Source: Nemertoderma westbladi | Lineage: Eukaryota > Animalia > Xenacoelomorpha | Reading direction: 5' to 3' | Length of the DNA stretch: 64,000 bases | Assembly (NCBI GenBank): GCA_032718475.1 | Contig: JAUCBJ010001497.1 | Location: 1 to 64,000 of the forward strand | Part shown: in pieces, positions 1 through 64,000 of the stretch | Position numbering within the stretch: position 1 is the stretch's first letter | Layout: the number at the start of each line of letters is the position of its first letter | Translations under genes and position numbers: made by a program | The notes under the pieces: generated by a model | The model's database searches: none | What the model was told of the DNA's origin: nothing | What the model saw: the letters and a program-made list of their open reading frames with translations, nothing else

Positions 1-3000
1 TGCGGGAGAAATAGTTTCAGTTTGTGAATGTTTGGGGATATCGTTTGAAAGGTTGGAAGTTTCAGTGTCATCCGGTGATACGTAAGGACGGAGAAAACGG
101 CGGTTGCGCCACCATACACGACCTGATGCCAGTTTAACCCGGTAATCTCGTCGAGTACCAACGCCCACAATTATTCCAACATTGGACCAGCGCCTGGTCC
201 GTGGATCCTGAATCCATACACGAGTACCAACTTTAATTGGTCGGAGATCGCGAGCAGAATGGTTGTAGATATCCTTATTGTAGTCACGAAGATCGGCGGC
301 ACGTTTATCAGCAATATCAGCTTGATCCAGCCAACATTGATTGTATCGGTTGTGGTGTGCCGGGATGCGAGATCGTAATAGGCGACCGAAAACGATCTCG
401 TTAGGTGATCGTCCATCAGCTTTCGGGGTATTGCGGAGTTCCAGCAGTCCATCCTGGAACTCTTCAGAATTGGTATCGTGGCGGGGAACCTTTGATGCGA
501 GGTGTTTAAGGGATTTAACTGCAGCTTCTGCATGTCCATTACTGGACGGGAAGTATGGGGTGCTGGGTCTCCATTCAACTCCCCATCGCTTCAGGAATGC
601 ACGGAATGAGGCTGCATTGAATTGAGGTCCACCATCTGACCTCAAGAGAACAGGGACTCCTAGGTCTACAAACCACTGTCTTAAAATATATGCAACTTCC
701 TTTGAAGTTGGGTCATACCGCCACTCATGAATATCTGGGTAGCCAGAAAGTCGGTCGACGTAAACAAGGTAGTGTTTACTACCAATTGCAAAAAGGTCTG
801 TAGATACAGATTGGAATGGATGGTTTGGAATTTCATCAGATTGTAGTGTCTCTTTCGCGAGACTGGGTCGCAATTCCTGGCAAGCAAGGCATTTATTAAT
901 CATAAGTTCAATATCACGTGATATTCCAGGCCAGTATACAGTCTGGCGGGCGCGCTGCTTGGTACGGGTGATACCCTGATGGGATGTATGCAGTCGACGT
1001 AATATTTCGGGCTGTTGGGATTGTGGGATAATAATCCTATCCCGGTAAAGGATTAGTCCATCGGCTAATGAAAGTTCACCGCGAATCGATGTGAACTTTT
1101 TTAAAAATGGAGGTAGCTCTCGGATATCCTTAAAATCATTTTGGATTAATTCGATGAGTTTCTTGTAGTTCGAATCATCCTGTGCTGCTACACGCAGTTC
1201 CTCGAGGATGGGATCATTGATTCGGGGTGTTGTTTCCTCGATTTTAGCACACGCAGCAGCGATATTAAAGTTACAGCCATCGAAATCGTCCTCCTCTGGG
1301 GAAGGGTCGTCAACTGGTGAACGGCTAAGGCAGTCGGCTATTCTATGGGATTTTCCTTTTTGCCATTCGACTTTGAATTGGTAACAGGATTGCAGATCAC
1401 TTTTGATCCGCTGAATTTTTGTGTTTTCGACCTGATCAACTGAGTAGTTATTAAATAGTGTGACTAAAGGCCTGTGATCTGTCACAACTGTGAATAAAGG
1501 AAGGCCCAATAAGTATATGCGGCATTTCTGGATTGCATATCGGATCGCGCAGCACTCCAGTTCTATTGTGGCATAGCGCGTTTCTGCATCTGACAGGAAA
1601 CGGCTACCGCAACATATTAAATTCCAATGATCTCCATGCCGCTGTAGAAGATCGAAACCGAAACCATGCAGACGGCTAGCGTCTGTTTCCAGCTTGGTCT
1701 CTGCCTGTAGATTAAATGGTGCAAGGATTGGCGGTTGCACCAATGCATTTTTCACCTTCAGGAATGCATCTTGGTGGTTGGGGGTCCACATGAAAGTATT
1801 ACGGGTGCGCAATAAGTCCCGGAGAGGTGCTGCATATGTGCTTATTTCGCTGGAAAAATGGCCTAACTGGTTCACAAGGCCCATAAAGCTGCGAAGATCC
1901 GGAATATTGAGAGGGGTTGGATAGCCAGCTATTGCTTTGAGTTTATTAGGGTCTGCTTCGGTTCCTGCACCAGACACAATAAACCCGGCGAATTTTACAC
2001 AGGGTTGGGCGAATTGCCATTTTGAGGGATGTAATGTAATCCCTGCCTCGCGGCATTTCTGAAGGATAGTCCGGACCCGCTGGATGTGGTCTGTGAGGTT
2101 AGTGTCCTGGATGAGTATATCATCCACCACTTTATGTACCTGTGGCACCCCTTGGAGTGCCATGTCTCCACGGTAGTTATAGCTATCGCCTGTAGATATG
2201 AACCCCATTGGAGCCCGTCGATATCTAAAACGTCCCCATGGAGTGATGAAAGTCGTATAATCCCGAGAGGATTCCGCAAGTTCCACCTGCCAGTACCCCT
2301 TCCTGGCGTCTAGAACTGTAAATATTTGCGCCCCCGGTGTTCGATCAGATACTACGTCATATGGAGTGCGGGAATTGTGAGTAGTTCGGTGGACCTGGGA
2401 ATTCAATTTAGTGAGGTCCACAGTCATGCGAATTTCTCCTGGGGAATTCGGCTTTGGGCAAACCACAATCGGGTGGCACCATAAAGTAGGGCGATCCCCT
2501 ACCCGTTCTATAATTCCCTGCGTCTCCATGGCGATGATTTCCAATCGGGCTTTCTCCCTGTAGGGGAAAGGTATAGACCGCGCTGCATGGATACAAAATG
2601 GTTGGGCATTGTCCCTCAACTCAATCTCCATGGGAGGCCCGGTCATTGTCCGTAATGGACCACCACTAGCAAAAACATCCTGGAATTCCACCAGAAGTTC
2701 TTGTTTAATATTTTTTACATTGGTATCATTATGATCTACAGGTACAGCTGAGATTAAATTTGGGATATTATTTATTGGTTTTGGAATAACAGTATATTCT
2801 ATAGGTACAGCTGATATTATGTTCGGGATTTTATTTGGGGATTTTGAGGGATTACAAGGGATTACATTTATAGAAGTTTCTCTCCACCCACTTACCAGAT
2901 GAAGAGGGGTGGGAAATTCTGGGTGAACAATCCCAAGCCCCTTACAGGCAGGGAGAGATAAGTATATATCTTTGAAAAGGTCTGGACAAAGATAAATCCA

Positions 3001-4131
3001 ATCCCCATGGGTTTCATTCCCAACCGATAATTCCATATAAATCATCCCTTCACAAGATATAGTTCCGCCATTGGCATTTAACAATGGGCAGTCTGGGGGC
3101 ACAATTTTACCCCCTTCACCCTCAGGCAGGGCCCATTCGTATAGAATGTCTGAGCCCGCAGCAATAACTTGAGCCCCCGTGTCAGCAATACACGTAGTGT
3201 TTCCAACGTATTCCCCCTCCAAATAAAAATCAATGGGAACCAGCGGTTTCCGGTGTGTGGCTGTGTACCCATGGATATCCGCTATGCGGATTACACTAGT
3301 GTTTTGCGGACGTTTTTTGTATTTTGCCGCGACGCATTGTGATGCGTAATGTCCTTTTATATTACAATTACGGCAAGTTTTATCGGCCGCTTTGCAATAA
3401 TCACCGCCTCTATGTGGAAAATTCCCACCACAGTATATACATTCACCCTTTGCTTTGGCTTTAGCCATTGCATCCCGAATTCGAGCGGCTGAAGGAGATC
3501 GGGTTTGGATTTCTTCCTTAGAACGTTTATAACCGCTCTTATATCGCGACTTCGACTTACTCCTTCCTTGTCGGTTGTCTGTGGTACCGGTAGGTTGCTG
3601 TATTCCGCTAATACGGCGTTGTTTAAGGAGTTGAGTGTCACGAATTGCAATCTCGCGGGATCGACAAAAGTCGACAGTTTCTTGGCGATTCATTGGCGGA
3701 CGTTTAGAGAATAATTCTTCCCGGGTTTCATCGTCCCGAATTCCTTGGATCAGAAGGGTGTTTAACCAGTCGTCCCTGTTCATTGATTCAAGCTCGGCGT
3801 CCTCGGCCATCTCGCAGAGGCGAACGTAATAATCGTCAAAATTCTGACCCTGTTCTTGCTGTAGTTGAACCAGTTTATGGCGATCCACAACTACATTCTG
3901 CTCGGCGCGAAGATAAACCCGTATATCTTCCAGGACTTCCGACGCCGATTTTTCCGTTTCGGTGGATATTCCGAGTCTATAACGGATATGGTTGAGGAAT
4001 TCTGGGGAACAGTAAGAGAAAAACACAGATATCTGTTCTTCCCGTGGTTTTTCGTCGAGTCTAACGGCACGAACGTAGTTACGCCACTGTACTTCCCAGC
4101 GTTTAAAACGCTGATAATTAAAGTCTATATC
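1..4131 (-). mobile_element. Decayed Ty3/Gypsy LTR retrotransposon internal region (gag-pol), Mag-like; gag N-terminus truncated at 4131; runs off the window start
   Basis: Minus-strand translation across frameshifts gives gag zinc knuckles (CIYCGG..H..C and CRNCNIKGHYASQC, ~3330-3440), RT (RAPMGF, VVDDIL, ~2120-2220), RNase H (ETDASRLHGFG, YATIELEC, VTDHRPL, IADCLSR, ~1320-1700) and integrase (YLVYVDRLSG, GVPVLLRSDGGPQF, ~620-770). The order RT-RH-INT is the Gypsy order. Confidence 0.92.
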
Positions 4132-4732
4132 TGAAAGAAGAATAATCTATTGCAAGACCAGATGTTTATTATAATTTTCTTAGGCGATTTGACAATGGTT
4201 TACATGATAACGAATGATAATTTAAATAATTTAAACTTTGTGGCAGCCCAACGTTGGTATACAGTATAACTCAACATAGGATTCAATGGTGGGGTTAGTC
4301 ATGCTACGTCTAATAAGAGCACAAACAGCCACAGATTATTTAGGGATTGAGCTAGGACCAAACTGGCCCACTTTATTTTCTTGAAAGGGTAATTTATGTT
4401 TTGGACCCCGTTCGCATCTTTATATTTCATTCTATCATGCTATTGTATGGCAAAAATAATACAAATGTACTGTATATTGTATTATTGTTCCTATTGTATT
4501 GTATATTTCATTTGCTGTAGTACAATCTATTCATCTCGCGTCCCTATCTGATTGATTTGTGTCAAATTAAATTGCCTTTGGCAACATTATTTGATACAAA
4601 TCGATTGATTAAACAATTAATTAATTGTTTAATCGACCAATTAATTAATTGTTTAATTAATTAATGACCTACTTAACACCCAAGGTGTGAAGTTGGTCTA
4701 ACTGTCGCCGAGGATGGCAAACCATTACTACT
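4132..4732 (-). mobile_element. ~600-bp non-coding dispersed repeat with internal palindromes (second locus at 51631-52614)
   Basis: Near-identical reverse-complement match to 52078-52614, with shared ends AGTAGTAATGG...TTCTTCTTTCA. It sits between the truncated Gypsy gag and a truncated LINE. Confidence 0.8.
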
Positions 4733-5303
4733 TGTAAGTATAGTGAAATTGGTAGAATGTTCAACTTTATTAGTCTTTCTTTATATCTGTTTTCATCATT
4801 TCCTAAAATCCATATTGAAGATCTGCGCTGAATGGATTCTACTCGATGGGCATCTGTCTTGTTAGCAAACCAGCAGGGTGATCCATAACATATAACAGGC
4901 AAAACCATGGACTTATTTATATTATATTTATATTTTATTTATATTTTATTCTAAGTTTAGTTTAGATTGGATTGGTAATTGAGCTGAACAGTTTCTTTTG
5001 ATGAGGAAGAGTGTACGATTTGCTTTGCTGCATTTGTCATTGATGTGAGCCGTCCATGCAGGACATTGCTTTCGCCGTGAGGACCAGCCAGTGCATAATC
5101 TTGTACTTTGGCAGCCTCATGGAGTGAATAAGCATGGTGGACAGCCCATGACTTTCTTGAGACGCATCTTAAAGGACACTGGCCTTAAAGATGCGGATGA
5201 TCTAGCAAATGTCATGGGTGATAGGGAGTTGTGGCGGTGCAATTTTGTTGACAAGCCGGCACAGCATTCTTAAAAATGCAGCTGCAATGCAGCATGCCGA
5301 TCC

Positions 5304-5339
<36 letters not shown>

Positions 5340-6347
5340 AGCCGTCCAAGATAGGTTAGATGCTATTGTAATCCCCAAGTCTTTCTCTGTATCTACCTCT
5401 GTAGATCTCTGTATCTGTATCTTATTTTTCTTGAATATATAGTACGCTCTTCGATGTCGTCCTTAAAAACAATTTGCTTGCATTTCCGTTCGTTAAATTC
5501 TAGTCCAGCTTCTAATCCCCAAATCACAAGGTTGTCGATGTCTAGTTGTGTATTAGAAACGCTGTTTGATGCCGAGATAGATAGTAATTTACAATCGTCA
5601 GCGAGTAGAAAAGGAATGCTAACATTGCAAACCTCTGGCAAGAAAGAGTAGAGGCCCCAATAGGGAACCATGCGCCATCCCACTGTCTACTCGTCTCGCA
5701 GACGACGTGGCATTTCCAACTTTGACAGACTGTGTCCGTCCTGACAGATAGCTACGAATAATGTACCATAGATTCCCTCGCACACTGATTATCCATAATT
5801 TCCTGAGAACCGATTCGTGGCTGACAGAATCAAATGCCTTTTGGATGTCCAGATAAATTGTCTCTACAGCTAATTGCCCGTCATCTGTACCCTTGTACAC
5901 ATTGTCCAGGAATATCAGCAGTTGGGTTATTGTAGACCGGGATTTCCTGAAGCCATGTTGGGCATTTTGTAATCGCTCACGCACTTGCTCATATATAGCT
6001 ACAAAAATACAACGTTCAAAGACCTTTCCTGGAATTGCCAGAAGAGAGATTGGATGATATAGGATTACCTCGACCTTGCTTCCATTTTTGTGTTGAGGAC
6101 CAACAATTGCATGTTTCCATACTTTGGGAAAATGGTTTGATGCTTTTAGGATATCAAATAATGATGACAATGAGGGGGCCAACACAGTTGCTAACGATTT
6201 GAATAATGCAGGGGGGATATTATCAGGATCACGAGATTTTGTCGCGTCTAAGGACGATAATACCTTCTCAACTGTCTCAACTGATGTACCATAATCGTCT
6301 GTGGTTTCCATGTTAACAGGTTCAGTATAGTCGTGTGTTATATACAA
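4733..6347 (-). mobile_element. CR1/L2-group LINE RT fragment (pseudogenised), interrupted by an RTE insertion
   Basis: ORFs 5619-6347 (KSRDPDNIP, QHGFRKSRST, YLDIQKAFDSV), 5393-5683 (LADDCKL) and 4669-4908 (CYGSPCW..YKERLIKLNILP). The reading continues across the RTE insert as LSWTAHINDKCSKANR. Confidence 0.88.
5057..5338 (+). mobile_element. 5'-truncated RTE-clade LINE 3' end with (AGT)n tail
   Basis: Matches the 3' end of the copies at 7270-8437 and 27318-28557. Target-site duplication GAGCCGTCCA at 5047-5056 and 5339-5348. Confidence 0.92.
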
Positions 6348-6454
6348 AGTGAACTTGGAGTTTAAAGGGTCAGGGAAATGTCAAGGTAAAGTGAGGAAAA
6401 CTGAACTAGGGGTGCGACCCTGAAAAGCATGAATAGAAAATAACAGGAAATGGT

Positions 6455-6775
6455 GTAACGGATATGCGGTTCTTATATAAATCTAAAAGCCACACAAAGT
6501 AGGAGGGTCGTTTGTGAAGATTCGACCACACCGACCTAGGCGTTACGCCATTAGTACATAGAAAGTGGTTCCGATATACGGTTTTACGTAAATCTAAAAA
6601 CACAACACAACGTGGGAGGATTCTTTGTGAAGATTCTACCACACCGACGTAGGCGTTACACCATTAGTACATAGAAAGTGGTTCCGATATCCGGTTTTAT
6701 GTAAATCTAAAAAAACAACACAACGTGGGAGGATCCTTTGTAATGATTCTCCCACATCCACGTTGTGTAGGCATT
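6455..6775. repeat. Degenerate tandem repeat, ~110-120-bp unit, ~2.5 copies
   Basis: Recurring ...GTAAATCTAAAA..CAACGTGGGAGGAT..GAAGATTC..CCACACCGAC..CCATTAGTACATAGAAAGTGGTTCCGATAT. Confidence 0.75.
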
Positions 6776-6789
6776 ACAACATGGTAGCA

Positions 6790-7195
6790 CAAACTTAGTT
6801 CCAATCGCACATTTTCAAATGCGAACTTAGTTCCAATTGAAACGAATTTAGTTCCAAAATAAATTTTACAAAGCGAATTTAGTTCCAATCGAGGCGAACT
6901 TAGTTCCAATCCCAGAATATAAAAACGAACTTAGTTCCAATGGATGCGAATTTAGTTCCAATGCATGCGAATTTAGTTCCAATGCATGCGAATTTAGTTC
7001 CAATGCATGCGAATTTAGTTCCAATGAAAGCGAATTTAGTTCCAATGCATGCGAATTTAGTTCCAATGCATGCGAATTTAGTTCCAATGCATGCGAATTT
7101 AGTTCCAATGAAAGCGAATTTAGTTCCAATGCAAGCGAATTTAGTTCCAATGGAAGCGAATTTAGTTCCAATGGGTACGAACTTAGTTCCAATGT
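6790..7195 (-). repeat. 21-bp minisatellite (ATTGGAACTAAATTCGCATGC-type), reverse orientation
   Basis: Tandem GCGAATTTAGTTCCAATGCAT units; these explain the spurious LELNSHA/ANLVPM ORFs. Confidence 0.95.
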
Positions 7196-7269
7196 TTCAA
7201 TCATGGGGTTAGCCACGTAGTAGGCGAAGCCTATTGCGTATTGCCACTATTTGGGGTGGGTCAGGGTCA

Positions 7270-8437
7270 GGCATCTGGCTGTTATCTTTGTTGACTTCTT
7301 CAAGGCCTTTGATTCAGTCTCTCGCTCACGTATGTTCAGCATACTTTCATTATATGGGATTCCTGATGAAATTATTGCAGCAATAAGATCAGTATACGAT
7401 GGTTCGACAACATTTGTGTCTACTGTTGACGGTGACACAGAACCATTTGAAGTGTTATGGGGCGTCCTCCAAGGAGACACACTTGCACCATTCTTGTTCA
7501 TTATTGTGGTTGACTATGTTCTACGCATGTCCTTAGATCATCATAATGATGATGGGGTGATGATAACTCCACCTACTGGCTCCAGAAGTCGAGGAAATCC
7601 TGCCAAGTACCTAACTGATCTAGACTTTGCTGATGACTTAGGAGTACTCTCGGAATCACTAGAGGGAGCCCAACGGCTCCTCAGCTCATTAGAACATGCT
7701 GCTTCTAGTGTTGGTCTTTTTATTAACTCCAGAAAGACCACAATTTTGACAGTTAACTTTGAAAGTCCTCAGCAAGTCTCTGATCGGATGAGCATAAGCT
7801 CAAAGGATGGTATGCTTGAGCATGTGGACGACTTCTGTTACCTGGGATCATGGATCCGGAAGTCAGGTGAGGATACGTAAGGGAAAGGCATGGGCAGCCT
7901 TGAATAGGCTTTCCAGGATTTGGAAGTCACCGAGAATTAATCGGAAACTTAAGGTCCGATTATTTAGAGCAGCAGTAGTTCCAGTACTCCTCTACGGGAG
8001 TCCATGCTGGGCTCTAACTGCTGAGGACACCAAATCTCTGGATGGCACATTCACAAGAATGCTACGCCGGGTTCATTGTGTCAAGTACAATGCACACATC
8101 TCCAACCAGACACTATATAACATTGGAGGTGTCTCATTGGTTCCCCCAAGCTTGACACTAGAACAAAATCGCCTCCGCTTTGCAGGACATTGCTTTCGCC
8201 GTGAGGACCAGCCAGTGCATAATCTTGTACTTTGGCAGCCTCATGGAGTGAATAAGCATGGTGGACAGCCCATGACTTTCTTGAGACGCATCTTAAAGGA
8301 CACTGGCCTTGAAGATGCGGATGATCTAGCAAATGTCATGGGCGATAGGGAGTTGTGGCGGTGCAATTTTGTTGACAAGCCGGCACAGCATTCTTAAAAA
8401 TGCAGCTGCAATGCAGCATGCCGATCCTAGTAGTAGT
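7270..8437 (+). mobile_element. 5'-truncated RTE-clade LINE (RT domain), frameshifted
   Basis: FVDFFKAFDSV, GVLQGDTLAPFLF, LDFADDL, RLRFAGHC; (TAG)n tail; short TSD AGGGTCA (7263-7269 / 8438-8444); 8-bp deletion near 7873 relative to the 27.3-kb copy. Confidence 0.92.
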
Positions 8438-9359
8438 AGGGTCAACAATAATTGCAATAAATTGTAAAATCCTTCCGTCATATTTAAAAAACGAAGTATT
8501 ATTAATGAATTAAATGTATAATTACACATTTTGAAATATATATTAATCACGAGTATACTGATACTGACTGACTGAGTCTGTAGTATTATATACTCAAGTC
8601 ATGCACATTGTGCCATTTTCACAGCAAATACAATATTTACCAGTTGTTTGGGTTAGGAGGTTGGGCGTTGTTTTTTACAATGAATATGATTTTAAATGAT
8701 TAAATATAAATGAATTTAATTGAATTGTTTGGGTTAAGGGGTTGGGCGTAGTTTGGGGTAAGATTGTTTTGGTTAGGAGGTTGGGCGTTTTGGGTTAGTT
8801 ATTTACAATTATTATTTAATCATCCACCTAATAGTGTCCTTAAACATTCTTCGCCAACTACGTGGCTCGCCCCACACCTGAAACATTGGAACTAAATTCG
8901 CTTCCATTGGAACTAAATTCGCTTGCATTGGAACTAAATTCGCATCAATTGGAACTAAATTCGCATCCATTGGAACTAAATTCGCTTGCATTGGAACTAA
9001 TTATAAATGAATTGTTGTGGGGTGGGTGACGGCGAATAAATATATATGTTATAGTACATTATGATAATGCTCTCCATAGCGAAAAATATCAACCGCCCCT
9101 ATTGGGGCTCGAACCCGGTACCTAGGTTTCAAACGGTTTATTCGCCGTCACCCACCCCACAACAATTCATTTATAATTAATTAACACGTATGGCCGGCAT
9201 ACGGGGTTACAGTGGTTTCTACAACACTGTATAATAGTTATTCTTTGAGGCATGGTTGCCATTTCTGGCAGAGCACGGGAATAACGTTGTACTTTACTAT
9301 GAGTGACGTAAAAAGGCCTAAAAATGATACCCCACTCCATAGCGAATAAATCTTCTACC

Positions 9360-9465
9360 GCCCTGGTAGCTCAGTGGTCTTAGGACACACACTCGGCTGA
9401 TGATAACCGGAAGTTTGAAACCTAGGTACCGGGTTCGAGCCCCAATAGGGGCGGTTGATATTTTT
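9360..9465 (+). promoter_or_regulatory. tRNA-like internal Pol III promoter (A box, B box) and T-run, repeated in each 370-bp unit
   Basis: GCCCTGG-TAGCTCAGTGG (A box 9367-9377), GGTTCGAGCCC (B box 9432-9442), acceptor-like pairing CCGCCCT/GGGGCGG, and TTTTT at 9461-9465. Confidence 0.8.
9391..9434 (+). ncRNA. Putative type I hammerhead ribozyme (first of five copies)
   Basis: Stem I ACUCGG/CCGGGU; core CUGAUGA (9397-9403); stem II AAC-CGGAA-GUU; GAAA (9417-9420); palindromic stem III ACCUAGGU; GUA cleavage triplet ending at 9428. The base of stem II is U.U rather than the usual G-C. Confidence 0.8.
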
Positions 9466-11723
9466 CGCTATGGAGAGCATTATCATAATGTACTATAACA
9501 TATATATTTATTCGCCGTCACCCACCCCACAACAATTCATTTATAATTAATTAACACGCATGGCCGGCATACGGGGTTACAGTGGTTTCTACAACACTGT
9601 ATAATAGTTATTCTTTGAGGCATGGTTGCCATTTCTGGCAGAGCACGGGAATAACGTTGTACTTTACTATGAGTGACGTAAAAAGGCCTAAAAATGATAC
9701 CCCACTCCATAGCGAATAAATCTTCTACCGCCCTGGTAGCTCAGTGGTCTTAGGACACACACTCGGCTGATGATAACCGGAAGTTTGAAACCTAGGTACC
9801 GGGTTCGAGCCCCAATAGGGGCGGTTGATATTTTTCGCTATGGAGAGCATTATCATAATGTACTATAACATATATATTTATTCGCCGTCACCCACCCCAC
9901 AACAATTCATTTATAATTAATTAACACGCATGGCCGGCATACGGGGTTACAGTGGTTTCTACAACACTGTATAATAGTTATTCTTTGAGGCATGGTTGCC
10001 ATTTCTGGCAGAGCACGGGAATAACGTTGTACTTTACTATGAGTGACGTAAAAAGGCCTAAAAATGATACCCCACTCCATAGCGAATAAATCTTCTACCG
10101 CCCTGGTAGCTCAGTGGTCTTAGGACACACACTCGGCTGATGATAACCGGAAGTTTGAAACCTAGGTACCGGGTTCGAGCCCCAATAGGGGCGGTTGATA
10201 TTTTTCGCTATGGAGAGCATTATCATAATGTACTATAACATATATATTTATTCGCCGTCACCCACCCCACAACAATTCATTTATAATTAATTAACACGCA
10301 TGGCCGGCATACGGGGTTACAGTGGTTTCTACAACACTGTATAATAGTTATTCTTTGAGGCATGGTTGCCATTTCTGGCAGAGCACGGGAATAACGTTGT
10401 ACTTTACTATGAGTGACGTAAAAAGGCCTAAAAATGATACCCCACTCCATAGCGAATAAATCTTCTACCGCCCTGGTAGCTCAGTGGTCTTAGGACACAC
10501 ACTCGGCTGATGATAACCGGAAGTTTGAAACCTAGGTACCGGGTTCGAGCCCCAATAGGGGCGGTTGATATTTTTCGCTATGGAGAGCATTATCATAATG
10601 TACTATAACATATATATTTATTCGCCGTCACCCACCCCACAACAATTCATTTATAATTAATTAACACGCATGGCCGGCATACGGGGTTACAGTGGTTTCT
10701 ACAACACTGTATAATAGTTATTCTTTGAGGCATGGTTGTCATTTCTGGCAGAGCACGGGAATAACGATGTACTTTACTATGAGTGACGTAAAAAGGCCTA
10801 AAAATGATACCCCACTCCACAGCGAATAAATCTTCTACCGCCCTGGTAGCTCAGTGGTCTTAGGACACACACTCGGCTGATGATAACCGGAAGTTTGAAA
10901 ACCTAGGTACCGGGTTCGAGCCCCAATAGGGGCGGTTGATATTTTTCGCTATGGAGAGCATTATCATAATGTACTATAACATATATATGCATTGGAACTA
11001 AGTTCGCATCCATTGGAACTAAATTTGCATCAATTGGAACTAAATTCGCATGCATTGGAACTAAATTCGTTTTAGTTTTTCTCTAATTATTGGAACCAAG
11101 TTCAAATTGGAACTAAATTCGCCAAAATTGGAACTAAATTCGTTTCCATTGGAAATAAATTCGCTTGCATTGGAACTAAGTTCGCATCCATTGGAACTAA
11201 ATTCGCTTCCATTGGAACTAAATTCGCTTCCATTGGAACTAAATTCGCTTGCATTGGAACTAAGTTCGCATCCATTGGAACTAAATTCGCATCCATTGGA
11301 ACTAAATTCGCTTGCATTGGAACTAAGTTCGCATCCATTGGAACTAAATTCGCATCAATTGGAACTAAATTCGCATCCATTGGAACTAAATTCGCATCAA
11401 TTGGAACTAAATTCGCATGCATTGGAACTAAATTCGTTTTCGTTTTTCTCTAATTATTGGAACAAAGTTCAAATTGGAACTAAATTCGCCAAAATTGGAA
11501 CTAAATTCGTTTCCATTGGAACTAAATTCGCTTGCATTGGAACTAAGTTCGCATCCATTGGAACTAAATTTGCTTCCATTGGAACTAAATTCGCTTCCAT
11601 TGGAACTAAATTCGCTTGCATTGGAACTAAGTTCGCATCCATTGGAACTAAATTCGCATCCATTGGAACTAAATTCGCTTGCATTGGAACTAAGTTCGCA
11701 TCCATTGGAACTAAATTCGCATC

Positions 11724-14700
11724 TGTACTATCTGATACTGGCGTACCACTGACTGACATACCAGCTACCTGCAAATGGCTGACAATTTTGATAATGTTAA
11801 AGATGATATATTGTCGTTATTCGCAGTAATAAAAACAAAGAAATATGTAACCTGTGACCAAGAGACCCAGCTGAGTGAACTATTAAGCGCTTTGACCTCG
11901 CTACACTCGAGGTCTCGAGATGATTTCACCGCAACTCTGGCAAATCTCGCCGAATCACGGAAAGAAACGGCGGATGCGCGAAAAGAAACTGTGGCCGCAA
12001 AGGACGAGCTCTTGAAGTTCCTGCAACTCGGCCCATCTACCATGGCTACTCCAGGACCCGGACCCGGCAGGTCAACATACAGTGCAGTCGTGCAAAGAAA
12101 CCCGGTTCCAGATCCACACTCACCGCCGTCGAATAACGGACCATACGCCACGGATACGGACCGCAACTTCCGTCGCCCCGCCCCGGCGATACAAGGTTGC
12201 AGAGCTGGTGGTCCACTTCGTGTTGCCAAAGGAAACCCAGTCCAAGCCGTCGGGAAGGCGCATGTTCATATCGGCCGACTAGACCCATCGACAAAAAGCA
12301 AGGAAGTTGCTGACTTTCTTCAATCCCAAGGAATCCCTTTCGACGACGTAACTCCACTACCGCTTAAAGATGGTAACTCACCTTATCTAAGTTTCCATAT
12401 CACATGCGATCAACAACATCGCGACACCCTAATGGACCCTGGATTGTGGGAAACGGGTCTCACAATCCGGAACTACTGACTCACGAACGCCGAACGCGAG
12501 GCACTCAGTCTACGTCGGCGCCCCGAACGCGAATTCGCTGGTGGAACCTCCAGCAGCTCACAGCAATACTCAACAAATACCGGTAACTAGGACAGGAGCA
12601 CGGAGGTACAACTACTTCTATGGAATGTGGAAGGTCTCCGCTATTTAGTAGACAATTTATCTGAATCTGAATTATATGGTAAGGCCAATGTCGTGTTATT
12701 TACTGAAACTATGTACACGGACAAAGCATTTTATTCTAACTCGTATTACTCTTTTACTCACCCTGCGACAAAGTTAAACAGACGGCGCCCTATTGGCGGC
12801 CTTATGACTCTGTGCAGGCCGCACCTCAACCCTTCCTGTGTGAAACAAACAAATAAATACATTGTTATCAAAACCTTGGTATCCTTCTTTATTGTTTTCT
12901 ATTTTACCCCCGAAACCCCACTGGATGAAATACTTATGGAAATAACTGAAGCACTGTCTTATACCAAAAACACAACCCCTATTGTTATAGCGGGAGATTT
13001 TAATTGCAGACTAGACCACGGATCTCGTGGTTCCGATTTAGTTGACGATCTGACCAACATCGGGTTTAGCTGTCTCAGCTCCCCGGATATCCCGACGTAC
13101 ATATCACCGCAAGGTGAAAGTGTAATCGATTTAATATTCGTGAGTTACCCAGCAATTGTTCCTACGTTGCTACCGCCTACAATAATCTTGTCAAATCCCA
13201 TAAGGAAACACCAGCCGGTGACCGTTAAGTTTGTTTTCCCTGCCGATATTCATGATTCAAAATTACCGAACCCCATTCCTCGTCTGTCGAGGCAGATCGA
13301 TCGTAACGCATTTATATCGCACCACAATATTCCAATGGTTAGGCTACTTCTATCTAACAACGAAATAGATGCAGCTACAGACCTACTGACTCTATCAATT
13401 GCAGACTCCACACCATCCACTCGCAAACCCCGCTATGGAAAACCGTGGTATGACTCGGAGTGCAAGACTCTAAAGAAACAGTTAATTCACTGTATGTCTC
13501 GTCGTAATCTCTCGGCAATGGACTGCTCGCAGTTTTGGAATATCCGCAAAAGCTACAAGTCGCTCCTCAAACGGAAACGAGTTGCCTACGAGGAAGCTAC
13601 ACTGGCAGAATTGGTCAGCGACTCCGAAGTTAAACCATGGTTAATCACCAAGGATCACAAACGGACTATTGCACCAATAGACTCAGATACACTCGAGACA
13701 CATTTCCGCAACCTTCTTGGTGTTAGAGTAGATCCCCCCAATGTTCTACCAGTTCCAATCCCTTCGTTGGATGAACTTGAGGGGGAGGAATGGTACAATG
13801 CGCCGATTACGGAAGAGGAAATATCCGCCAGTATAAACGACTCCAAGAATAACAAAGCTTCGGGTGTAGATGGAATATTCTACGATCATCTCAAGTTAAC
13901 CAAACCATTTATAATAACAATTCTCTGTCTATTATACAATGCCTGTCTCGATATCGGTAAACTACCGCAAATCTGGAAACAGTGTATAATAATGATCATC
14001 TATAAAGAAAGGGGCATTCTCAAACCCAGATAATTATCGCGGCATTGCACTCATCTCCGTGTTACTGAAAACTCTCACTTCAATCGTAAACAAACGCGTC
14101 CGATGCTTTACGTCTCACCGGATACCTAGGGAACAATACGGTTTCATGCCAAACAGATCTACATTACAGGCACTAAACGCACTTATATCCGATATCAATT
14201 TGGCTTTGCAATCCAATCTGTCATCACAACGGAAAATGTATGTCGCTTTTGTTGACTTTAGAAAGGCATTCGACTTTGTCAACAGAGCTGTTTTATTAAA
14301 TAAGATATATGGATTCGGGATTAAAGGAAAATTATTTGTTCTGATAAAAGATTTACTCCAAAATTACATTCAGGTGTACGACGGCCTTTGTCTATCGAAC
14401 CTAATCGAGCAACTCCGCGGAATTCTGCAGGGCGACTGCTTCTCTCCTCCATGTTTTAATTTCTTTATCGCCGACCTAGCTATAGCACTACGACAAGGAT
14501 GTGCGATTCTAAAGTTTCTATTTTTTGCTGACGATCTCGCTTTCTACTCTTCCGATAGGAATGAAATACAACGCGGCCTAGACATTCTCCTCGACTGGTG
14601 TACTCGTAACGGAATGGAAGTCAACCTCGACAAAACTAAAATTTTAAAATTCCGCAAAGGGGGTCGTCTCGCTACTACCGACACTTTTAGCTACAATGGA

Positions 14701-15579
14701 AATAGCGTCACCATCTGTAACAATTACGAATACCTAGGACTCACGCTTCAGCCATCACTTTGTTTCTCGCAGCACATTAAAAAAGAAGAAGAAAAAAGTT
14801 TATGCAACAATAGGGTCTATAAAGAATCTCAAGCTATTGTCCGTTGACGCAGGTTTAAAACTATTTAAATTAAAAATTGCACCAATGGCTTTGTATGCTC
14901 TACCCGTCTACTCTCGCTTTCTAACGATATCAAATTTAAAAGATCTAGACAGAATAAAATCGACATACATAAAGCGACTTCTAGGGCTACATATAAGTGC
15001 TTCGTCCACAATGGTGCTACACCTCGTAAACGAAAATTCGCTTATTGACGACATACTTCTAAAAGCTCCAAATCTATTCGCCCGCGACCTGATTGATCAA
15101 TATAATGCATTTCGAACAAATCGCGAACTCAATTTCGTTACTGAGAATTATTTACTCGGTCCTGCGTTCAATTCATTTACCTGGCGACTATCCAATCAGA
15201 AGAACTGTCATGTGGTCACGAGAGCCACGTGTCACGGGTTTCACCACAAAATATGCACGAACTCACAGCCTTTCCACACACTATCAACCGATTGTATTTG
15301 CCGATTTTGCCTTCTTCCCTGCCCAGACCGTTACCACGCCTTCTCTTGCGCCCAATGCCCCACAATGGCTGATCTCGCAACAAAACTCTAACATGCTAGC
15401 CCGCTCAGGCCACACCATAAGTAGTATATTGTCCCACTCGTGCTCCTAAGTAATCAATTAATACCAATGGTGATGGGTAATAATTGCAATTCAATTATAT
15501 TAATGTGCTAATAAATATATAATTAATATAATTGGTTACCTCGTTGGAGGTGTAAAGTGAAAAAAAAAATAAAAAAATA
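11724..15579 (+). mobile_element. Full-length APE-type LINE (CR1/L2 group, possibly Daphne-like): ORF1 plus frameshifted ORF2
   Basis: ORF1 11775-12479 (VHIGRLDP..PGLWETG). ORF2 pieces 12627-14033 (WNVEG, AGDFN, VIDLIF), 14059-14847 (QYGF, FVDFRKAFD, QGD, FADDL) and 14837-15391 (Cys/His-rich C-terminus). AATAAA, A-rich tail, and TSD AAATTCGCATC (11713-11723 / 15580-15590). Confidence 0.93.
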
Positions 15580-16225
15580 AAATTCGCATCAATTGGAACT
15601 AAATTCGTTTTCGTTTTTCTCTAATTATTGGAACCAAGTTCAAATTGGAACTAAATTCGCCAAAATTGGAACTAAATTCGCTTGCATTGGAACTAAATTC
15701 GCTTCCATTGGAACTAAATTCGCTTGCATTGGAACTAAGTTCGCATCCATTGGAACTAAATTCGTTTCCATTGGAACTAAATTCGCTTGCATTGGAACTA
15801 AGTTCGCATTCATTGGAACTAAATTCGCATCCATTGGAACTAAATTCGCTTGCATTGGAACTAAGTTCGCATCCATTGGAACTAAATTCGCATCAATTGG
15901 AACTAAATTCGCATCCATTGGAACTAAATTCGCATCAATTGGAACTAAATTCGCATGCATTGGAACTAAATTCGTTTTCGTTTTTCTCTAATTATTGGAA
16001 CAAAGTTCAAATTGGAACTAAATTCGCCAAAATTGGAACTAAATTCGTTTCCATTGGAACTAAATTCGTTTTCATTGGAACTAAATTCGCATGAGGCTTA
16101 AGTTGGAACTAAGTACGGGGAATCTTACAACATTGGTATATACAGTAGAAAGTGGAGCTTACTCAGAAGGTTTTACAACTTCCTAGAAATTATTTTTCAT
16201 ATATTTATATATTTACTTAAACCAG

Positions 16226-16847
16226 GAGATGATGATTGGACGTTTCTCAAACCAAATAAATTTCTCAGTACTACAATTGTAGACTCATTCCTATCAATCT
16301 TACAGAGGAACCATAATAATGTGGCCTGTATCGACTCGGCTTTCTGCGAGAAGCTACAAAGTCCATCCTTTGATATAGCGAGTGCTATTAGTTATATCAC
16401 CTGCCGTTGTGACGTCACAAAAACACCGCTTATATTATTCCCGGAGTGTAGCAGTGGACACTTTATTCTACATGTTGCTTGCTTAGAAAATCTCAACGTA
16501 TACTCACATTGGACAGTCTATCAACTACAAGAGTCACACCTAATACAACCATAATATGTGATCTGCAAAACCTTATCTTCAAAGTGATTAAAGGGGAAGA
16601 CAACACATGGTCCATTTCCAAGACACTCAGACCGTTCGCAGGGCAAACACCAGATTATGTGGATTGTGGAGCATTTGTGTGCCTTTATGGACTGTCACTA
16701 GCAAGGGGGGATAGATATCTTATCCCTGAACATAAAAATAGTTTTCAACTGCAGGAATGGCTAACTGCATGTCTGTCAGAAATTAAATTAGTTGTCCCAA
16801 TCGCATCGAGTCCATATAAAAAACGCAGGGAATATGTCAACCTTTAG
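16226..16847 (+). pseudogene. Ulp1/SENP-like (C48) cysteine protease domain remnant, frameshifted near 16480
   Basis: Joined frames read LKPNKFLSTTIVDSFL...ILFPECSSGHFILHV...ILTLDSL...GQTPDYVDCGAFVCLY, giving the H-D-Q-C order of Ulp1 catalytic motifs. Confidence 0.8.
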
Positions 16848-18112
16848 CACAACCGATATTGATCTTCGTGCAGCTATCGAAAATCCTCGGAAAATTGCAA
16901 TTAAATTGATATCAACTAACGATAATGGCCAAATGACGCAACTCAGAGATGGTTTATTTGAGGATATTAAAGAACTCTTAACACCCATACAGGTATTAAC
17001 TCTCCATCTGAGACTTAGGAATGCTTCCTTTGAGATGGCTACCGATATTTATGTACTTGCATATTTTAAATTTAATGGAATGGGACAGCTGCCTAAAGAG
17101 ACTGCGTAAGGACAATAATAAAGTGAACACTCCAGTAACCTTGGAATCTTTTAGAATGGAAATGATCAATGCTGTAACCCTACTACAAACTCGACTCTGT
17201 AAGATGGAAAATGAGAATGCCATTATAAATGAACATAACGATAAACTATCTGAGGATCTACAACACGAACGACACGCGCGACTGGTAATAGAAGTCTCAC
17301 TGCAAGAAGTAAAAACAACACTTAGAAGCATATCCCTTAGCCACCGGGCTTGTCATCATAGCAATCCAAACAGCAATAATATCCCCAACAAGTTGTCTGG
17401 GAATATTATAACCAGGGCAAGCAATGACAACAGCAACGATCATTTATTGGAAATCCGATCGGATAGTAACATTGATATGGAAAGCATGGTGGTAATCGAC
17501 TCAGTTGGACCAGACCAGACCAGACCAGTTGGTCCTTGCGTGGAATTTAATAATGGCTTCAATATCATCAACACCTTGAATGCAATGAATACGAACAAGT
17601 ATTCCAAGCAACACTCAAAGAACAAGCAATCAACAATAAAAGTAGGCCTACTAGCAAGGCAAATTATAAAAAGGAGGATGCATCCTACAGTAGGATAACT
17701 AGAAACAATATCTATAGCGTTCTGATTGATGCTGACGACACAACAACTAACGAATCCCCACAACAAAGTGCCTCACCGCAATATCACCATACTATATCAG
17801 CCCCATCGGTCCCAATTGCATCTCAGAAGGCTATACAGACCAACAATTGTAAGATAACACATACCAGCACCCCCCCTAATGGCTAGAGAGCCAAACAATG
17901 CAGGTATTAATATATTAAACAATAATACGTATATGGAATCATCTAGATCTGAGGACGCGTTTCTACAAGGAATCCTTTGAAGAGGATATAGAGGAATACT
18001 TAGCATCAAGAGGGATTCACGCCTATAAAGTCACAACAAGGCTGAATGCCAGGCGAGATGGGAAATACATGAAGGTTATTCTTAAACCAGCGGACAAATA
18101 CAGTCGTATATT

Positions 18113-21100
18113 TGTAGTAGGCCTAGCCTATCAATCTCAGTTCCGATTTTATATCCGATAGCCTCATTGACCCTCCATCTGTAGATAAACCATCTTTTTT
18201 AACAACCTCATGTCACCCAACGGGATTTCTAGGGTCCACCACTGGTCCCAGGCAGACACATCTGCAGACACACTCTCAATCTGCTCCAACAGAACCACAT
18301 CAAGCCAATCTACCCCGTTCCTTATGCGGCCCGTGCAGCAGGCAGTGCCTCACCAAAAGCAACGGTGGCCTCCGTAAACACAAGGCCCTGGATGGCTCCC
18401 ATTGTCCTGGATCCGGTTCTCTACCACTACCCCTTCAGCAGGTGGTCAGCCCCACCTCCAACCAAACTCCTGTCTCAGGGCCTTCCTGCGAGCCACCCAA
18501 CCCAGCCCTGAAACAAAGACCTTGTGAGGCACCCAGGTTCAATTATGCTGCACATTTGACAAACCTGTTCATAACTCTCTCTAAGATTAAAACCCTGACC
18601 GCATCCCGCATGGCGCCTGCACATCCGCCGCATCAGCCTACACCCACCTATGCACTTCTGTGACCCAGGACAATTCTGTAAAAAAATGGATCAACCTACT
18701 CGCCTTCCCCTATTGTCTCCGTGTCCCATCTTGCAATACCCGGATAAGACGCTGTAACAAATCCAACCACCCCAGCCGTGTTGAAAAGTCACTTACCTCT
18801 AAGGTCAAAGACCAAATCTCTGACTACCTCGATCTAGCCCTTGGCACCCCACCCATTGCCCTCCCCACCCCTCCTAGACGATGCCCACTCAAGACGGATT
18901 CCCAAGCAATCCATGATGAGCACTTAGGCAATCTCATATCCTCCAAAATAGAAGAAGGTAATGTCAAGGCCGCCGCCCGCCTGGCCCCCTCGGCCACCTC
19001 TATTGCACCCGCAACTCCCAAAACACTCCAGGCCCTCCTTTCACTTCACCCTCCAGCCGTTCCAGTTGATGTCCTAGATATCCCTCTCATCGAGATCTCC
19101 CTTCCAGAGATCATGAAATCTATCCGATCTTTTCCAAACGGTTCTGCCGCCAGCCCTGACAAACTTCGTCCTCAATTCCTTAAGGACTTTTGCTCCCACC
19201 AATCCAGCGATGCCGCCATGGGAGCTCTGAAAGGCATCACCAGCTTATCCAACCAACTAATCAAAGGATTAGCTCCAGAAGCCATCCTCCCTTTTCTGTA
19301 TGGGGCCCGACTATGTGCCTTTACCAAAGTCAACGGCGGAATCCGTCCCATCGCAGTAGGTTGCACCCTTCGACGTCTATCTGCTAAGACTGGGTGCCAC
19401 CAATCTTCTAAGAACTCCCAACTCAAACTTGCCCCCCACCAACTAGGCCATGGAATACCCCATGGCTGAGAGGCCACTGTTCATGCATCCTGGAGATTTC
19501 TTCAGAAGTCCGTTGAGCCAACCATCATGGTCAAAATTGACTTCAAAAACGCCTTCAACAGCGTTCATCGCGGGCCCATCCTCCATTCAATCCTGCAGAA
19601 CCTTCCACCCCTGTACCCCATCGCTTTCCAGGCTTACTCACAACCCACCCACCTCTTCTATGAGGACACAACCATTTCTTTGGAGGTTGGAGTCCAACAG
19701 GGTGACCCTCTAGGCAACCTTTTCTTCAGCTCTGACACCCACGAAATTGTTGAAAGTGTCGAAACTCCCCTCAATGTCTGGTTCTTAGACGATGGGTCCC
19801 TTGGAGGGACCCCCTCCGTTGTTGCCTCTAACCTTGAATCTGTGATCTCCAAAGCTGCTAATCTCGGCCTCCAGATTAAAGCATCGAAATGTGAGTTGAT
19901 TTTTTCCACCAACTTTCCACCCAATCTGAAACTTGAGACTGGCGCCATATTCGATGCGATCACTCCCAGACTCAAATGTATCGACCTCGTCGATGCCTCC
20001 CTTCTGGGTGCTCCGCTCGGTGAACCAGCTATGGAGTCCATTCTCCAAAACAAAGCATCCAAACTGGTAACTTTCACCAATCGCCTCCAACTGCTTTCCT
20101 CTCATGACGCTTTATACCTGCTCCGCCACTGTTTCGCAATCCCCTAATGTATATCCTGCATTGCTCCCCTTGCTTCCTTGCCCCATCTCTATCCGACTTC
20201 GACTCTTCAATTAGAGCTGCACTTGAGTCAATGCTGAATATTCGGCTCGATGACTCTTCCTGGTCTCAAGCCTCTCTCCCCATCGCTTCAGGTGGGCTTG
20301 GCATGCGTAGCACGAGGGACGTCTCACTGCCGGCCTTCTTGGCCTCTGTCTTCAAGATGCGGTCCCCTGCTTCGTGCCCTTCTGCCCCCCTCTATCTCCA
20401 ACTCGACTAACCCGCCCATCTCAAAGGCCCTATCGCTCCTATCTTCTGGCACCGACACACCTCCCAACCCATCTTTCCAAATGGCCTGGCATGATCCCCT
20501 GTGCTCCAAAACCTATGACTCCCTCCTAGCTTCTGCCAACACCCCAAAGCGAAGGCCCGACTCATATCCTCTAAGGCTAAACACTCAGGTGATTGACTCC
20601 AGGTGCTCCCCATCGCTTCCCTGGGGCTCCGTCTTAGCGACGACCAGGTCCGGATCGGCACAGCCATCTGTCTCGTCGTGCCAGTCTGTGCCGAGCATTC
20701 TTGTCGAGGCTGTGATGCTGTAGTCGACACAAGCGGGACTCATGGTCTCAGCTGCCTCCACAACTATGGTAAATACTCCCGGCACGCTGAGGCCGACGAT
20801 GTGATCCACCGCGCCCTGACATCTGCCAGTATATCATCCACCCTCAAGCCCCACGACCTCTGCAAGGATGGCCGGAAATCAGACGGTATGTCTGTTGCCC
20901 CTTGGCACCAAGGACGTAGCCTCATTTGGGACTTCACCTGCTGGGATACCTTAGCCCAATCCTATCTCCCGATTACATCGATAACCGAAGGAGGTGCTGC
21001 CGCAGCGGCTGAGGCAACCAAAGCTGCAAAATATGCCGACCTGGCTCACAACTATCACTTTGTGACGGTTGCCTCCGAAACCCTCGGCCCAATCGGTGAT

Positions 21101-23601
21101 GAGGGCACCGTTCTCCTCAATGAGATCGGTCGCCGAATCGCCCGCGCCACCGGGGAACCAAGGTCCATCTTCCTGTTCCAGCGGCTATCGATTGCCATCA
21201 CCCGTGGGAATGCCAGCGCCATCATAGGGACCCTCCCCACCCAAGCTAGCCTCGATGAAGTGTACCTACTTCGCTAGACCTGTTATGACAGATTACAGAA
21301 TGTGTTACGAACAAACTACCCGGCCTAACCAATAAAGACACAAAACTGCTCTATTTACTAGACAGGGCAATCAGGAGTGTATAATTGCTAATGTAGGGCT
21401 GCTAAATACAAAACCGCTACTTACCGTTGGATGGCGCTAATCTGCCGTCCGCTAATATATTTCCTAATTTTCTACGGCTCCTGCTAATTTCTCGTTCCTT
21501 TCTCTACCAATTACTCGATAGAGAGCTAACTGTTCGAATATATGAGCCACGCGGGAATAACCAAAACAATAAACCCGAATCGGCTCCCTAAGCTGACTTA
21601 AGACGAGTGTGAGAGATTTGACACTCAGAGTGTATTTCTATGGCCTAATTTTACTGTAAAATGCGTTTACAACTACGTCCTCTCTAATCTAATCTAATCG
21701 CATCTAATCGCAATACTGGGGTTCCCTAACGGAATGTGTGAATGTGAGATATTTAAAATAATCAAAAATCGATGCAGCGTTTATTTCGGGACTCAACTTA
21801 TCTGCGGCTGGCTTTAGACCAGCAATTTACTGATGCGCGCTGTATACTGTATACTACGATGTGAATTTTGTCCACTAATTCAAATAACCGCCCAGCGTGA
21901 ATAGTGTACGGTACTCTAAAATTATTACCTTAACTACCCTCCGCTATGCTGCGTACAAATTCTTAATTTTACTAAATAATTACAGTCACAAATATGTAAC
22001 GGCGTACTAATTACTAAGTATTCCAGAGTACGTAATTCTAAATTATTACGCAACGGGTTACACTAGCAACAGCCTAAAATACCGTATTATTTTCGACCTA
22101 ATCAGAAATTAATTACAGTAAACTAAGAAATAGAAATCAATCAAAGGGAAAAGAGCGCCTATTCAAGCATTCGTGATTTATTAGGCACACTTTAATAACA
22201 CACCAATCAGAGTATCAATCTATAGTTTATACTTACCAATTTAGTTCTTAACGCACAATTCACAATCAGCAGTCAGATAGCAATCGCAACTCGCAATGTA
22301 AAGCACGCAGATCTCTCCCGGCTACGTCTAGGCTTCCTAACTAACCCAATTCCTGTCCCCCTAATACTACAAAATAGAGACAAAATCTGGATCATCAGCC
22401 CCTAATTACTGAACCGGCGTACCTGACCCACTCTACGCTGCAAACATGCACACGCAATAGTAATCCCCCCAATGTTGCTTGTCTTTGAATCCTCCGCACT
22501 CCCATCGTCGCTAACCCCCCAATGCGCCCGCCGCGCTTACCGGTACCCTAGCCCTCCATCAGAATGAATAGCTACCGTAGCGGCACATGCAAATCACAAA
22601 GTCTGACAGTCTAAGAAATCCCGTAGGATTATTGTCGAAAGGAATCACATAGAACCATTTACTAAAGGGTAGAAATCATAGTTCCAATTTGTAATTAACA
22701 GTGATCGTTAAGATTGATTGAGAAACACAAACAAGAATCAAACAGAAATTGCAAATTAGCGAATCATTGCAAGAAAATCAAAAGGGCAGTAATTTACACA
22801 GAAAAACTAAGCATCGAATAATAGTTGAACAGGAATAAGGTGAAGGTGAGCTGTGTGGGGTGTGGTTGTGGAAGGTAGGTAACAATGGAAGTACGCCAAT
22901 TTATAGGTGATTTGAGAAGGGTGATGCAGTCGATCTCTCATTGGCTCCCCAATCCGAGCTACCATTAGACCAACCTGGAAGCAGTTAGGCCAATAAGAGA
23001 GCCGGATTGTGAACCTATTGCTCCCTGAAATCGCAAATTGCCACCATAAAAGGTAATTTTCCCGATGCTTAATTTGGCGGTACTAATAATATCATGCACA
23101 AATATTAATTTAGCGCAATTATAGAGAAATTAAAACCAGTAGCTAGCATCATCAAGGCTAATAACGGCAAGCCCATATCCAGGGTCCAACAAGGACTTGC
23201 TACCCTGGAACTATCTACTTATATCCTATTACAAAATTACATAGGTAGGGCTACATACTATACAAAATGGATGAGTCAAAATATATGGGCGTTTCAATTT
23301 CCTTACCTAAATATCATTGCGCGTTATGCCTTATCTAAATAATTATACTGCATCACGGACTAATATATGATACTATATAATGGACTAATATATTATACTG
23401 TATGATGGACTAATATATGTACAGTATAACGGACTAATATATTTCATAATGTAGGTACAGCGCCATATACCGTAACAGAATGGATCTAGTTTCCTGTCAC
23501 TTCTGGCTCTAACTCTAGTTACGTTACCAGTTACCCATTAATGTTGTGCTAATTATTTCTTATTAATGTGTTGTACTATTTGTAATTAAATTATTGGTAA
23601 A
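18113..23601 (+). mobile_element. CRE-clade (restriction-like endonuclease) non-LTR retrotransposon, frameshifted; coding ~18209-21277; 3' UTR interrupted by a solo LTR
   Basis: GGIRPIAVGCTLRRL, KIDFKNAFNSV, GVQQGDPLG, WFLDDG, PIASGGLG, and RLE motifs RH..RKSDG..WDFTCWDTLA..K..KY..ETLG..FQRLSIAITRGNA. Outer boundaries are approximate. Confidence 0.88.
21303..23477 (-). mobile_element. Solo LTR (2175 bp)
   Basis: Termini TGTTACG...CGTAACA form a 7-bp inverted repeat; 5-bp TSD GAATG (21298-21302 / 23478-23482); no ORFs. Orientation is inferred only from a minus-strand TATAAA (~22900) and AATAAA (~22180). Confidence 0.82.
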
Positions 23602-25289
23602 ACTACAACCAGGTTTTTGGCCCAAACATCTAATCTGTGAAGGATGGAGAGACAATTCGATTCGATTGTCGCTGACTCGTTTTCTAGTAGACCGAGTAGA
23701 ATTCTAATGAGGAACAACTACAAACAGCGGGTTTAACACTGGAGATCATAGTGGACCAGGTACCTCGGGAATTAAGGATAACCAGGATAGGATAAGTGAA
23801 TCAGTACATTTTAAACTCGCAACATATAACTAACTGCCAAGGACTTATTAACAATGAGGAGTATATAATGTCTCTGCTACACACATGTGAAATATTGGGC
23901 ATCCAAGAACATTGGCTAGATGGCTTAGAGGCTCGTGTACACCTAAAGGACTTTGACAAAGAATTTCAATGCGACTACTTTACTTAATTGGTAATAGAAT
24001 GTCAAATCCTAATAGGAAACGGGGTTCAGGAGGGGTCGCAATGTTTGTTAGGAAATCAATCATAAATGAAGTGCATCGCATAGACTCGGGAGATGATATT
24101 GTTGGATTCAAACTTCTGCCCAAACACACAAATCAGGAAATACTCGTCTTATCTGGATATGCTCCCGATTGCAGTAAGGGAGATACAGCTTATACGGAAT
24201 TTCTGAGCAGAATAGAATCTCTAAAATCAATATACTCCAATGCTGTCCCATACATTTAATGGATAGCAATGCAGACATCGGCGCAGGCCAAGGGCCAAGG
24301 TATTGCTGTAATCGTATAAAGCCAACTAAGAGAGGGAAGTTACTATTGAACTATATGGGAGAATCGGGTCTGACTGCGATTGATACCACAAATATATTTG
24401 ATGGCCCATGTATAACCTTCTATGGACATGGAAACACATGCATAGACCATATCTTAACCAACACGAGTGGCTGCGCCACATTTATTGACGGAAAAGTTAG
24501 CTGCCAGGAGACTGACTCAAACAGCTCGGACCACGTTCCTGTTACTGGTACCATTAAAATTAGGAAACACAGCAACACTCCAATAAAAATAACACCGTGG
24601 GAAAACAATTTTAAATGCCGCAAAAGACACTTACGCTTTAATTGGAAGAAATGTACATCCGAAGAGCTAGAAAAATACGCCAAATGAGTTGAAGATGGAT
24701 TGGACAACCTGAATAAGCGAATCACAGCCAACCCCTTAACTTGGGATTTTGAAACGATGAACTGTTACATGGACTGCTTTAAAGAAAATATTTTTGGGTC
24801 AGCAAACAGGCATATTCCGATGATACGTCCATGCAAACATAGTAGAAATCTTAGAGTTAGGGACTCCAGCCTAAAAGAGAAGTCAAAGGTGACAAAGAAT
24901 TTGTATACCATCTGGTGTAACCAAGGCAAAGATATGAATAACCCGATACATGAGTCTTACCTACAGTCAAAATGGTCTACTCGACGATTAAGAAACTGGT
25001 TGGCAAAGAAGAAGGTGATTAACAATCTCATTCATGGGTCTACTAACACTCATCAGGCACCATACAAGTTCTGGAAGTTTTTTTGGCAAGAAGTATCCTC
25101 AAGCAATCCCCCAATCTTGCAGGAAGACATAAGAAACCACATGGAAGGAAAGTTAAGCTCTGGCAATGACGGACAGGAACGAAATAACCTACGAACAAAG
25201 CTCAATGAATGGAAATATAATGCAACAGCTCCATCGATCTCTGAAAATTGGATAAAATCTGCATTCCTATCTCTGCCATTAGGGAAGAG

Positions 25290-25605
25290 TCTAAATCTCC
25301 GAAACCCTTTTATTTTTATAAAATTTATTACTTAGACTTACCTTTTCGGCGGACAAAATGTCCTATATTTTTCGTAATTTATGGGATAGCCTATTTCGTG
25401 CAATACTAACCGGAACCTGTAGTTACTGTATGGTTTGGTGTAGTTTTTCTTGTGGTAGTTGGGATTATGTAGCACTAAAATCGATTTGGAATTTTGGTTT
25501 TTTAATGGGCCTTAGTGCCTGAGTACTAACAGTGGCCCAAGTGGCCCTAAATGCTAGGTAGTATCTGAGGTAATAAGACCCCATGTCCTATTTTATTGTT
25601 TTCAT
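25290..25605. mobile_element. 316-bp non-coding insertion inside LINE ORF2
   Basis: Flanked by the 12-bp direct repeat ATTAGGGAAGAG (25278-25289 / 25606-25617); ORF2 reads LPLGKS|PDLDSL once it is removed. Confidence 0.85.
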
Positions 25606-27317
25606 ATTAGGGAAGAGCCCAGACTTAGACTCATTGACAGTTGAGCATATCCTCCACTTGCAGCCAACCACGATATGTCAATCAATGGAGAAAGTGCTAG
25701 CAGCAGCTCTTCACTTGGGCCGCCTACCACTATTGTTCGGCAACACCGTAATTAGCAGCCTATATAAGGGTAAGGGTAAACAGAGAAACGATCCCACCTC
25801 ATACCGACCTGTTAGTTCAATATGTATTTTTGCGAAGATGTTTGAATCAATCATCGTATACAGCACTATATGGGCAATGTGGATAGTGATGTCATACAGT
25901 GCCAAGAACAGGGCCTGATATGGTAATAGCAACGGTGCTAGAAATAATGGATTACTATCACCAGCAAGGATCAGGATTATATGTCTGTCAACTGGATATA
26001 GAAGGAGCCTTCGACAATGTGAATCATGTTACCCTCATCAGCAAACTGGCCAATACGCTCAATCCCTACATATCATTTACTCTTGCTGGACTACTATTCC
26101 ATTGGTCTTGCGTATTTAAAGTTCGGGACAGAAATCGACATAGATGGATTGATAATGACTAAGTGTATAAAACAGGGGTCACTGTTATCACCCTTATTAT
26201 TCAATTACTATATGAAGGGTTTATTCTGTGCTGTAAAGCAACAACAGTTGGGCTGTACTGTATATGGGATGTGGGCAGGGTGCATATCCTTTGCCGATGA
26301 CATTTTACTGTTGAGTACCATGCCCTCTTCAATAGAACACATGGTTGGAACCATCGAAACTGGTCGAACCTCCATAGGTCTACGAATAGAAAATTCAAAA
26401 ACGCACTGGATGAAAACAGAAGCAAATGGAAGAATACAACATAAACAGACATTTCTTCGCATTCTAGGGTCCCTGATAACATCTAAAAACATTATCACTT
26501 TTCTAGGTCATAAGCTATTTGCATCAAGCTCCTCCGTCAACTGCTTCAGAGAATGCCTGAAAGCCATAAAAATTTTGTCAGAAAGATTCCACAAGCTGGG
26601 ATGGAACTCGCGCTGGTGTATTGCTGAAGAAATTTCAAAAATATGGAATATATATGCATTGCCATCGCTACTATATACTTTCGTTTTCCTGACTGGTGGA
26701 TTAAGTGACAAACACTCTGCTCAACTTGATGCATATTATAGGAAAACTTTACGTGGCTTATTCATGGTTGGAAACTATGTCTCGAATGGATGTATCTACC
26801 ATCTGGTGAAAACAAATTCTATAAGTGCAGAAAGTTATAGAGCGGCCGCCGGTCTGATTATGCGCATTAAAAACTGCCCTATTATCCCTCTCCACTACAT
26901 TATACGGAGTCTAATCTGGCATTAGAGGAATGATGGTTCTAGGAACCGACATATTATGACTGCTGGCTCAGCATACTCAAAATGCGTCCAGTGTTTTCCA
27001 GTCCCACAGCCAATTTCCCTACTTAACCATGAATACTCAAACTCAAAGGATGTAATTCGTGGTTCAATAACCCATGTTCCTAATTGGATGGATATCATGA
27101 ACGCAAATTTTGTGGAGGACGTCTACAGCCTAAGATACTCAACATTTAGTTTCAAAGATCGTCGGATACGTGAATATTTTAATGTGTAAAGGAAATCGAA
27201 TATGCTCCAGGATGATGAACCACTGAACTTTAGAACTCCATTCGCGATACGGTACTAAGAGGTCCCCAGGTTTGCTGCATGATCGCCGTAACAACCCTTC
27301 TATCTTGAGAACTGACT

Positions 27318-28557
27318 GGACCATGGAACCCATTTTGGCACGAAGAAGGATAATTGAAGAATTATCAAAAAAGAAAGACAGGCATCTGGCTGTTATCTTT
27401 GTTGACTTCTTCAAGGCCTTTGATTCAGTCTCTCGCTCACGTATGTTCAGCATACTTTAATTATATGGGATTCCTGATGAAATTATTGCAGCAATCAGAT
27501 CAGTATACGATGGTTCGACAACATTTGTGTCTACTGTTGACGGTGACACAGAACCATTTGAAGTGTTATGGGGCGTCCTCCAAGGAGACACATTTGCACC
27601 ATTCGTGTTCATTATTGTGGTTGACTATGTTCTACGCATGTCCTTAGGTCATCATAATGATGATGGGGTGATAATAACTCCACCTACTGGCTCCAGAAGT
27701 CGAGGAAATCCTGCCAAGTACCTAACTGATCTAGACTTTGCTGATGACTTAGGAGTACTCTCAGAATCACTAGAGGGAGCCCAACGGCTCCTCAGCTCAT
27801 TAGAACATGCTGCTTCTAGTGTTGGTCTTTTTATTAACTCCAGAAAGACCAAAATTTTGACAGTTAACTTTGAAAGTCCTCAGCAAGTCTCTGATCGGAT
27901 GAGCATAAGCTCAAAGGATGGTATGCTTGAGCATGTGGACGACTTCTGTAACTTGGGATCATGGATCCGGAAGTCAGGTGAGGACCTTCGAATACGTAAG
28001 GGAAAGGCATGGGCTGCCTTGAATAGGCTTTCCAGGATTTGGAAGTCACCGAGAATTAATCGGAAACTTAAGGTCCGATTATTTAGAGCAGCAGAAGTTC
28101 CAGTACTCCTCTACGGGAGTCCATGCTGGGCTCTAACTGCTGAGGACACCAAATCTCTGGATGGCACATTCACAAGAATGCTACGCCGGGTTCATTGTGT
28201 CAAGTACAATGCACACATCTCCAACCAGACACTATATAACATTGGAGGTGTCTCATTGGTTCCCCCAAGCTTGACACTAGAACAAAATCGCCTCCGCTTT
28301 GCAGGACATTGCTTTCGCCGTGAGGACCAGCCAGTGCATAATCTTGTACTTTGGCAGCCTCATGGAGTGAATAAGCATGGTGGACAGCCCATGACTTTCT
28401 TGAGACGCATCTTAAAGGACACTGGCCTTGAAGATGCGGATGATCTATCAAATGTCATGGGTGATAGGGAGTTGTGGCGGTGCAATTTTGTTGACAAGCC
28501 GGCACAGCATTCTTAAAAATGCAGCTGCAATGCAGCATGCCGATCCTAGTAGTAGTA
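27318..28557 (+). mobile_element. 5'-truncated RTE-clade LINE
   Basis: RT ORF 27527-28516 is nearly identical to the 7.3-kb copy; (TAG)n tail; TSD GAGAACTGACT (27307-27317 / 28558-28568). Confidence 0.93.
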
Positions 28558-28849
28558 GAGAACTGACTCGGTTCGGATTCGGTTAGGGTCTAATAATCTA
28601 TATGAAATATAGAACTTTTAGCACTGAACGATGCCCTCTGCCGCACTAAGTGCTTTTTAATGGATTTTTAATATGTTATAACGTGTCACTGTGGTCTGTT
28701 TTTAATAATTAATAATATATCAATTTATTTGATTAAAAGCAATGAAATGAAATGAAATATAATAAAGAAAGAAAGTTTGCACTAATGATGTAAGACCTAC
28801 GTCAATATATTTATCAGCCTGTGATATGATGTAAGGCCGTCGTGTACTA

Positions 28850-29505
28850 GACTACATAATTACATTATCAGCCTGTACTAATGGTGCACTACCGGTGTAA
28901 CTACATAAATACATTATCACTATGCACTATGGTGCACTGCCTGTGAGTAACTACATAAATACATTATCACCATGCTCTATGGTGCACTGCCAGTGTAACT
29001 ACATAAATACATTATCACCATGCACTATGGTGCACTGCCAGTGTAACTACATAAATACATTATCACCATGCACTATGGTGCACTGCCGGTGTAACTACAT
29101 AAATACATTATCAGCCTATACTAATGGTGCACTACCGGTAGGTGTAACTACATAAATACATTATCACCATGCACTATGGTGCACTGCCAGTGTAACTACA
29201 TAAATACATTATCACCATGCACTATGGTGCACTGCCAGTGTAACTACATAAATACATTATCACCATGCACTATGGTGCACTGCCGGTGTAACTACATAAA
29301 TACATTATCACCATGCACTATGGTGCACTACCGGTGTAACTACATAAATACATTATCACCATGCACTATGGTGCACTACCGGTGTAACTACATAAATACA
29401 TTATCACCATGCACTATGGTGCACTACCGGTGTAACTATACATAAATACATTATCGCACTGCCTGTGTGTAACTACATAAATACATTATCAGCCTTCACT
29501 ATGGT
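28850..29505. repeat. 48-bp minisatellite
   Basis: Tandem GTAACTACATAAATACATTATCACCATGCACTATGGTGCACTGCCAGT. Confidence 0.95.
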
Positions 29506-29797
29506 GTAAGGCAGATCTAACTATAGTATATTATATTAACTTACAGTAAAACTATAGATAATATTCATGCAACATTTAGGAAAAAATAGAGTTTCTTAAG
29601 GTGCAGTAAACATACATGGAATGGATACTTTTGGTTGGGTAAGTACATCAATTCTTAGACAAATACAATAAGTTCAAGTACTCAGTTTTATAGCACATCA
29701 ATTAAAACTCGCGATACTTAAGTAGTTTATTGAGCATTGAGCAGAAAACGACTCTAAACCACAGTTTTGCGAAAAGATGCCAGTACAAGAACGTGTA

Positions 29798-30010
29798 TTA
29801 GTCAAATATATCGTTTGACGCTCGGTTCTCGAAGTATTGTATAAGTAGGTTGACCTCTCTCTCAGTGCCAAGGTATAGAAATTCCTTGCAGTCCCGCAAT
29901 ATCAACAGCGTCCTAAGGTTCCTGATGAAATCGTTACTTTGTGGTGACACAAATCGCTTTCTGTGACCCAGGGGCAGCTGGTCATCCGTTATAATCTGTA
30001 GTCGCACCAT
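29798..30010 (-). CDS. Secreted helical-cytokine-like protein, coding exon 4 (last)
   Basis: Acceptor TTATAATTCAG; 70 aa plus stop, containing RTLLILRDCKEFLY; AATAAA at 29726-29731 on the minus strand. Confidence 0.8.
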   Translation of the reverse strand: MVRLQIITDDQLPLGHRKRFVSPQSNDFIRNLRTLLILRDCKEFLYLGTEREVNLLIQYFENRASNDIFD

Positions 30011-31547
30011 CTGAATTATAAAACGTGAGGTATATATATATACTAGAAAGCCAGCAAGCTGGCTGGAAGGAGCCCGGGGGAAAAATCCTAGCCAAGACTA
30101 TTACAAAGAACTATGTCAGTCAGCAGTAAGTAAACTAAAATTGTCTAAACTGCAAGGCGTGAGGCTAGCTGACTTTGTGGCTCGCCCCACATAATAAAAA
30201 ATGCAACTTAGCTACCACTAACAAAAATATAATATGAAGCAAATAATTTCATTATCAAGAACGTTTACAAGATATAAGATGCGATTACCGAATATTTATA
30301 AAAAATGCCCATGATGCACAACCAGATAAATAACAACGAATAGAGCCAAATAACAAATTTAGTTTCCTTCTATAGGTATTACCCCGTCGTCAAGCGGAAT
30401 ATCTCTTCCCAGTGAATTCTATGTGAATATGTAATATAGGTACTCCTTAGGCGGTAGGCCAGAGCGGGCTCCTTAAATACATGCAACTACTGTATTATAG
30501 TGTAGGTCAACTATAAAACATTTTGCAATCCACAGTGAGTATCGACTGCAATAGGACACAACACACTGCTTTGTGTAACTAAAATTCATTCTCCTGATCC
30601 ACCCCCTAACATAGCAGAGTGAGTAAGTAACCTTATTGTAGATATACCCTTAGGAAGCACTGGGAGAGCAATCAGCTTATGGGGTAATACATTAGAAACC
30701 AACAGCTTATGTGTGAGTAAACATTGCCTTTCCTTATAGCCTACTAGTAAAACTTGGCAACCAACACGTTTTTCTATGACTGTGTATAACATATTAAGCC
30801 ATATTTCATCATGAACACCAGCTGTTATTTTACCATTGCTTTTAATTTCGCGACAAAACAATGTCAAAAAATTAAATATATCGAATACCACACATAGAAT
30901 CGATCTGAAATTTTGTAACGCGATTATGAACCACCAAAGCAATGTACTTGCAAAATTTAATCAAAATCGCCAGGCAGGAAGTGCCTTAACCTAGATAAAT
31001 GTCAGTCAGTCAGTATGTCAGTCAGTGTAATGTATCCTGAGATTTTTTACAGAAAGTATCCCTGAGATTCTTACAGTAAGTATCCCGCTGTCAAGCGGGC
31101 TCCTAATTATAAGAATGCGTTTAAGAGCATTTATAAATAGAAAATAAGAAATTAAATTCTTAACGTAATTAATTAAAGTTAATATATATATTTAATTCTT
31201 TTACAGAAGTGTTTCAATGGGATACCGGCGAAAAATAAAAATTCCGGTTCCGAAACTGACTTTTTGGAAATGGGATCAAATTTGGAATCTTGATAAAAAT
31301 CTGCTCTAGGTGAAATATCAAAAAATATTTGAAAACATTTCTAAGCCCCCATCCTTAATATAAGCCTAAAAGATTCTCCCATTCATTACCCGTATAATTA
31401 ACCCACATGCTATCTCGAGGGGATGATTTCAATCACTCGAATCAGAATATTATTTTATAATCTTGCGATTTAAATAATTGAACGAATTAATAGAAAAAAA
31501 TAATTAAAATTTAAATATTGGTATATATTGTTAAGTATATAACTTAC

Positions 31548-31715
31548 AACGTTAGTGAAAGCTGCGAGAATTGCGTCAAGTTTGAGTCGAACTCGATCGA
31601 GGCCATCTAATACGTCTTGAACTTCACCGTAGCGTTCATGAACTGAATGGAGCTGTAGTACTATATCGCTGTATCTGAATAGCTCTGCATGATTTACTAA
31701 CAGTTGGTGTTTTAT
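31548..31715 (-). CDS. Secreted helical-cytokine-like protein, coding exon 3
   Basis: TTTTCTGTTGCAG acceptor, GTAAGT donor, 168 nt = 56 codons: IKHQLLVNHAELFRYSDIVLQLHSVHERYGEVQDVLDGLDRVRLKLDAILAAFTNV. Confidence 0.82.
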
Positions 31716-31749
31716 CTGCAACAGAAAAATCAATAAACACTTAGAGAAC

Positions 31750-33253
31750 ACTTGAGCGGAAAAGGTGGCCAGTCTTTTACTTGAGCAGAAAAGGTGGCCA
31801 GTATTTTACTTGAGCAGAAAAGGTGGCCAGTCTTTTACTTGAGCAGAAAAGGTGGCCAGTCTTTTACTTGAGCAGAAAAGGTGGCCAGTCTTTTACTTGA
31901 GCAGAAAAGGTGGCCAGTCTTTTACTTGAGCAGAAAAGGTGGCCAGTCTTTTACTTGAACAGATAAGGTGGCCAGTCTTTTACTTGAGCAGAAAAGGTGG
32001 CCAGTCTTTTAGTTGAGCAGAAAAGGTGGCCAGTCTTTTACTTGAGCAGAAAAGGTGGCCAGTCTTTTACTTGAGCAGAAAAGGTGGCCAGTCTTTTACT
32101 TGAGCAGAAAAGGTGGCCAGTCTTTTACTTGAACAGATAAGGTGGCCAGTCTTTTACTTGAGCAGAAAAGGTGGCCAGTCTTTTAGTTGAGCAGAAAAAG
32201 TGGCCAGTCTTTTACTTGAGCAGAAAAGGTGGCCAGTCTTTTACTTGAGCAGAAAAGGTGGCCAGTCTTTTACTTGAGCAGAAAAGGTGGCCAGTCTTTT
32301 ACTTGAACAGATAAGGTGGCCAGTCTTTTACTTGAGCAGAAAAGGTGGCCAGTCTTTTACTTGAGCAGAAACGGTGGCCAGTCTTTTACTTGAACAGATA
32401 AGGTGGCCAGTCTTTTACTTGAACAGAAAAAATGGCCAGTCTTTTACTTGAGCAGAAAAGGTGGCCAGTCTTTTAGTGGAGCAGAAAAGGTGGCCAGTCT
32501 TTTACTTGAGCAGAAAAGGTGGCCAGTCTTTTACTTGAGCAGAAAAGGTGGCCAGTCTTTTACTTGAGCAGAAAAGGTGGCCAGTCTTTTACTTGAGCAG
32601 AAAAGGTGGCCAGTCTTTTACTTGAACAGATAAGGTGGCCAGTCTTTTACTTGAGCAGAAAAGGTGGCCAGTCTTTTAGTTGAGCAGAAAAAGTGGCCAG
32701 TCTTTTACTTGAGCAGAAAAGGTGGCCAGTCTTTTACTTGAGCAGAAAAAATGGCCAGTACTTGAGCAGAAAAGGTGGCCAGTCTTTTACTTGAGCAGAA
32801 AAGGTGGCCAGTCTTTTACTTGAGCAGAAACGGTGGCCAGTCTTTTACTTGAACAGATAAGGTGGACAGTCTTTTACTTGAGCAGAAAAGGTGGCCAGTC
32901 TTTTACTTGAGCAGAAAAGGTGGCCAGTCTTTTACTTGAGCAGAAAAGGTGGCCAGTCTTTTACTTGAACAGATAAGGTGGCCAGTCTTTTACTTGAGCA
33001 GAAAAGGTGGCCAGTCTTTTAGTTGAGCAGAAAAAGTGGCCAGTCTTTTACTTGAGCAGAAAAGGTGGCCAGTCTTTTACTTGAACAGATAAGGTGGCCA
33101 GTCTTTTACTTGAGCAGAAAAAATGGCCAGTCTTTTACTTGAGCAGAAAAGGTGGCCAGTCTTTTACTTGAGCAGAAAAGGTGGCCAGTCTTTTACTTGA
33201 ACAGATAAGGTGGCCAGTCTTTTACTTGAGCAGAAAAGGTGGCCAGTCTTTTA
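31750..33253. repeat. 29-bp minisatellite (intronic)
   Basis: Tandem CTTGAGCAGAAAAGGTGGCCAGTCTTTTA, about 50 copies. Confidence 0.97.
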
Positions 33254-33713
33254 CCGTCTTCTACAGGAAACTGGTAGGCCTATAATGTATCGGGATGGTT
33301 TTCCATTGCACCCTTGATATTATGTAATCCATTACATTAATAGTACATCAAATTCATATATAACCCATGATATAGATAGTATGCTCTCTATTGTTTTGGA
33401 GACATACCGACGGACAGACCGACAGTTAAACCGACATAGAGAGATATGTCGAAAATTAAAGTAATCTTGCTAAATGGTTTTCAAACTTTGAATCTTGATA
33501 GAATTCTGCTCTAGAAAAAATTGTAAATAAATGCCACAATAATATAGTAAATACCACAATAAATGCCACAATAGTAAAACGCAAAAACGTAAAACGCAAA
33601 ATAAAACGATTTATTTATGACTTTTATAAAAGGAACTTAAATGAAATATTAAATTATGGTTTGGTCTATAACTTCGATTAGTATCGGTATCACTTTATGG
33701 TCTATAAACTTAC

Positions 33714-33845
33714 ATCGTTAGGTAAGAACGGTGAAGATTCGTGGGTTTCTATGAATGACTCGGTAATGTTATGAGGCGTAACCTTAGGGGTGTAATTCAA
33801 TGTGAGATCCGTGTCAATAGATTCCCTTGGAAACCACCTGGATTT
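33714..33845 (-). CDS. Secreted helical-cytokine-like protein, coding exon 2
   Basis: TTTTTGTTCCAG acceptor, GTAAGT donor, 132 nt = 44 codons: KSRWFPRESIDTDLTLNYTPKVTPHNITESFIETHESSPFLPND. Too short to appear in the ORF track. Confidence 0.78.
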
Positions 33846-34068
33846 CTGGAACAAAAATAATATCATTAAATGTTAACATCAATAATAAATAAGTGAAATG
33901 GGAATTTAACTTAGTAAAGGATTCAGGGGTTAAGGGAGAAATTGGAATATTGGAAAGTTGGTGCTTTCTTTGGGAACAAGGAATTTATGTTTAATTGTTA
34001 TAATTAAATTATCGGAAGTAATATTTTACTTAATCAATGTAAATAAAACAATCAGAATCAAGTTTAAC

Positions 34069-36845
34069 GGCCCATGTGAAGAATACCAGACTTTCTGCTG
34101 TTATATTTCACTTTACAGTTACCCCCATGTGAAGAATACCAGAATTTCTGCCGTTATATTTAACTTTGCAGTTACCCCCATGTGAAGAATACCAGACTTT
34201 CTGCTGTTATATTTCACTTTACAGTTACCCCCATGTGAAGAATACCAGAATTTCTGCCGTTATATTTAACTTTGCAGTTACCCCCATGTGAAGAATACCA
34301 GACTTTCTGCCGTTATATTTCACTTTGCAGTTACCCCCATGTGAAGAATACCATACTTTCTGCCGTTATATTTCACTTTGCAGTTACCCCCATGTGAAGA
34401 ATACCAGACTTTCTGCTGTTATATTTCACTTTACAGTTACCCCCATGTGAAGAATACCAGAATTTCTGCCGTTATATTTAACTTTGCAGTTACCCCCATG
34501 TGAAGAATACCAGACTTTCTGCCGTTATATTTCACTTTGCAGTTACCCCCATGTGAAGAATACCAGACTTTCTGCTGTTATATTTCACTTTGCAGTTACC
34601 CCCATGTGAAGATACCAGACTTTCTGCCGTTATATTTAACTTTGCAGTTACCCCCATGTGAAGAATACCAGACTTTCTGCCGTTATATTTCACTTTGCAG
34701 TTACCCCCATGTGAAGAATACCAGACTTTCTGCCGTTATATTTCACTTTGCAGTTACCCCCATGTGAAGAATACCAGACTTTCTGCCGTTATATTTCACT
34801 TTGCAGTTACCCCCATGTGAAGAATACCAGACTTTCTGCCGTTATATTTCACTTTGCAGTTACCCCCATGTGAAGAATACCAGACTTTCTGCCGTTATAT
34901 TTCACTTTGCAGTTACCCCCATGTGAAGAATACCAGACTTTCTGCCGTTATATTTCACTTTGCAGTTACCCCCATGTGAAGAATACCAGACTTTCTGCCG
35001 TTATATTTCACTTTGCAGTTACCCCCATGTGAAGAATACCAGACTTTCTGCCGTTATATTTCACTTTGCAGTTACCCCCATGTGAAGAATACCAGACTTT
35101 CTGCCGTTATATTTCACTTTGCAGTTACCCCCATGTGAAGAATACCAGACTTTCTGCCGTTATATTTCACTTTGCAGTTACCCCCATGTGAAGAATACCA
35201 TACTTTCTGCCGTTATATTTCACTTTGCAGTTACCCCCATGTGAAGAATACCAGACTTTCTGCTGTTATATTTCACTTTACAGTTACCCCCATGTGAAGT
35301 ATACCAGACTTTCTGCCGTTATATTTAACTTTGCAGTTACCCCCATGTGAAGAATACCAGACTTTCTGCCGTTATATTTCACTTTGCAGTTACCCCCATG
35401 TGAAGAATACCAGACTTTCTGCCGTTATATTTCACTTTGCAGTTACCCCCATGTGAAGAATACCAGACTTTCTGCCGTTATATTTCACTTTGCAGTTACC
35501 CCCATGTGAAGAATACCAGACTTTCTGCCGTTATATTTCACTTTGCAGTTACCCCCATGTGAAGAATACCAGACTTTCTGCCGTTATATTTCACTTTGCA
35601 GTTACCCCCATGTGAAGAATACCAGACTTTCTGCCGTTATATTTCACTTTGCAGTTACCCCCATGTGAAGAATACCAGACTTTCTGCCGTTATATTTCAC
35701 TTTGCAGTTACCCCCATGTGAAGAATACCAGACTTTCTGCCGTTATATTTCACTTTGCAGTTACCCCCATGTGAAGAATACCAGACTTTCTGCCGTTATA
35801 TTTCACTTTGCAGTTACCCCCATGTGAAGAATACCAGACTTTCTGCCGTTATATTTCACTTTGCAGTTACCCCCATGTGAAGAATACCAGACTTTCTGCC
35901 GTTATATTTCACTTTGCAGTTACCCCCATGTGAAGAATACCAGACTTTCTGCCGTTATATTTCACTTTGCAGTTACCCCCATGTGAAGAATACCAGACTT
36001 TCTGCTGTTATATTTCACTTTGCAGTTACCCCCATGTGAAGAATACCAGACTTTCTGCCGTTTTATTTCACTTTGCAGTTACCCCCATGTGAAGAATACC
36101 AGACTTTCTGCCGTTATATTTCACTTTGCAGTTACCCCCATGTGAAGTATACCAGACTTTCTGCCGTTATATTTAACTTTGCAGTTACCCCCATGTGAAG
36201 AATACCAGACTTTCTGCCGTTATATTTCACTTTGCAGTTACCCCCATGTGAAGAATACCAGACTTTCTGCTGTTATATTTCACTTTGCAGTTACGCCCAT
36301 GTGAAGAATACCAGACTTTCTGCTGTTATATTTCACTTTGCAGTTACCCCCATGTGAAGAATACCAGACTTTCTGCCGTTATATTTCACTTTGCAGTTAC
36401 CCCCATGTGAAGAATACCAGACTTTCTGCCGTTATATTTCACTTTGCAGTTACCCCCATGTGAAGAATACCAGACTTTCTGCTGTTATATTTCACTTTGC
36501 AGTTACCCCCATATGTGAAGTATACCAGAATTTCTGCTGTTATATTTAACTTTGCAGTTACCCCCATGTGAACAATACCATAATTTCTGCTGTTATATTT
36601 CACTTTGCAGTTACCCCCATGTGAAGAATACCAGAATTTCTGCTGTTATATTTCACTTTGCAGTTACCCCCATGTAAAGAATACCAGAATTTCTGCTGTT
36701 ATATTTAACTTTGCAGTTACCCCCATGTGAAGTATACCAGAATTTCTGCTGTTATATTTCACTTTGCAGTTACCCCCATGTGAAGAATACCACACTTTCT
36801 GCCGTTATATTTCACTTTGCAGTTACCCCCATGTGAAGAATACCC
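34069..36845. repeat. 53-bp satellite array (intronic)
   Basis: Tandem CCCATGTGAAGAATACCAGACTTTCTGCCGTTATATTTCACTTTGCAGTTACC, about 52 copies. Confidence 0.97.
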
Positions 36846-37916
36846 GGTTTTCATCAAAAACAACAGGTTACAGAAGGGCTTAATCTAACCAAAACAATAA
36901 ACTAATTAGTATCTGTACAGGTTATAAGACAGAAATAAGCGCTATAAAACACTTAATAAAGATAAATTTAAAAAAATAAGAAATCTTTAAAATTCCAATA
37001 AAAAGTCGACCGAAAAGTGAAATCCTGGTATTCTTCTCATGGGCGAGTTTATCCATCATATCATAAGTCGTTACAAATTAACTCATTATTTCCATTATTA
37101 TCCCTGCCTGTCCGTGTTAATCATTATAGACTTAATGAATAGGAAATAATAATAGACTTTGTTATAGGGGGATTAGTGTCCGCTATACAAGGGACAAGAT
37201 GGGCCTAGCTATACCACAACTACCCCAACAATACATTGACTTAAAGTAGTTTTTATGGCATATTTATCCAGTGCTACTTGCTTGCGTGTTGTGTGACACA
37301 ACCTAAGACTCGAGCATATAAACAATAAAGGGAAATTTTATCACATCAACCAAACAAAGAGGGTTTTATTTCGCAAACATGATCAATATTATAAGCATCA
37401 TGGACTAAACCTAAAGGGAAATTCCTACTATCTCAATCCTATCCAGGGGATTTTAGGGGACAACTGAAGGAACTCTCCTGACTTAAATTACACCACCTGC
37501 TCTTAGTATATGGGGAACTCTGCTGTGTAAGGCCCAAACTTTCCACACAAATGATATTCACTTTATTCATGATTTATAGTAGCGCTACCTACCCAGCCCA
37601 GCCCTGATGCATAGAAATTTACATAGACAAAACAATGTGCGACCATAACTCCTCCTGTTGTTATAGTCCTCGACAACGTTGTGTTACTTAATAACTGTTA
37701 GTATAATGACATCGCAATGAATCGGTCTCTCTTATAACAGTTACATTGGTGCTAAGGGTGCCTAACGTACAACCTAATGTAACACGACGTGGTCTGTAAC
37801 CCGATCTTCTGTAAATTGATCTCTTGTAACAATTCTGAAACCTGGTATTCTGTAAATTTATCTTCTGTAACTGTAACCAGATCTTCTGCAATCTGAACTT
37901 CTGTAACTCTATATTT

Positions 37917-38784
37917 GAAGGGGGTAACCCCCCCCCCCCCCCCCATACGTTTTTTTCTTATTTTGTACATGTCTCCAATGTGGTTAAAAAATGTGTAGAA
38001 AACGATATACCAGCGAAAAGAGAATCATCAAAAGTACATAAATATTAGAAATACAATTTTTGGCGCCCCCTTGCGGCCTGCGTGAGATTGAAAAATTTCG
38101 CTAAGAAGACTAACTCCTCCGTTATTTCCCATTTTTATTTTCCGATACCACATTTTTTGGAACCAGCATGTTCATTTTCATAATATTTTTTTCACGCTCT
38201 GTTTGTGTTTTCGTTTTCTATTTCTGATAATTGGCAATTTTGTAAAAAAAATAGGGAACAGAACTAAAAATAACCATGTTTTCTTAATTTTTCATTCAAA
38301 AATGGGAAGATATTATTAAATTAAGAAAATTGCGTGAAATTACTTTTCATATAAAGCAAAAATTGCAAAAAACGGTTAAGAAATGAAGGAGAAGTAGTAT
38401 TTTTCGTGCGGAAAAATGTCATTCTGAGATAATCACCATCAAAGTTCAAACCTTCCCGCGCAAAACTGCCTGTATGGGGTCTGGTTGGTTAACAGTGTCC
38501 GACACCGACATGAAGGAAACACACCACCGAGCTAAAATTATATTTATTGGGGTTTTCGGGGTCGTTGATTCCATTTTCAATGTCAGTTTTATTATTTGGT
38601 GCAATCTGTCCGTCTGTCGGTTGTCTTACAGACAGATTGGCAGACAGATATTCAACGATAACTCGAGAACTATAATAAATCTCTCTAAACCATTTTGATA
38701 TTTGAAATCGCCATTAAATTCTGCTCTAGAATGAAAAAAAAATTTCTAAAATTTTTAGCGAGGGTGGAGTGCTACCCCCCTTAA
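37917..38784. mobile_element. Possible non-autonomous DNA element (MITE-like)
   Basis: Short inverted ends AAGGGGGTA / TACCCCCCTT(AA). The internal motif ATTCTGCTCTAGAA recurs near 33500 and, as a variant, near 31300. Confidence 0.4.
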
Positions 38785-39849
38785 AAGCCAACCTTCTGTA
38801 ATCTGACCTTCTGTGCCTTCTGGCCTTCTCTCTCCTACCTACCTACCCAGTTGAGTCTGCGTATATTCATTTATTATTACAGCACTCCCACAATACCAAC
38901 ACAGGTGAATTACATCGCGAAATTGTGTAAGTATAAGCTCAAGTGGTTTGTTTATTGTATTTTTGTTTATATCGGTAAGCAAACCACCAAGCACAGGATT
39001 TTATATTTTAACACGAACGTGTTAGTATGAGTGGATTGATGGAGGTGAGTTGGAAAGATGCAGGAGACCAGTTGGAAAGCCGAAGCTTGATAGCTTGATA
39101 ACCTTAGCCGTCTTTCTGAATCTTTATTGTCAGTAAGCAGTAACCGTATAGCTTAGTTTATATCTAATCACTGCACTACTGCACGCAAGATTATGCATGA
39201 GATCCCTGTAGGTATACATATCAAATATTAGAGCAAGCCCACCCCTTCCCCCCTAAACCTATGACTTAGAAATACGGACGTGGGAGTGAGAGCCAAGAGG
39301 ATAATGTAAATTACCCCAACATCGATGCGCCTATAATCCGGTAATGATGCAACAATTATTCCGGATGCGCAGAGAACTACAATGACCCAATGAAATATAG
39401 GTTTATTTTTTGGGCAGCGAATTCAGTGGGAAATGCCCAACTCCCACGCAAGTGCGTCATAGCTTTTTGTCCGTCCCTTCATGTGGTATTATTTAATTTA
39501 GGCGTCAGGTGTTGCTTAACTCAAATTATCATTATGATTTATTATAATTAACATTATGATGGATATCATTATTATTATCATCATTCATGATATAAAAAAT
39601 TGTATGTTAAATACTGCATGTTAAAACCATATATAAAAAATATAACACAATGATTTGACTTTATAGTCAAATCGTAATGGTAGTTCGAGATTAAAGCCAC
39701 CACTTTAAAATAAGTTGAGCAAATAAGTTTACTCTATTGCCGCTCCGCGGACAAAAGCAGACACTTCTCCTGCGCTATCTGTAATGACAAGTAACTATTA
39801 TGGCTTTACGATTTTAAAATTTTAATGTTCATTTTAACATAATAATAAT

Positions 39850-41200
39850 ATCACCATGAGTGAATTAATATAAAGCCCTTAGGGTGCCACATGGCTTTTA
39901 TGCAATCAAATTCGTATTAAAATCCTCATCTTTCGAAATTGTGGTAATGCAATTGTTTGAATTCAATGAAATTGTTGGCTTGGCCCAAGTGAAGCTGCCT
40001 TTTACTTCAATAAACGTCACTTAATGAATGGCTTATCTTGTTATTACTCTATTGCTAATGGAATGGAGTCAAAACCTAGAGTAAGAGGTGAGGGCGGAGT
40101 GGCTATGCTAATTAAAGATTGCCTTATTAGTAACATTAGCTGGATCAAAACTAATTCAGATCGTATTGTTGCAGTCAATATCAAGGGAATGTTTCGCAAA
40201 AATATTACAGTGATTGGGACGGGACCTACGGACGGGACGGGACGGGGGACGGGACGGGGGACGGGACGGGGGACGGGACGGGACGGGGGACGGGACGGGA
40301 CGGGACCTACGGACGGGACGGGACGGGAGACGGGGGACGGGGCCTTCAGCATGTGGTAATGAAGAAGATAAGACTAAATACCTGAAGACGTGCGCCTCAC
40401 ACTCAGTTCTTCACCGTGATTCTACAGATGCAGGGGCTAAAACTATAATAGAAGGTGACATTAATTGCGATATTTCCGCAGGAAGAAATCCTCAGTTACC
40501 AAAAGTAAGACATATTGATTCCTTGACTTAGAGACAACCGGGGAATCTTCGCTCACAACTAGTCCAAAGACGTCACATCGTTTCAGAGCAAAAGAAGGTA
40601 TTATTATCCGAACTTCTCTTATAGATCATATACTAACCTCTCAAACTCTCTTGGCATACCTCAACTCAAATCTATTTTACTTTCAGTAATAAGAATTCAT
40701 CAGACCATACCACCGTTTTTTCACATTTTACACTCAAGGCAGACGGATCGAATAATTCGGATCGAATAACGCAAATGCAAATATTTGGAGTAAAAGCAAG
40801 CATCCTATCTACCAGTTCAACATGGCTACCAAAGAGCAACTAGAAAACTATCAGCTAGAACTCTCATTAAACCTGACCACCAGTTGTGCAGCTTCAAAAC
40901 TTATTGACACTAAAACAAATGCTGCTCGAAAGTTTGTACATACCAAAGATTAACCCAAGGAAACATAGGCTTCATCCACCAAACATGGTTGCGCAAATAC
41001 GGGATTAAATCGGCTTAGGGAAGTTGAATATTGCACAACCAATAATGCCTAGATTAGAATCAATGATTGCACACTTCAATTATAGAAGGAAAAATCACTA
41101 TCTAAGAGGAAAATACAAAATAACTAGCTGCAAACTGCCGATCTAATCAAATCAACCAAAATTTGGGTCTTGGACGTCAATTAAAGGTTGAAAGAAGAAT
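39850..41200 (+). pseudogene. Decayed LINE APE endonuclease fragment with (GGGAC)n insertion at ~40216-40342
   Basis: RGEGGVAMLIK..SDRIVAV, IEGDINCD, IDHILTS and SDHTTV motifs across broken frames. Confidence 0.75.
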
Positions 41201-41229
41201 AAAGATACCAGATACCTTTGTTTTCTATT

Positions 41230-42295
41230 ACGTAGGTATATATATACACATATATATGTTTATTGACCCTAAGTTTGATTAAATGGCAGATAATTAAGCA
41301 AGCAGAAATTTAATTTACTTTTACAAATTGACTCTCCCGTAACTTGAATGAGATCGGACATTCTCGCAACACATAATTCTGTTTGTAACGATTTATTGTC
41401 GCAACCACAGACTCTTTGATCACTAGGGGTCCTTCACCCCCTACCCGTCTAAGCTATGGGAGATGACCCTAATTCTCGTAAACCATACATGTACTGTATG
41501 TAATCAGGTACACTCTTTGATCACTAGGGGTCCTTGACCCCTTGCCCGTCTCTATTCTTAAGCTATGGGAGATTACCCTAATTCTCGTAAACCATACACT
41601 TATGTTGTAATCAGGTAGAAATGGTTTCGAAATACGATATACAGGGTGAGGCACTAAATCCTTATTGATGTCCGTTCGATAAGTAACAAACTTGGTTGCA
41701 GTATCAGGCTTGCTATTTATCCTATTGCGTACTTCCCTATTGCGTACTTCCCTATTGCGTACTTCAATAAGTTTGTTTACATTTTGTTGCCCATTATTTG
41801 CTTCCATTAATAACCGGTATCCAGGCGTATTTGCTTGCCTGCCTACATAACTCAAAAACCTGTGTAAATGGGAGTTCAGTATCCTGATTTATCAACATCT
41901 TACTTATAAATCTTTTCCTAGCACGTGAAATTAAGTACTTCATGGGTGGTGCTCCTACTTCTACCAAACAAATATCCGTGGGGGTTTGAGCCCTAACACC
42001 AAGAATACTTTTCACCATCCTGGTATAATATTGTTCTATTAGACTGGTGTCACTCGTTAACCATTTCTGATCCATATATACGAGGCCAAATAATCCTGCA
42101 GCATCAAATTTTTTAATTGCAAAAGGTAGACTTGTGTTTGTGCTCGTAAAAATGTTAAATTTATTGACAGTTTCTCCACACTTAAGCCGGTGATGCTTAA
42201 GAGTACACTGAACCTTCCCATCAACACAAAATGGTACTCCCAAATATACATAAACCGCACAATAATTTACAACTAAATTATTAATAGTCAATGGC
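41230..42295 (-). mobile_element. LINE ORF2 3' fragment related to the 53.7-58.2-kb family
   Basis: YVYLGVPF..ILGVRAQTPTDICLVEVG..TRIRVISHSLRIETG parallels YIYLGSP..LLGVRPTTCGDICLIELG..SRFRLGSHNFPVE. Confidence 0.8.
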
Positions 42296-42329
42296 GCCTA
42301 GACTAACCTAGACTAGGGTTAATAACAAA

Positions 42330-42650
42330 AAATTTAGTGTTTTTTTTATTAATTCCCAATTCACATTACCGGCAAGGTACAGGCGCCATTAGGTCATACT
42401 ATCATCTTATCAGAACGCCTGCTTTACTTTTCCCCCAGCAAAGCCATTATACCGCTGGGTTGGACAAAGCACTAAAGTCTAAATCCTCTAAATTCCTTAA
42501 GGACACATCAGTGCGAAATTTATACAGCCTTTAGTAGGATTTGAACCTGCGGCGCTAAACACTATTGTCAAAGCGGTTCAGGCGCTGTACCGTATTCACT
42601 CGGACACTGGGACACTGGGACACTCGGACACTGGGCCACTCGGACACTAT
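42330..42650 (-). mobile_element. Probable tRNA-derived SINE in the first coding intron
   Basis: Minus strand has reiterated A-box-like AGTGTCCGAGTG/GTGGCCCAGTG, B box GGTTCAAATCC (~42537-42547), and a downstream CCAACCCAGCGGTATAATGG SINE-body-like motif. Confidence 0.55.
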
Positions 42651-42687
42651 TGGAACTATAATATGTTAGAAATAAAAATATACTTAC

Positions 42688-42870
42688 AAGTTCTTCTATA
42701 AATTCTTCCAATTGCCTTATCAATGTCGATGTTAACCCGTCCAGAGAATTCAGCAGCTGTATAGGCGTTTGTACGATGTAATCTTCTGGTTCATCCACTT
42801 GTCGTCGCACCACAAAAGATTGCGCTTGTAACACAATAAGGAGTGCTGCTACCACAGCCAAGTGCGCCAT
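42688..42870 (-). CDS. Secreted helical-cytokine-like protein, coding exon 1 (signal peptide)
   Basis: ATG at 42870 lies 8 nt after the acceptor TTTTGCTTCAG; MAHLAVVAALLIVLQAQS is signal-peptide-like; 183 nt = 61 codons; GTAAGT donor. Confidence 0.85.
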
Positions 42871-43609
42871 TTGTCTTCCTGAAGCAAAATATATTGTCAA
42901 CATTGTATCAGAAGCGAACGATACACAGTCGGAAAAGTATAAAAATGAGAATTGAAAAAAGAAAAAAAAAAGAAAAATTTATATTTATGCTTTAATATAT
43001 TTAAAATAACAGTTTATTATATTTATTAAAATCAAAATTTATCAAAATGCGAATGTGCTTGAGCCTTGGTCTAATCGAAAACGTTAACTTTATTTAGAAA
43101 GGTTTGGGAACTTTAGAGTTTCGACCATTAGTGTAAACAATCAATCGATTTACATAAAACACATACATCAGAATCTTCTTATTGTATATCGGTAATCCAT
43201 CATTGCGAAATGAATATAACAATGATGGACGGACCCTTTTATAAGTTGACAATCATTACAAATAGGACCAACCAGCTGGTGTAGAGTGAGTATTGTATCA
43301 TTGCATTCGAGGGGTTGGGATTAGTGATAAAATTTAATTCCACAAAAGAAAATTATTGATATTAGGCATGTGAACAAACGTCCTTCAACAATCAATCTCT
43401 CAACAAAATTTCAAACAGTGATAAGATCTTTAAGTCAAACCAGTTACCTACCATATACAATCTTAGTAGTTTAGGTCTCATATTTGATATATTTTTTATC
43501 GACTTATCGCGATACTTTCATTATCTTCAACAGTAGAGTTCGTTTCAGAACGGAATAATATACTTTTCATAGTGTAATTGGCATTTAACTTTTAATCTGC
43601 CCTGTATTC

Positions 43610-43700
43610 CGGTCAATGACTTCCTTGAGACGCCTCTTGAAAAGGACACTGGCCTTGAAGATGCGGATAATGCAATTTTGTCGATAAGCCGGCGTAGAAT
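43610..43700 (+). mobile_element. Small diverged RTE 3' remnant
   Basis: ATGACTTCCTTGAGACGCCTCTT..GGACACTGGCCTTGAAGATGCGGAT matches the RTE copies. Confidence 0.7.
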
Positions 43701-43854
43701 TCATTAACTAACCCGAACCTAATCTAACAAACTAATAGCTATTAATTGTACAATTTATCTTTTGTGTTGTAAACATTGTTTTTAAATCTGGACATACTAC
43801 TACTACTTAACATTCATGAACATAATTTTTACTCAATATTGTGCATATATTGTG

Positions 43855-43890
<36 letters not shown>

Positions 43891-43982
43891 ATTTATTTGA
43901 TATACAACAATAAAAAATTATTTACCAATAAACTAATACACAATTACATGAAATGAAATAAATAAGAATAAATTAAATTAAA

Positions 43983-44050
43983 TGTATGTATGTATGTGTG
44001 TATGTATGTATGTATGTATGTATGTATGTATGTATGTATGTATGTATGTA
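43983..44050. repeat. (TATG)n microsatellite; (TA)n at 43858-43888
   Basis: Read directly from the sequence. Confidence 0.95.
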
Positions 44051-45917
44051 CATCAACGGTTTTGCATGGTTATTGTACCGGTACTATGGAGTACAAAGAA
44101 TGCGGAATATTGCCTTTTTACCATTAGACTATTTACAAACCCCAGACGGAATAGATTCAGATGTATACAAATAGTTGTCAGACTAAGTCTGTAAAACAAC
44201 TTCTGCTAGGCAAAGGCCATGTTTCTATGACTAATATGAACATAGACAATAGGCATAGACCTCATTTGGCTCCGTTCTAACTTGGTAGTTCAGTAACCTA
44301 TGATAAGACGAACCTACCACACCCGGATTGCTTTCCAGATCTTTTATTTCTTATATTTAAATGTTGCTACAGGTATAAGGACTTGGGGTGATGTTTTGAC
44401 CCCATCCCCACCCATAATTAACGAAAAAATAATTATTTATTTAATTACCTGGGAAATATATAACTTTTTTTCACTATTCTCGAGGCATTTTATTTACCGA
44501 GCGTCAGCGAGGTTAATAAAGGGTCGAGAGAATATTGAAAAAATGTATATTGTATATATAGTGTTACAAAATATATTGAACTGCAGTATTTTACTATATT
44601 GCTTCCATAGTTACTGCAATTCAAATTACTGTACTCATCGACTCCTGATGTTGCCTTACTCAATGTTAAATAATTTAGATTTTCTAAAAAATATTTAAAT
44701 TTACTTTTTACGCCGGGAAAAAAATTAAAACCAATGCAATCCTATGGGTTACTTTTTCTCCCGATTTTGGAATCTTAATATTAAATAATAAGAATATAAA
44801 TTTTTATAATTTAATTTTCACGAAATTTCAAGACTTGTCATTAATCTGCTAATTTTCTTCAAAGGTTTTACGAATGCTAATTCGGATTGCGTCGAAAGTT
44901 CCCCCCTCCCCCTATCTGCCATTTTGACCCATCCATAAACCGTGGGTTAAATAGGCTTAGGGGCATAGCTGTAGAGAAGAACTCTATAGAGTTTTTTTTA
45001 TTGAGGGTCTACGTGCAAAAACATGCAAGGCCTATCGAATTAATAATTTACATTTAGTGCGGCCGCGATCTATAATTTCTCACGAAACAGATACGGTAGC
45101 CTTAATCTAATGAATGGCGATAAAACTAAACTAAACTCACTTCTGAAAGGATTGATTTTTAAAATGATGTTGTTCGATAGACTGACAGCTTTCTTCCTAT
45201 CTTCCTTTTCCTTCTAGTCGGATTCTGCGAACACGAATTCTGATGTCACTGATGGGATTCCAACGAATTAAATTTACAATATTTGAAAATATGATTAAAT
45301 ATTTAACTTGAAAAATGTAATCTGGATAAAAGGCAAAGATTACATAAATAAATTTGTAAACTTCTAAATTTATATCCAAAGGATCTTCCATTTTGTAGGA
45401 ATCTACCCAACTCCCACGCAAATGAATATCACCAATCACGGCTTGGCAAGCTATGACAGTAAACCAATGGGCATGTTCGCTTCCCAGCCCTCACAGCTGT
45501 GCTATCCTTGAGCTTCGAGTGATACTTACTTGTGACATCACAAGGGAAATTTGATTAACCCATTGTACATGCAAGGATGTGAATAACTTACTTTGTAGGC
45601 TTACCTTATGCTACCTACAAAAAGTTTCCCAGTAGACACCCAGTAGTGTTTGTCTGACAAAAATAAATTAACTGCTTCCCGGCCAGACTTATTTCGTGTC
45701 TATGTATGTAGTTATCTTAATAAGAGTAAAAAATTACAATACAAATTTGTTATACATCTATAATCATGTTTTCTTATATTTTTACTTGGAAATTTTCAGA
45801 ATTTATAAATTTTAGCTGGGAAGGCGGTTCACTCAAAGACCACACTCAATGGTGTATGTCGTACGTGTCCATGGTTGGTTTGCCTACTATAACAGTATAT
45901 ACCACCATGAAGTATTT

Positions 45918-45967
45918 AGTACTCTGCGTTGATACCACTGCTTAAGCAGTGGTATCAACGCAGAGTA
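45918..45967. other. Library adapter artefact (SMART / ultra-low-input PCR adapter, back to back)
   Basis: AGTACTCTGCGTTGATACCACTGCTT immediately followed by AAGCAGTGGTATCAACGCAGAGTA. Confidence 0.97.
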
Positions 45968-47270
45968 TATTTCATTAGTTAAACGATTTAAAAAGTACCC
46001 TTTTTTTGTAAAAACGAACCGCCCTTATATAATCCCGGGTACGGGCCTGTAAACTAGAACTGTAAAAACAAATTATATCTATTAGCTATCTATATTTCTA
46101 ATTTCATTGGGGAGGGGGGGGGGGGTTAACATAATTCAAGATATGAGAGGATTGTGTGTACGGTATTTATAAAAATTCCCCCCCCCCCCCCCCCCTTCAT
46201 AAATTCCTAGATCCGCCACTGGCTGGGCCATGCCCTGTACCCATGCTGCCAGGTGAAGATCGCAGTGGAGTGCACTCAAATTGGAGATGAGAGCACTCTA
46301 CTCCTGTCCAGCCATTGGCCATATACCCTTGCAGCCGCGTATAGGGGGGGGGTCCTTAACCCAGGAGCAAGGGCATAACTGTCCCAGTACGAAGGGGTTA
46401 TGAAGGGGGGACGATTTGTTACACGTTACAGGACCAGATTATGCCCTTAGTAAGAGGGTCTATGCACACAGGTGGCCAGGCACCATGGAGGTGGCAAGTT
46501 TTCTGAATCAATGACTAAGAATACTGAAACTAAAACTAAAACTCTGTGGCCAAAAATTTGACTAAATAAGATAATATCAGCCTAAAAGATGTGTTGGGCT
46601 CTTGAATACACGACAAGAGCGCGAGCGGTGGGATTGTCGCTTCCAATATTCCAATTCTCAAAAAGTTAAAACTAATCTCTATCCTCTTCTTCATACAAAC
46701 AATATGTTATTTAGTATTACCTAATCCTGGAGTTCAGACACATTCACTGCCCAGATGGTGACCGGTCAGCTGTAATGTCTCTCATAGAGTGTTTCGAAAT
46801 TACAACGCGCAACAGTTCTAATTCTGTCCTCATATAAAATTGGCAATTCGGTTTTATCTGTTGGCAGTATCTGTTGATATGGCAGTCTCCTCTCTGCTCT
46901 CCTTGTCGGTTTGTTTAATAACAGTATGGGTTTACCAGATCTACTCGGTCAATTATGTTCTGAATTATTCTGAAAGTATTAGAGTCTCAATTAATCACGT
47001 CCAATAGGATCTTCGTAATGTTGCAAGATATATAATGAGCAAATAACATCAACAGTTCTAAATTAACATATATAATACAGTTTGTTGTACATTTTAAATG
47101 TTCATATTTCACGGTGGCTGGAATGCCAGCTCTGTGGTTTGCCTCTGTTGTTTCCTGTTTCATTTTCATTTATCAATTTACTTTACTTATGAATTTCTGT
47201 AATTTAAACATCTTAGTTGATAATATGCGGTACAAAGTGAACGATATCTGGTTGTATGGCAATATAACTG

Positions 47271-48512
47271 TCAAATCGAACTGATACCATATTCATCCTC
47301 CATCATCTTCATATATGCCGCTACAGCTGCCTTGCGGTACACACCCATAGCCATACTAGAGTCTTTGTGCTTAGCTGTCAGTTCCATTAACATTCGATCA
47401 ATTCTATTTTCATCATCACACAAATATATAAAACACTTTACTTTATTCGCGTTTGTTTTAATTGAATTTTTATCTAAGCAGTCGGAATTTATTCGCTTTT
47501 TAGTTTCTCTAAATACTTTTAATTCTCTCTCCATTCTCTCAAAACCAAATATTTCTATTTTATCCCAAAGTGTTTTATTGAAGTGTTTGTAAAGTTTCCA
47601 ATCTCCGATATTTATATTTCTGAGTTTTTCTGTATCAAAAATATCCAGTTTTTGATTTTGCACACCTTTACTCCTATAAACGACGTCTTCAAATTCCCAA
47701 CACATTAAATCTTTCAACAAAATCATCGATTCGTCAAAATATTCCAATAAAATCACCAAATCAAATTCCTCATCAATCTCTTTTATAATATCATCATAAT
47801 CACTATCATTGGGTGAATTTACATTATAGCCGAATTCGTATAACAAAGGATTTAAAAACGACCTATAATTGAGCATAGTGCCATTTGGATTACTAATGAA
47901 ATATTCATAAATATCTTTTGTAGTATTGAGTGCTAACTCATTTGCGTCACGAAAATTTGAATATGGAGCATAATAAGTCATGTAGGATTTGATGACATTT
48001 GAAGGGTCACGAATTCCAACAATATACATGGTATCTGGTGGCATCAACTTTTTTACATCAATGTTAAATTTTCCGTGTAGAAATGAAACATTAGGATGTT
48101 GTGTGAACTGGTTTAAATGTTCGCCCCACCAGTAACTCCATTGCCGACCTCTACATTTCGCAAATGATTCTTCATCGGACAGAGCGGGTGTTAGATTGTG
48201 ATTAATAGCGTGATTAATAATCACAGAAACTGTGGTACGGGACCCAGTTCGGTGGGTCTTCAAGTAAAAAACATTCATTTTCGTTTTGCAACTTCCATTC
48301 AATTGTGTCACATTTGTTTCATTCTCTTCCACAAAGTTTTGAGCCGTAGTATACATTTGCATTCCTACTGAACTATAAGATATATTGTTGTCCAATTGTT
48401 TCACATACTTGTACACAAGTATAAGCATTGCTATAAGTATAAGCATAAAAGTGGATAAAGTTAATTTTCGAAAAGTCACATTATTGAGGTACATGTTTCG
48501 TTCCATACACAT
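47271..48512 (-). CDS. Galactose-3-O-sulfotransferase (GAL3ST/cerebroside sulfotransferase) family, type II membrane protein; uninterrupted CDS
   Basis: N-terminal TM (TLSTFMLILIAMLILVY), 5'-PSB FYLKTHRTGSRT, 3'-PB IRDPSNVIKS, FDLVILLEYFDESMILLKDLMCW, DWKLYKHFNKTLW. First ATG is at 48512; the true start is uncertain. Confidence 0.92.
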   Translation of the reverse strand: MCMERNMYLNNVTFRKLTLSTFMLILIAMLILVYKYVKQLDNNISYSSVGMQMYTTAQNFVEENETNVTQLNGSCKTKMNVFYLKTHRTGSRTTVSVIINHAINHNLTPALSDEESFAKCRGRQWSYWWGEHLNQFTQHPNVSFLHGKFNIDVKKLMPPDTMYIVGIRDPSNVIKSYMTYYAPYSNFRDANELALNTTKDIYEYFISNPNGTMLNYRSFLNPLLYEFGYNVNSPNDSDYDDIIKEIDEEFDLVILLEYFDESMILLKDLMCWEFEDVVYRSKGVQNQKLDIFDTEKLRNINIGDWKLYKHFNKTLWDKIEIFGFERMERELKVFRETKKRINSDCLDKNSIKTNANKVKCFIYLCDDENRIDRMLMELTAKHKDSSMAMGVYRKAAVAAYMKMMEDEYGISSI

Positions 48513-48739
48513 AAATTCGAGCAATGGAATCAATCATAAAGTATTATATGGTTTAAAATTCGAATGAAACTTAGAAATTTATTATTTAATTTATTTAATT
48601 GTCAACAAACTAAATTGCAACTGAGACCAGATCAGTTGACAACAGTCATTTGATATGGCCTATACATTGTTGCTACCAGTAAGTACACCTGTAGAACGGT
48701 GTGAATATTTAGGGCATATCTTTCATAGTTCAACTTGTG

Positions 48740-49115
48740 ACAATAACAATATGATAAACCAGTTACATTCACAATATCAATATGATAAACCAGTTACATT
48801 CACAATATCAATATGATAAACCAGTTACATTCACAATAACAATGTGATAAACCAGTTACATTCACAATAACAATGTGATAAACCAGTTACATTCACAATA
48901 ACAATGTGATAAACCAGTTACATTCACAATAACAATGTGATAAACCAGTTACATTCACAATAACAATGTGATAAACCAGTTACATTCACAATAACAATGT
49001 GATAAACCAGTTACATTCACAATAACAATGTGATAAACCAGTTACATTCACAATAACAATGTGATAAACCAGTTACATTCACAATAACAATATGATAAAT
49101 CAGTTACATTCACAA
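48740..49115. repeat. 31-bp minisatellite
   Basis: Tandem ACAATAACAATGTGATAAACCAGTTACATTC. Confidence 0.95.
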
Positions 49116-49536
49116 AGTTTTTGCATAACAATTATATTGCAATTCGTTATGGTCTAACTAAACAGGTTGCTAGGAGTAGGTTGCTAGGAGTTTAGGTTGC
49201 TACAACAACCTAGACAGTTATTGGCTTTAAATACGACTGCAGTGTCTCTAATATGCTTGATGTTCTGAATAATATTCAGTATGATACACAATTCCAAATT
49301 TACGCATTTCTCAATTTTTAATTTGGGTATTTCGACATTCATGCAAAATTCTGACTTTGTATATCAATAACAGAAAACAATAATGGTCTGAGATTTTTAA
49401 ATTTCGTTTGTGAATAAAGGGGGATAAATATATTACAAATATGAATTTGATTACATTAGTGTTGCAATAAGTTTGAAATATGTGTAAAGGACTGCAAAGT
49501 TATAACATTGAGTTATAGTATACAATCTGAAATAAA

Positions 49537-50535
49537 AATACTAACGGTATGCTAACTATAATACCAACTGAGGATATTAAATACTAACGGTATGCTAACT
49601 ATAATACCAACTGAGGATATTAAATACTAACGGTATGCTAACTATAATACCAACTGAGGATATTAAATACTAACGGTATGCTAACTATTATACTAACTGA
49701 GGATATTAAATACTAACGGTATGCTAACTATAATACTAACTGAGGATATTAAATACTAACGGTATGCTAACTATAATACCAACTGAGGATATTAAATACT
49801 AACGGTATGCTAACTATAATACTAACTGAGGATATTAAATACTAACGGTATGCTAACTATAATACCAACTGAGGATATTAAATACTAACGGTATGCTAAC
49901 TATAATACCAACTGAGGATATTAAATACTAACGGTATGCTAACTATAATACCAACTGAGGATATTAAATACTAACGGTATGCTAACTATAATACTAACTG
50001 AGGATATTAAATACTAACGGTATGCTAACTATAATACCAACTGAGGATATTAAATACTAACGGTATGCTAACTATAATACTAACTGAGGATATTAAATAC
50101 TAACGGTATGCTAACTATAATACCAACTGAGGATATTAAATACTAACGGTATGCTAACTATAATACTAACTGAGAATATTAAATACTAACGGTATGCTAA
50201 CTATAATACCAACTGAGGATATTAAATACTAACGGTATGCTAACTATAATACCAACTGAGGATATTAAATACTAACGGTATGCTAACTATAATACTAACT
50301 GAGGATATTAAATACTAACGGTATGCTAACTATAATACCAACTGAGGATATTAAATACTAACGGTATGCTAACTATAATACTAACTGAGGATATTAAATA
50401 CTAACGGTATGCTAACTATAATACTAACTGAGGATATTAAATATTAACGGTATGCTAACTATAATACCAACTGAGGATATTAAATACTAACGGTATGCTA
50501 ACTATAATACTAACTGAGGATATTAAATACTAACT
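49537..50535. repeat. 43-bp minisatellite
   Basis: Tandem AATACTAACGGTATGCTAACTATAATACYAACTGAGGATATTA, about 23 copies. Confidence 0.96.
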
Positions 50536-50823
50536 ACTAATATTACTATGTAATGTTGACGATTTGGAAAAATTATTATTATTTATTTTATTATAAAGTC
50601 TACAGAATTACAAATTTTATTTAGAGACTTTAGTTATAGTAAATAATAATATATATAATCTAATTATACATAACCAAATTATTAACCCTCAACAAATGTA
50701 CGTTGGCATGAAGTTAAGTATTTCCCATTACAAATTTTGGAACTTTTCCCAAATCTATAATAAATCTAACCCGCCCAAGACAACAATAGTAGGAGTAGTC
50801 CTATTTGTCTTGCTGGTAATGGG

Positions 50824-51428
50824 TACTACTACTATAATCGACCTGCTGCATTGAGCTGCTATACTGGCTTAACAAAAACGTTTCGTCACCACCATGGGAT
50901 CCACAATTCACCACCACAACTCCCTATCCCCCATGACAATTGTGAGATTATCCGCATCTTCAAGGCCAGTGTCCTTTAAGATGCGTCTCACGAAAGTCAC
51001 AGGCTGTCCACCATGCTTATTCACTCCATGAGGCTGCCAAAGTACAAGATTATGCACTGGCTGGTCCTCACGGCGAAAGCAATGTCCTGCAAAGCGGAGG
51101 CGATTTTGTTCTAGTGTCAAGCTTGGGGGAACCAATGAGACACCTCCAATGTTATATAGTGTCTGGTTGGAGATGTGTGCATTGTACTTGACACAATGAA
51201 CCCGACGTAGCATTCTTGTGAATGTGCCATCCAGAGATTTGGTGTCCTCAGCAGTTAGAGCCCAGCTTGGACTCCCATAGAGGAGTACTGGAACTACTGC
51301 TGCTCTAAATAATCGGACCTTAAGTTTCCGATTAATTCTCGGTGACTTCCAAATCCTGGAAAGCCTATTCAAGGCTACCCATGCGTTTCGCTTATGTATT
51401 CGAAGGTCCTCACCTGACTTCTGGATCA
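50824..51428 (-). mobile_element. 5'-truncated RTE copy (diverged subfamily with a different 3' end)
   Basis: ORF 50908-51456 matches the RTE C-terminus; (TAC)n tail remnant at ~50824-50833. Confidence 0.88.
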
Positions 51429-51630
51429 GGTGAGGTAATGCGTAATGCTGTGTCAAATAGGTTTAGGATTCAAACCAAAAGTTGAATGAATATTTTTACA
51501 TATTATGTAACAATTAAGTGATGCTTAAATTATTAGCTAACATAATTATATAACATATTCTCTGGTCATCGAACACATACTGAATATTAATCCAGACGTG
51601 ATCTGTCCTGTTATATGTAACATAGTTAAT

Positions 51631-52614
51631 AGTAGTAATGGTTTGCCACTCTTGGCGACAATTGGACCAACTTCGCACCTTGGGTGTTAAGTAGGTCATT
51701 AATTAATTAAACAATTAATTAATTGGTCGATTAAACAATTAATTAATTGTTTAATCAATCGATTTGTATCAAATAATGTTGCCAAAGGCAATTTAATTTG
51801 ATACAAATCAATCAGATAGGGACGCGAGATGAATAAATTGTACTACAGCAAATGAAATATACAATACAATAGGCACTGTACAATACAATATACAGTACAT
51901 TTGTATTATTTTTGCCGTACAATAGAATGATAGAATGAAATATAAAGATGCGAGCGGGGCCCAAAACATAAATTACCCTTTCAAGAAAATAAAATGGACC
52001 AGTTTGGCCCTGGTTCAATCCCTCAATAATCTGCGGCCGTTTGGGCTCTTATTAGACGTAGCATGACTAACCCCACCAGTAGTAATGGTTTGCCACTCTT
52101 GGCGACAATTGGACCAACTTCACATCTTGGGTGTTAAGTAGGTCATTAATTAATTAAACAATTAATTAATTGGTCGATTAAACAATTAATTAATTGTTTA
52201 ATCAATCGATTTGTATCAAATAATGTTGCCAAAGGCAATTTAATTTGATACAAATCAATCAGATAGGGACGCGAGATGAATAAATTGTACTACAGCAAAT
52301 GAAATATACAATACAATAGGCACTGCGCAATACAATATACAGTACATTTGTATTATTTTTGCCGTACAATAGAATGATAGAATGAAATATAAAGATGCGA
52401 GCGGGGCCCAAAACATAAATTACCCTTTCAAGAAAATAAAATGGACCAGTTTGGCCCTGGTTCAATCCCTCAATAATCTGCGGCCGTTTGGGCTCTTATT
52501 AGACGTAGCATGACTAACCCCACCATTGAATCCTATGTTGAGTTAAACCATTGTCAATTCGCCTAAGAAAATTATAATAAACATCTGGTCTTGCAATAGA
52601 TTATTCTTCTTTCA
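51631..52614 (+). mobile_element. Palindrome-bearing dispersed repeat: 3'-truncated unit (447 bp) followed by a near-complete unit
   Basis: Both units start AGTAGTAATGGTTTGCC (51631 and 52078); reverse complement of 4132-4732. Confidence 0.85.
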
Positions 52615-52902
52615 CAACTCCATTCTAGCCTCCCTCTATAATAGCCCCCATTCACCGCATTCCCATTATTTATTCAAGAAATTATATGTTTTTTATAATA
52701 TATTTTGGAAAATTAGCCGACTAAGTCATAATTTTTAAAACTTTAAATAAGGGTGGAGTTATTTTATAAAGTTAAGAAGAGTGAATCAATGGAGGCAACA
52801 TGAAGTCTAATCTCTTGCCCTTTACTCATAAGACCGCACATTAACTCCCAAGGTTGCATACTATCACTATAGCTGGGAGAGTCAAAGCTAGTGTACAGGA
52901 AT

Positions 52903-53686
52903 GAGGAAGTGAGGGAGTGAGGGAAGTGAGGGAAGTGAGGGAGTGAGGGAAGTGAGGGGGTGAGTGAGGGAGTGAGGGAAGTGAGGGAAGTGAGGGAAGT
53001 GAGGGAAGTGAGGGAAGTGAGGGAGGTGAGGGAAGTGAGGGAAGTGAGGGAAATGAGGGAAGTGAGGGAAGTGAGGGAGTGAGGGAAGTGAGGGAGTGAG
53101 GGAAGTGAGGGAAGTGAGGGAAGTGAGGCAGTGAGGCAGTGAGGGAAGTGAGGGAAGTGAGGGAAGTGAGGGAAGTGAGGGAGTGAGGCAGTGAGGGAAG
53201 TGAGGGAGTGAGGGAAGTGAGGGAAGTGAGGGAGTGAGGGAAGTGAGGGAAGTGAGGAAAGTGAGGGAAGTGAGGGAAGTGAGGGAAGTGAAGGAAGTGA
53301 GGGAAGTGAGGGAGTGAATGAGGAAGTGAGGGAAGTGAGGGAAGTGAGGGAAGTGAGGGAAGTGAGGAAAGTGAGGGAAGTGAGGGAAGTGAGGGAAGTG
53401 AGGGAAGTGAGGGAGTGAGGGAAGTGAGGGAGTGAGGGAAGTGAGGGAGTGAGTGAGGGAAGTGAGGGAAGTGAGGGAGTGAGGGAGTGAGGGAAGTGAG
53501 GGAAGTGAGGGAAGTGAGGGAAGTGAGGGAAGTGAGGGAAGTGAGGGAAGTGAGGCAGTGAGGGAAGTGAGGGAAGTGAGGGAAGTGAGGGAAGTGAGGG
53601 AAGTGAGGGAGTGAGGCAGTGAGGGAAGTGAGGGAAGTGAGGGAAGTGAGGCATAGTGAGGCATAGTGAGGCATAGTGAGGCATAG
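52903..53686. repeat. (GAGGGAAGT)n 9-bp purine-rich repeat
   Basis: Read directly from the sequence; explains the PHF/SLT/PSL ORFs. Confidence 0.97.
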
Positions 53687-53879
53687 TCGACCAATTAATT
53701 AATTGTTTAATTAATCGATTTGTACACTTCCCTCACATTAACATTAACTCACCGCTGCCTGACTGGCCCTACTGCCCTACTGCCCTTCTGTGACTGGCCC
53801 TACTGCCCTACTGCCCACTGATGTAGTTTGCTCGGAATCCCAAACTTCCTTTTGCGCAAGGGAAAAAATCTCAGCAACG

Positions 53880-54764
53880 ATGTCGAATTCTCAAGAAAAA
53901 CCACAATTGAATTTGTCAGATCTCGCCGGAATATCGAAACAACAATTTCTAGCAAAGATTACAAAGGAACGATTGTACGAAGCATTACAATCCGCAGGAC
54001 TTCTCGATGACTCAAGGGATACTCAACTGAACGAGACAAGTTCACAGCAATGCAAATCAGATATGGCCACCATAATCCGTGATGCAATTCGTATCGAGTT
54101 GGCGGATGTTAAGGGCGAAATCTCTGGCGTTAATAAGAAACTAGACGAGCTGGGTGCTCTACGATCAAAAGTAACGGCGCTAAACGACGTGGTTGACAAC
54201 GTGAAGAAAGATAATGCAAAACTACGCAGCGAGGTAGAAGGTTGTAAAGATGTTATAGCAAAACAGCAGCGTCAACTAGAAGTTTTTGACACTGACAGAA
54301 GATCGAAGAATATAATTATTCGTGGGATACCAGAAATAAATCCAGAAGTAGATCGCGCATTTTCAATAAAGATATTGAAGATTGCCGGCATGGAGAACCC
54401 TAACAACGTTTCGTTTAGACGATTAGGACGACAGTCAGATACAACTAATGGGACACAACAGGGTGGGAGTGCCCCGAGTCGTCCTCGACCGGTGTTAGTT
54501 GAGCTGGAGTCTCGCTATATTCGTGATAAGCTACTAGTTGGTGCCAAATCGTTGTCTAAGGCAGGAGAGGAATTTCACAACGTATATATTAAACGAGATG
54601 AGATACCCCAGACCCTTGAAATGAATAGCAAACTGTATAAAGCGCTGCACGAGGAGAAACAGAAGCCCGTCAATATCAATGCAAACGTATTTATTAACTG
54701 GCGTACAAGGTGTGTGATGAGGGATAATACTGTATTATTTCAGGTACCCAAATTGGGTTTTTAA
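53880..54764 (+). CDS. LINE ORF1p (coiled coil plus L1-type RRM-like region)
   Basis: Heptad region followed by RSKNIIIRGIPE..FRRLGR..RPRPVLVEL..VYIKRD. Confidence 0.88.
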   Translation: MSNSQEKPQLNLSDLAGISKQQFLAKITKERLYEALQSAGLLDDSRDTQLNETSSQQCKSDMATIIRDAIRIELADVKGEISGVNKKLDELGALRSKVTALNDVVDNVKKDNAKLRSEVEGCKDVIAKQQRQLEVFDTDRRSKNIIIRGIPEINPEVDRAFSIKILKIAGMENPNNVSFRRLGRQSDTTNGTQQGGSAPSRPRPVLVELESRYIRDKLLVGAKSLSKAGEEFHNVYIKRDEIPQTLEMNSKLYKALHEEKQKPVNINANVFINWRTRCVMRDNTVLFQVPKLGF

Positions 54765-57700
54765 TAGGGCCGTGTGTAGATCTTAACATTCTTTGGTTTA
54801 ATATCGCTGGAATTCAGAATAAGTTAGAAAATAGAAATACTGTACACTTTTTACTCCAATTTGACATTATATTTTTATTGGAAATTAATAGTGCTTTGAA
54901 TTTTACTGTACCTGGGCTCAAGTTTTTAAAGCGAAGTAAAATTTTACAAGGCAGAGGCCACCGTGGCGGTGTGGCTCTATTTGCCAAACCGTTTTTAGAG
55001 GATTTTATTACTGAAATAAAAGACAATTATGAGGACCAGTTGTGGATAAAAATACCTACCGTAGATTCAAGGTATATCGGAGGATGTTACATCCCCAATA
55101 GCAGTTCAAAATTTTTTGATATATCATGTATTGGGATTATTCAGGGTATGTTTATGTCTGGGGATGCCCTATTGGCCGGAGGTGATTTAAACAGTAGAAT
55201 TGGTTACCCCGGTTGCCAACCGCTGGATGGGGCCTATAAAACCTGGCCAGATAATACTGTAAATAGCCATGGAAAAATATTGAAACAAATGTGTACTGAC
55301 ACGGATGCAGTTATTGTGAACGGTTTAAAAGTACCATCATGTGATTTTCAGAGTGGTCTAACTTATAAAATAAAAGGAGTATGGAAGTCAGCTTTGGACT
55401 ATATAATAGTAGCGAGGTCTCACGTAGAAGGTCCCAACAATAAACTCAGGTCATTAACTATTTGGTCTGACATAACCTTACCATCTGATCATGCACCAAT
55501 TAGTATATCTATTAGAGCAAACGAGATGCCTCTGGCACTATTAGATAAGCGAGCAACGAGTTTAGGTACCTATGACAATTACCTTAAAAGAGGGCACGAG
55601 GTAGCACATCGATTGAAGCCAAACCAAAACAGTGTATCCAACTATACCCAGTATATGCGAGTCAATAACCCACCGCCGTCATTGAGTATAAACATGAGTG
55701 ATGTGCATTTCATTTGTAACGAACTTAGTAACCAATTATATGCTGCAGCAAAAACAACCCGTTGTAGGATAAAGGCGAGAGCTGGCAGTACCGACACCAC
55801 ATCTTGGGGGAATGAGAGGTGGAACCACTTACTTGCATGTAAAGACTCTAAAGCGTTATGGGCTGCCATTGATTGGAGAGGTAATGTATCTACGCTGTCA
55901 ACTCAAACAGATAGTCCAACATGCCCAACAGACGATGAATTTCAAGCTCATTACAATGCGCTATTAAATGATCCTGAGTATATAGAAGAGCAAATTGAAT
56001 CTGAAATTAATATCCCTCTTTTAGATGAAGATATAACAATCAATGAAGTCAATGACGCAGCCTCGAAACTGAAATCGAACCGTGCTAGCGGTCCAGATGG
56101 ATTGGCATCCGAATATTTGAAATCACTTCCAATGAACTGGCTGATTACTTTAACAATGATATTTAACTTGGTATTCTCTTCTAGAATTTACCCAAACACA
56201 TGGGCATATGCTACACTTGTGTCAATCTTTAAGAAAGGAAATCGAATGTTATGTTCGAATTATAGGGGGATCAGTGTCATGAACTGTATACCTAAGCTTT
56301 ATGATATGATATTAACTAGTAGGCTCATGGCCTGGTATAAACCATTACCTGAGCAAGCAGGTGCTAGTAAGGGCCGAGGATGTATTGAGCAAATTCTGGC
56401 GATACGATTGCTTTGTGATCATGCGAGGAAATGTAAAGCTATACTCTATGTGGTCTTTGTAGATTTCGAAAAGGCCTATGACAATGTTAATCGTAACTAC
56501 ATGTTTGAAATGTTGAATAAGCTTGGCTGTGGTTCTAGAATGCTTAGAGCTTTACAGGCTATGTATAAGACAACTATTGCTTCAGTCCACTCACTATATA
56601 TTATTTGTAATAAAGGCGTCCGCCAAGGTTCACCAGGAAGCTTATACTTGTTCGTAACCATTATTGATTGTTTTGTAAGAGCACTTAAAAAGCTCCCACC
56701 CGATAGCTGGCTCAGAAAGCTCCACAGTGTACTACTTATGGATGATACTGCAATAATGGGAACATCTAGGGAGGCAATTATTGTGAAATTAAAAGTGCTT
56801 GAGGAATTCTGCCGGACTTCTGGGATGATCATCAATATTAAGAAAACCAAATTTATTGTAATAAACGGAACTGACGATGACAAACGCGACTTCATTATTG
56901 GGAACAAAGCAATAAAAAATACAAATTCATATATATATCTGGGCTCACCTATTTCTGCAGACGGTTTAGTTTCAACCGCAATAGAGCTGATAGCAAAGGA
57001 GAAACAGTCGCACTTATTGAAATTCTCTACATTCATCAATAAGAACCCTGATGTACCATTCCGTGTGAAAAGGAAAATTTTTGATGCTGCCTTAGTATCA
57101 GCAATTACATATGGGTGCGAAACATGGTGCGGTGGGTCAATAGTTCCAATGACGAAGATTTACATGTCAATGGTACGTCTGTTATTGGGTGTCCGACCAA
57201 CAACGTGTGGCGACATTTGCCTGATCGAGCTCGGTATTCCTGACTTTGAGACTTTAGTCCTGGACAAACAACGAAAATTCTTAAATAACTTCACTATTGT
57301 CGATGATTCCCCTCTAAAGATAGCTATGGAACTCGTTGAAGTTTCTAGAAGTCCAATGTACCTAGCTATGGAGAGGGTAAGGAAACTGCCCAATAATTAC
57401 CTTGATCAGCAGCATTCAAAACTCACGAAATCGGTAGTAACATCAATGACAACAAAACGTCACCTTTATAAACTAATGAACCCTACTACGTCACCACCTC
57501 ATTTATACTTTGATCCAAGGGTTCCAGAACGTCATAGGATATCCTGGTCCCGCTTCAGATTAGGCAGCCACAATTTCCCAGTTGAGCGAATGCGGTGGGC
57601 GAGAGTGAAACCAGAGGAGCGTTGGTGTCAGTGCGGGGCAATTCAAACTGAACAGCACTTAGTTACGGAGTGTCCTAAAACACTGAAACATAGAACAGAG

Positions 57701-57811
57701 ACAGAGGGGTGTACTGGAACGGCTTGGAACGATCTGGCTAGTTTATTTGCTTTGGAAAACCAGCCTGCTATAGCCAAAATGATTTATAAAATAAACGGCG
57801 AATTTGATTGA
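54755..57811 (+). CDS. LINE ORF2p (APE endonuclease, reverse transcriptase, C-terminal zinc knuckle); start mechanism uncertain
   Basis: WFNIAG, GGDLNSR, LDYII, SDHAPI, NYRGIS, FVDFEKAYD, GVRQG, LMDDT, CQCGAIQTEQHLVTEC. The frame is open from 54728 with no early ATG. Confidence 0.92.
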   Translation, partial: GFLIGPCVDLNILWFNIAGIQNKLENRNTVHFLLQFDIIFLLEINSALNFTVPGLKFLKRSKILQGRGHRGGVALFAKPFLEDFITEIKDNYEDQLWIKIPTVDSRYIGGCYIPNSSSKFFDISCIGIIQGMFMSGDALLAGGDLNSRIGYPGCQPLDGAYKTWPDNTVNSHGKILKQMCTDTDAVIVNGLKVPSCDFQSGLTYKIKGVWKSALDYIIVARSHVEGPNNKLRSLTIWSDITLPSDHAPISISIRANEMPLALLDKRATSLGTYDNYLKRGHEVAHRLKPNQNSVSNYTQYMRVNNPPPSLSINMSDVHFICNELSNQLYAAAKTTRCRIKARAGSTDTTSWGNERWNHLLACKDSKALWAAIDWRGNVSTLSTQTDSPTCPTDDEFQAHYNALLNDPEYIEEQIESEINIPLLDEDITINEVNDAASKLKSNRASGPDGLASEYLKSLPMNWLITLTMIFNLVFSSRIYPNTWAYATLVSIFKKGNRMLCSNYRGISVMNCIPKLYDMILTSRLMAWYKPLPEQAGASKGRGCIEQILAIRLLCDHARKCKAILYVVFVDFEKAYDNVNRNYMFEMLNKLGCGSRMLRALQAMYKTTIASVHSLYIICNKGVRQGSPGSLYLFVTIIDCFVRALKKLPPDSWLRKLHSVLLMDDTAIMGTSREAIIVKLKVLEEFCRTSGMIINIKKTKFIVINGTDDDKRDFIIGNKAIKNTNSYIYLGSPISADGLVSTAIELIAKEKQSHLLKFSTFINKNPDVPFRVKRKIFDAALVSAITYGCETWCGGSIVPMTKIYMSMVRLLLGVRPTTCGDICLIELGIPDFETLVLDKQRKFLNNFTIVDDSPLKIAMELVEVSRSPMYLAMERVRKLPNNYLDQQHSKLTKSVVTSMTTKRHLYKLMNPTTSPPHLYFDPRVPERHRISWSRFRLGSHNFPVERMRWARVKPEERWCQCGAIQTEQHLVTECPKTLKHRTETEGCTGTAWNDLASLFALENQPAIAKMIYKINGEFD

Positions 57812-58164
57812 TATTTTGAAAGAATTTTCTATTTGAAAGGTTGAACATATTTGGTTTTTGTATCTTAGTTTCATGACAATTTATTTATTTGAAAATTTAA
57901 GCAAGTGAAGTTTCTTTTACGGAGCCCCTGAAGTTTTCATTAGTTTTCGACAATGAATCGATTATTATATATATTATATATATATTTTACTATTATTGTG
58001 CTATATTGTATTTATAATATATTTATTTACTGTAAGAGAATTATTTAGTGTTCTTACCGGTACATTTAATGGTCTCACCATTCTTCACACGGCCAAGAAG
58101 TAATTAATTTGTGATATAATATTGTGTATTTATATGTGATGACAATAAACTTCAATCAATCAAT

Positions 58165-61100
58165 CACCAGGCTTCCCCCTTCCCTCCCTTACAGTCCCTT
58201 ATATTAGACTCACCAGGCTTCCCCATTCCCCCTTCCCTCCCTTACAGTCCCTTATATTCGATTCACCTGGCTTCCCCATTCCCCCTTCCCTCCCTTACAG
58301 TCCCTTATATTAGACTCACCAGGCTTCCCCCTTCCCTCCCTTACAGTCCCTTATATTAGACTCACCAGGCTTCCCCATTCCCCCTTCCCTCCCTTACAGT
58401 CCCTTATATTCGATTCACCTGGCTTCCCCATTCCCCCTTCCCTCCTTTACAGTCCCTTATATTAGACTCACCTGGCTTCCCTATTCCCCCTTCCCACCCT
58501 TACAGTCCCTTATATTAGACTCACCTGGCTTCCCCATCCCCCCTTCCCTCCCTTACAGTCCCTTATATTAGATTCACCTGGCTTCACCATTCCCCCTTCC
58601 CTCCCTTACAGTCCCTTATATTAGATTCACCTGGCTTCCCCATTCCCCCTTCCCACCCTTACAGTCCCTTATATTAGACTCACCTGGCTTCCCCATTCCC
58701 CCTTCCCTCCCTTACAGTCCCTTATATTCGATTCACCTGGCTTCCCCATTCCCCCTTCCCTCCCTTACAGTCCCTTATATTCGATTCACCTGGCTCCCCC
58801 CTTCCATCCCTTACAGTCCCTTATATTAGACTCACCAGGCTTCCCCATTCCCCCTTCCCTCCCTTACAGTCCCTTATGTTAGATTCACCTGGCTTCCCCA
58901 TTCCCCCTTCCCTCCCTTACAGTCCCTTATATTAGACTCACCTGGCTTCCCCATTCCCCCTTCCTTCCCTCCCTTACAGTCCCTTATATTAGATTCACCT
59001 GGCTCCCCCCTTCCATCCCTTACAGTCCCTTATATTAGACTCACCAGGCTTCCCCATTCCCCCTTCCCTCCCTTACAGTCCCTTATATTAGATTCACCTG
59101 GCTTCCCCATTCCCCCTTCCCACCCTTACAGTCCCTTATATTAGACTCACCTGGCTTCCCCATTCCCCCTTCCCTCCCTTACAGTCCCTTATATTCGATT
59201 CACCTGGCTTCCCATTCCCCCTTCCCTCCCTTACAGTCCCTTATATTCGATTCACCTGGCTCCCCCCTTCCATCCCTTACAGTCCCTTATATTAGACTCA
59301 CCAGGCTTCCCCATTCCCCCTTCCCTCCCTTACAGTCCCTTATGTTAGATTCACCTGGCTTCCCCATTCCCCCTTCCCTCCCTTACAGTCCCTTATATTA
59401 GACTCACCTGGCTTCCCCATTCCCCTTCCCTCCCTTACAGTCCCTTATATTCGATTCACCTGGCTTCCCCATTCCCCTTCCCTCCCTTACAGTCCCTTAT
59501 ATTCGATTCACCTGGCTCCCCCCTTCCATCCCTTACAGTCCCTTATATTAGACTCACCAGGCTTCCCCATTCCCCCTTCCCTCCCTTACAGTCCCTTATA
59601 TTAGACTCACCTGGCTTCCCCATTCCCCCTTCCCTCCCTTACAGTCCTTTATATTAGACTCACCTGGCTTCCCCCTTCCCTCCCTTACAGTCCCTTATAT
59701 TAGACTCACCTGGCTTCCCCATTCCCCTTCCTTCCCTCCCTTACAGTCCCTTATATTAGATTCACCTGGCTTCCCCATTCCCCCTTCCCTCCCTTACAGT
59801 CCCTTATATTAGATTCACCAGGCTTCCCCATTCCCCTTCCCTCCCTTACAGTCCCTTATATTAGACTCACCTGGCTTCCCCATTCCCCCTTCCCTCCCTT
59901 ACAGTCCCTTATATTAGACTCACCAGGCTTCCCCATTCCCCCTTCCCTCCCTTACAGTCCCTTATATTCGATTCACCTGGCTTCCCCATTCCCCCTTCCC
60001 TCCCTTACAGTCCCTTATATTCGATTCACCTGGCTCCCCCCTTCCCTCCCTTACAGTCCCTTATATTAGACTCACCAGGCTTCCCCATTCCCCCTTCCCT
60101 CCCTTACAGTCCCTTATATTAGATTCACCTGGCTTCCCTATTCCCCCTTCCCTCCCTTACAGTCCCTTATATTAGATTCACCTGGCTTCCCCATTCCCCC
60201 TTCCCTCCCTTACAGTCCCTTATATTAGACTCACCTGGCTTCCCCATTCCCCCTTCCCTCCTTACAGTCCCTTATATTAGATTCACCTGGCTTCCCCATT
60301 CCCCCTCCCTTACAGTCCCGTATAATTAGACTCACCTGGCTTCCACATTTCCCCTTCCCTCCTTACAGTCCCTTATATTAGATTCACCTGGCTTCCCCAT
60401 TCCCCCTTCCCTCCCTTACAGTCCCTTATATTAGATTCACCTGGCTTCCCCATTCCCCCTTCCCACCATTACAGTCCCTTATATTAGACTCACCTGGCTT
60501 CCCCATTCCCCCTTCCCTCCCTTACAGTCCCTTATATTCGATTCACCTGGCTTCCCCATTCCCCCTTCCCTCCCTTACAGTCCCTTATATTCGATTCACC
60601 TGGCTCCCCCCTTCCATCCCTTACAGTCCCTTATATTAGACTCACCAGGCGTCCCCATCCCCCCTCCCTTACAGTCCCTTATATTCGATTCACCTGGCTT
60701 CCCCATTCCCCCTTCCCTCCCTTACAGTCCCTTATATTCGATTCACCTGGCTTCCCCATTCCCCCTTCCCTCCCTTATAGTCCCTTATATTAGATTCACA
60801 TGCCTTCCCCATCCCCCCTCCCTTACAGTCCCTTATATTCGATTCACCTGGCTTCCCCATTCCCCCTTCCCTCCCTTACAGTCCCTTATATTAGACTCAC
60901 CTGGCTCCCCCCCCCCCTTCCCTCCCTTATAGTCCCTTATATTAGACTCACCTGCCTTCCCCATTCCCCCTTCCCTCCCTTACAGTCCCTTATATTAGAT
61001 TCACCTGGCTTCCCCCTTCCCTCCCTTACAGTCCCTTATATTAGACTCACCAGGCTTCCCCATTCCTCCTTCCATCCCTTACAGTCCCTTATATTAGATT

Positions 61101-64000
61101 CACCTGGCTTCCCCATTCCCCCTTCCCTCCCTTACAGTCCCTTATATTAGACTCACCTGGCTTCCCCATTCCCCCTTCCCTCCCTTACAGTCCCTTATAT
61201 TAGATTCACCTGGCTTCCCCATTCCTCCTTCCCTCCCTTACAGTCCCTTATATTAGATTCACCTGGCTTCCCCATTCCCCCTTCCATCCCTTACAGTCCC
61301 TTATATTAGACTCACCTGGCTTCCCCATTCCCCCTTCCCTCCCTTACAGTCCCTTATATTAGATTCACCTGGCTTCCCCATTCCCCCTTCCATCCCTTAC
61401 AGTCCCTTATATTAGACTCACCTGGCTTCCCCATTCCTCCTTCCCTCCCTTACAGTCCCTTATATTCGATTCACCTGGCTTCCCCATTCCCCCTTCCATC
61501 CCTTACAGTCCCTTATATTAGACTCACCTGGCTTCCCCATTCCCCCTTCCCTCCCTTACAGTCCCTTATATTAGACTCACCTTGCTTCCCCATCCCCCCT
61601 CCCTTACAGTCCCTTATATTAGACTCACCTGGCTCCCCTCCTTCCCTCCCTTACAGTCCCATATATTAGACTCACCTTGCTTCCCTATTCCCCCTTCCCT
61701 CCCTTATAGTCCCTTATATTAGACTCACCTTGCTTCCCCATCCCCCCTTCCCTCCCTTACAGTCCCTTATATTAGATTCACCTGGCTTCCCCATTCCCCC
61801 TTCCCTCCCTTACAGTCCCTTATATTAGACTCACCTGGCTTCCCCATCCCCCCTTCCCTCCCTTACAGTCCCTTATATTAGACTCACCTGGCTTCCCCAT
61901 TCCCCCTTCCCTCCCTAACAGTCCCTTATATTAGACTCACCTGGCTCCCCCCCCCTTCCCTCCCTTACAGTCCCTTATATTAGACTCACCTGGCTTCCCC
62001 ATTCCCCCTTCCCTCCCTTACAGTCCCTTATATTAGACTCACCTGGCTTCCCCATTCCCCCTTCCCTCCCTAACAGTCCCTTATATTAGACTCACCTGGC
62101 TTCCCCATCCCCCCTTCCCTCCCTTACAGTCCCTTACAGTCCCTTATATTAGACTCACCTGGCTCCCCCCCCCCCTTCCCTCCCTTACAGTCCCTTATAT
62201 TAGACTCACCTGGCTTCCCCATTCCCCCTTCCCTCCCTTACAGTCCCTTATATTAGACTCACCTGGCTTCCCCATTCCCCCTTCCCTCCCTTACAGTCCC
62301 TTATATTAGATTCACCTGGCTTCCCCATTCCCTCTTCCCTCCCTTACAGTCCCTTATATTAGATTCACCTGGCTTCCCCATTCCTCTTTCCCTCCCTTAC
62401 AGTCCCTTATATTAGACTCACCAGGCTTCCCCATTCCCCCTTCCCTCCCTTACAGTCCCTTATATTAGATTCACCTGGCTTCCCCATTCCTCTTTCCCTC
62501 CCTTACAGTCCCTTATATTAGACTCACCAGGCTTCCCCATTCCCCCTTCCTTCCCTCCCTTACATTCCCTTATATTAGACTCACCTGGCTTCCCCATTCC
62601 CCCTTCCCTCCCTTACAGTCCCTTATATTAGACTCACCAGGCTTCCCCATTCCCCCTTCCATCCCTTACAGTCCCTTATATTAGACTCACCTGGCTTCCC
62701 CATCCCCCCTTCCCTCCCTTACAGTCCCCTTATATTAGACTCACCTGGCTTCCCCATTCCCCCTTCCCTCCCTTACAGTCCCTTATATTAGACTCACCTT
62801 GCTTCCCCATCCCCCCTCCCTTACAGTCCCTTATATTAGACTCACCTGGCTCCCTTCCTTCCCTCCCTTACAGTCCCATATATTAGACTCACCTTGCTTC
62901 CCTATTCCCCCTTCCCTCCCTTATAGTCCCTTATATTAGACTCACCTTGCTTCCCCATCCCCCCTTCCCTCCCTTACAGTCCCTTATATTAGATTCACCT
63001 GGCTTCCCCATTCCCCCTTCCCTCCCTTACAGTCCCTTATATTAGATTCACCTGGCTTCCCCATTCCCCCTTCCCTCCCTTACAGTCCCTTATATTAGAC
63101 TCACCTTGCTTCCCCATCCCCCCTTCCCTCCCTTACAGTCCCTTATATTAGATTCACCTGGCTTCCCCATTCCCCCTTCCCTCCCTTACAGTCCCTTATA
63201 TTAGACTCACCTGGCTTCCCCATCCCCCCTTCCATCCCTTATATTAGACTCACCTGGCTTCCCCATTCCCCCTTCCCTCCCTTACAGTCCCTTATATTAG
63301 ACTCACCTTGCTTCCCCATCCCCCCTCCCTTACAGTCCCTTATATTAGACTCACCTGGCTCCCCCCCCTTCCCTCCCTTACAGTCCCTTATATTAGACTC
63401 ACCTGGCTTCCCCATTCCCCCTTCCCTCCCTAACAGTCCCTTATATTAGACTCACCTGGCTTCCCCATCCCCCCTTCCCTCCCTTACAGTCCCTTACAGT
63501 CCCTTATATTAGACTCACCTTGCTTCCCTATCCCCCCTCCCTTACAGTCCCTTATAGTAGACTCACCTGGCTCCCCCCCCCCCCTTCCCTCCCTTACAGT
63601 CCCATATATTAGACTCACCTTGCTTCCCTATTCCCCCTTCACTCCCTTATAGTCCCTTATATTAGACTCACCTGGCTTTCCCCATCCCCCCTTCCCTCCC
63701 TTACAGTCCCTTATATTAGACTCACCTGGCTTCCCCATTTCCCCTTCCCTCCCTAACAGTCCCTTATATTAGACTCACCTGGCTTCCCCATCCCCCCTTC
63801 CCTCCCTTACAGTCCCTTACAGTCCCTTATATTAGACTCACCTTGCTTCCCTATCCCCCCTCCCTTACAGTCCCTTATATTAGATTCACCTGGCTTCCCC
63901 ATTCCTCTTTCCCTCCCTTACAGTCCCTTATATTAGACTCACCAGGCTTCCCCATTCCCCCTTCCCTCCCTTACAGTCCCTTATATTCGATTCACCAGGC
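58165..64000. repeat. ~53-bp C-rich satellite running off the window end
   Basis: Tandem CACCWGGCTTCCCCATTCCCCCTTCCCTCCCTTACAGTCCCTTATATTAGAYT with length variants, over 100 copies. Confidence 0.98.

Follow-up and report, generated by a model that had tools for sequence, protein, structure and literature searches.

A probable non-LTR retrozyme of Nemertoderma westbladi with a hammerhead motif nested between tRNA-Lys-derived A and B boxes

A tandem repeat in the genome of Nemertoderma westbladi (assembly GCA_032718475.1, contig JAUCBJ010001497.1) carries in every unit a hammerhead motif between sequences resembling the A and B boxes of a tRNA gene, which raises the question of what class of element it represents, what transcribes it and what moves it. 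The window, the whole stretch of DNA analysed here, comprises positions 1 to 64,000 of this contig. Our preferred reading, which we consider reasonably probable as a whole, is that the locus is an insertion of an abundant non-coding non-LTR retrozyme whose hammerhead lies inside a tRNA-Lys A/B pair, and which would be transcribed by Pol III, cut itself, be circularised and be copied by a Penelope-type enzyme.

9137-10987 (+): direct array of exactly five units (TRF, unit alignment)

The units start at 9137, 9507, 9877, 10247 and 10617 and measure 370, 370, 370, 370 and 371 bp; TRF calls a period of 370 with 5.0 copies and 99% matches over 9137-10988, so that the five near-identical 370-bp units described in an earlier note on this DNA are confirmed. 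Copies 2-4 are mutually identical, copy 1 has a single substitution (at 9189), and copy 5 has three substitutions together with the extra A in its GAAA strand (GAAAA) that the note had also recorded and that unit alignment bears out. Given that four of the five differences between copies fall in copy 5, unequal exchange or assembly polishing may explain part of the array. Five 370-bp units with a GC content of 43% lie within the 150-450 bp and <50% GC used to recognise retrozymes, and the array is non-coding, as no stop-to-stop frame of at least 150 aa overlaps it. The extent given earlier for the element (9137-10988) was too small; the complete element spans 9001-10987 and includes an inverted head (9001-9134) upstream of the array, which had been overlooked along with the tail and the target-site duplication (TSD).

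9391-9434 (+): type I hammerhead, copy 1 (motif layout, structural descriptor, weak Rfam match)
10871-10915 (+): copy 5 hammerhead, whose GAAA strand has an additional A (unit alignment, descriptor)

In copy 1, stem I has 6 bp (9391-9396 with 9429-9434), the CUGAUGA core lies at 9397-9403, GAAA at 9417-9420, and the GUA cleavage triplet ends at 9428; stem II consists of U.U plus 3 bp, and stem III of one C-G pair with a palindromic loop. The A box, core, GAAA, GUA and B box recur every 370 nt across the units, and the hammerhead is predicted from its sequence to cut after A9428 and likewise after 9798, 10168 and 10538. By a structural descriptor, copies 1-4 (four of five units) carry a type I hammerhead; copy 5 does not, and there is no further match on either strand of the 64-kb window. 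The copy 5 hammerhead is likely inactive, or else its extra A is an assembly error in the A run. Rfam, which the earlier note had proposed as a check, does match a hammerhead model when given 126 nt (Hammerhead_HH9, 9380-9451, 19.7 bits, E 0.0074), but the score falls below the cut-off of 52; nothing in the whole window reaches a gathering score, and a search of 8900-9900 returns no hammerhead match. By ViennaRNA, the hammerhead fold of the window copy lies 9-12 kcal/mol above the ensemble, with pair probabilities of about 0, and that with both common variants of the family, 9393C and 9409A, 6 kcal/mol above it; these figures, uncalibrated against an active hammerhead, speak against our preferred reading.

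The Rfam scores leave some room for an ordinary satellite, or a tRNA-derived SINE moved by a LINE, in which the hammerhead match arose by chance, and the wealth of LINE remnants in the window would suit such a reading. We regard this as very improbable. When one unit was dinucleotide-shuffled 20,000 times, a hammerhead arose 0 times, an A+B pair once and both together 0 times; the hammerhead and the A/B boxes far exceed chance. Variation within the family avoids the core, the unit starts differ from the tRNA 5′ end, a poly-A or simple-repeat tail is absent, and the inverted copy extends 40 nt beyond the 3′ end of the array. The claim that a complete type I hammerhead lies between the A and B boxes therefore stands, on the descriptor calls in four units and the shuffles. 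The U.U at the base of stem II, raised earlier as a caveat, is present as described but appears minor, since the axolotl hammerhead HHR_Amex2, which shares the U.U, a short stem III and a tetraloop with the motif here, nevertheless cleaves, and does so best as a dimer (PMC7229834). Against our reading, eight of nine dimers of predicted Xenopus retrozymes did not cleave (preprint bioRxiv 2026.07.22.740005).

9360-9378 (+): tRNA-Lys-derived 5′ part, acceptor 5′ strand and A box at 9367-9377 (tRNA gene comparison)
9430-9453 (+): tRNA-Lys-derived 3′ part, B box at 9432-9442, T loop and acceptor 3′ strand (tRNA gene comparison)
9461-9465 (+): T5 run, one in each unit; candidate terminator for Pol III (sequence)
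9324-9486 (+): long imperfect hairpin with the tRNA-hammerhead cassette at its tip (arms 9324-9349/9461-9486, 81% complementary; folds)

The sequences on either side of the hammerhead are recognisable tRNA remnants. The 5′ part is identical at 13-17 of 19 positions (ungapped) to 18 compared tRNA genes, 16 of them tRNA-Lys, and the 3′ part at 18-19 of 24 positions to the same 18 genes, 18 positions being preset by the search pattern; among tRNA genes fitting both ends, 25 of 27 are tRNA-Lys. Judged by this comparison, both ends of the cassette derive from tRNA-Lys, and the alignment bears out the earlier placement of the hammerhead in the tRNA middle: it replaces the D-arm 3′ strand through the variable loop and also overlaps the T-stem, with the first three bases of the B box doubling as hammerhead stem I. 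The unit is not a functional tRNA gene, as ARAGORN finds 0 tRNAs, Rfam gives no tRNA match and there is no cloverleaf. The 5 nt just after the A box (9378-9382) agree with the Lys anticodon loop, a post hoc observation to which we give no weight.

Both boxes fit the consensus although the tRNA middle is gone, and we lean toward Pol III as the working promoter of the element. The geometry proposed earlier holds: cleavage behind every GUA would release monomers of 370 nt that have the B box at their 5′ end and, close to their 3′ end, the A box. The corollary that an intact promoter requires a circle or a tandem copy is true only for cDNA of a cleaved linear monomer. In the genome, units end some 78 nt past the predicted cut, in the Penelope register, so every complete unit holds the A-hammerhead-B series whole; among contigs of sequencing run X1 there is a solo copy (9335-9501) with unrelated sequence on both sides. 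The T5 run lies 8 nt behind the tRNA end and is the sole T run longer than 3 in the unit, and multimers from this promoter would therefore require read-through. According to the available part of one preprint (bioRxiv 2021.08.27.457903), T5 is a weak terminator in yeast and upstream hairpins promote release of Pol III transcripts. T5 could halt nearly all Pol III transcripts, which counts against the model that we propose.

8987-9000 (+): target-site duplication, left copy, 14 bp, within a 21-bp minisatellite (identical to 10988-11001)
10988-11001 (+): target-site duplication, right copy, 14 bp (identical to 8987-9000)
9001-9134 (-): inverted 5′-truncated head, reverse complement of 9413-9546 (arm alignment)
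9507-9546 (+): A/C/T-rich tail segment, predicted unstructured (between two inferred reverse-transcription start sites)

The insertion itself carries a distinctive footprint. The 45-nt empty-site sequence occurs seven further times in the window with 0 mismatches; instead of a 14-bp duplication, the event might conceivably have been a 7-bp deletion in the satellite register. The head arms (8995-9134/9413-9552) are 99% complementary, two unmatched bases (9135-9136) mark the junction of head and array, and the outer 40-43 nt of the head overshoot the array 3′ end, forming a Penelope-type tail. From this arrangement we infer that reverse transcription started at about 9506 and at 9546-9549. Penelope insertions are described in the accessible text of PMC8557442 as partial or full tandems that have an inverted 5′-truncated copy 5′ of them and a tail of 30-40 bp, and two internal start sites for the Penelope reverse transcriptase (RT) in that of PMC11167929. 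The head, the 40-43-nt tail and the TSD match these published insertions and thus support Penelope-type mobilisation. The array begins and ends in one register, different from the cleavage register, consistent with internal priming on either a circle or an uncleaved multimer. No Penelope ORF is present in the 64-kb window, nor a GIY-YIG motif by regex. Mobilisation of the element by a Penelope-like enzyme is, in our judgement, very likely. LINE remnants are numerous in the window, and Rfam miRNA matches at about 8990-9190 were rejected as an artefact of the inverted head.

The element belongs to a large dispersed multi-copy family with a conserved hammerhead core. Three DNA runs, each from a different study, yield 1093, 903 and 97 family contigs; one of the three may be the source of the window. 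Part of the stretch was present in six of nine runs listed, no RNA run among those; run X5 (other organism label, RNA by guess), with three contigs at depth 3-5, was discounted as expression evidence. Among the joints listed, 5 of 15 are between opposite strands, and the joint 9358/9438 (runs X1, X3 and X4) resolves as head-to-head. In other copies, the 3′ loose ends gather at two places, 9487-9501 and 9549-9550 (among the 22 of 445 rows listed). Within the 40 of 56 variant rows listed, only N7 (9401) varies in the hammerhead core, there are no B-box variants, and no two-sided compensatory change is seen in the stems; of the copy and covariation check proposed earlier, core conservation was found and double-sided covariation was not. 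In stem I, T9393C is the commonest change (56-69% of depth) and converts U-G to C-G; G9395A (0.5-6%) disrupts a stem I pair and G9376T (3.5-17%) changes the A box. Together with the insertion features, namely a non-coding 370-bp unit, hammerheads in at least two consecutive units and a 14-bp TSD (longer than 4 bp), the dispersed family supports the earlier assignment to retrozyme-type tandem repeats, and we hold membership of this class to be highly probable.

Contig depth also shows that 9396-9549 is far more abundant than the remaining unit, an excess expected if this segment is common to 5′-truncated Penelope copies. The unit could then be the pseudo-LTR (pLTR), or a deletion product, of an autonomous Penelope-like element with a captured tRNA, with the hammerhead a passenger, the circle unneeded, and the array built up through tandem self-insertion at its AT-rich junction or through unequal crossing-over. 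Xenopus retrozymes are related to pLTRs (bioRxiv 2026.07.22.740005), the inner copies here are identical while the outer ones are not, and, in the portion of PMC11167929 available, Penelope inserts in vitro with hammerhead cleavage dispensable and the enzyme cuts its own AT-rich junction. We nevertheless consider this improbable: the insertion is without an ORF, core positions are conserved across contigs, and the canonical short hammerhead (6-bp stem I, 3-4-bp stem II) typifies retrozymes rather than the minimal pLTR type (PMC4209133).

A closer competitor accepts a Penelope-mobilised retrozyme but has its multimers made through read-through, by Pol II or from a flanking promoter, leaving the tRNA remnant as RNA structure or as decaying sequence. 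It would account for the T5 directly behind the tRNA end and for the state of the A-box side, which is somewhat variable and whose summed depth is 7- to 33-fold below that of the B box; about 79% of the depth in X1 departs from this copy at 9451, an acceptor-stem position, and many relatives may thus lack the tRNA 5′ half or have it altered. Metazoan retrozymes, moreover, seem promoterless and dependent on read-through in the excerpted part of a review (PMC7761336). Yet both boxes keep their consensus despite the lost tRNA middle, an A-box-like string persists upstream in diverged copies (loose-end consensus before 9385 from 13 X1 contigs, with agreement of only 0.49), T5 is a weak terminator in the yeast work cited above, and Sm-alpha employs A/B boxes, such that we see this account as possible but unlikely.

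How unusual, then, is the retrozyme that we favour? It is a non-LTR retrozyme and not a new element class, and its unusual feature is the nested, overlapping layout. In common with metazoan non-LTR retrozymes (PMC7229834; preprint 10.64898/2026.07.22.740005), it is a multi-copy repeat of 150-450-bp units in tandem that contain a type I hammerhead, and it has a GC below 50%, no ORF and a TSD longer than 4 bp. It differs from them in its internal tRNA-derived A/B pair, against the apparent lack of promoters in the excerpted review, and in its direct Penelope footprint of head and tail, which goes unmentioned in the main text of PMC7229834 (0 matches for "inverted"). Hammerhead repeats with a Pol III promoter are already known in Schistosoma, where Sm-alpha and Sj-alpha share Pol III A/B boxes and a type I hammerhead in tandem units, and where, in the available portions of PMC6765202 and PMC2576457, the cleaved Sm-alpha monomer likewise loses its usable promoter, displaced to the monomer's 3′ end, hence the need for tandem copies. 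There, however, the order is A box, B box, hammerhead (PMC6765202, available portion; PMC8490949, supplement copy), with the ribozyme behind a whole promoter whose tRNA-Gln part is intact enough for tRNAscan (PMC2770079), whereas here the hammerhead sits between the A box and the B box, the remnant is tRNA-Lys without a cloverleaf, the B box overlaps stem I, and a whole tRNA-Gln-like promoter upstream of the hammerhead is absent from the unit. Penelope-like elements of the EN+ clades (PMC8557442 and PMC11167929, each in part; PMC4209133) share the tandems, the inverted 5′-truncated 5′ copy, the 30-40-bp tail, a hammerhead in the repeat and an AT-rich junction, but the insertion here, unlike autonomous ones, has no RT or GIY-YIG ORF, and its hammerhead is of the canonical and not the minimal type. 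TRIMp3 elements (Cassandra, Helenus, Ajax; PMC10886601) are also non-autonomous, with a captured small-RNA gene as Pol III promoter and transcription from one repeat into the next, as proposed here; they differ as LTR elements with PBS/PPT, a 4-5-bp TSD and no ribozyme.

Neither sequence relatives of the element nor the nested layout were found in the literature and collections searched, although retrozyme sequences in the supplement of PMC7229834 could contain one such layout. The A-hammerhead-B pattern gave 0 matches in viral contigs and the family-specific pattern 0 in prokaryote genomes; these collections, like the metagenome one, hold little animal DNA, and their blanks say little about animals. 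Six A-hammerhead-B matches in metagenome contigs were set aside, none being related, tandem or able to pass the structural filter, as was the single match from prokaryote genomes, a tRNA-like RNA that lacks stem I. A looser hammerhead and B-box pattern matched at least 120 loci in viral contigs, and 0 of 126 examined passed the structure filter.

In the mechanism that we propose, Pol III would initiate near 9360 and the majority of transcripts would end at T5, giving RNAs of about 105 nt with a single hammerhead and a weak stem III. Read-through past one T5 would bring together two hammerheads as a dimer with a palindromic stem III, in which both GUA sites would be cut. An RtcB-type ligase, by analogy with other retrozymes, would circularise the 370-nt monomer, with stem I, the acceptor stem of the tRNA and the long hairpin keeping its ends together; the arms of this hairpin are predicted to clamp both ends of the cleaved monomer. 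A Penelope RT-endonuclease would then nick both target strands 14 nt apart, and internal cDNA starts at two sites about 40 nt apart would yield the direct array and the short inverted head. More tentatively, promoter, ribozyme and ligation clamp may form one module, in which the tRNA-Lys fusion would act as Pol III promoter in DNA and, in RNA, hold the 5′-OH and cyclic-phosphate ends for a tRNA ligase, the leaky T5 and dimer-dependent hammerhead would restrict circles to read-through transcripts, and the Penelope enzyme would copy whole rounds; if so, animal retrozymes, for which Penelope mobilisation has been proposed from co-occurrence and pLTR homology, would have both their polymerase and their mobiliser defined within one element. 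A single 370-bp unit makes both questions directly testable, its consensus Pol III boxes being mutable and its Penelope head-and-tail footprint textbook-like. At three bases the B box and a ribozyme helix coincide, a compact overlap of DNA and RNA codes, and the nested layout could serve as a template for minimal circular-RNA expression cassettes. For a two-unit transcript, the computed dimeric hammerhead fold beats two monomeric folds by about 6 kcal/mol, the dimer being preferred in axolotl HHR_Amex2 as well (PMC7229834). Folded as a circle, the monomer has an MFE of -96.5 kcal/mol (z -2.2; 2 of 100 shuffles equally stable) and is 57% paired.

The tandem array described in the earlier note was recovered as five 370-bp units (period 370, 5.0 copies, 99% matches), of which copies 2-4 are identical and copy 1 differs by one base, and copy 5 indeed carries the extra A (GAAAA) together with three base differences. 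The features of copy 1 are as follows.

9324-9349/9461-9486, + strand: long hairpin in the constrained fold, with the tRNA-hammerhead cassette at its tip
9367-9377, + strand: A box
9391-9396/9429-9434, + strand: hammerhead stem I, 6 bp
9397-9403, + strand: hammerhead core CUGAUGA
9417-9420, + strand: hammerhead GAAA
ending at 9428, + strand: cleavage triplet GUA, predicted cut
9432-9442, + strand: B box
9461-9465, + strand: T5, the sole T run longer than three in the unit

Stem II consists of a U.U and 3 bp, and stem III of a single C-G pair closing a palindromic loop. Axolotl HHR_Amex2 likewise has the U.U and a short stem III (PMC7229834). Rfam gave no match reaching the gathering score on the window and no hammerhead in 1 kb of it (8900-9900), and on 126 nt a weak HH9 match (19.7 bits, E 0.0074, cut-off 52). 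A structural descriptor calls the hammerhead in copies 1-4 and at no other place in the window, and a shuffle control (n=20,000) returned no hammerhead and one A+B pair; we consider a chance match very improbable. By the sequence features tested, the repeat is very probably a non-LTR retrozyme, with predicted cleavage and putative circles.

ARAGORN detected no tRNA. A search pattern built from the unit's two tRNA-like ends matched 26 viral loci, whose tRNA genes are tRNA-Lys in 25 of 27 cases (the others Met and Pyl). Compared with 18 of these genes, the unit is identical at 13-17 of 19 positions in its 5' part and at 18-19 of 24 in its 3' part, where most positions are fixed by the pattern. 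The A-to-B distance is 64 nt, versus 42-45 in the genes compared; taken with the end matches, this indicates replacement of a region reaching from the D-arm 3' strand as far as the variable loop. The B box shares its first three bases with the 3' strand of stem I, and the hammerhead-constrained fold predicts pairing of A-box GCUC with B-box GAGC and a closed acceptor stem. Directly 3' of the A box, 9378-9382 matches five bases of the tRNA-Lys(CTT) anticodon loop, a weak and post hoc match; if real, the hammerhead would come after position 37, where tRNA introns usually lie.

Metazoan retrozymes seem to be without promoters, according to a review (PMC7761336). Schistosoma Sm-alpha combines Pol III boxes with a hammerhead, and its cleaved monomer is argued to lose the promoter (PMC2576457, PMC6765202); our repeat likely operates in the same way. 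However, Sm-alpha has the order A, B, hammerhead (PMC6765202; copy in PMC8490949 supplement) and a Gln-like tRNA part (PMC2770079), whereas our unit has A, hammerhead, B and is tRNA-Lys-like, and it is therefore not a member of the Sm-alpha family. We found no A-hammerhead-B nesting in the literature searched, whose partial coverage does not establish absence from print, nor by scanning viral, metagenome and prokaryote collections, in which animal DNA is scarce, for the pattern. One metagenome candidate (L002:466-554) was rejected, having no Rfam match and no valid stem I; it carries a good T-arm hairpin 3' of CUGAUGA and GAAA. A Desulfonema magnum locus (L153:983-1765, - strand) contains clustered tRNA-like RNAs that carry long inserts and lack a hammerhead: one matches Rfam tRNA at 46 bits and has ~70 nt in its anticodon arm, a second has its insert 3' of the A box, and there are two weak YrlA matches.

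The inverted head, tail and ends of the element had been overlooked. The whole element spans 9001-10987, flanked by two copies of a 14-bp sequence, and the 21-bp satellite arrays around it contain the reconstructed empty site seven times without mismatch. Unit positions 9413-9546 recur, inverted, at the 5' end of the element, and this copy extends 40-43 nt past the 3' end of the direct array. Two papers give a 5'-truncated inverted copy and a 30-40-bp tail as Penelope-like insertion marks (PMC8557442), and the tail as the interval between two internal RT start sites, an AC-rich stretch (PMC11167929); retrozymes have been argued to derive from Penelope (bioRxiv 2026.07.22.740005). The direct array begins and finishes in one register, which lies ~78 nt 3' of the cleavage site; this excludes 3'-end priming on a cleaved linear monomer for this one insertion and agrees with internal priming on either a circle or a multimer left uncleaved. 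Four of the five copy differences lie in copy 5, an uneven spread that allows for unequal exchange at a later time or for polishing.

The best reading, which we hold to be reasonably probable, is that Pol III would initiate at the tRNA-derived boxes and mostly stop at T5, and that a transcript passing one T5 would carry two hammerheads and undergo dimer cleavage, yielding a 370-nt monomer with clamped ends that an RtcB-type enzyme would ligate and a Penelope RT-endonuclease would copy. In vertebrates, T4 can suffice as a Pol III terminator. T5 is a weak terminator in yeast, and hairpins upstream of a T run promote release (bioRxiv 2021.08.27.457903). Another polymerase might instead read through, the tRNA part being a relic, which we think rather unlikely. 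In vitro, RtcB-type enzymes have been shown to ligate retrozymes of axolotl and mussel (PMC7229834).

Six sequencing runs contain the stretch or part of it, four of them at least half its words, from three studies under one organism label; one may be the window's source. Contigs on 9200-9600 number 1093, 903 and 97 in one run from each study (X1, X3 and X4) and span every identity level from <90 to >99%. Loose 3' ends with AT-rich, diverse flanks cluster at 9487-9501 and 9549-9550 among the 22 of 445 rows listed; family variants at 9488-9509 may pull the first cluster upstream from where copies really end. X1 holds a solo copy (9335-9501) between 177 and 174 unrelated letters. Five of the 15 joints listed are opposite-strand, including a head-to-head joint (9358/9438) in X1, X3 and X4, and three of these five (9430, 9436, 9438) have one side <=10 nt downstream of the predicted cut, which hints faintly at run-off of some cDNAs from a cleaved template. 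That the hammerhead is a pLTR-derived passenger and circles are absent seems to us distinctly unlikely.

Among 40 of 56 variant rows, N7 is the only varying core position; T9393C (56-69% of depth) turns U-G into C-G, and G9409A (47-70%) lies in loop 2. Several results count against a simple family picture: two-sided covariation was absent from those 40 rows (X1, X3, X4), G9395A (0.5-6%) breaks one pair, G9376T (3.5-17%) changes the A box, position 9451 differs in ~79% of X1 depth, and summed A-box depth, which is not copy number here, falls 7- to 33-fold below that of the B box. The last may be due to 5' truncation, or to relatives that are more abundant and differ in their 5' part. The ViennaRNA energy model ignores the non-standard contacts of the hammerhead core. 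By its uncalibrated energies, the hammerhead fold is not favored in the window copy, at 9-12 kcal/mol above the ensemble, and lies 6 kcal/mol above it with both common variants. In a two-unit transcript, a dimeric conformation via the palindromic stem III is predicted to gain ~6 kcal/mol relative to a pair of monomeric ones; the circular unit has a folding z of -2.2.

The window is animal-type DNA, rich in LINE remnants and satellites. The 21-bp minisatellite hosting the insertion occurs in both orientations (6926-7194, - strand; 8884-9000; 10990-11723; 15644-16092), with a 513-bp block duplicated at 97% (11042-11554 and 15580-16092). A LINE-like element (~11757-15391) is bracketed by two + strand blocks, which suggests that this satellite received another insertion as well. 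Other elements are a nearly intact two-ORF LINE-like element at 53763-57811 (ORF1 of 333 aa, 1027-aa frame with an RT domain), three 95-98% identical copies of the 3' part of one RTE-like LINE (7224-8439, 27379-28558, 50902-51462), and a frameshifted retroelement at 18591-21277 that encodes an RT domain and, at the C terminus, a Cys/His-rich region that may be a restriction-like endonuclease. A galactose-3-O-sulfotransferase-like gene lies at 47271-48533 (- strand; single frame, 420 aa), its nearest atlas clusters, a lead only, being mostly echinoderm and chordate.

What the first reader, a model, noticed from the sequence alone, without database searches (positions are those of the whole stretch)
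9417..9442. Palindromic stem III and T-arm overlap suggest dimer-dependent, switchable cleavage
Seen: stem III is the self-complementary octamer ACCUAGGU, too tight for a stable hairpin. The 3' strand of stem I (CCGGGU, 9429-9434) is also the 5' side of the tRNA T-arm/B box. Known: minimal type I hammerheads of Penelope-like elements and newt satellite 2 have very short stem III and cleave as double hammerheads. Inference: adjacent units pair through ACCUAGGU so that only multimers cleave, while a short Pol III transcript ending at TTTTT (9461-9465) could take an alternative tRNA-like fold.
Basis: partly seen in the sequence, partly recalled or inferred. Interest (0 to 1): 0.7.

Follow-up and report, generated by a model that had tools for sequence, protein, structure and literature searches.

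The report
Self-cutting ribozyme nested inside tRNA promoter
A high-copy 370-base repeat in a probably animal genome carries a hammerhead (self-cutting RNA) motif between, and overlapping, the two boxes of a decayed tRNA-type promoter; neighbouring units are predicted to pair through a short palindrome to cut better as a pair, a known trick, while the proposed switch to a tRNA-like shape is not supported by folding models or by family variation.

Summary
The coordinates and motifs are correct. The site is a type I hammerhead in each unit of a 5 x 370-bp array. The array has an inverted arm and a 12-bp duplication, like Penelope-mobilised non-LTR retrozymes, and the family is abundant in DNA runs from three studies. 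A palindromic, weak helix III that works through a double hammerhead is described in print. With the family's two common variants combined (linkage unknown), tandem dimers are predicted to fold into that double hammerhead (P 0.48-0.99). The window's own copies are not (P 0.0) and look misfolded. 'Only multimers' is too strong: an axolotl ribozyme of the same build cleaved 22% in 1 h as a monomer. The tRNA-like fold is not supported: T-arm P<0.001, and common variants break the acceptor and anticodon-like stems. The unusual part is the layout. The ribozyme sits inside a tRNA-derived gene, its stem I overlaps the B box, and the predicted cut falls between boxes A and B. In Schistosoma Sm-alpha, by a review's account, the promoter precedes the ribozyme. 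This scan noted tRNA-promoter retrozymes on other DNA. Transcription and cleavage are untested.

The parts
9137..10988 (+). Direct array of five 370-bp units (retrozyme-like), 43% GC
   Evidence: TRF period 370, 5.0 copies, 99% matches; units differ at 0-4 positions; GC
9000..9134 (-). Inverted, truncated arm: exact reverse complement of unit positions 9413-9547; its outer end lies 40 bp beyond the phase at which the direct arm ends
   Evidence: family contigs run into unrelated flanks near 9495-9501 and 9549-9550 (table 7)
8988..8999 (+). Left copy of a 12-bp duplication (candidate target-site duplication inside a 21-bp satellite; ambiguous because the target is periodic)
   Evidence: satellite
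10989..11000 (+). Right copy of the 12-bp duplication
9360..9453 (+). Decayed tRNA gene frame: acceptor 5' strand 9360-9366, acceptor 3' strand 9446-9452, both halves in tRNA register, with extra sequence in the anticodon/variable region
   Evidence: ARAGORN at 90% threshold with intron option: 'possible pseudogene'; about 1% of 2000 shuffles give any call; none at the default threshold
9367..9377 (+). Pol III A box (TAGCTCAGTGG)
   Evidence: A box plus B box at 25-70 nt spacing in 23 of 20000 shuffles
9376..9384 (+). Strand that can pair with 9421-9430 and block the palindrome and cut site (predicted; not beyond chance)
   Evidence: P=0.66 in the window's 151-nt fold, 0.04 with both common variants; 575 of 5000 shuffles bind as well
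9391..9396 (+). Hammerhead stem I, 5' strand
   Evidence: pairs 9429-9434; common variant T9393C turns U.G into C-G
9397..9420 (+). Core CUGAUGA, weak stem II (U.U at base, 3 pairs, 5-nt loop), GAAA
9420..9427 (+). Helix III (2 bp) plus palindromic loop CUAG = self-complementary octamer; predicted inter-unit pairing site
   Evidence: no variant at 1% or more listed
9428..9429 (+). Predicted cleavage site (after GUA), 3 nt upstream of the B box and between the A and B boxes
   Evidence: position follows from the hammerhead consensus alignment; cleavage not shown
9429..9442 (+). Stem I 3' strand (9429-9434) overlapping the T-arm remnant and B box (9432-9442)
   Evidence: strict B box in 29 of 20000 shuffles; no variant at 1% or more listed
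9461..9465 (+). T5: candidate Pol III terminator, the only run of 4 or more T on the + strand of the unit; also part of the long closing stem
   Evidence: shuffles give a mean of 2.0 such runs and at most one in 32%, so no depletion is shown
9335..9475 (+). Long closing helix (about 9335-9366 with 9443-9475) that encloses the tRNA/ribozyme module; its 5' arm lies upstream of the predicted Pol III start
   Evidence: fold z=-4.94, 0 of 200 shuffles as good
10877..10915 (+). Fifth hammerhead copy with an extra A in the GAAA core (likely impaired)

Best explanation
The site is the weak, palindromic helix III of a type I hammerhead motif nested inside a decayed tRNA gene in each unit of a high-copy retrozyme-like repeat, and neighbouring units in a multimeric RNA are predicted to pair through it so that they likely cut more efficiently as a double hammerhead, with no tRNA-like conformational switch. 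Shown: the motif anatomy, the tandem array with inverted arm, family abundance, and invariance of the palindrome and B-box/stem I segment in two runs. Predicted by folding: the double hammerhead in family-variant dimers, and misfolding of this window's copies. Inferred: Pol III starts near 9360 from the A/B boxes and some transcripts read through T5. Cuts after 9428 and 9798 release a 370-nt unit held end to end by stem I and the long helix. It is ligated to a circle and copied by a Penelope-type reverse transcriptase into tandem or inverted insertions. The cut lies between the boxes, so a cleaved unit carries B before A, and only circle- or multimer-derived copies would restore a promoter. 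The overlap with the T-arm is best read as dual use of one sequence (B box in DNA, stem I in RNA).
For: Core and stems. Family: 4 of 9 listed runs hold at least half the words, from 3 studies, one possibly the source sample; 1711, 882 and 97 contigs laid. Shares of summed contig depth (not copy frequencies): T9393C 55-69% (consistent change in stem I), G9409A 47-70% (loop 2), G9451C 57-61% and G9451T 15-21%. No variant at 1% or more is listed between 9410 and about 9445 (2 runs). Folding: double minus two singles is -5.8 kcal/mol. With 9393C+9409A the inter-unit palindrome has P 0.99, 0.48, 0.87 and 0.80 in 4 of 4 dimer stretches, and inter-unit pairings persist in a trimer. T-arm P is 0.0 in all of these. 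Precedent: PMC4209133 (part 1 of 4 and passages), PMC7229834 (parts 2-4 of 6 and passages; HHR_Amex2 has the same build), PMC3088659 (passages). Inverted truncated copy and 30-40-bp tail are Penelope marks (10.1101/2021.04.23.441226, passages). Promoter boxes: 23 of 20000 shuffles.
Against: The window's own sequence forms neither the single nor the double hammerhead in unconstrained folds (P 0.0 for the palindrome; stem I 0.004). Either variant alone does not form it (P 0.03 or less). Linkage of the two variants could not be read from contig tables. Nearest-neighbour energies ignore tertiary contacts and co-transcriptional order. Coral and mussel retrozymes cleave as monomers at 0.8 and 0.1 per min. 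T5 in every unit should limit Pol III read-through, and the long helix needs sequence upstream of the predicted start, so a Pol II or read-through source is possible. The Rfam match is below gathering score. No Penelope ORF was recognised in the window (23 of 31 ORFs scanned) and no genome was held.
Confidence: 0.6

Rival explanations
1. Ordinary invertebrate-type retrozyme whose hammerhead cleaves well as a monomer through loop 1/loop 2 contacts; the palindromic loop is an inherited consensus feature of little regulatory weight.
For: A 2-bp helix III plus tetraloop is described as the more stable, invertebrate-like type, and coral and mussel monomers cleave co-transcriptionally (PMC7229834). 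With both common variants the 151-nt monomer forms stem I at P=0.77. A palindromic tetraloop arises 1 time in 16 by chance.
Against: Stem II is weak with U.U at its base, as in HHR_Amex2, which is poor as a monomer. The hairpin is +2.0 kcal/mol. The loop is invariant at the 1% level while loop 2 varies. The double form is favoured in dimers.
Confidence: 0.22
2. One reading: only multimers cleave, and a roughly 105-nt Pol III RNA folds as a tRNA mimic that switches the ribozyme off.
For: A box, B box and T5 are placed as in a Pol III gene. Stem I and T-arm are mutually exclusive. The 105-nt RNA is not predicted to form stem I in the window copy (P about 0.0001).
Against: T-arm P<0.001 with only 3 of 5 pairs, D stem 3 of 4, acceptor 5 of 7. 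Cloverleaf -10.3 against -31.5 kcal/mol. Common variants break the acceptor and anticodon-like stems. The predicted off-state is a different fold.
Confidence: 0.06
3. The boxes are a relic and the units are transcribed by Pol II or read-through; this array may also be a dead, misfolding subfamily amplified passively.
For: T5 would stop Pol III in each unit. The long helix spans the predicted start. Window copies are predicted blocked. Newt satellite transcripts appear to be Pol II products (PMC6765202 passage).
Against: Both boxes match consensus although the tRNA stems have decayed. No B-box variant at 1% or more is listed, though ribozyme constraint could explain part of that. The five units are 99% identical in a clean insertion.
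Confidence: 0.12

Closest known systems
Metazoan non-LTR retrozymes (Cervera and de la Pena 2020, PMC7229834, parts 2-4 of 6 and passages; Li, Clavereau, Pollet 2026, 10.64898/2026.07.22.740005, abstract, Results part 1 of 2 and passages)
   Same: Tandem 150-450-bp non-coding units, GC below 50%, one type I hammerhead per unit, no LTR/PBS/PPT seen, longer duplication at the ends; axolotl HHR_Amex2 has the same 2-bp helix III and U.U at the base of helix II.
   Different: Here the ribozyme is nested in a tRNA-derived A/B-box module. 'Pol III' has 0 occurrences in PMC7229834; 'tRNA', 'promoter' and 'Pol III' have 0 in the preprint. Expression and circles are not shown here.
Schistosoma Sm-alpha/Sj-alpha tRNA-derived SINE-like hammerhead repeats (PMC6765202 and PMC2770079, passages; the primary paper PMC108972 was not held)
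   Same: tRNA-derived, apparently Pol III-driven tandem repeat with a hammerhead; single cleaved copies lose their promoter logic, so tandems are needed.
   Different: The review describes a promoter followed by the hammerhead. Here the hammerhead lies between the boxes and overlaps box B, so the cut would split the promoter sequence. I could not check the Sm-alpha layout base by base.
Double hammerheads of newt satellite 2, avocado sunblotch viroid and Penelope-like elements (PMC4209133, PMC6155905, PMC6466107, PMC3088659; passages)
   Same: Short helix III with a palindromic loop; two copies form a shared, longer helix III.
   Different: Helix III here has 2 bp plus 4 nt, not the 1-bp or loop-less minimal form; helix II is short rather than the 7-8 bp of PLE minimal motifs; the unit has no coding region.

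Membership tests
Type I hammerhead ribozyme | Core CUGANGA, GAAA, NUH with stems I-III, open stem I | tested here: met
   Rfam HH9 E=0.0083 but below gathering score
Type I hammerhead ribozyme | G10.1-C11.1 pair at the base of helix II | tested here: not met
   U.U at 9404/9416; the same deviation is reported for active HHR_Amex2
Type I hammerhead ribozyme | Stem support from family variation | tested here: inconclusive
   one consistent one-sided change (T9393C) and an invariant core; no two-sided compensatory change seen
Type I hammerhead ribozyme | Self-cleavage | not testable with these tools
   no raw RNA reads or assay
Double (dimeric) hammerhead | Unstable helix III with self-complementary loop, tandem copies | tested here: met
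   +2.0 hairpin against -11.4 duplex; 370-bp tandem
Double (dimeric) hammerhead | Dimer fold preferred in context | tested here: inconclusive
   P 0.48-0.99 with both common variants, 0.0 for the window copy
Non-LTR retrozyme | 150-450-bp non-coding tandem units with one type I hammerhead, GC below 50%, high copy | tested here: met
   no ORF of 150 aa or more in the array
Non-LTR retrozyme | Expressed as unit-length linear and circular RNA | not testable with these tools
   only contig data were available
Penelope-mobilised insertion | Partial tandem, inverted truncated arm, 30-40-bp tail, variable duplication | tested here: met
   family end points and opposite-strand joints near 9409-9438; description
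Penelope-mobilised insertion | Autonomous partner with a related pLTR in the genome | not testable with these tools
   no genome held; Pfam shows RVT_1/AP-endonuclease hits but no GIY-YIG in 23 ORFs
tRNA-derived Pol III element (SINE/Sm-alpha type) | A box and B box in tRNA register | tested here: met
tRNA-derived Pol III element (SINE/Sm-alpha type) | Pol III transcription | not testable with these tools
   needs 5'-end mapping or occupancy data
tRNA-like structure (cloverleaf mimic) | Stable, conserved acceptor, D, anticodon and T arms | tested here: not met

The most novel reading that the evidence does not exclude
A self-promoting retrozyme in which the hammerhead was built inside a tRNA gene and shares bases with the B box. 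Short Pol III transcripts ending at T5 hold one ribozyme and cut poorly, while read-through multimers form double hammerheads and cut between boxes A and B. The promoter is thereby permuted in every cleaved unit and restored only through circle- or multimer-templated reverse transcription, which couples termination leakiness, dimer-gated cleavage and tandem amplification.
Probability: 0.25. Interest if true: 0.72.

Novelty: new variant of a known kind. Interest (0 to 1): 0.45.

Why it matters
How animal retrozymes are transcribed is not addressed in the two retrozyme papers read here. This family offers an explicit candidate promoter that overlaps its ribozyme, so single-base changes can separate the DNA role (B box) from the RNA role (stem I). 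It also offers natural variants predicted to differ sharply in folding (double hammerhead against blocked), a ready test of whether dimer-gated cleavage is under selection. The dimer mechanism itself is long known, and the proposed tRNA-fold switch does not hold up.

Tried and rejected
No whole genome was held, so copy number, variant linkage and an autonomous partner could not be tested. Rfam at gathering score: 0 hits; the MIR946 hit is just the inverted arm. ARAGORN default: 0 tRNAs. The relaxed setting gives 16 calls in the window, mostly long-intron noise, so the tRNA type (Pro) is not trusted. A profile from 14 tRNAs in fetched loci ranked the five units and the inverted arm first but only at E 0.065-0.46. 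Viral contigs: 0. Runs X7 and X8 (other organisms): 0 contigs laid. No RNA holder was listed; X5 (RNA guessed, another organism, 3 contigs) is uninformative. The blocking strand 9376-9384 as a selected switch: 575 of 5000 shuffles bind as well, so it is not claimed. TGACGTAA at 9304 as a promoter element: commonly altered at 9308-9310 in the family, rejected. Cofolding two free window-copy monomers gave no palindrome pairing. Papers not held: PMC108972, PMC5785218, PMC3334697. No supplements were read, and those of PMC7229834 may show retrozyme sequences with tRNA-like parts. Seven paper searches listed no title or abstract describing a hammerhead nested between A and B boxes; this is weak evidence of absence.

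Full report
Observation. They lie in a type I hammerhead: stem I 9391-9396/9429-9434, CUGAUGA 9397-9403, a weak stem II with U.U at its base, GAAA, a 2-bp helix III with loop CUAG, and a predicted cut after GUA at 9428. The core pattern occurs 4 times against 0.04 expected, and a fifth copy has an extra A. Rfam HH9 matches at E=0.0083, below its gathering score. The octamer is unstable as a hairpin (+2.0) and stable as a duplex (-11.4 kcal/mol). Only its central four bases carry information about palindromy, since the outer pairs are helix III itself.

Context. The motif repeats in a 5 x 370-bp, 99% identical array at 9137-10988, set in a 21-bp satellite. Directly to its left is an inverted 135-bp piece equal to unit positions 9413-9547, and 12 bp are duplicated across the insertion (ambiguous because the target is periodic). 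The two outer ends differ by 40 bp. Family contigs also leave the unit near 9500 and 9550, and show opposite-strand joints near 9409-9438. Partial tandems, an inverted truncated copy and a 30-40-bp tail are described marks of Penelope-like insertions (passages). The window is repeat-rich with decayed reverse-transcriptase ORFs and a sulfotransferase ORF, so the host is probably an animal (inference). No genome was held. Of 9 listed runs, 4 hold at least half the words; they are of one organism and three studies, and one may be the source sample. laid 97-1711 contigs per run for those four, which indicates a large, diverse family.

tRNA ancestry versus tRNA fold. The A box (9367-9377) and B box (9432-9442) match consensus, and the pair occurs in 23 of 20000 shuffles. 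Both tRNA halves are in register. ARAGORN calls a possible pseudogene only at a relaxed threshold, where about 1% of 2000 shuffles give a call. So ancestry from a tRNA gene is well supported, but the fold has decayed: T stem 3 of 5, D stem 3 of 4, acceptor 5 of 7. A cloverleaf scores -10.3 against an MFE of -31.5 for the 105-nt RNA. T-arm probability is below 0.001 in the monomer folds and 0.0 in the tandem folds. Family variation points the same way. By summed contig depth (not copy frequency), G9451C/T reaches about 73-82% and breaks the acceptor register. G9409A reaches 47-70% and breaks the anticodon-like stem while sitting harmlessly in hammerhead loop 2. T9393C reaches 55-69% and converts the U.G of hammerhead stem I to C-G. 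In one search (two runs, 1% threshold) only four positions were listed (9393, 9395, 9401, 9409) and none from 9410 to about 9445. Positions near the ends of that stretch are not reported, contigs drop rare variants, and hid 29 rows. I conclude that selection has kept the ribozyme fold and the B-box sequence, not a tRNA fold.

Dimer model. In the natural tandem, a constrained double hammerhead is 5.8 kcal/mol better than two single ones. Unconstrained, the window's sequence forms neither. In the 151-nt monomer it prefers a state in which 9376-9384 pairs over the palindrome and cut site (P=0.66), a pairing that is not beyond chance (575 of 5000). With both common variants applied, the monomer forms stem I (P=0.77). 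Tandem dimers then fold into the full double hammerhead with swapped stems I in 4 of 4 stretches tried (palindrome P 0.99, 0.48, 0.87, 0.80; 0.89-0.99 in the three of them where 9451C was added). In a trimer, pairing shifts partly to units 1 and 3. Either variant alone gives P of 0.03 or less. Whether the two variants are linked could not be read. These are equilibrium nearest-neighbour results without tertiary contacts or folding kinetics. They support the dimer route for a common form of the family and suggest that this window's copies are poor cleavers.

Literature. A short helix III with a palindromic loop working through a dimer is described as the usual state of metazoan type I hammerheads (PMC4209133, PMC3088659 Fig. 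S8 legend). In PMC7229834 coral and mussel retrozymes cleave as monomers (0.8 and 0.1 per min). Axolotl HHR_Amex2, with the same 2-bp helix III and U.U in helix II, cleaves 22% in 1 h alone and much better as a dimer. So 'dimer-enhanced' is the defensible claim, not 'only multimers'. Schistosome Sm-alpha is a tRNA-derived, apparently Pol III-driven hammerhead repeat, drawn as promoter followed by ribozyme; I could not read the primary paper. A 2026 preprint links retrozymes to Penelope-like elements and does not mention promoters. Seven searches found no listing of a hammerhead nested between A and B boxes. Earlier notes of this scan describe tRNA-bearing or tRNA-promoter retrozymes in other genomes; they are unchecked and were used as leads only.

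Mechanism. Most likely (0.6): transcripts spanning two or more units form double hammerheads, are cut after each GUA, and yield 370-nt units whose ends are held together by stem I and a long helix (z=-4.94). These would be circularised and copied by a Penelope-type enzyme (inferred from insertion shape and literature). The A/B boxes probably drive transcription. T5 is the only T-run on the strand and lies 19 nt past the B box, as a terminator would. It is also part of the long helix, whose 5' arm lies upstream of the predicted start, so multimers need read-through or another promoter. Because the cut falls between the boxes, each cleaved unit carries them in reversed order, and only tandem copies regain an A-B promoter.

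Verdict. The dimer part is plausible and known, the exclusivity is overstated, and the tRNA-fold switch is unsupported. The nested, overlapping promoter-ribozyme layout makes this a new variant of a known kind. Interest 0.45.

Noticed in passing
window 8884-9000, 10990-11723, 15644-16092, 6926-7194: A 21-bp satellite recurs in several blocks on both strands; the retrozyme array is inserted into one of them.
   Followed up: partly
window 10877-10915: The last unit has an extra A in the hammerhead GAAA core plus three substitutions, whereas units 2-4 are identical.
   Followed up: partly
window 9369-9372 and 9437-9440: In long folds the A-box GCUC (old D-stem strand) pairs with the B-box GAGC, extending stem I beyond its internal loop, so both promoter boxes may also serve as RNA structure.
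   Followed up: partly
window 9392-9445 (tables 5 and 5c): One contig in each of runs X1 and X2 replaces this stretch with a short piece ending in a different stem I and CUGAUG start, hinting at a recombinant with a second hammerhead family in the same organism.
   Followed up: no
window 47271-48533 (-): Intron-less 420-aa ORF matching galactose-3-O-sulfotransferase (E=3.6e-53) amid repeats.
   Followed up: no
window 54728-57811 (+) and 12591-14847 (+): Long reverse-transcriptase ORFs (1027 aa; AP endonuclease plus RT in two frames), probably LINE-type elements.
   Followed up: no
window 31750-36844, 49536-50534, 58173-64000: Large homogeneous minisatellite arrays with 29-, 53-, 43- and 53-bp units.
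   Followed up: no
L025 (-), around 276-318: A tRNA gene with an apparent anticodon-loop intron that happens to contain hammerhead-like core words but no stems; treated as a chance match.
   Followed up: partly

Follow-up and report, generated by a model that had tools for sequence, protein, structure and literature searches.

A four-exon gene of Nemertoderma westbladi as a candidate long-chain class I helical cytokine

Do four short exons scattered over 13 kb of the genome of Nemertoderma westbladi form one gene, and does this gene encode an IL-6-like helical cytokine, as proposed in an earlier note? The window analysed here is the first 64,000 nucleotides of contig JAUCBJ010001497.1 (assembly GCA_032718475.1). 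Our preferred reading, given a probability of about 0.6, is that the four exons encode a ligand of a Domeless/gp130-type receptor, a long-chain class I helical cytokine but no orthologue of IL-6.

The four exons lie on the minus strand and join into one open frame of 231 codons, uninterrupted by any stop or frameshift. The first coding exon (42688..42878) holds 8 nt of 5′ UTR and residues 1-61 (coding part 42870-42688, 183 nt), with the signal peptide at about residues 1-18 and predicted helix A starting at about residue 38. It is followed by an intron of 8,842 nt (33846..42687) containing a 53-nt tandem array and decayed pieces of retroelements. The second coding exon (33714..33845, 132 nt, residues 62-105) corresponds to a predicted long AB loop with five prolines, and the next intron (31716..33713, 1,998 nt) is for the most part a 29-nt tandem array. 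The third exon (31548..31715, 168 nt, residues 106-161) carries predicted helices B and C, separated by a turn of two residues and free of proline. After an intron of 1,537 nt (30011..31547), the last coding exon (29798..30010, 213 nt) encodes residues 162-231 and a TAA stop, comprising the predicted end of helix C, the CD loop (about 166-186), helix D and, at the C-terminus, a further helix or tail. All three introns are in phase 0, begin with GTAAGT and end with a pyrimidine-rich tract and CAG. Re-derivation from the sequence thus returned the coordinates, splice sites, phases and length given in the earlier note, and splicing of the four exons into one transcript is predicted. No second copy of the gene was found in the window.

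Several elements at the ends of the gene add to the earlier description. A predicted core promoter upstream of the coding exons consists of a TATA box (43236..43243, minus strand) and an initiator (43213-43208); this pair, at 43243/43213, is the only TATA and initiator combination with a spacing of 18-26 nt on either strand of the window. A non-coding first exon is predicted at 43167..43211, ending at a donor at 43166, the one site resembling a donor in a scan of 337 nt, and an acceptor is located 8 nt 5′ of the main ATG. Inspected by eye for upstream ATGs, this exon contains an upstream ORF of 11 codons, and once spliced it would place a new ATG, out of frame, 10 nt 5′ of the main start. Were the predicted 5′ intron retained, an ATG in frame would be available at 42903. 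A predicted polyadenylation signal, AATAAA, is found at 29726..29731 (minus strand), about 70 nt 3′ of the stop. The 2 kb upstream region held none of the consensus sequences TTCN3GAA, TTCN4GAA, NF-kB, AP-1 and CRE, and ATTTA was absent from the first 300 nt past the stop.

That the gene is not expressed in this form, being a chance chain, a wrong set of exons, a recent pseudogene or a mis-join from an amplified library, is in our view very unlikely. GTAAGT occurs 21 times in the window (7 on the plus and 14 on the minus strand), and of 17 acceptor-donor pairs only two are symmetric, in phase 0 and open, namely exons 2 and 3. A complete chain of first, two internal and last exons was found once, as the gene under study; none of 300 windows simulated with a Markov model contained one. 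The test flatters the chain, since its criteria were fixed with the exons already known; at least two internal exons alone appeared in 18 of the 300. A genuine gene is also favoured by three consensus donors in a row, their exons open and compatible in frame, and by the promoter pair and the AATAAA at the expected ends. Codon bias gave a mixed result: the exon score was matched by 27, 2, 0 and 8 of 64 null stretches for exons 1 to 4, respectively, and the coding frame ranked best of six only in exon 3. The missing codon signal in exon 1 favours the non-expressed alternative, as do the upstream ATGs that the predicted 5′ exon would add and a dimer of the library amplification adapter 3 kb upstream of the gene (both adapter matches in the window lie at 45922-45965), which shows at least one artificial join in the assembly. 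Against this, the gene itself has no copy of the adapter and no disrupting mutation of its frame. Because of the join the neighbouring gene is unreliable as synteny. A Pfam scan of the 117 open stretches of at least 55 aa between 20.7 and 52.7 kb gave retroelement domains, a sulfotransferase and one weak match below the cut-off only. Neither TOMM7 nor any other IL-6 neighbour was among them, in a scan which short exons would escape and whose upstream side is cut by the adapter join.

The N-terminus of the encoded protein is hydrophobic (Kyte-Doolittle mean of 2.09 over 19 residues from residue 3) and no second hydrophobic segment follows (maximum past residue 25, 1.42), so that by hydropathy a signal peptide and no membrane anchor are indicated. 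Cleavage is predicted near residue 18, leaving a mature protein of about 25 kDa with a pI of 5.1, which judged from its sequence is likely secreted and probably glycosylated. An amphipathic stretch, as claimed for the helix of the first exon, was recovered at residues 43-66 by a hydrophobic moment of 0.52-0.56 at 100 degrees. Likewise, the richness in Pro and Thr described for the loop is evident from a Pro/Ser/Thr content of 36% in exon 2, with the NIT sequon at residue 87 and a further sequon at 78. Leu makes up 14.6% and Pro 4.2% of the residues, and the only cysteine, C202, is in predicted helix D.

Helices are predicted at residues 38-64 (A), 107-134 (B), 137-165 (C) and from 187 (D). Every proline lies either in the N-terminus or in one of the two loops predicted to be long: none of the nine mature prolines falls in the three helical spans covering 124 of 213 residues (P = 3e-4, for spans chosen partly after inspection of the sequence). 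For exon 3 alone, single-sequence AlphaFold2 returned a confident helix-turn-helix (107-134 and 137-159; mean pLDDT 85.4, pTM 0.61), as expected from the two helices noted there. Proline placement and this two-helix model both support the arrangement of helix A, long loop, helices B and C, loop and helix D, in which each exon carries one unit. The loop and last helix assigned to exon 4 fared less evenly; a loop of 21 residues is indicated by proline placement, whereas the model of exon 4 alone (pLDDT 46) has helices at 187-199 and 211-227 with a break instead of one long helix D. At the a/d positions, hydrophobic residues fill 6 of 8 in both A and B, 9 of 9 in C and 4 of 6 in D. Amphipathic 18-mers numbered 4 against a shuffle mean of 3.55, and at least 4 were reached in 1026 of 2000 shuffles, which is no excess. 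The predicted crossover loops, AB with about 40 residues and CD with about 21, are long enough to permit an up-up-down-down topology.

A likeness to IL-6 at residue level is found in the last exon, the place expected for helix D. Compared by eye with the human IL-6 helix D peptides printed in two papers, which bear out the sequence given in the earlier note, residues 187-206 (29876..29935, minus strand) are identical at 10 of 20 ungapped positions (N187, T195, L197, I198, L199, R200, K203, E204, F205 and L206). The likeness stops at L206 and reaches further upstream than first noted, to F189, which in this by-eye alignment falls on Trp157, the site-III hot spot of IL-6; the candidate would thereby have the aromatic site-III residue at the start of helix D that characterises the gp130 family. 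The hand-scored BLOSUM62 sum of 49 corresponds to an E of ~9e-5 when last exon is compared with last exon; against 50 whole cytokines taken as a panel, E is 0.057. For 2,500 trials, binomial estimates range from 0.0002 to 0.09, and in a proteome-wide search such a score would be expected by chance (E ~59-73). The match is only suggestive.

With respect to family membership, the length of 231 aa is within the 150-280 aa given as criterion i for long-chain class I helical cytokines (PMC13081863). Three phase-0 introns in the mature domain separate predicted helix A, the AB loop, helices B and C, and helix D, as in class I cytokines. Members of this class have four helices of 20-30 residues. Introns of the IL-6 domain are in phase 0 and fall between these units. 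According to PMC13081863, the IL-6 domain is interrupted by three introns, and the signal-peptide intron is sometimes missing from IL-6 genes. Phase 0 and a signal peptide are in themselves unspecific, since 132 all-phase-0 genes in lamprey yielded 14 short secreted proteins and one helical interferon, as a preprint reports. Pfam and PDB sequence searches with single exons or parts returned no cytokine, and no relative appeared in the databases searched with these queries. Unpaired gave no Pfam match with single exons, where profile sensitivity is low on pieces of 30-70 residues, and no cytokine fold was matched in searches with the hairpin only, too little to tell topology. Lamprey IL-6 is likewise described in PMC13081863 as having no BLAST match. 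The signature of IL-6, G-CSF and MGF, a Cys-x9-Cys preceding helix B, is absent, and in place of two or four conserved Cys the protein has C202 alone. Of the proposed IL-6-like cytokine, the long-chain helical part is retained as more probable than not; IL-6 orthology is not supported.

Two other identities for a real protein were weighed. It might be secreted, helical and lineage-specific without being a cytokine, for instance a lipid carrier, a protein with a structural or defence role, or a precursor whose cleavage at RR 22-23 and at RKR 178-180, inside the predicted CD loop, releases a C-terminal peptide. The resemblance to IL-6 would then be a chance match of two leucine-rich amphipathic helices, but three coincidences would be needed (the long-short-long loops, the one-to-one mapping onto exons, and a helix D match with the site-III aromatic in register), and we regard this explanation as unlikely. 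A class II helical cytokine of interferon or IL-10 type, with two helices in the last exon, appears highly improbable. Such cytokines have five or six helices and either five exons with phases 0-0-0-0 or four with 0-0-0. The latter form, described for lamprey interferons in a preprint, fits the exons found here, and the weak exon 4 model shows two helices. Conversely, a loop of 21 residues with two prolines precedes the first of these helices, which itself resembles IL-6 helix D, and the same preprint reports that it detected no interferon-like fold among non-chordate invertebrates.

If the preferred reading of a long-chain class I cytokine is correct, the 231-codon frame would yield a secreted protein with a predicted four-helix bundle of the IL-6/IL-11/G-CSF type. 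By analogy with the IL-6 family, one receptor chain may be contacted at its cytokine-binding module by site II, formed by helices A and C, and a second chain by site III, made up of the start of the AB loop and F189 at the helix D tip; the paired chains would turn on JAK and STAT. A role as ligand of a Domeless/gp130-type receptor is purely inferred. G-CSF assembles with its receptor in a 2:2 stoichiometry that involves no alpha chain, and a complex of this kind is our guess for the candidate. A further and more doubtful suggestion is that this non-insect invertebrate ligand shares a common ancestral gene with the vertebrate IL-6-family cytokines, the exon layout, part of the helix D sequence and the site-III aromatic being left intact. 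Were that so, site-III receptor pairing would be older than vertebrates, and the helix D motif with the phase-0 layout would offer a handle for finding the missing invertebrate ligands of Domeless/gp130.

Drosophila Unpaired 1-3 are Domeless ligands (PMC7378365; preprint 10.64898/2026.10.26.761873), and shrimp Vago4 was named as another in a 2026 preprint. IL-6-family cytokines were in 2025 reported from jawed vertebrates only (PMC12284397), and lamprey and hagfish members were added by a structure-guided search in a 2026 preprint (PMC13081863). Among the titles and abstract openings covered, with subscription journals mostly outside, no IL-6-type four-helix ligand was found for other invertebrates. 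A growth-hormone-like protein of amphioxus and a fly 'helical factor' have reportedly been described. If its fold holds, the candidate would give an ancient receptor a concrete ligand that can be tested, with residue-level likeness to IL-6 where none was expected.

The candidate resembles vertebrate IL-6 (PMC7378365, PMC13081863, PMC3271213) in size, signal peptide, three mature-domain introns, AB and CD loops predicted to be long and a BC turn predicted to be short, and a helix D stretch identical at 10 of 20 positions in which an aromatic stands opposite Trp157. It differs from IL-6 in having one cysteine against two or four and no IL-6/G-CSF cysteine signature, in the lack of database-level similarity of its single exons or parts, in the 25 residues which follow the end of the likeness at 206, and in the absence of TOMM7 and other IL-6 neighbours from the stretch scanned. 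With IL-11 (fish IL-11a/b; PMC3271213) it shares richness in Leu and Pro, the lack of the IL-6 disulfides and a cysteine in predicted helix D, where one is described for fish IL-11. It is cysteine-poor like the lamprey cardiotrophin-2-like candidate (PMC13081863). Unlike the basic halibut IL-11b (pI 9.67) it is acidic, and no sequence match to IL-11 was found. Unpaired proteins, at about 400 aa, are considerably longer, and they are basic. The candidate is set apart from them by the lack of a Pfam or sequence match for its single exons and by its vertebrate-type exon layout, and is like Unpaired 1-3 in its proposed role as a secreted invertebrate ligand acting through a gp130-like receptor and JAK/STAT.

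The candidate gene lies on the reverse strand and consists of four exons of 183, 132, 168 and 213 nt (42870-42688, 33845-33714, 31715-31548 and 30010-29798). Its introns each run from GTAAGT to CAG and are all in phase 0, as is the rule for class I cytokine genes, and the exons join into one open frame of 231 codons, exactly as an earlier note had described them. Counting both strands, GTAAGT occurs 21 times in the window; a simple filter let through 17 acceptor-donor pairs, and the only two that were symmetric, in phase 0 and open were exons 2 and 3. One first-internal-internal-last chain, the gene itself, was found in the window versus none in 300 order-3 Markov simulations, 18 of which contained two internal exons alone. 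These statistics are strong but not exact, since the filter was chosen with the exons already in view. A test of codon bias, with the long frames of the window itself as training set, gave mixed results, the null stretches reaching the exon score numbering 27, 2, 0 and 8 of 64 for exons 1 to 4. No second copy was present within the 64-kb window. The chain very probably represents a real hidden gene, with splicing and expression predicted.

The ATG has an acceptor 8 nt upstream. The sole pair of TATA and initiator on either strand of the window is at 43243/43213, with one donor-like site (43166) between it and this acceptor, and a short non-coding first exon is therefore predicted, giving five exons in all. 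By eye, this exon contains an 11-codon upstream ORF, and its splicing would place an ATG out of frame 10 nt ahead of the main start; either these features would dampen translation, or the 5′ model would be wrong. If the 5′ splice does not occur, the frame extends by 11 residues to an ATG at 42903. At the downstream end, AATAAA is found at 29731. The 2 kb upstream of the gene contained three TTCN2GAA sites and no TTCN3GAA, TTCN4GAA, NF-kB, AP-1 or CRE consensus, and no ATTTA occurred within 300 nt downstream of the stop.

Two copies of one oligonucleotide (26 and 24 nt) stand back to back at 45918-45967, outside the gene and 3 kb upstream of it, and are identical to the PacBio ultra-low-input amplification adapter printed in 10.1101/2023.02.05.527185. 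This adapter dimer is an assembly artefact and an artificial join, likely chimeric. What lies on one side of it therefore need not be a true neighbour of what lies on the other, and this applies to an intact, single-exon galactose-3-O-sulfotransferase family gene of about 408-420 codons (47271-48533, reverse strand, Pfam E 3.6e-53). Among 1,321 candidates only two relatives of this gene were found at E 1e-8, with 29-30% identity, and the one that is named comes from the annelid Owenia. A segment of 85 nt at 45530-45614 (reverse strand), on the same side of the join as the candidate gene, is flanked by an acceptor-like site and a GTAAGT donor and is closed in all three frames; it might represent an additional non-coding 5′ exon.

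The remainder of the window consists of retroelements and tandem arrays. An open frame of 1,027 codons (54728-57811, reverse strand) reads by eye as a LINE ORF2 with endonuclease and reverse transcriptase; next on this strand comes a frame of 333 codons that resembles ORF1 (53763-54764), an unexpected order. Non-LTR copies of different types, mostly broken, occupy 11757-15391, 18591-21277, 23957-28516 and 7224-8397 on the forward strand, another lies at 5619-6380 on the reverse strand, and three frames at 25.9-28.5 kb match RVT_1. Five homogeneous minisatellite arrays (92-98% matches), two of them within introns of the gene, have units of 48 nt (28851-29455), 29 nt (31750-33254), 53 nt (34071-36844), 31 nt (48740-49115) and 43 nt (49536-50534). 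In intron 3, 30053-30409 closely matched two short contigs of run X1 and is probably a repeat common to the organism of that run. CpG observed/expected was 0.77-0.84 outside the arrays; vertebrate genomes are depleted far below this. Together with the distant sulfotransferase relatives, this ratio suggests that the DNA probably comes from an invertebrate lacking close kin in the collections searched.

Hydropathy gave a single N-terminal hydrophobic segment, in keeping with the signal peptide proposed earlier, and none later of membrane strength. The predicted mature protein has a mass of about 25 kDa, a pI of 5.1, 14.6% Leu and one Cys (202), with sequons at 78 and 87. Prolines occur at 28, 36, 67, 81, 85, 100, 103, 174 and 184 and nowhere within 38-64, 107-165 and 187-224 (P = 3e-4, for spans partly picked post hoc), and Pro/Ser/Thr content is 36% in exon 2 and 5-16% in the others. 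Exon 3 modelled alone from its single sequence gave the two helices previously suggested, 107-134 and 137-159 about a two-residue turn, at pLDDT 85.4 (85, 85, 84, 72 and 60 over five models), and this hairpin matched generic hairpins only. Exon 4 alone gave helices 187-199 and 211-227 at pLDDT 46, too weak for use, and amphipathic windows showed no excess over shuffles (1026/2000). The predicted pattern would comprise four helices, with a 40-residue loop after the first, a turn between the second and third, and a 21-residue loop ahead of the last.

The human IL-6 helix-D motif given in the earlier note is covered by tryptic peptides printed in 10.1101/2025.02.07.637157 and PMC11203838. Aligned ungapped with this portion of IL-6, residues 187-206 are identical at 10 of 20 positions (N187, T195, L197, I198, L199, R200, K203, E204, F205 and L206), and F189 stands opposite Trp157, the site-III hot spot for gp130 domain 1 according to PMC7378365. 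Beyond L206, where the likeness ends, the sequence continues with G209 and a charged run. BLOSUM62 sums by hand were 49 for 187-206 and 34 over the 17 residues of the first IL-6 peptide. Karlin-Altschul values were 9e-5 for last exon versus last exon, 1.1e-3 for whole versus whole, 0.057 against 50 cytokines and 59-73 against a proteome or the PDB, the last being why database searches miss the match; binomial estimates ranged from 0.0002 to 0.09 (2,500 trials). Given the independent layout the match is suggestive, but no proof.

We read the product as a new long-chain helical cytokine of an invertebrate, secreted and of class I, with a probability of about 0.6. The IL-6-like identity proposed before finds partial support in the predicted loop and helix layout and the suggestive helix-D match; the IL-6 cysteine signature, as described in PMC3271213 and PMC13081863, was tested and is absent, and the product is for this reason not filed as IL-6 proper. 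The main rival, and a less probable one, is a secreted helical protein that is no cytokine, or a peptide precursor. Exon-by-exon searches found no relatives of the predicted protein, a blank expected under both readings because lamprey IL-6 was invisible to BLAST and found by its fold (PMC13081863). A class II cytokine appears highly improbable, even with lamprey interferon genes of four exons and phases 0-0-0 in existence (10.64898/2026.05.30.728932). That no real gene exists in the proposed form is likewise highly improbable. No invertebrate IL-6-type ligand was found in the literature by title or abstract start, and the supplements of two 2026 preprints, on an invertebrate fold screen and on intron phases, may bear on novelty.

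If the fold holds, this candidate cytokine would work like an IL-6-family ligand. Judged from the sequence, the signal peptide would be cleaved near residue 18 and the AB loop glycosylated, and the partial prediction suggests a four-helix bundle that would hold without disulfides. Purely by analogy, site II (helices A and C) would contact the cytokine-binding module of a Domeless/gp130-type receptor and site III, around F189, a second receptor chain, and pairing of the chains would activate JAK and STAT. An up-up-down-down bundle requires long-short-long loop spacing, according to PMC7378365 and 10.1101/2025.02.07.637157, and this is the spacing predicted for the gene.
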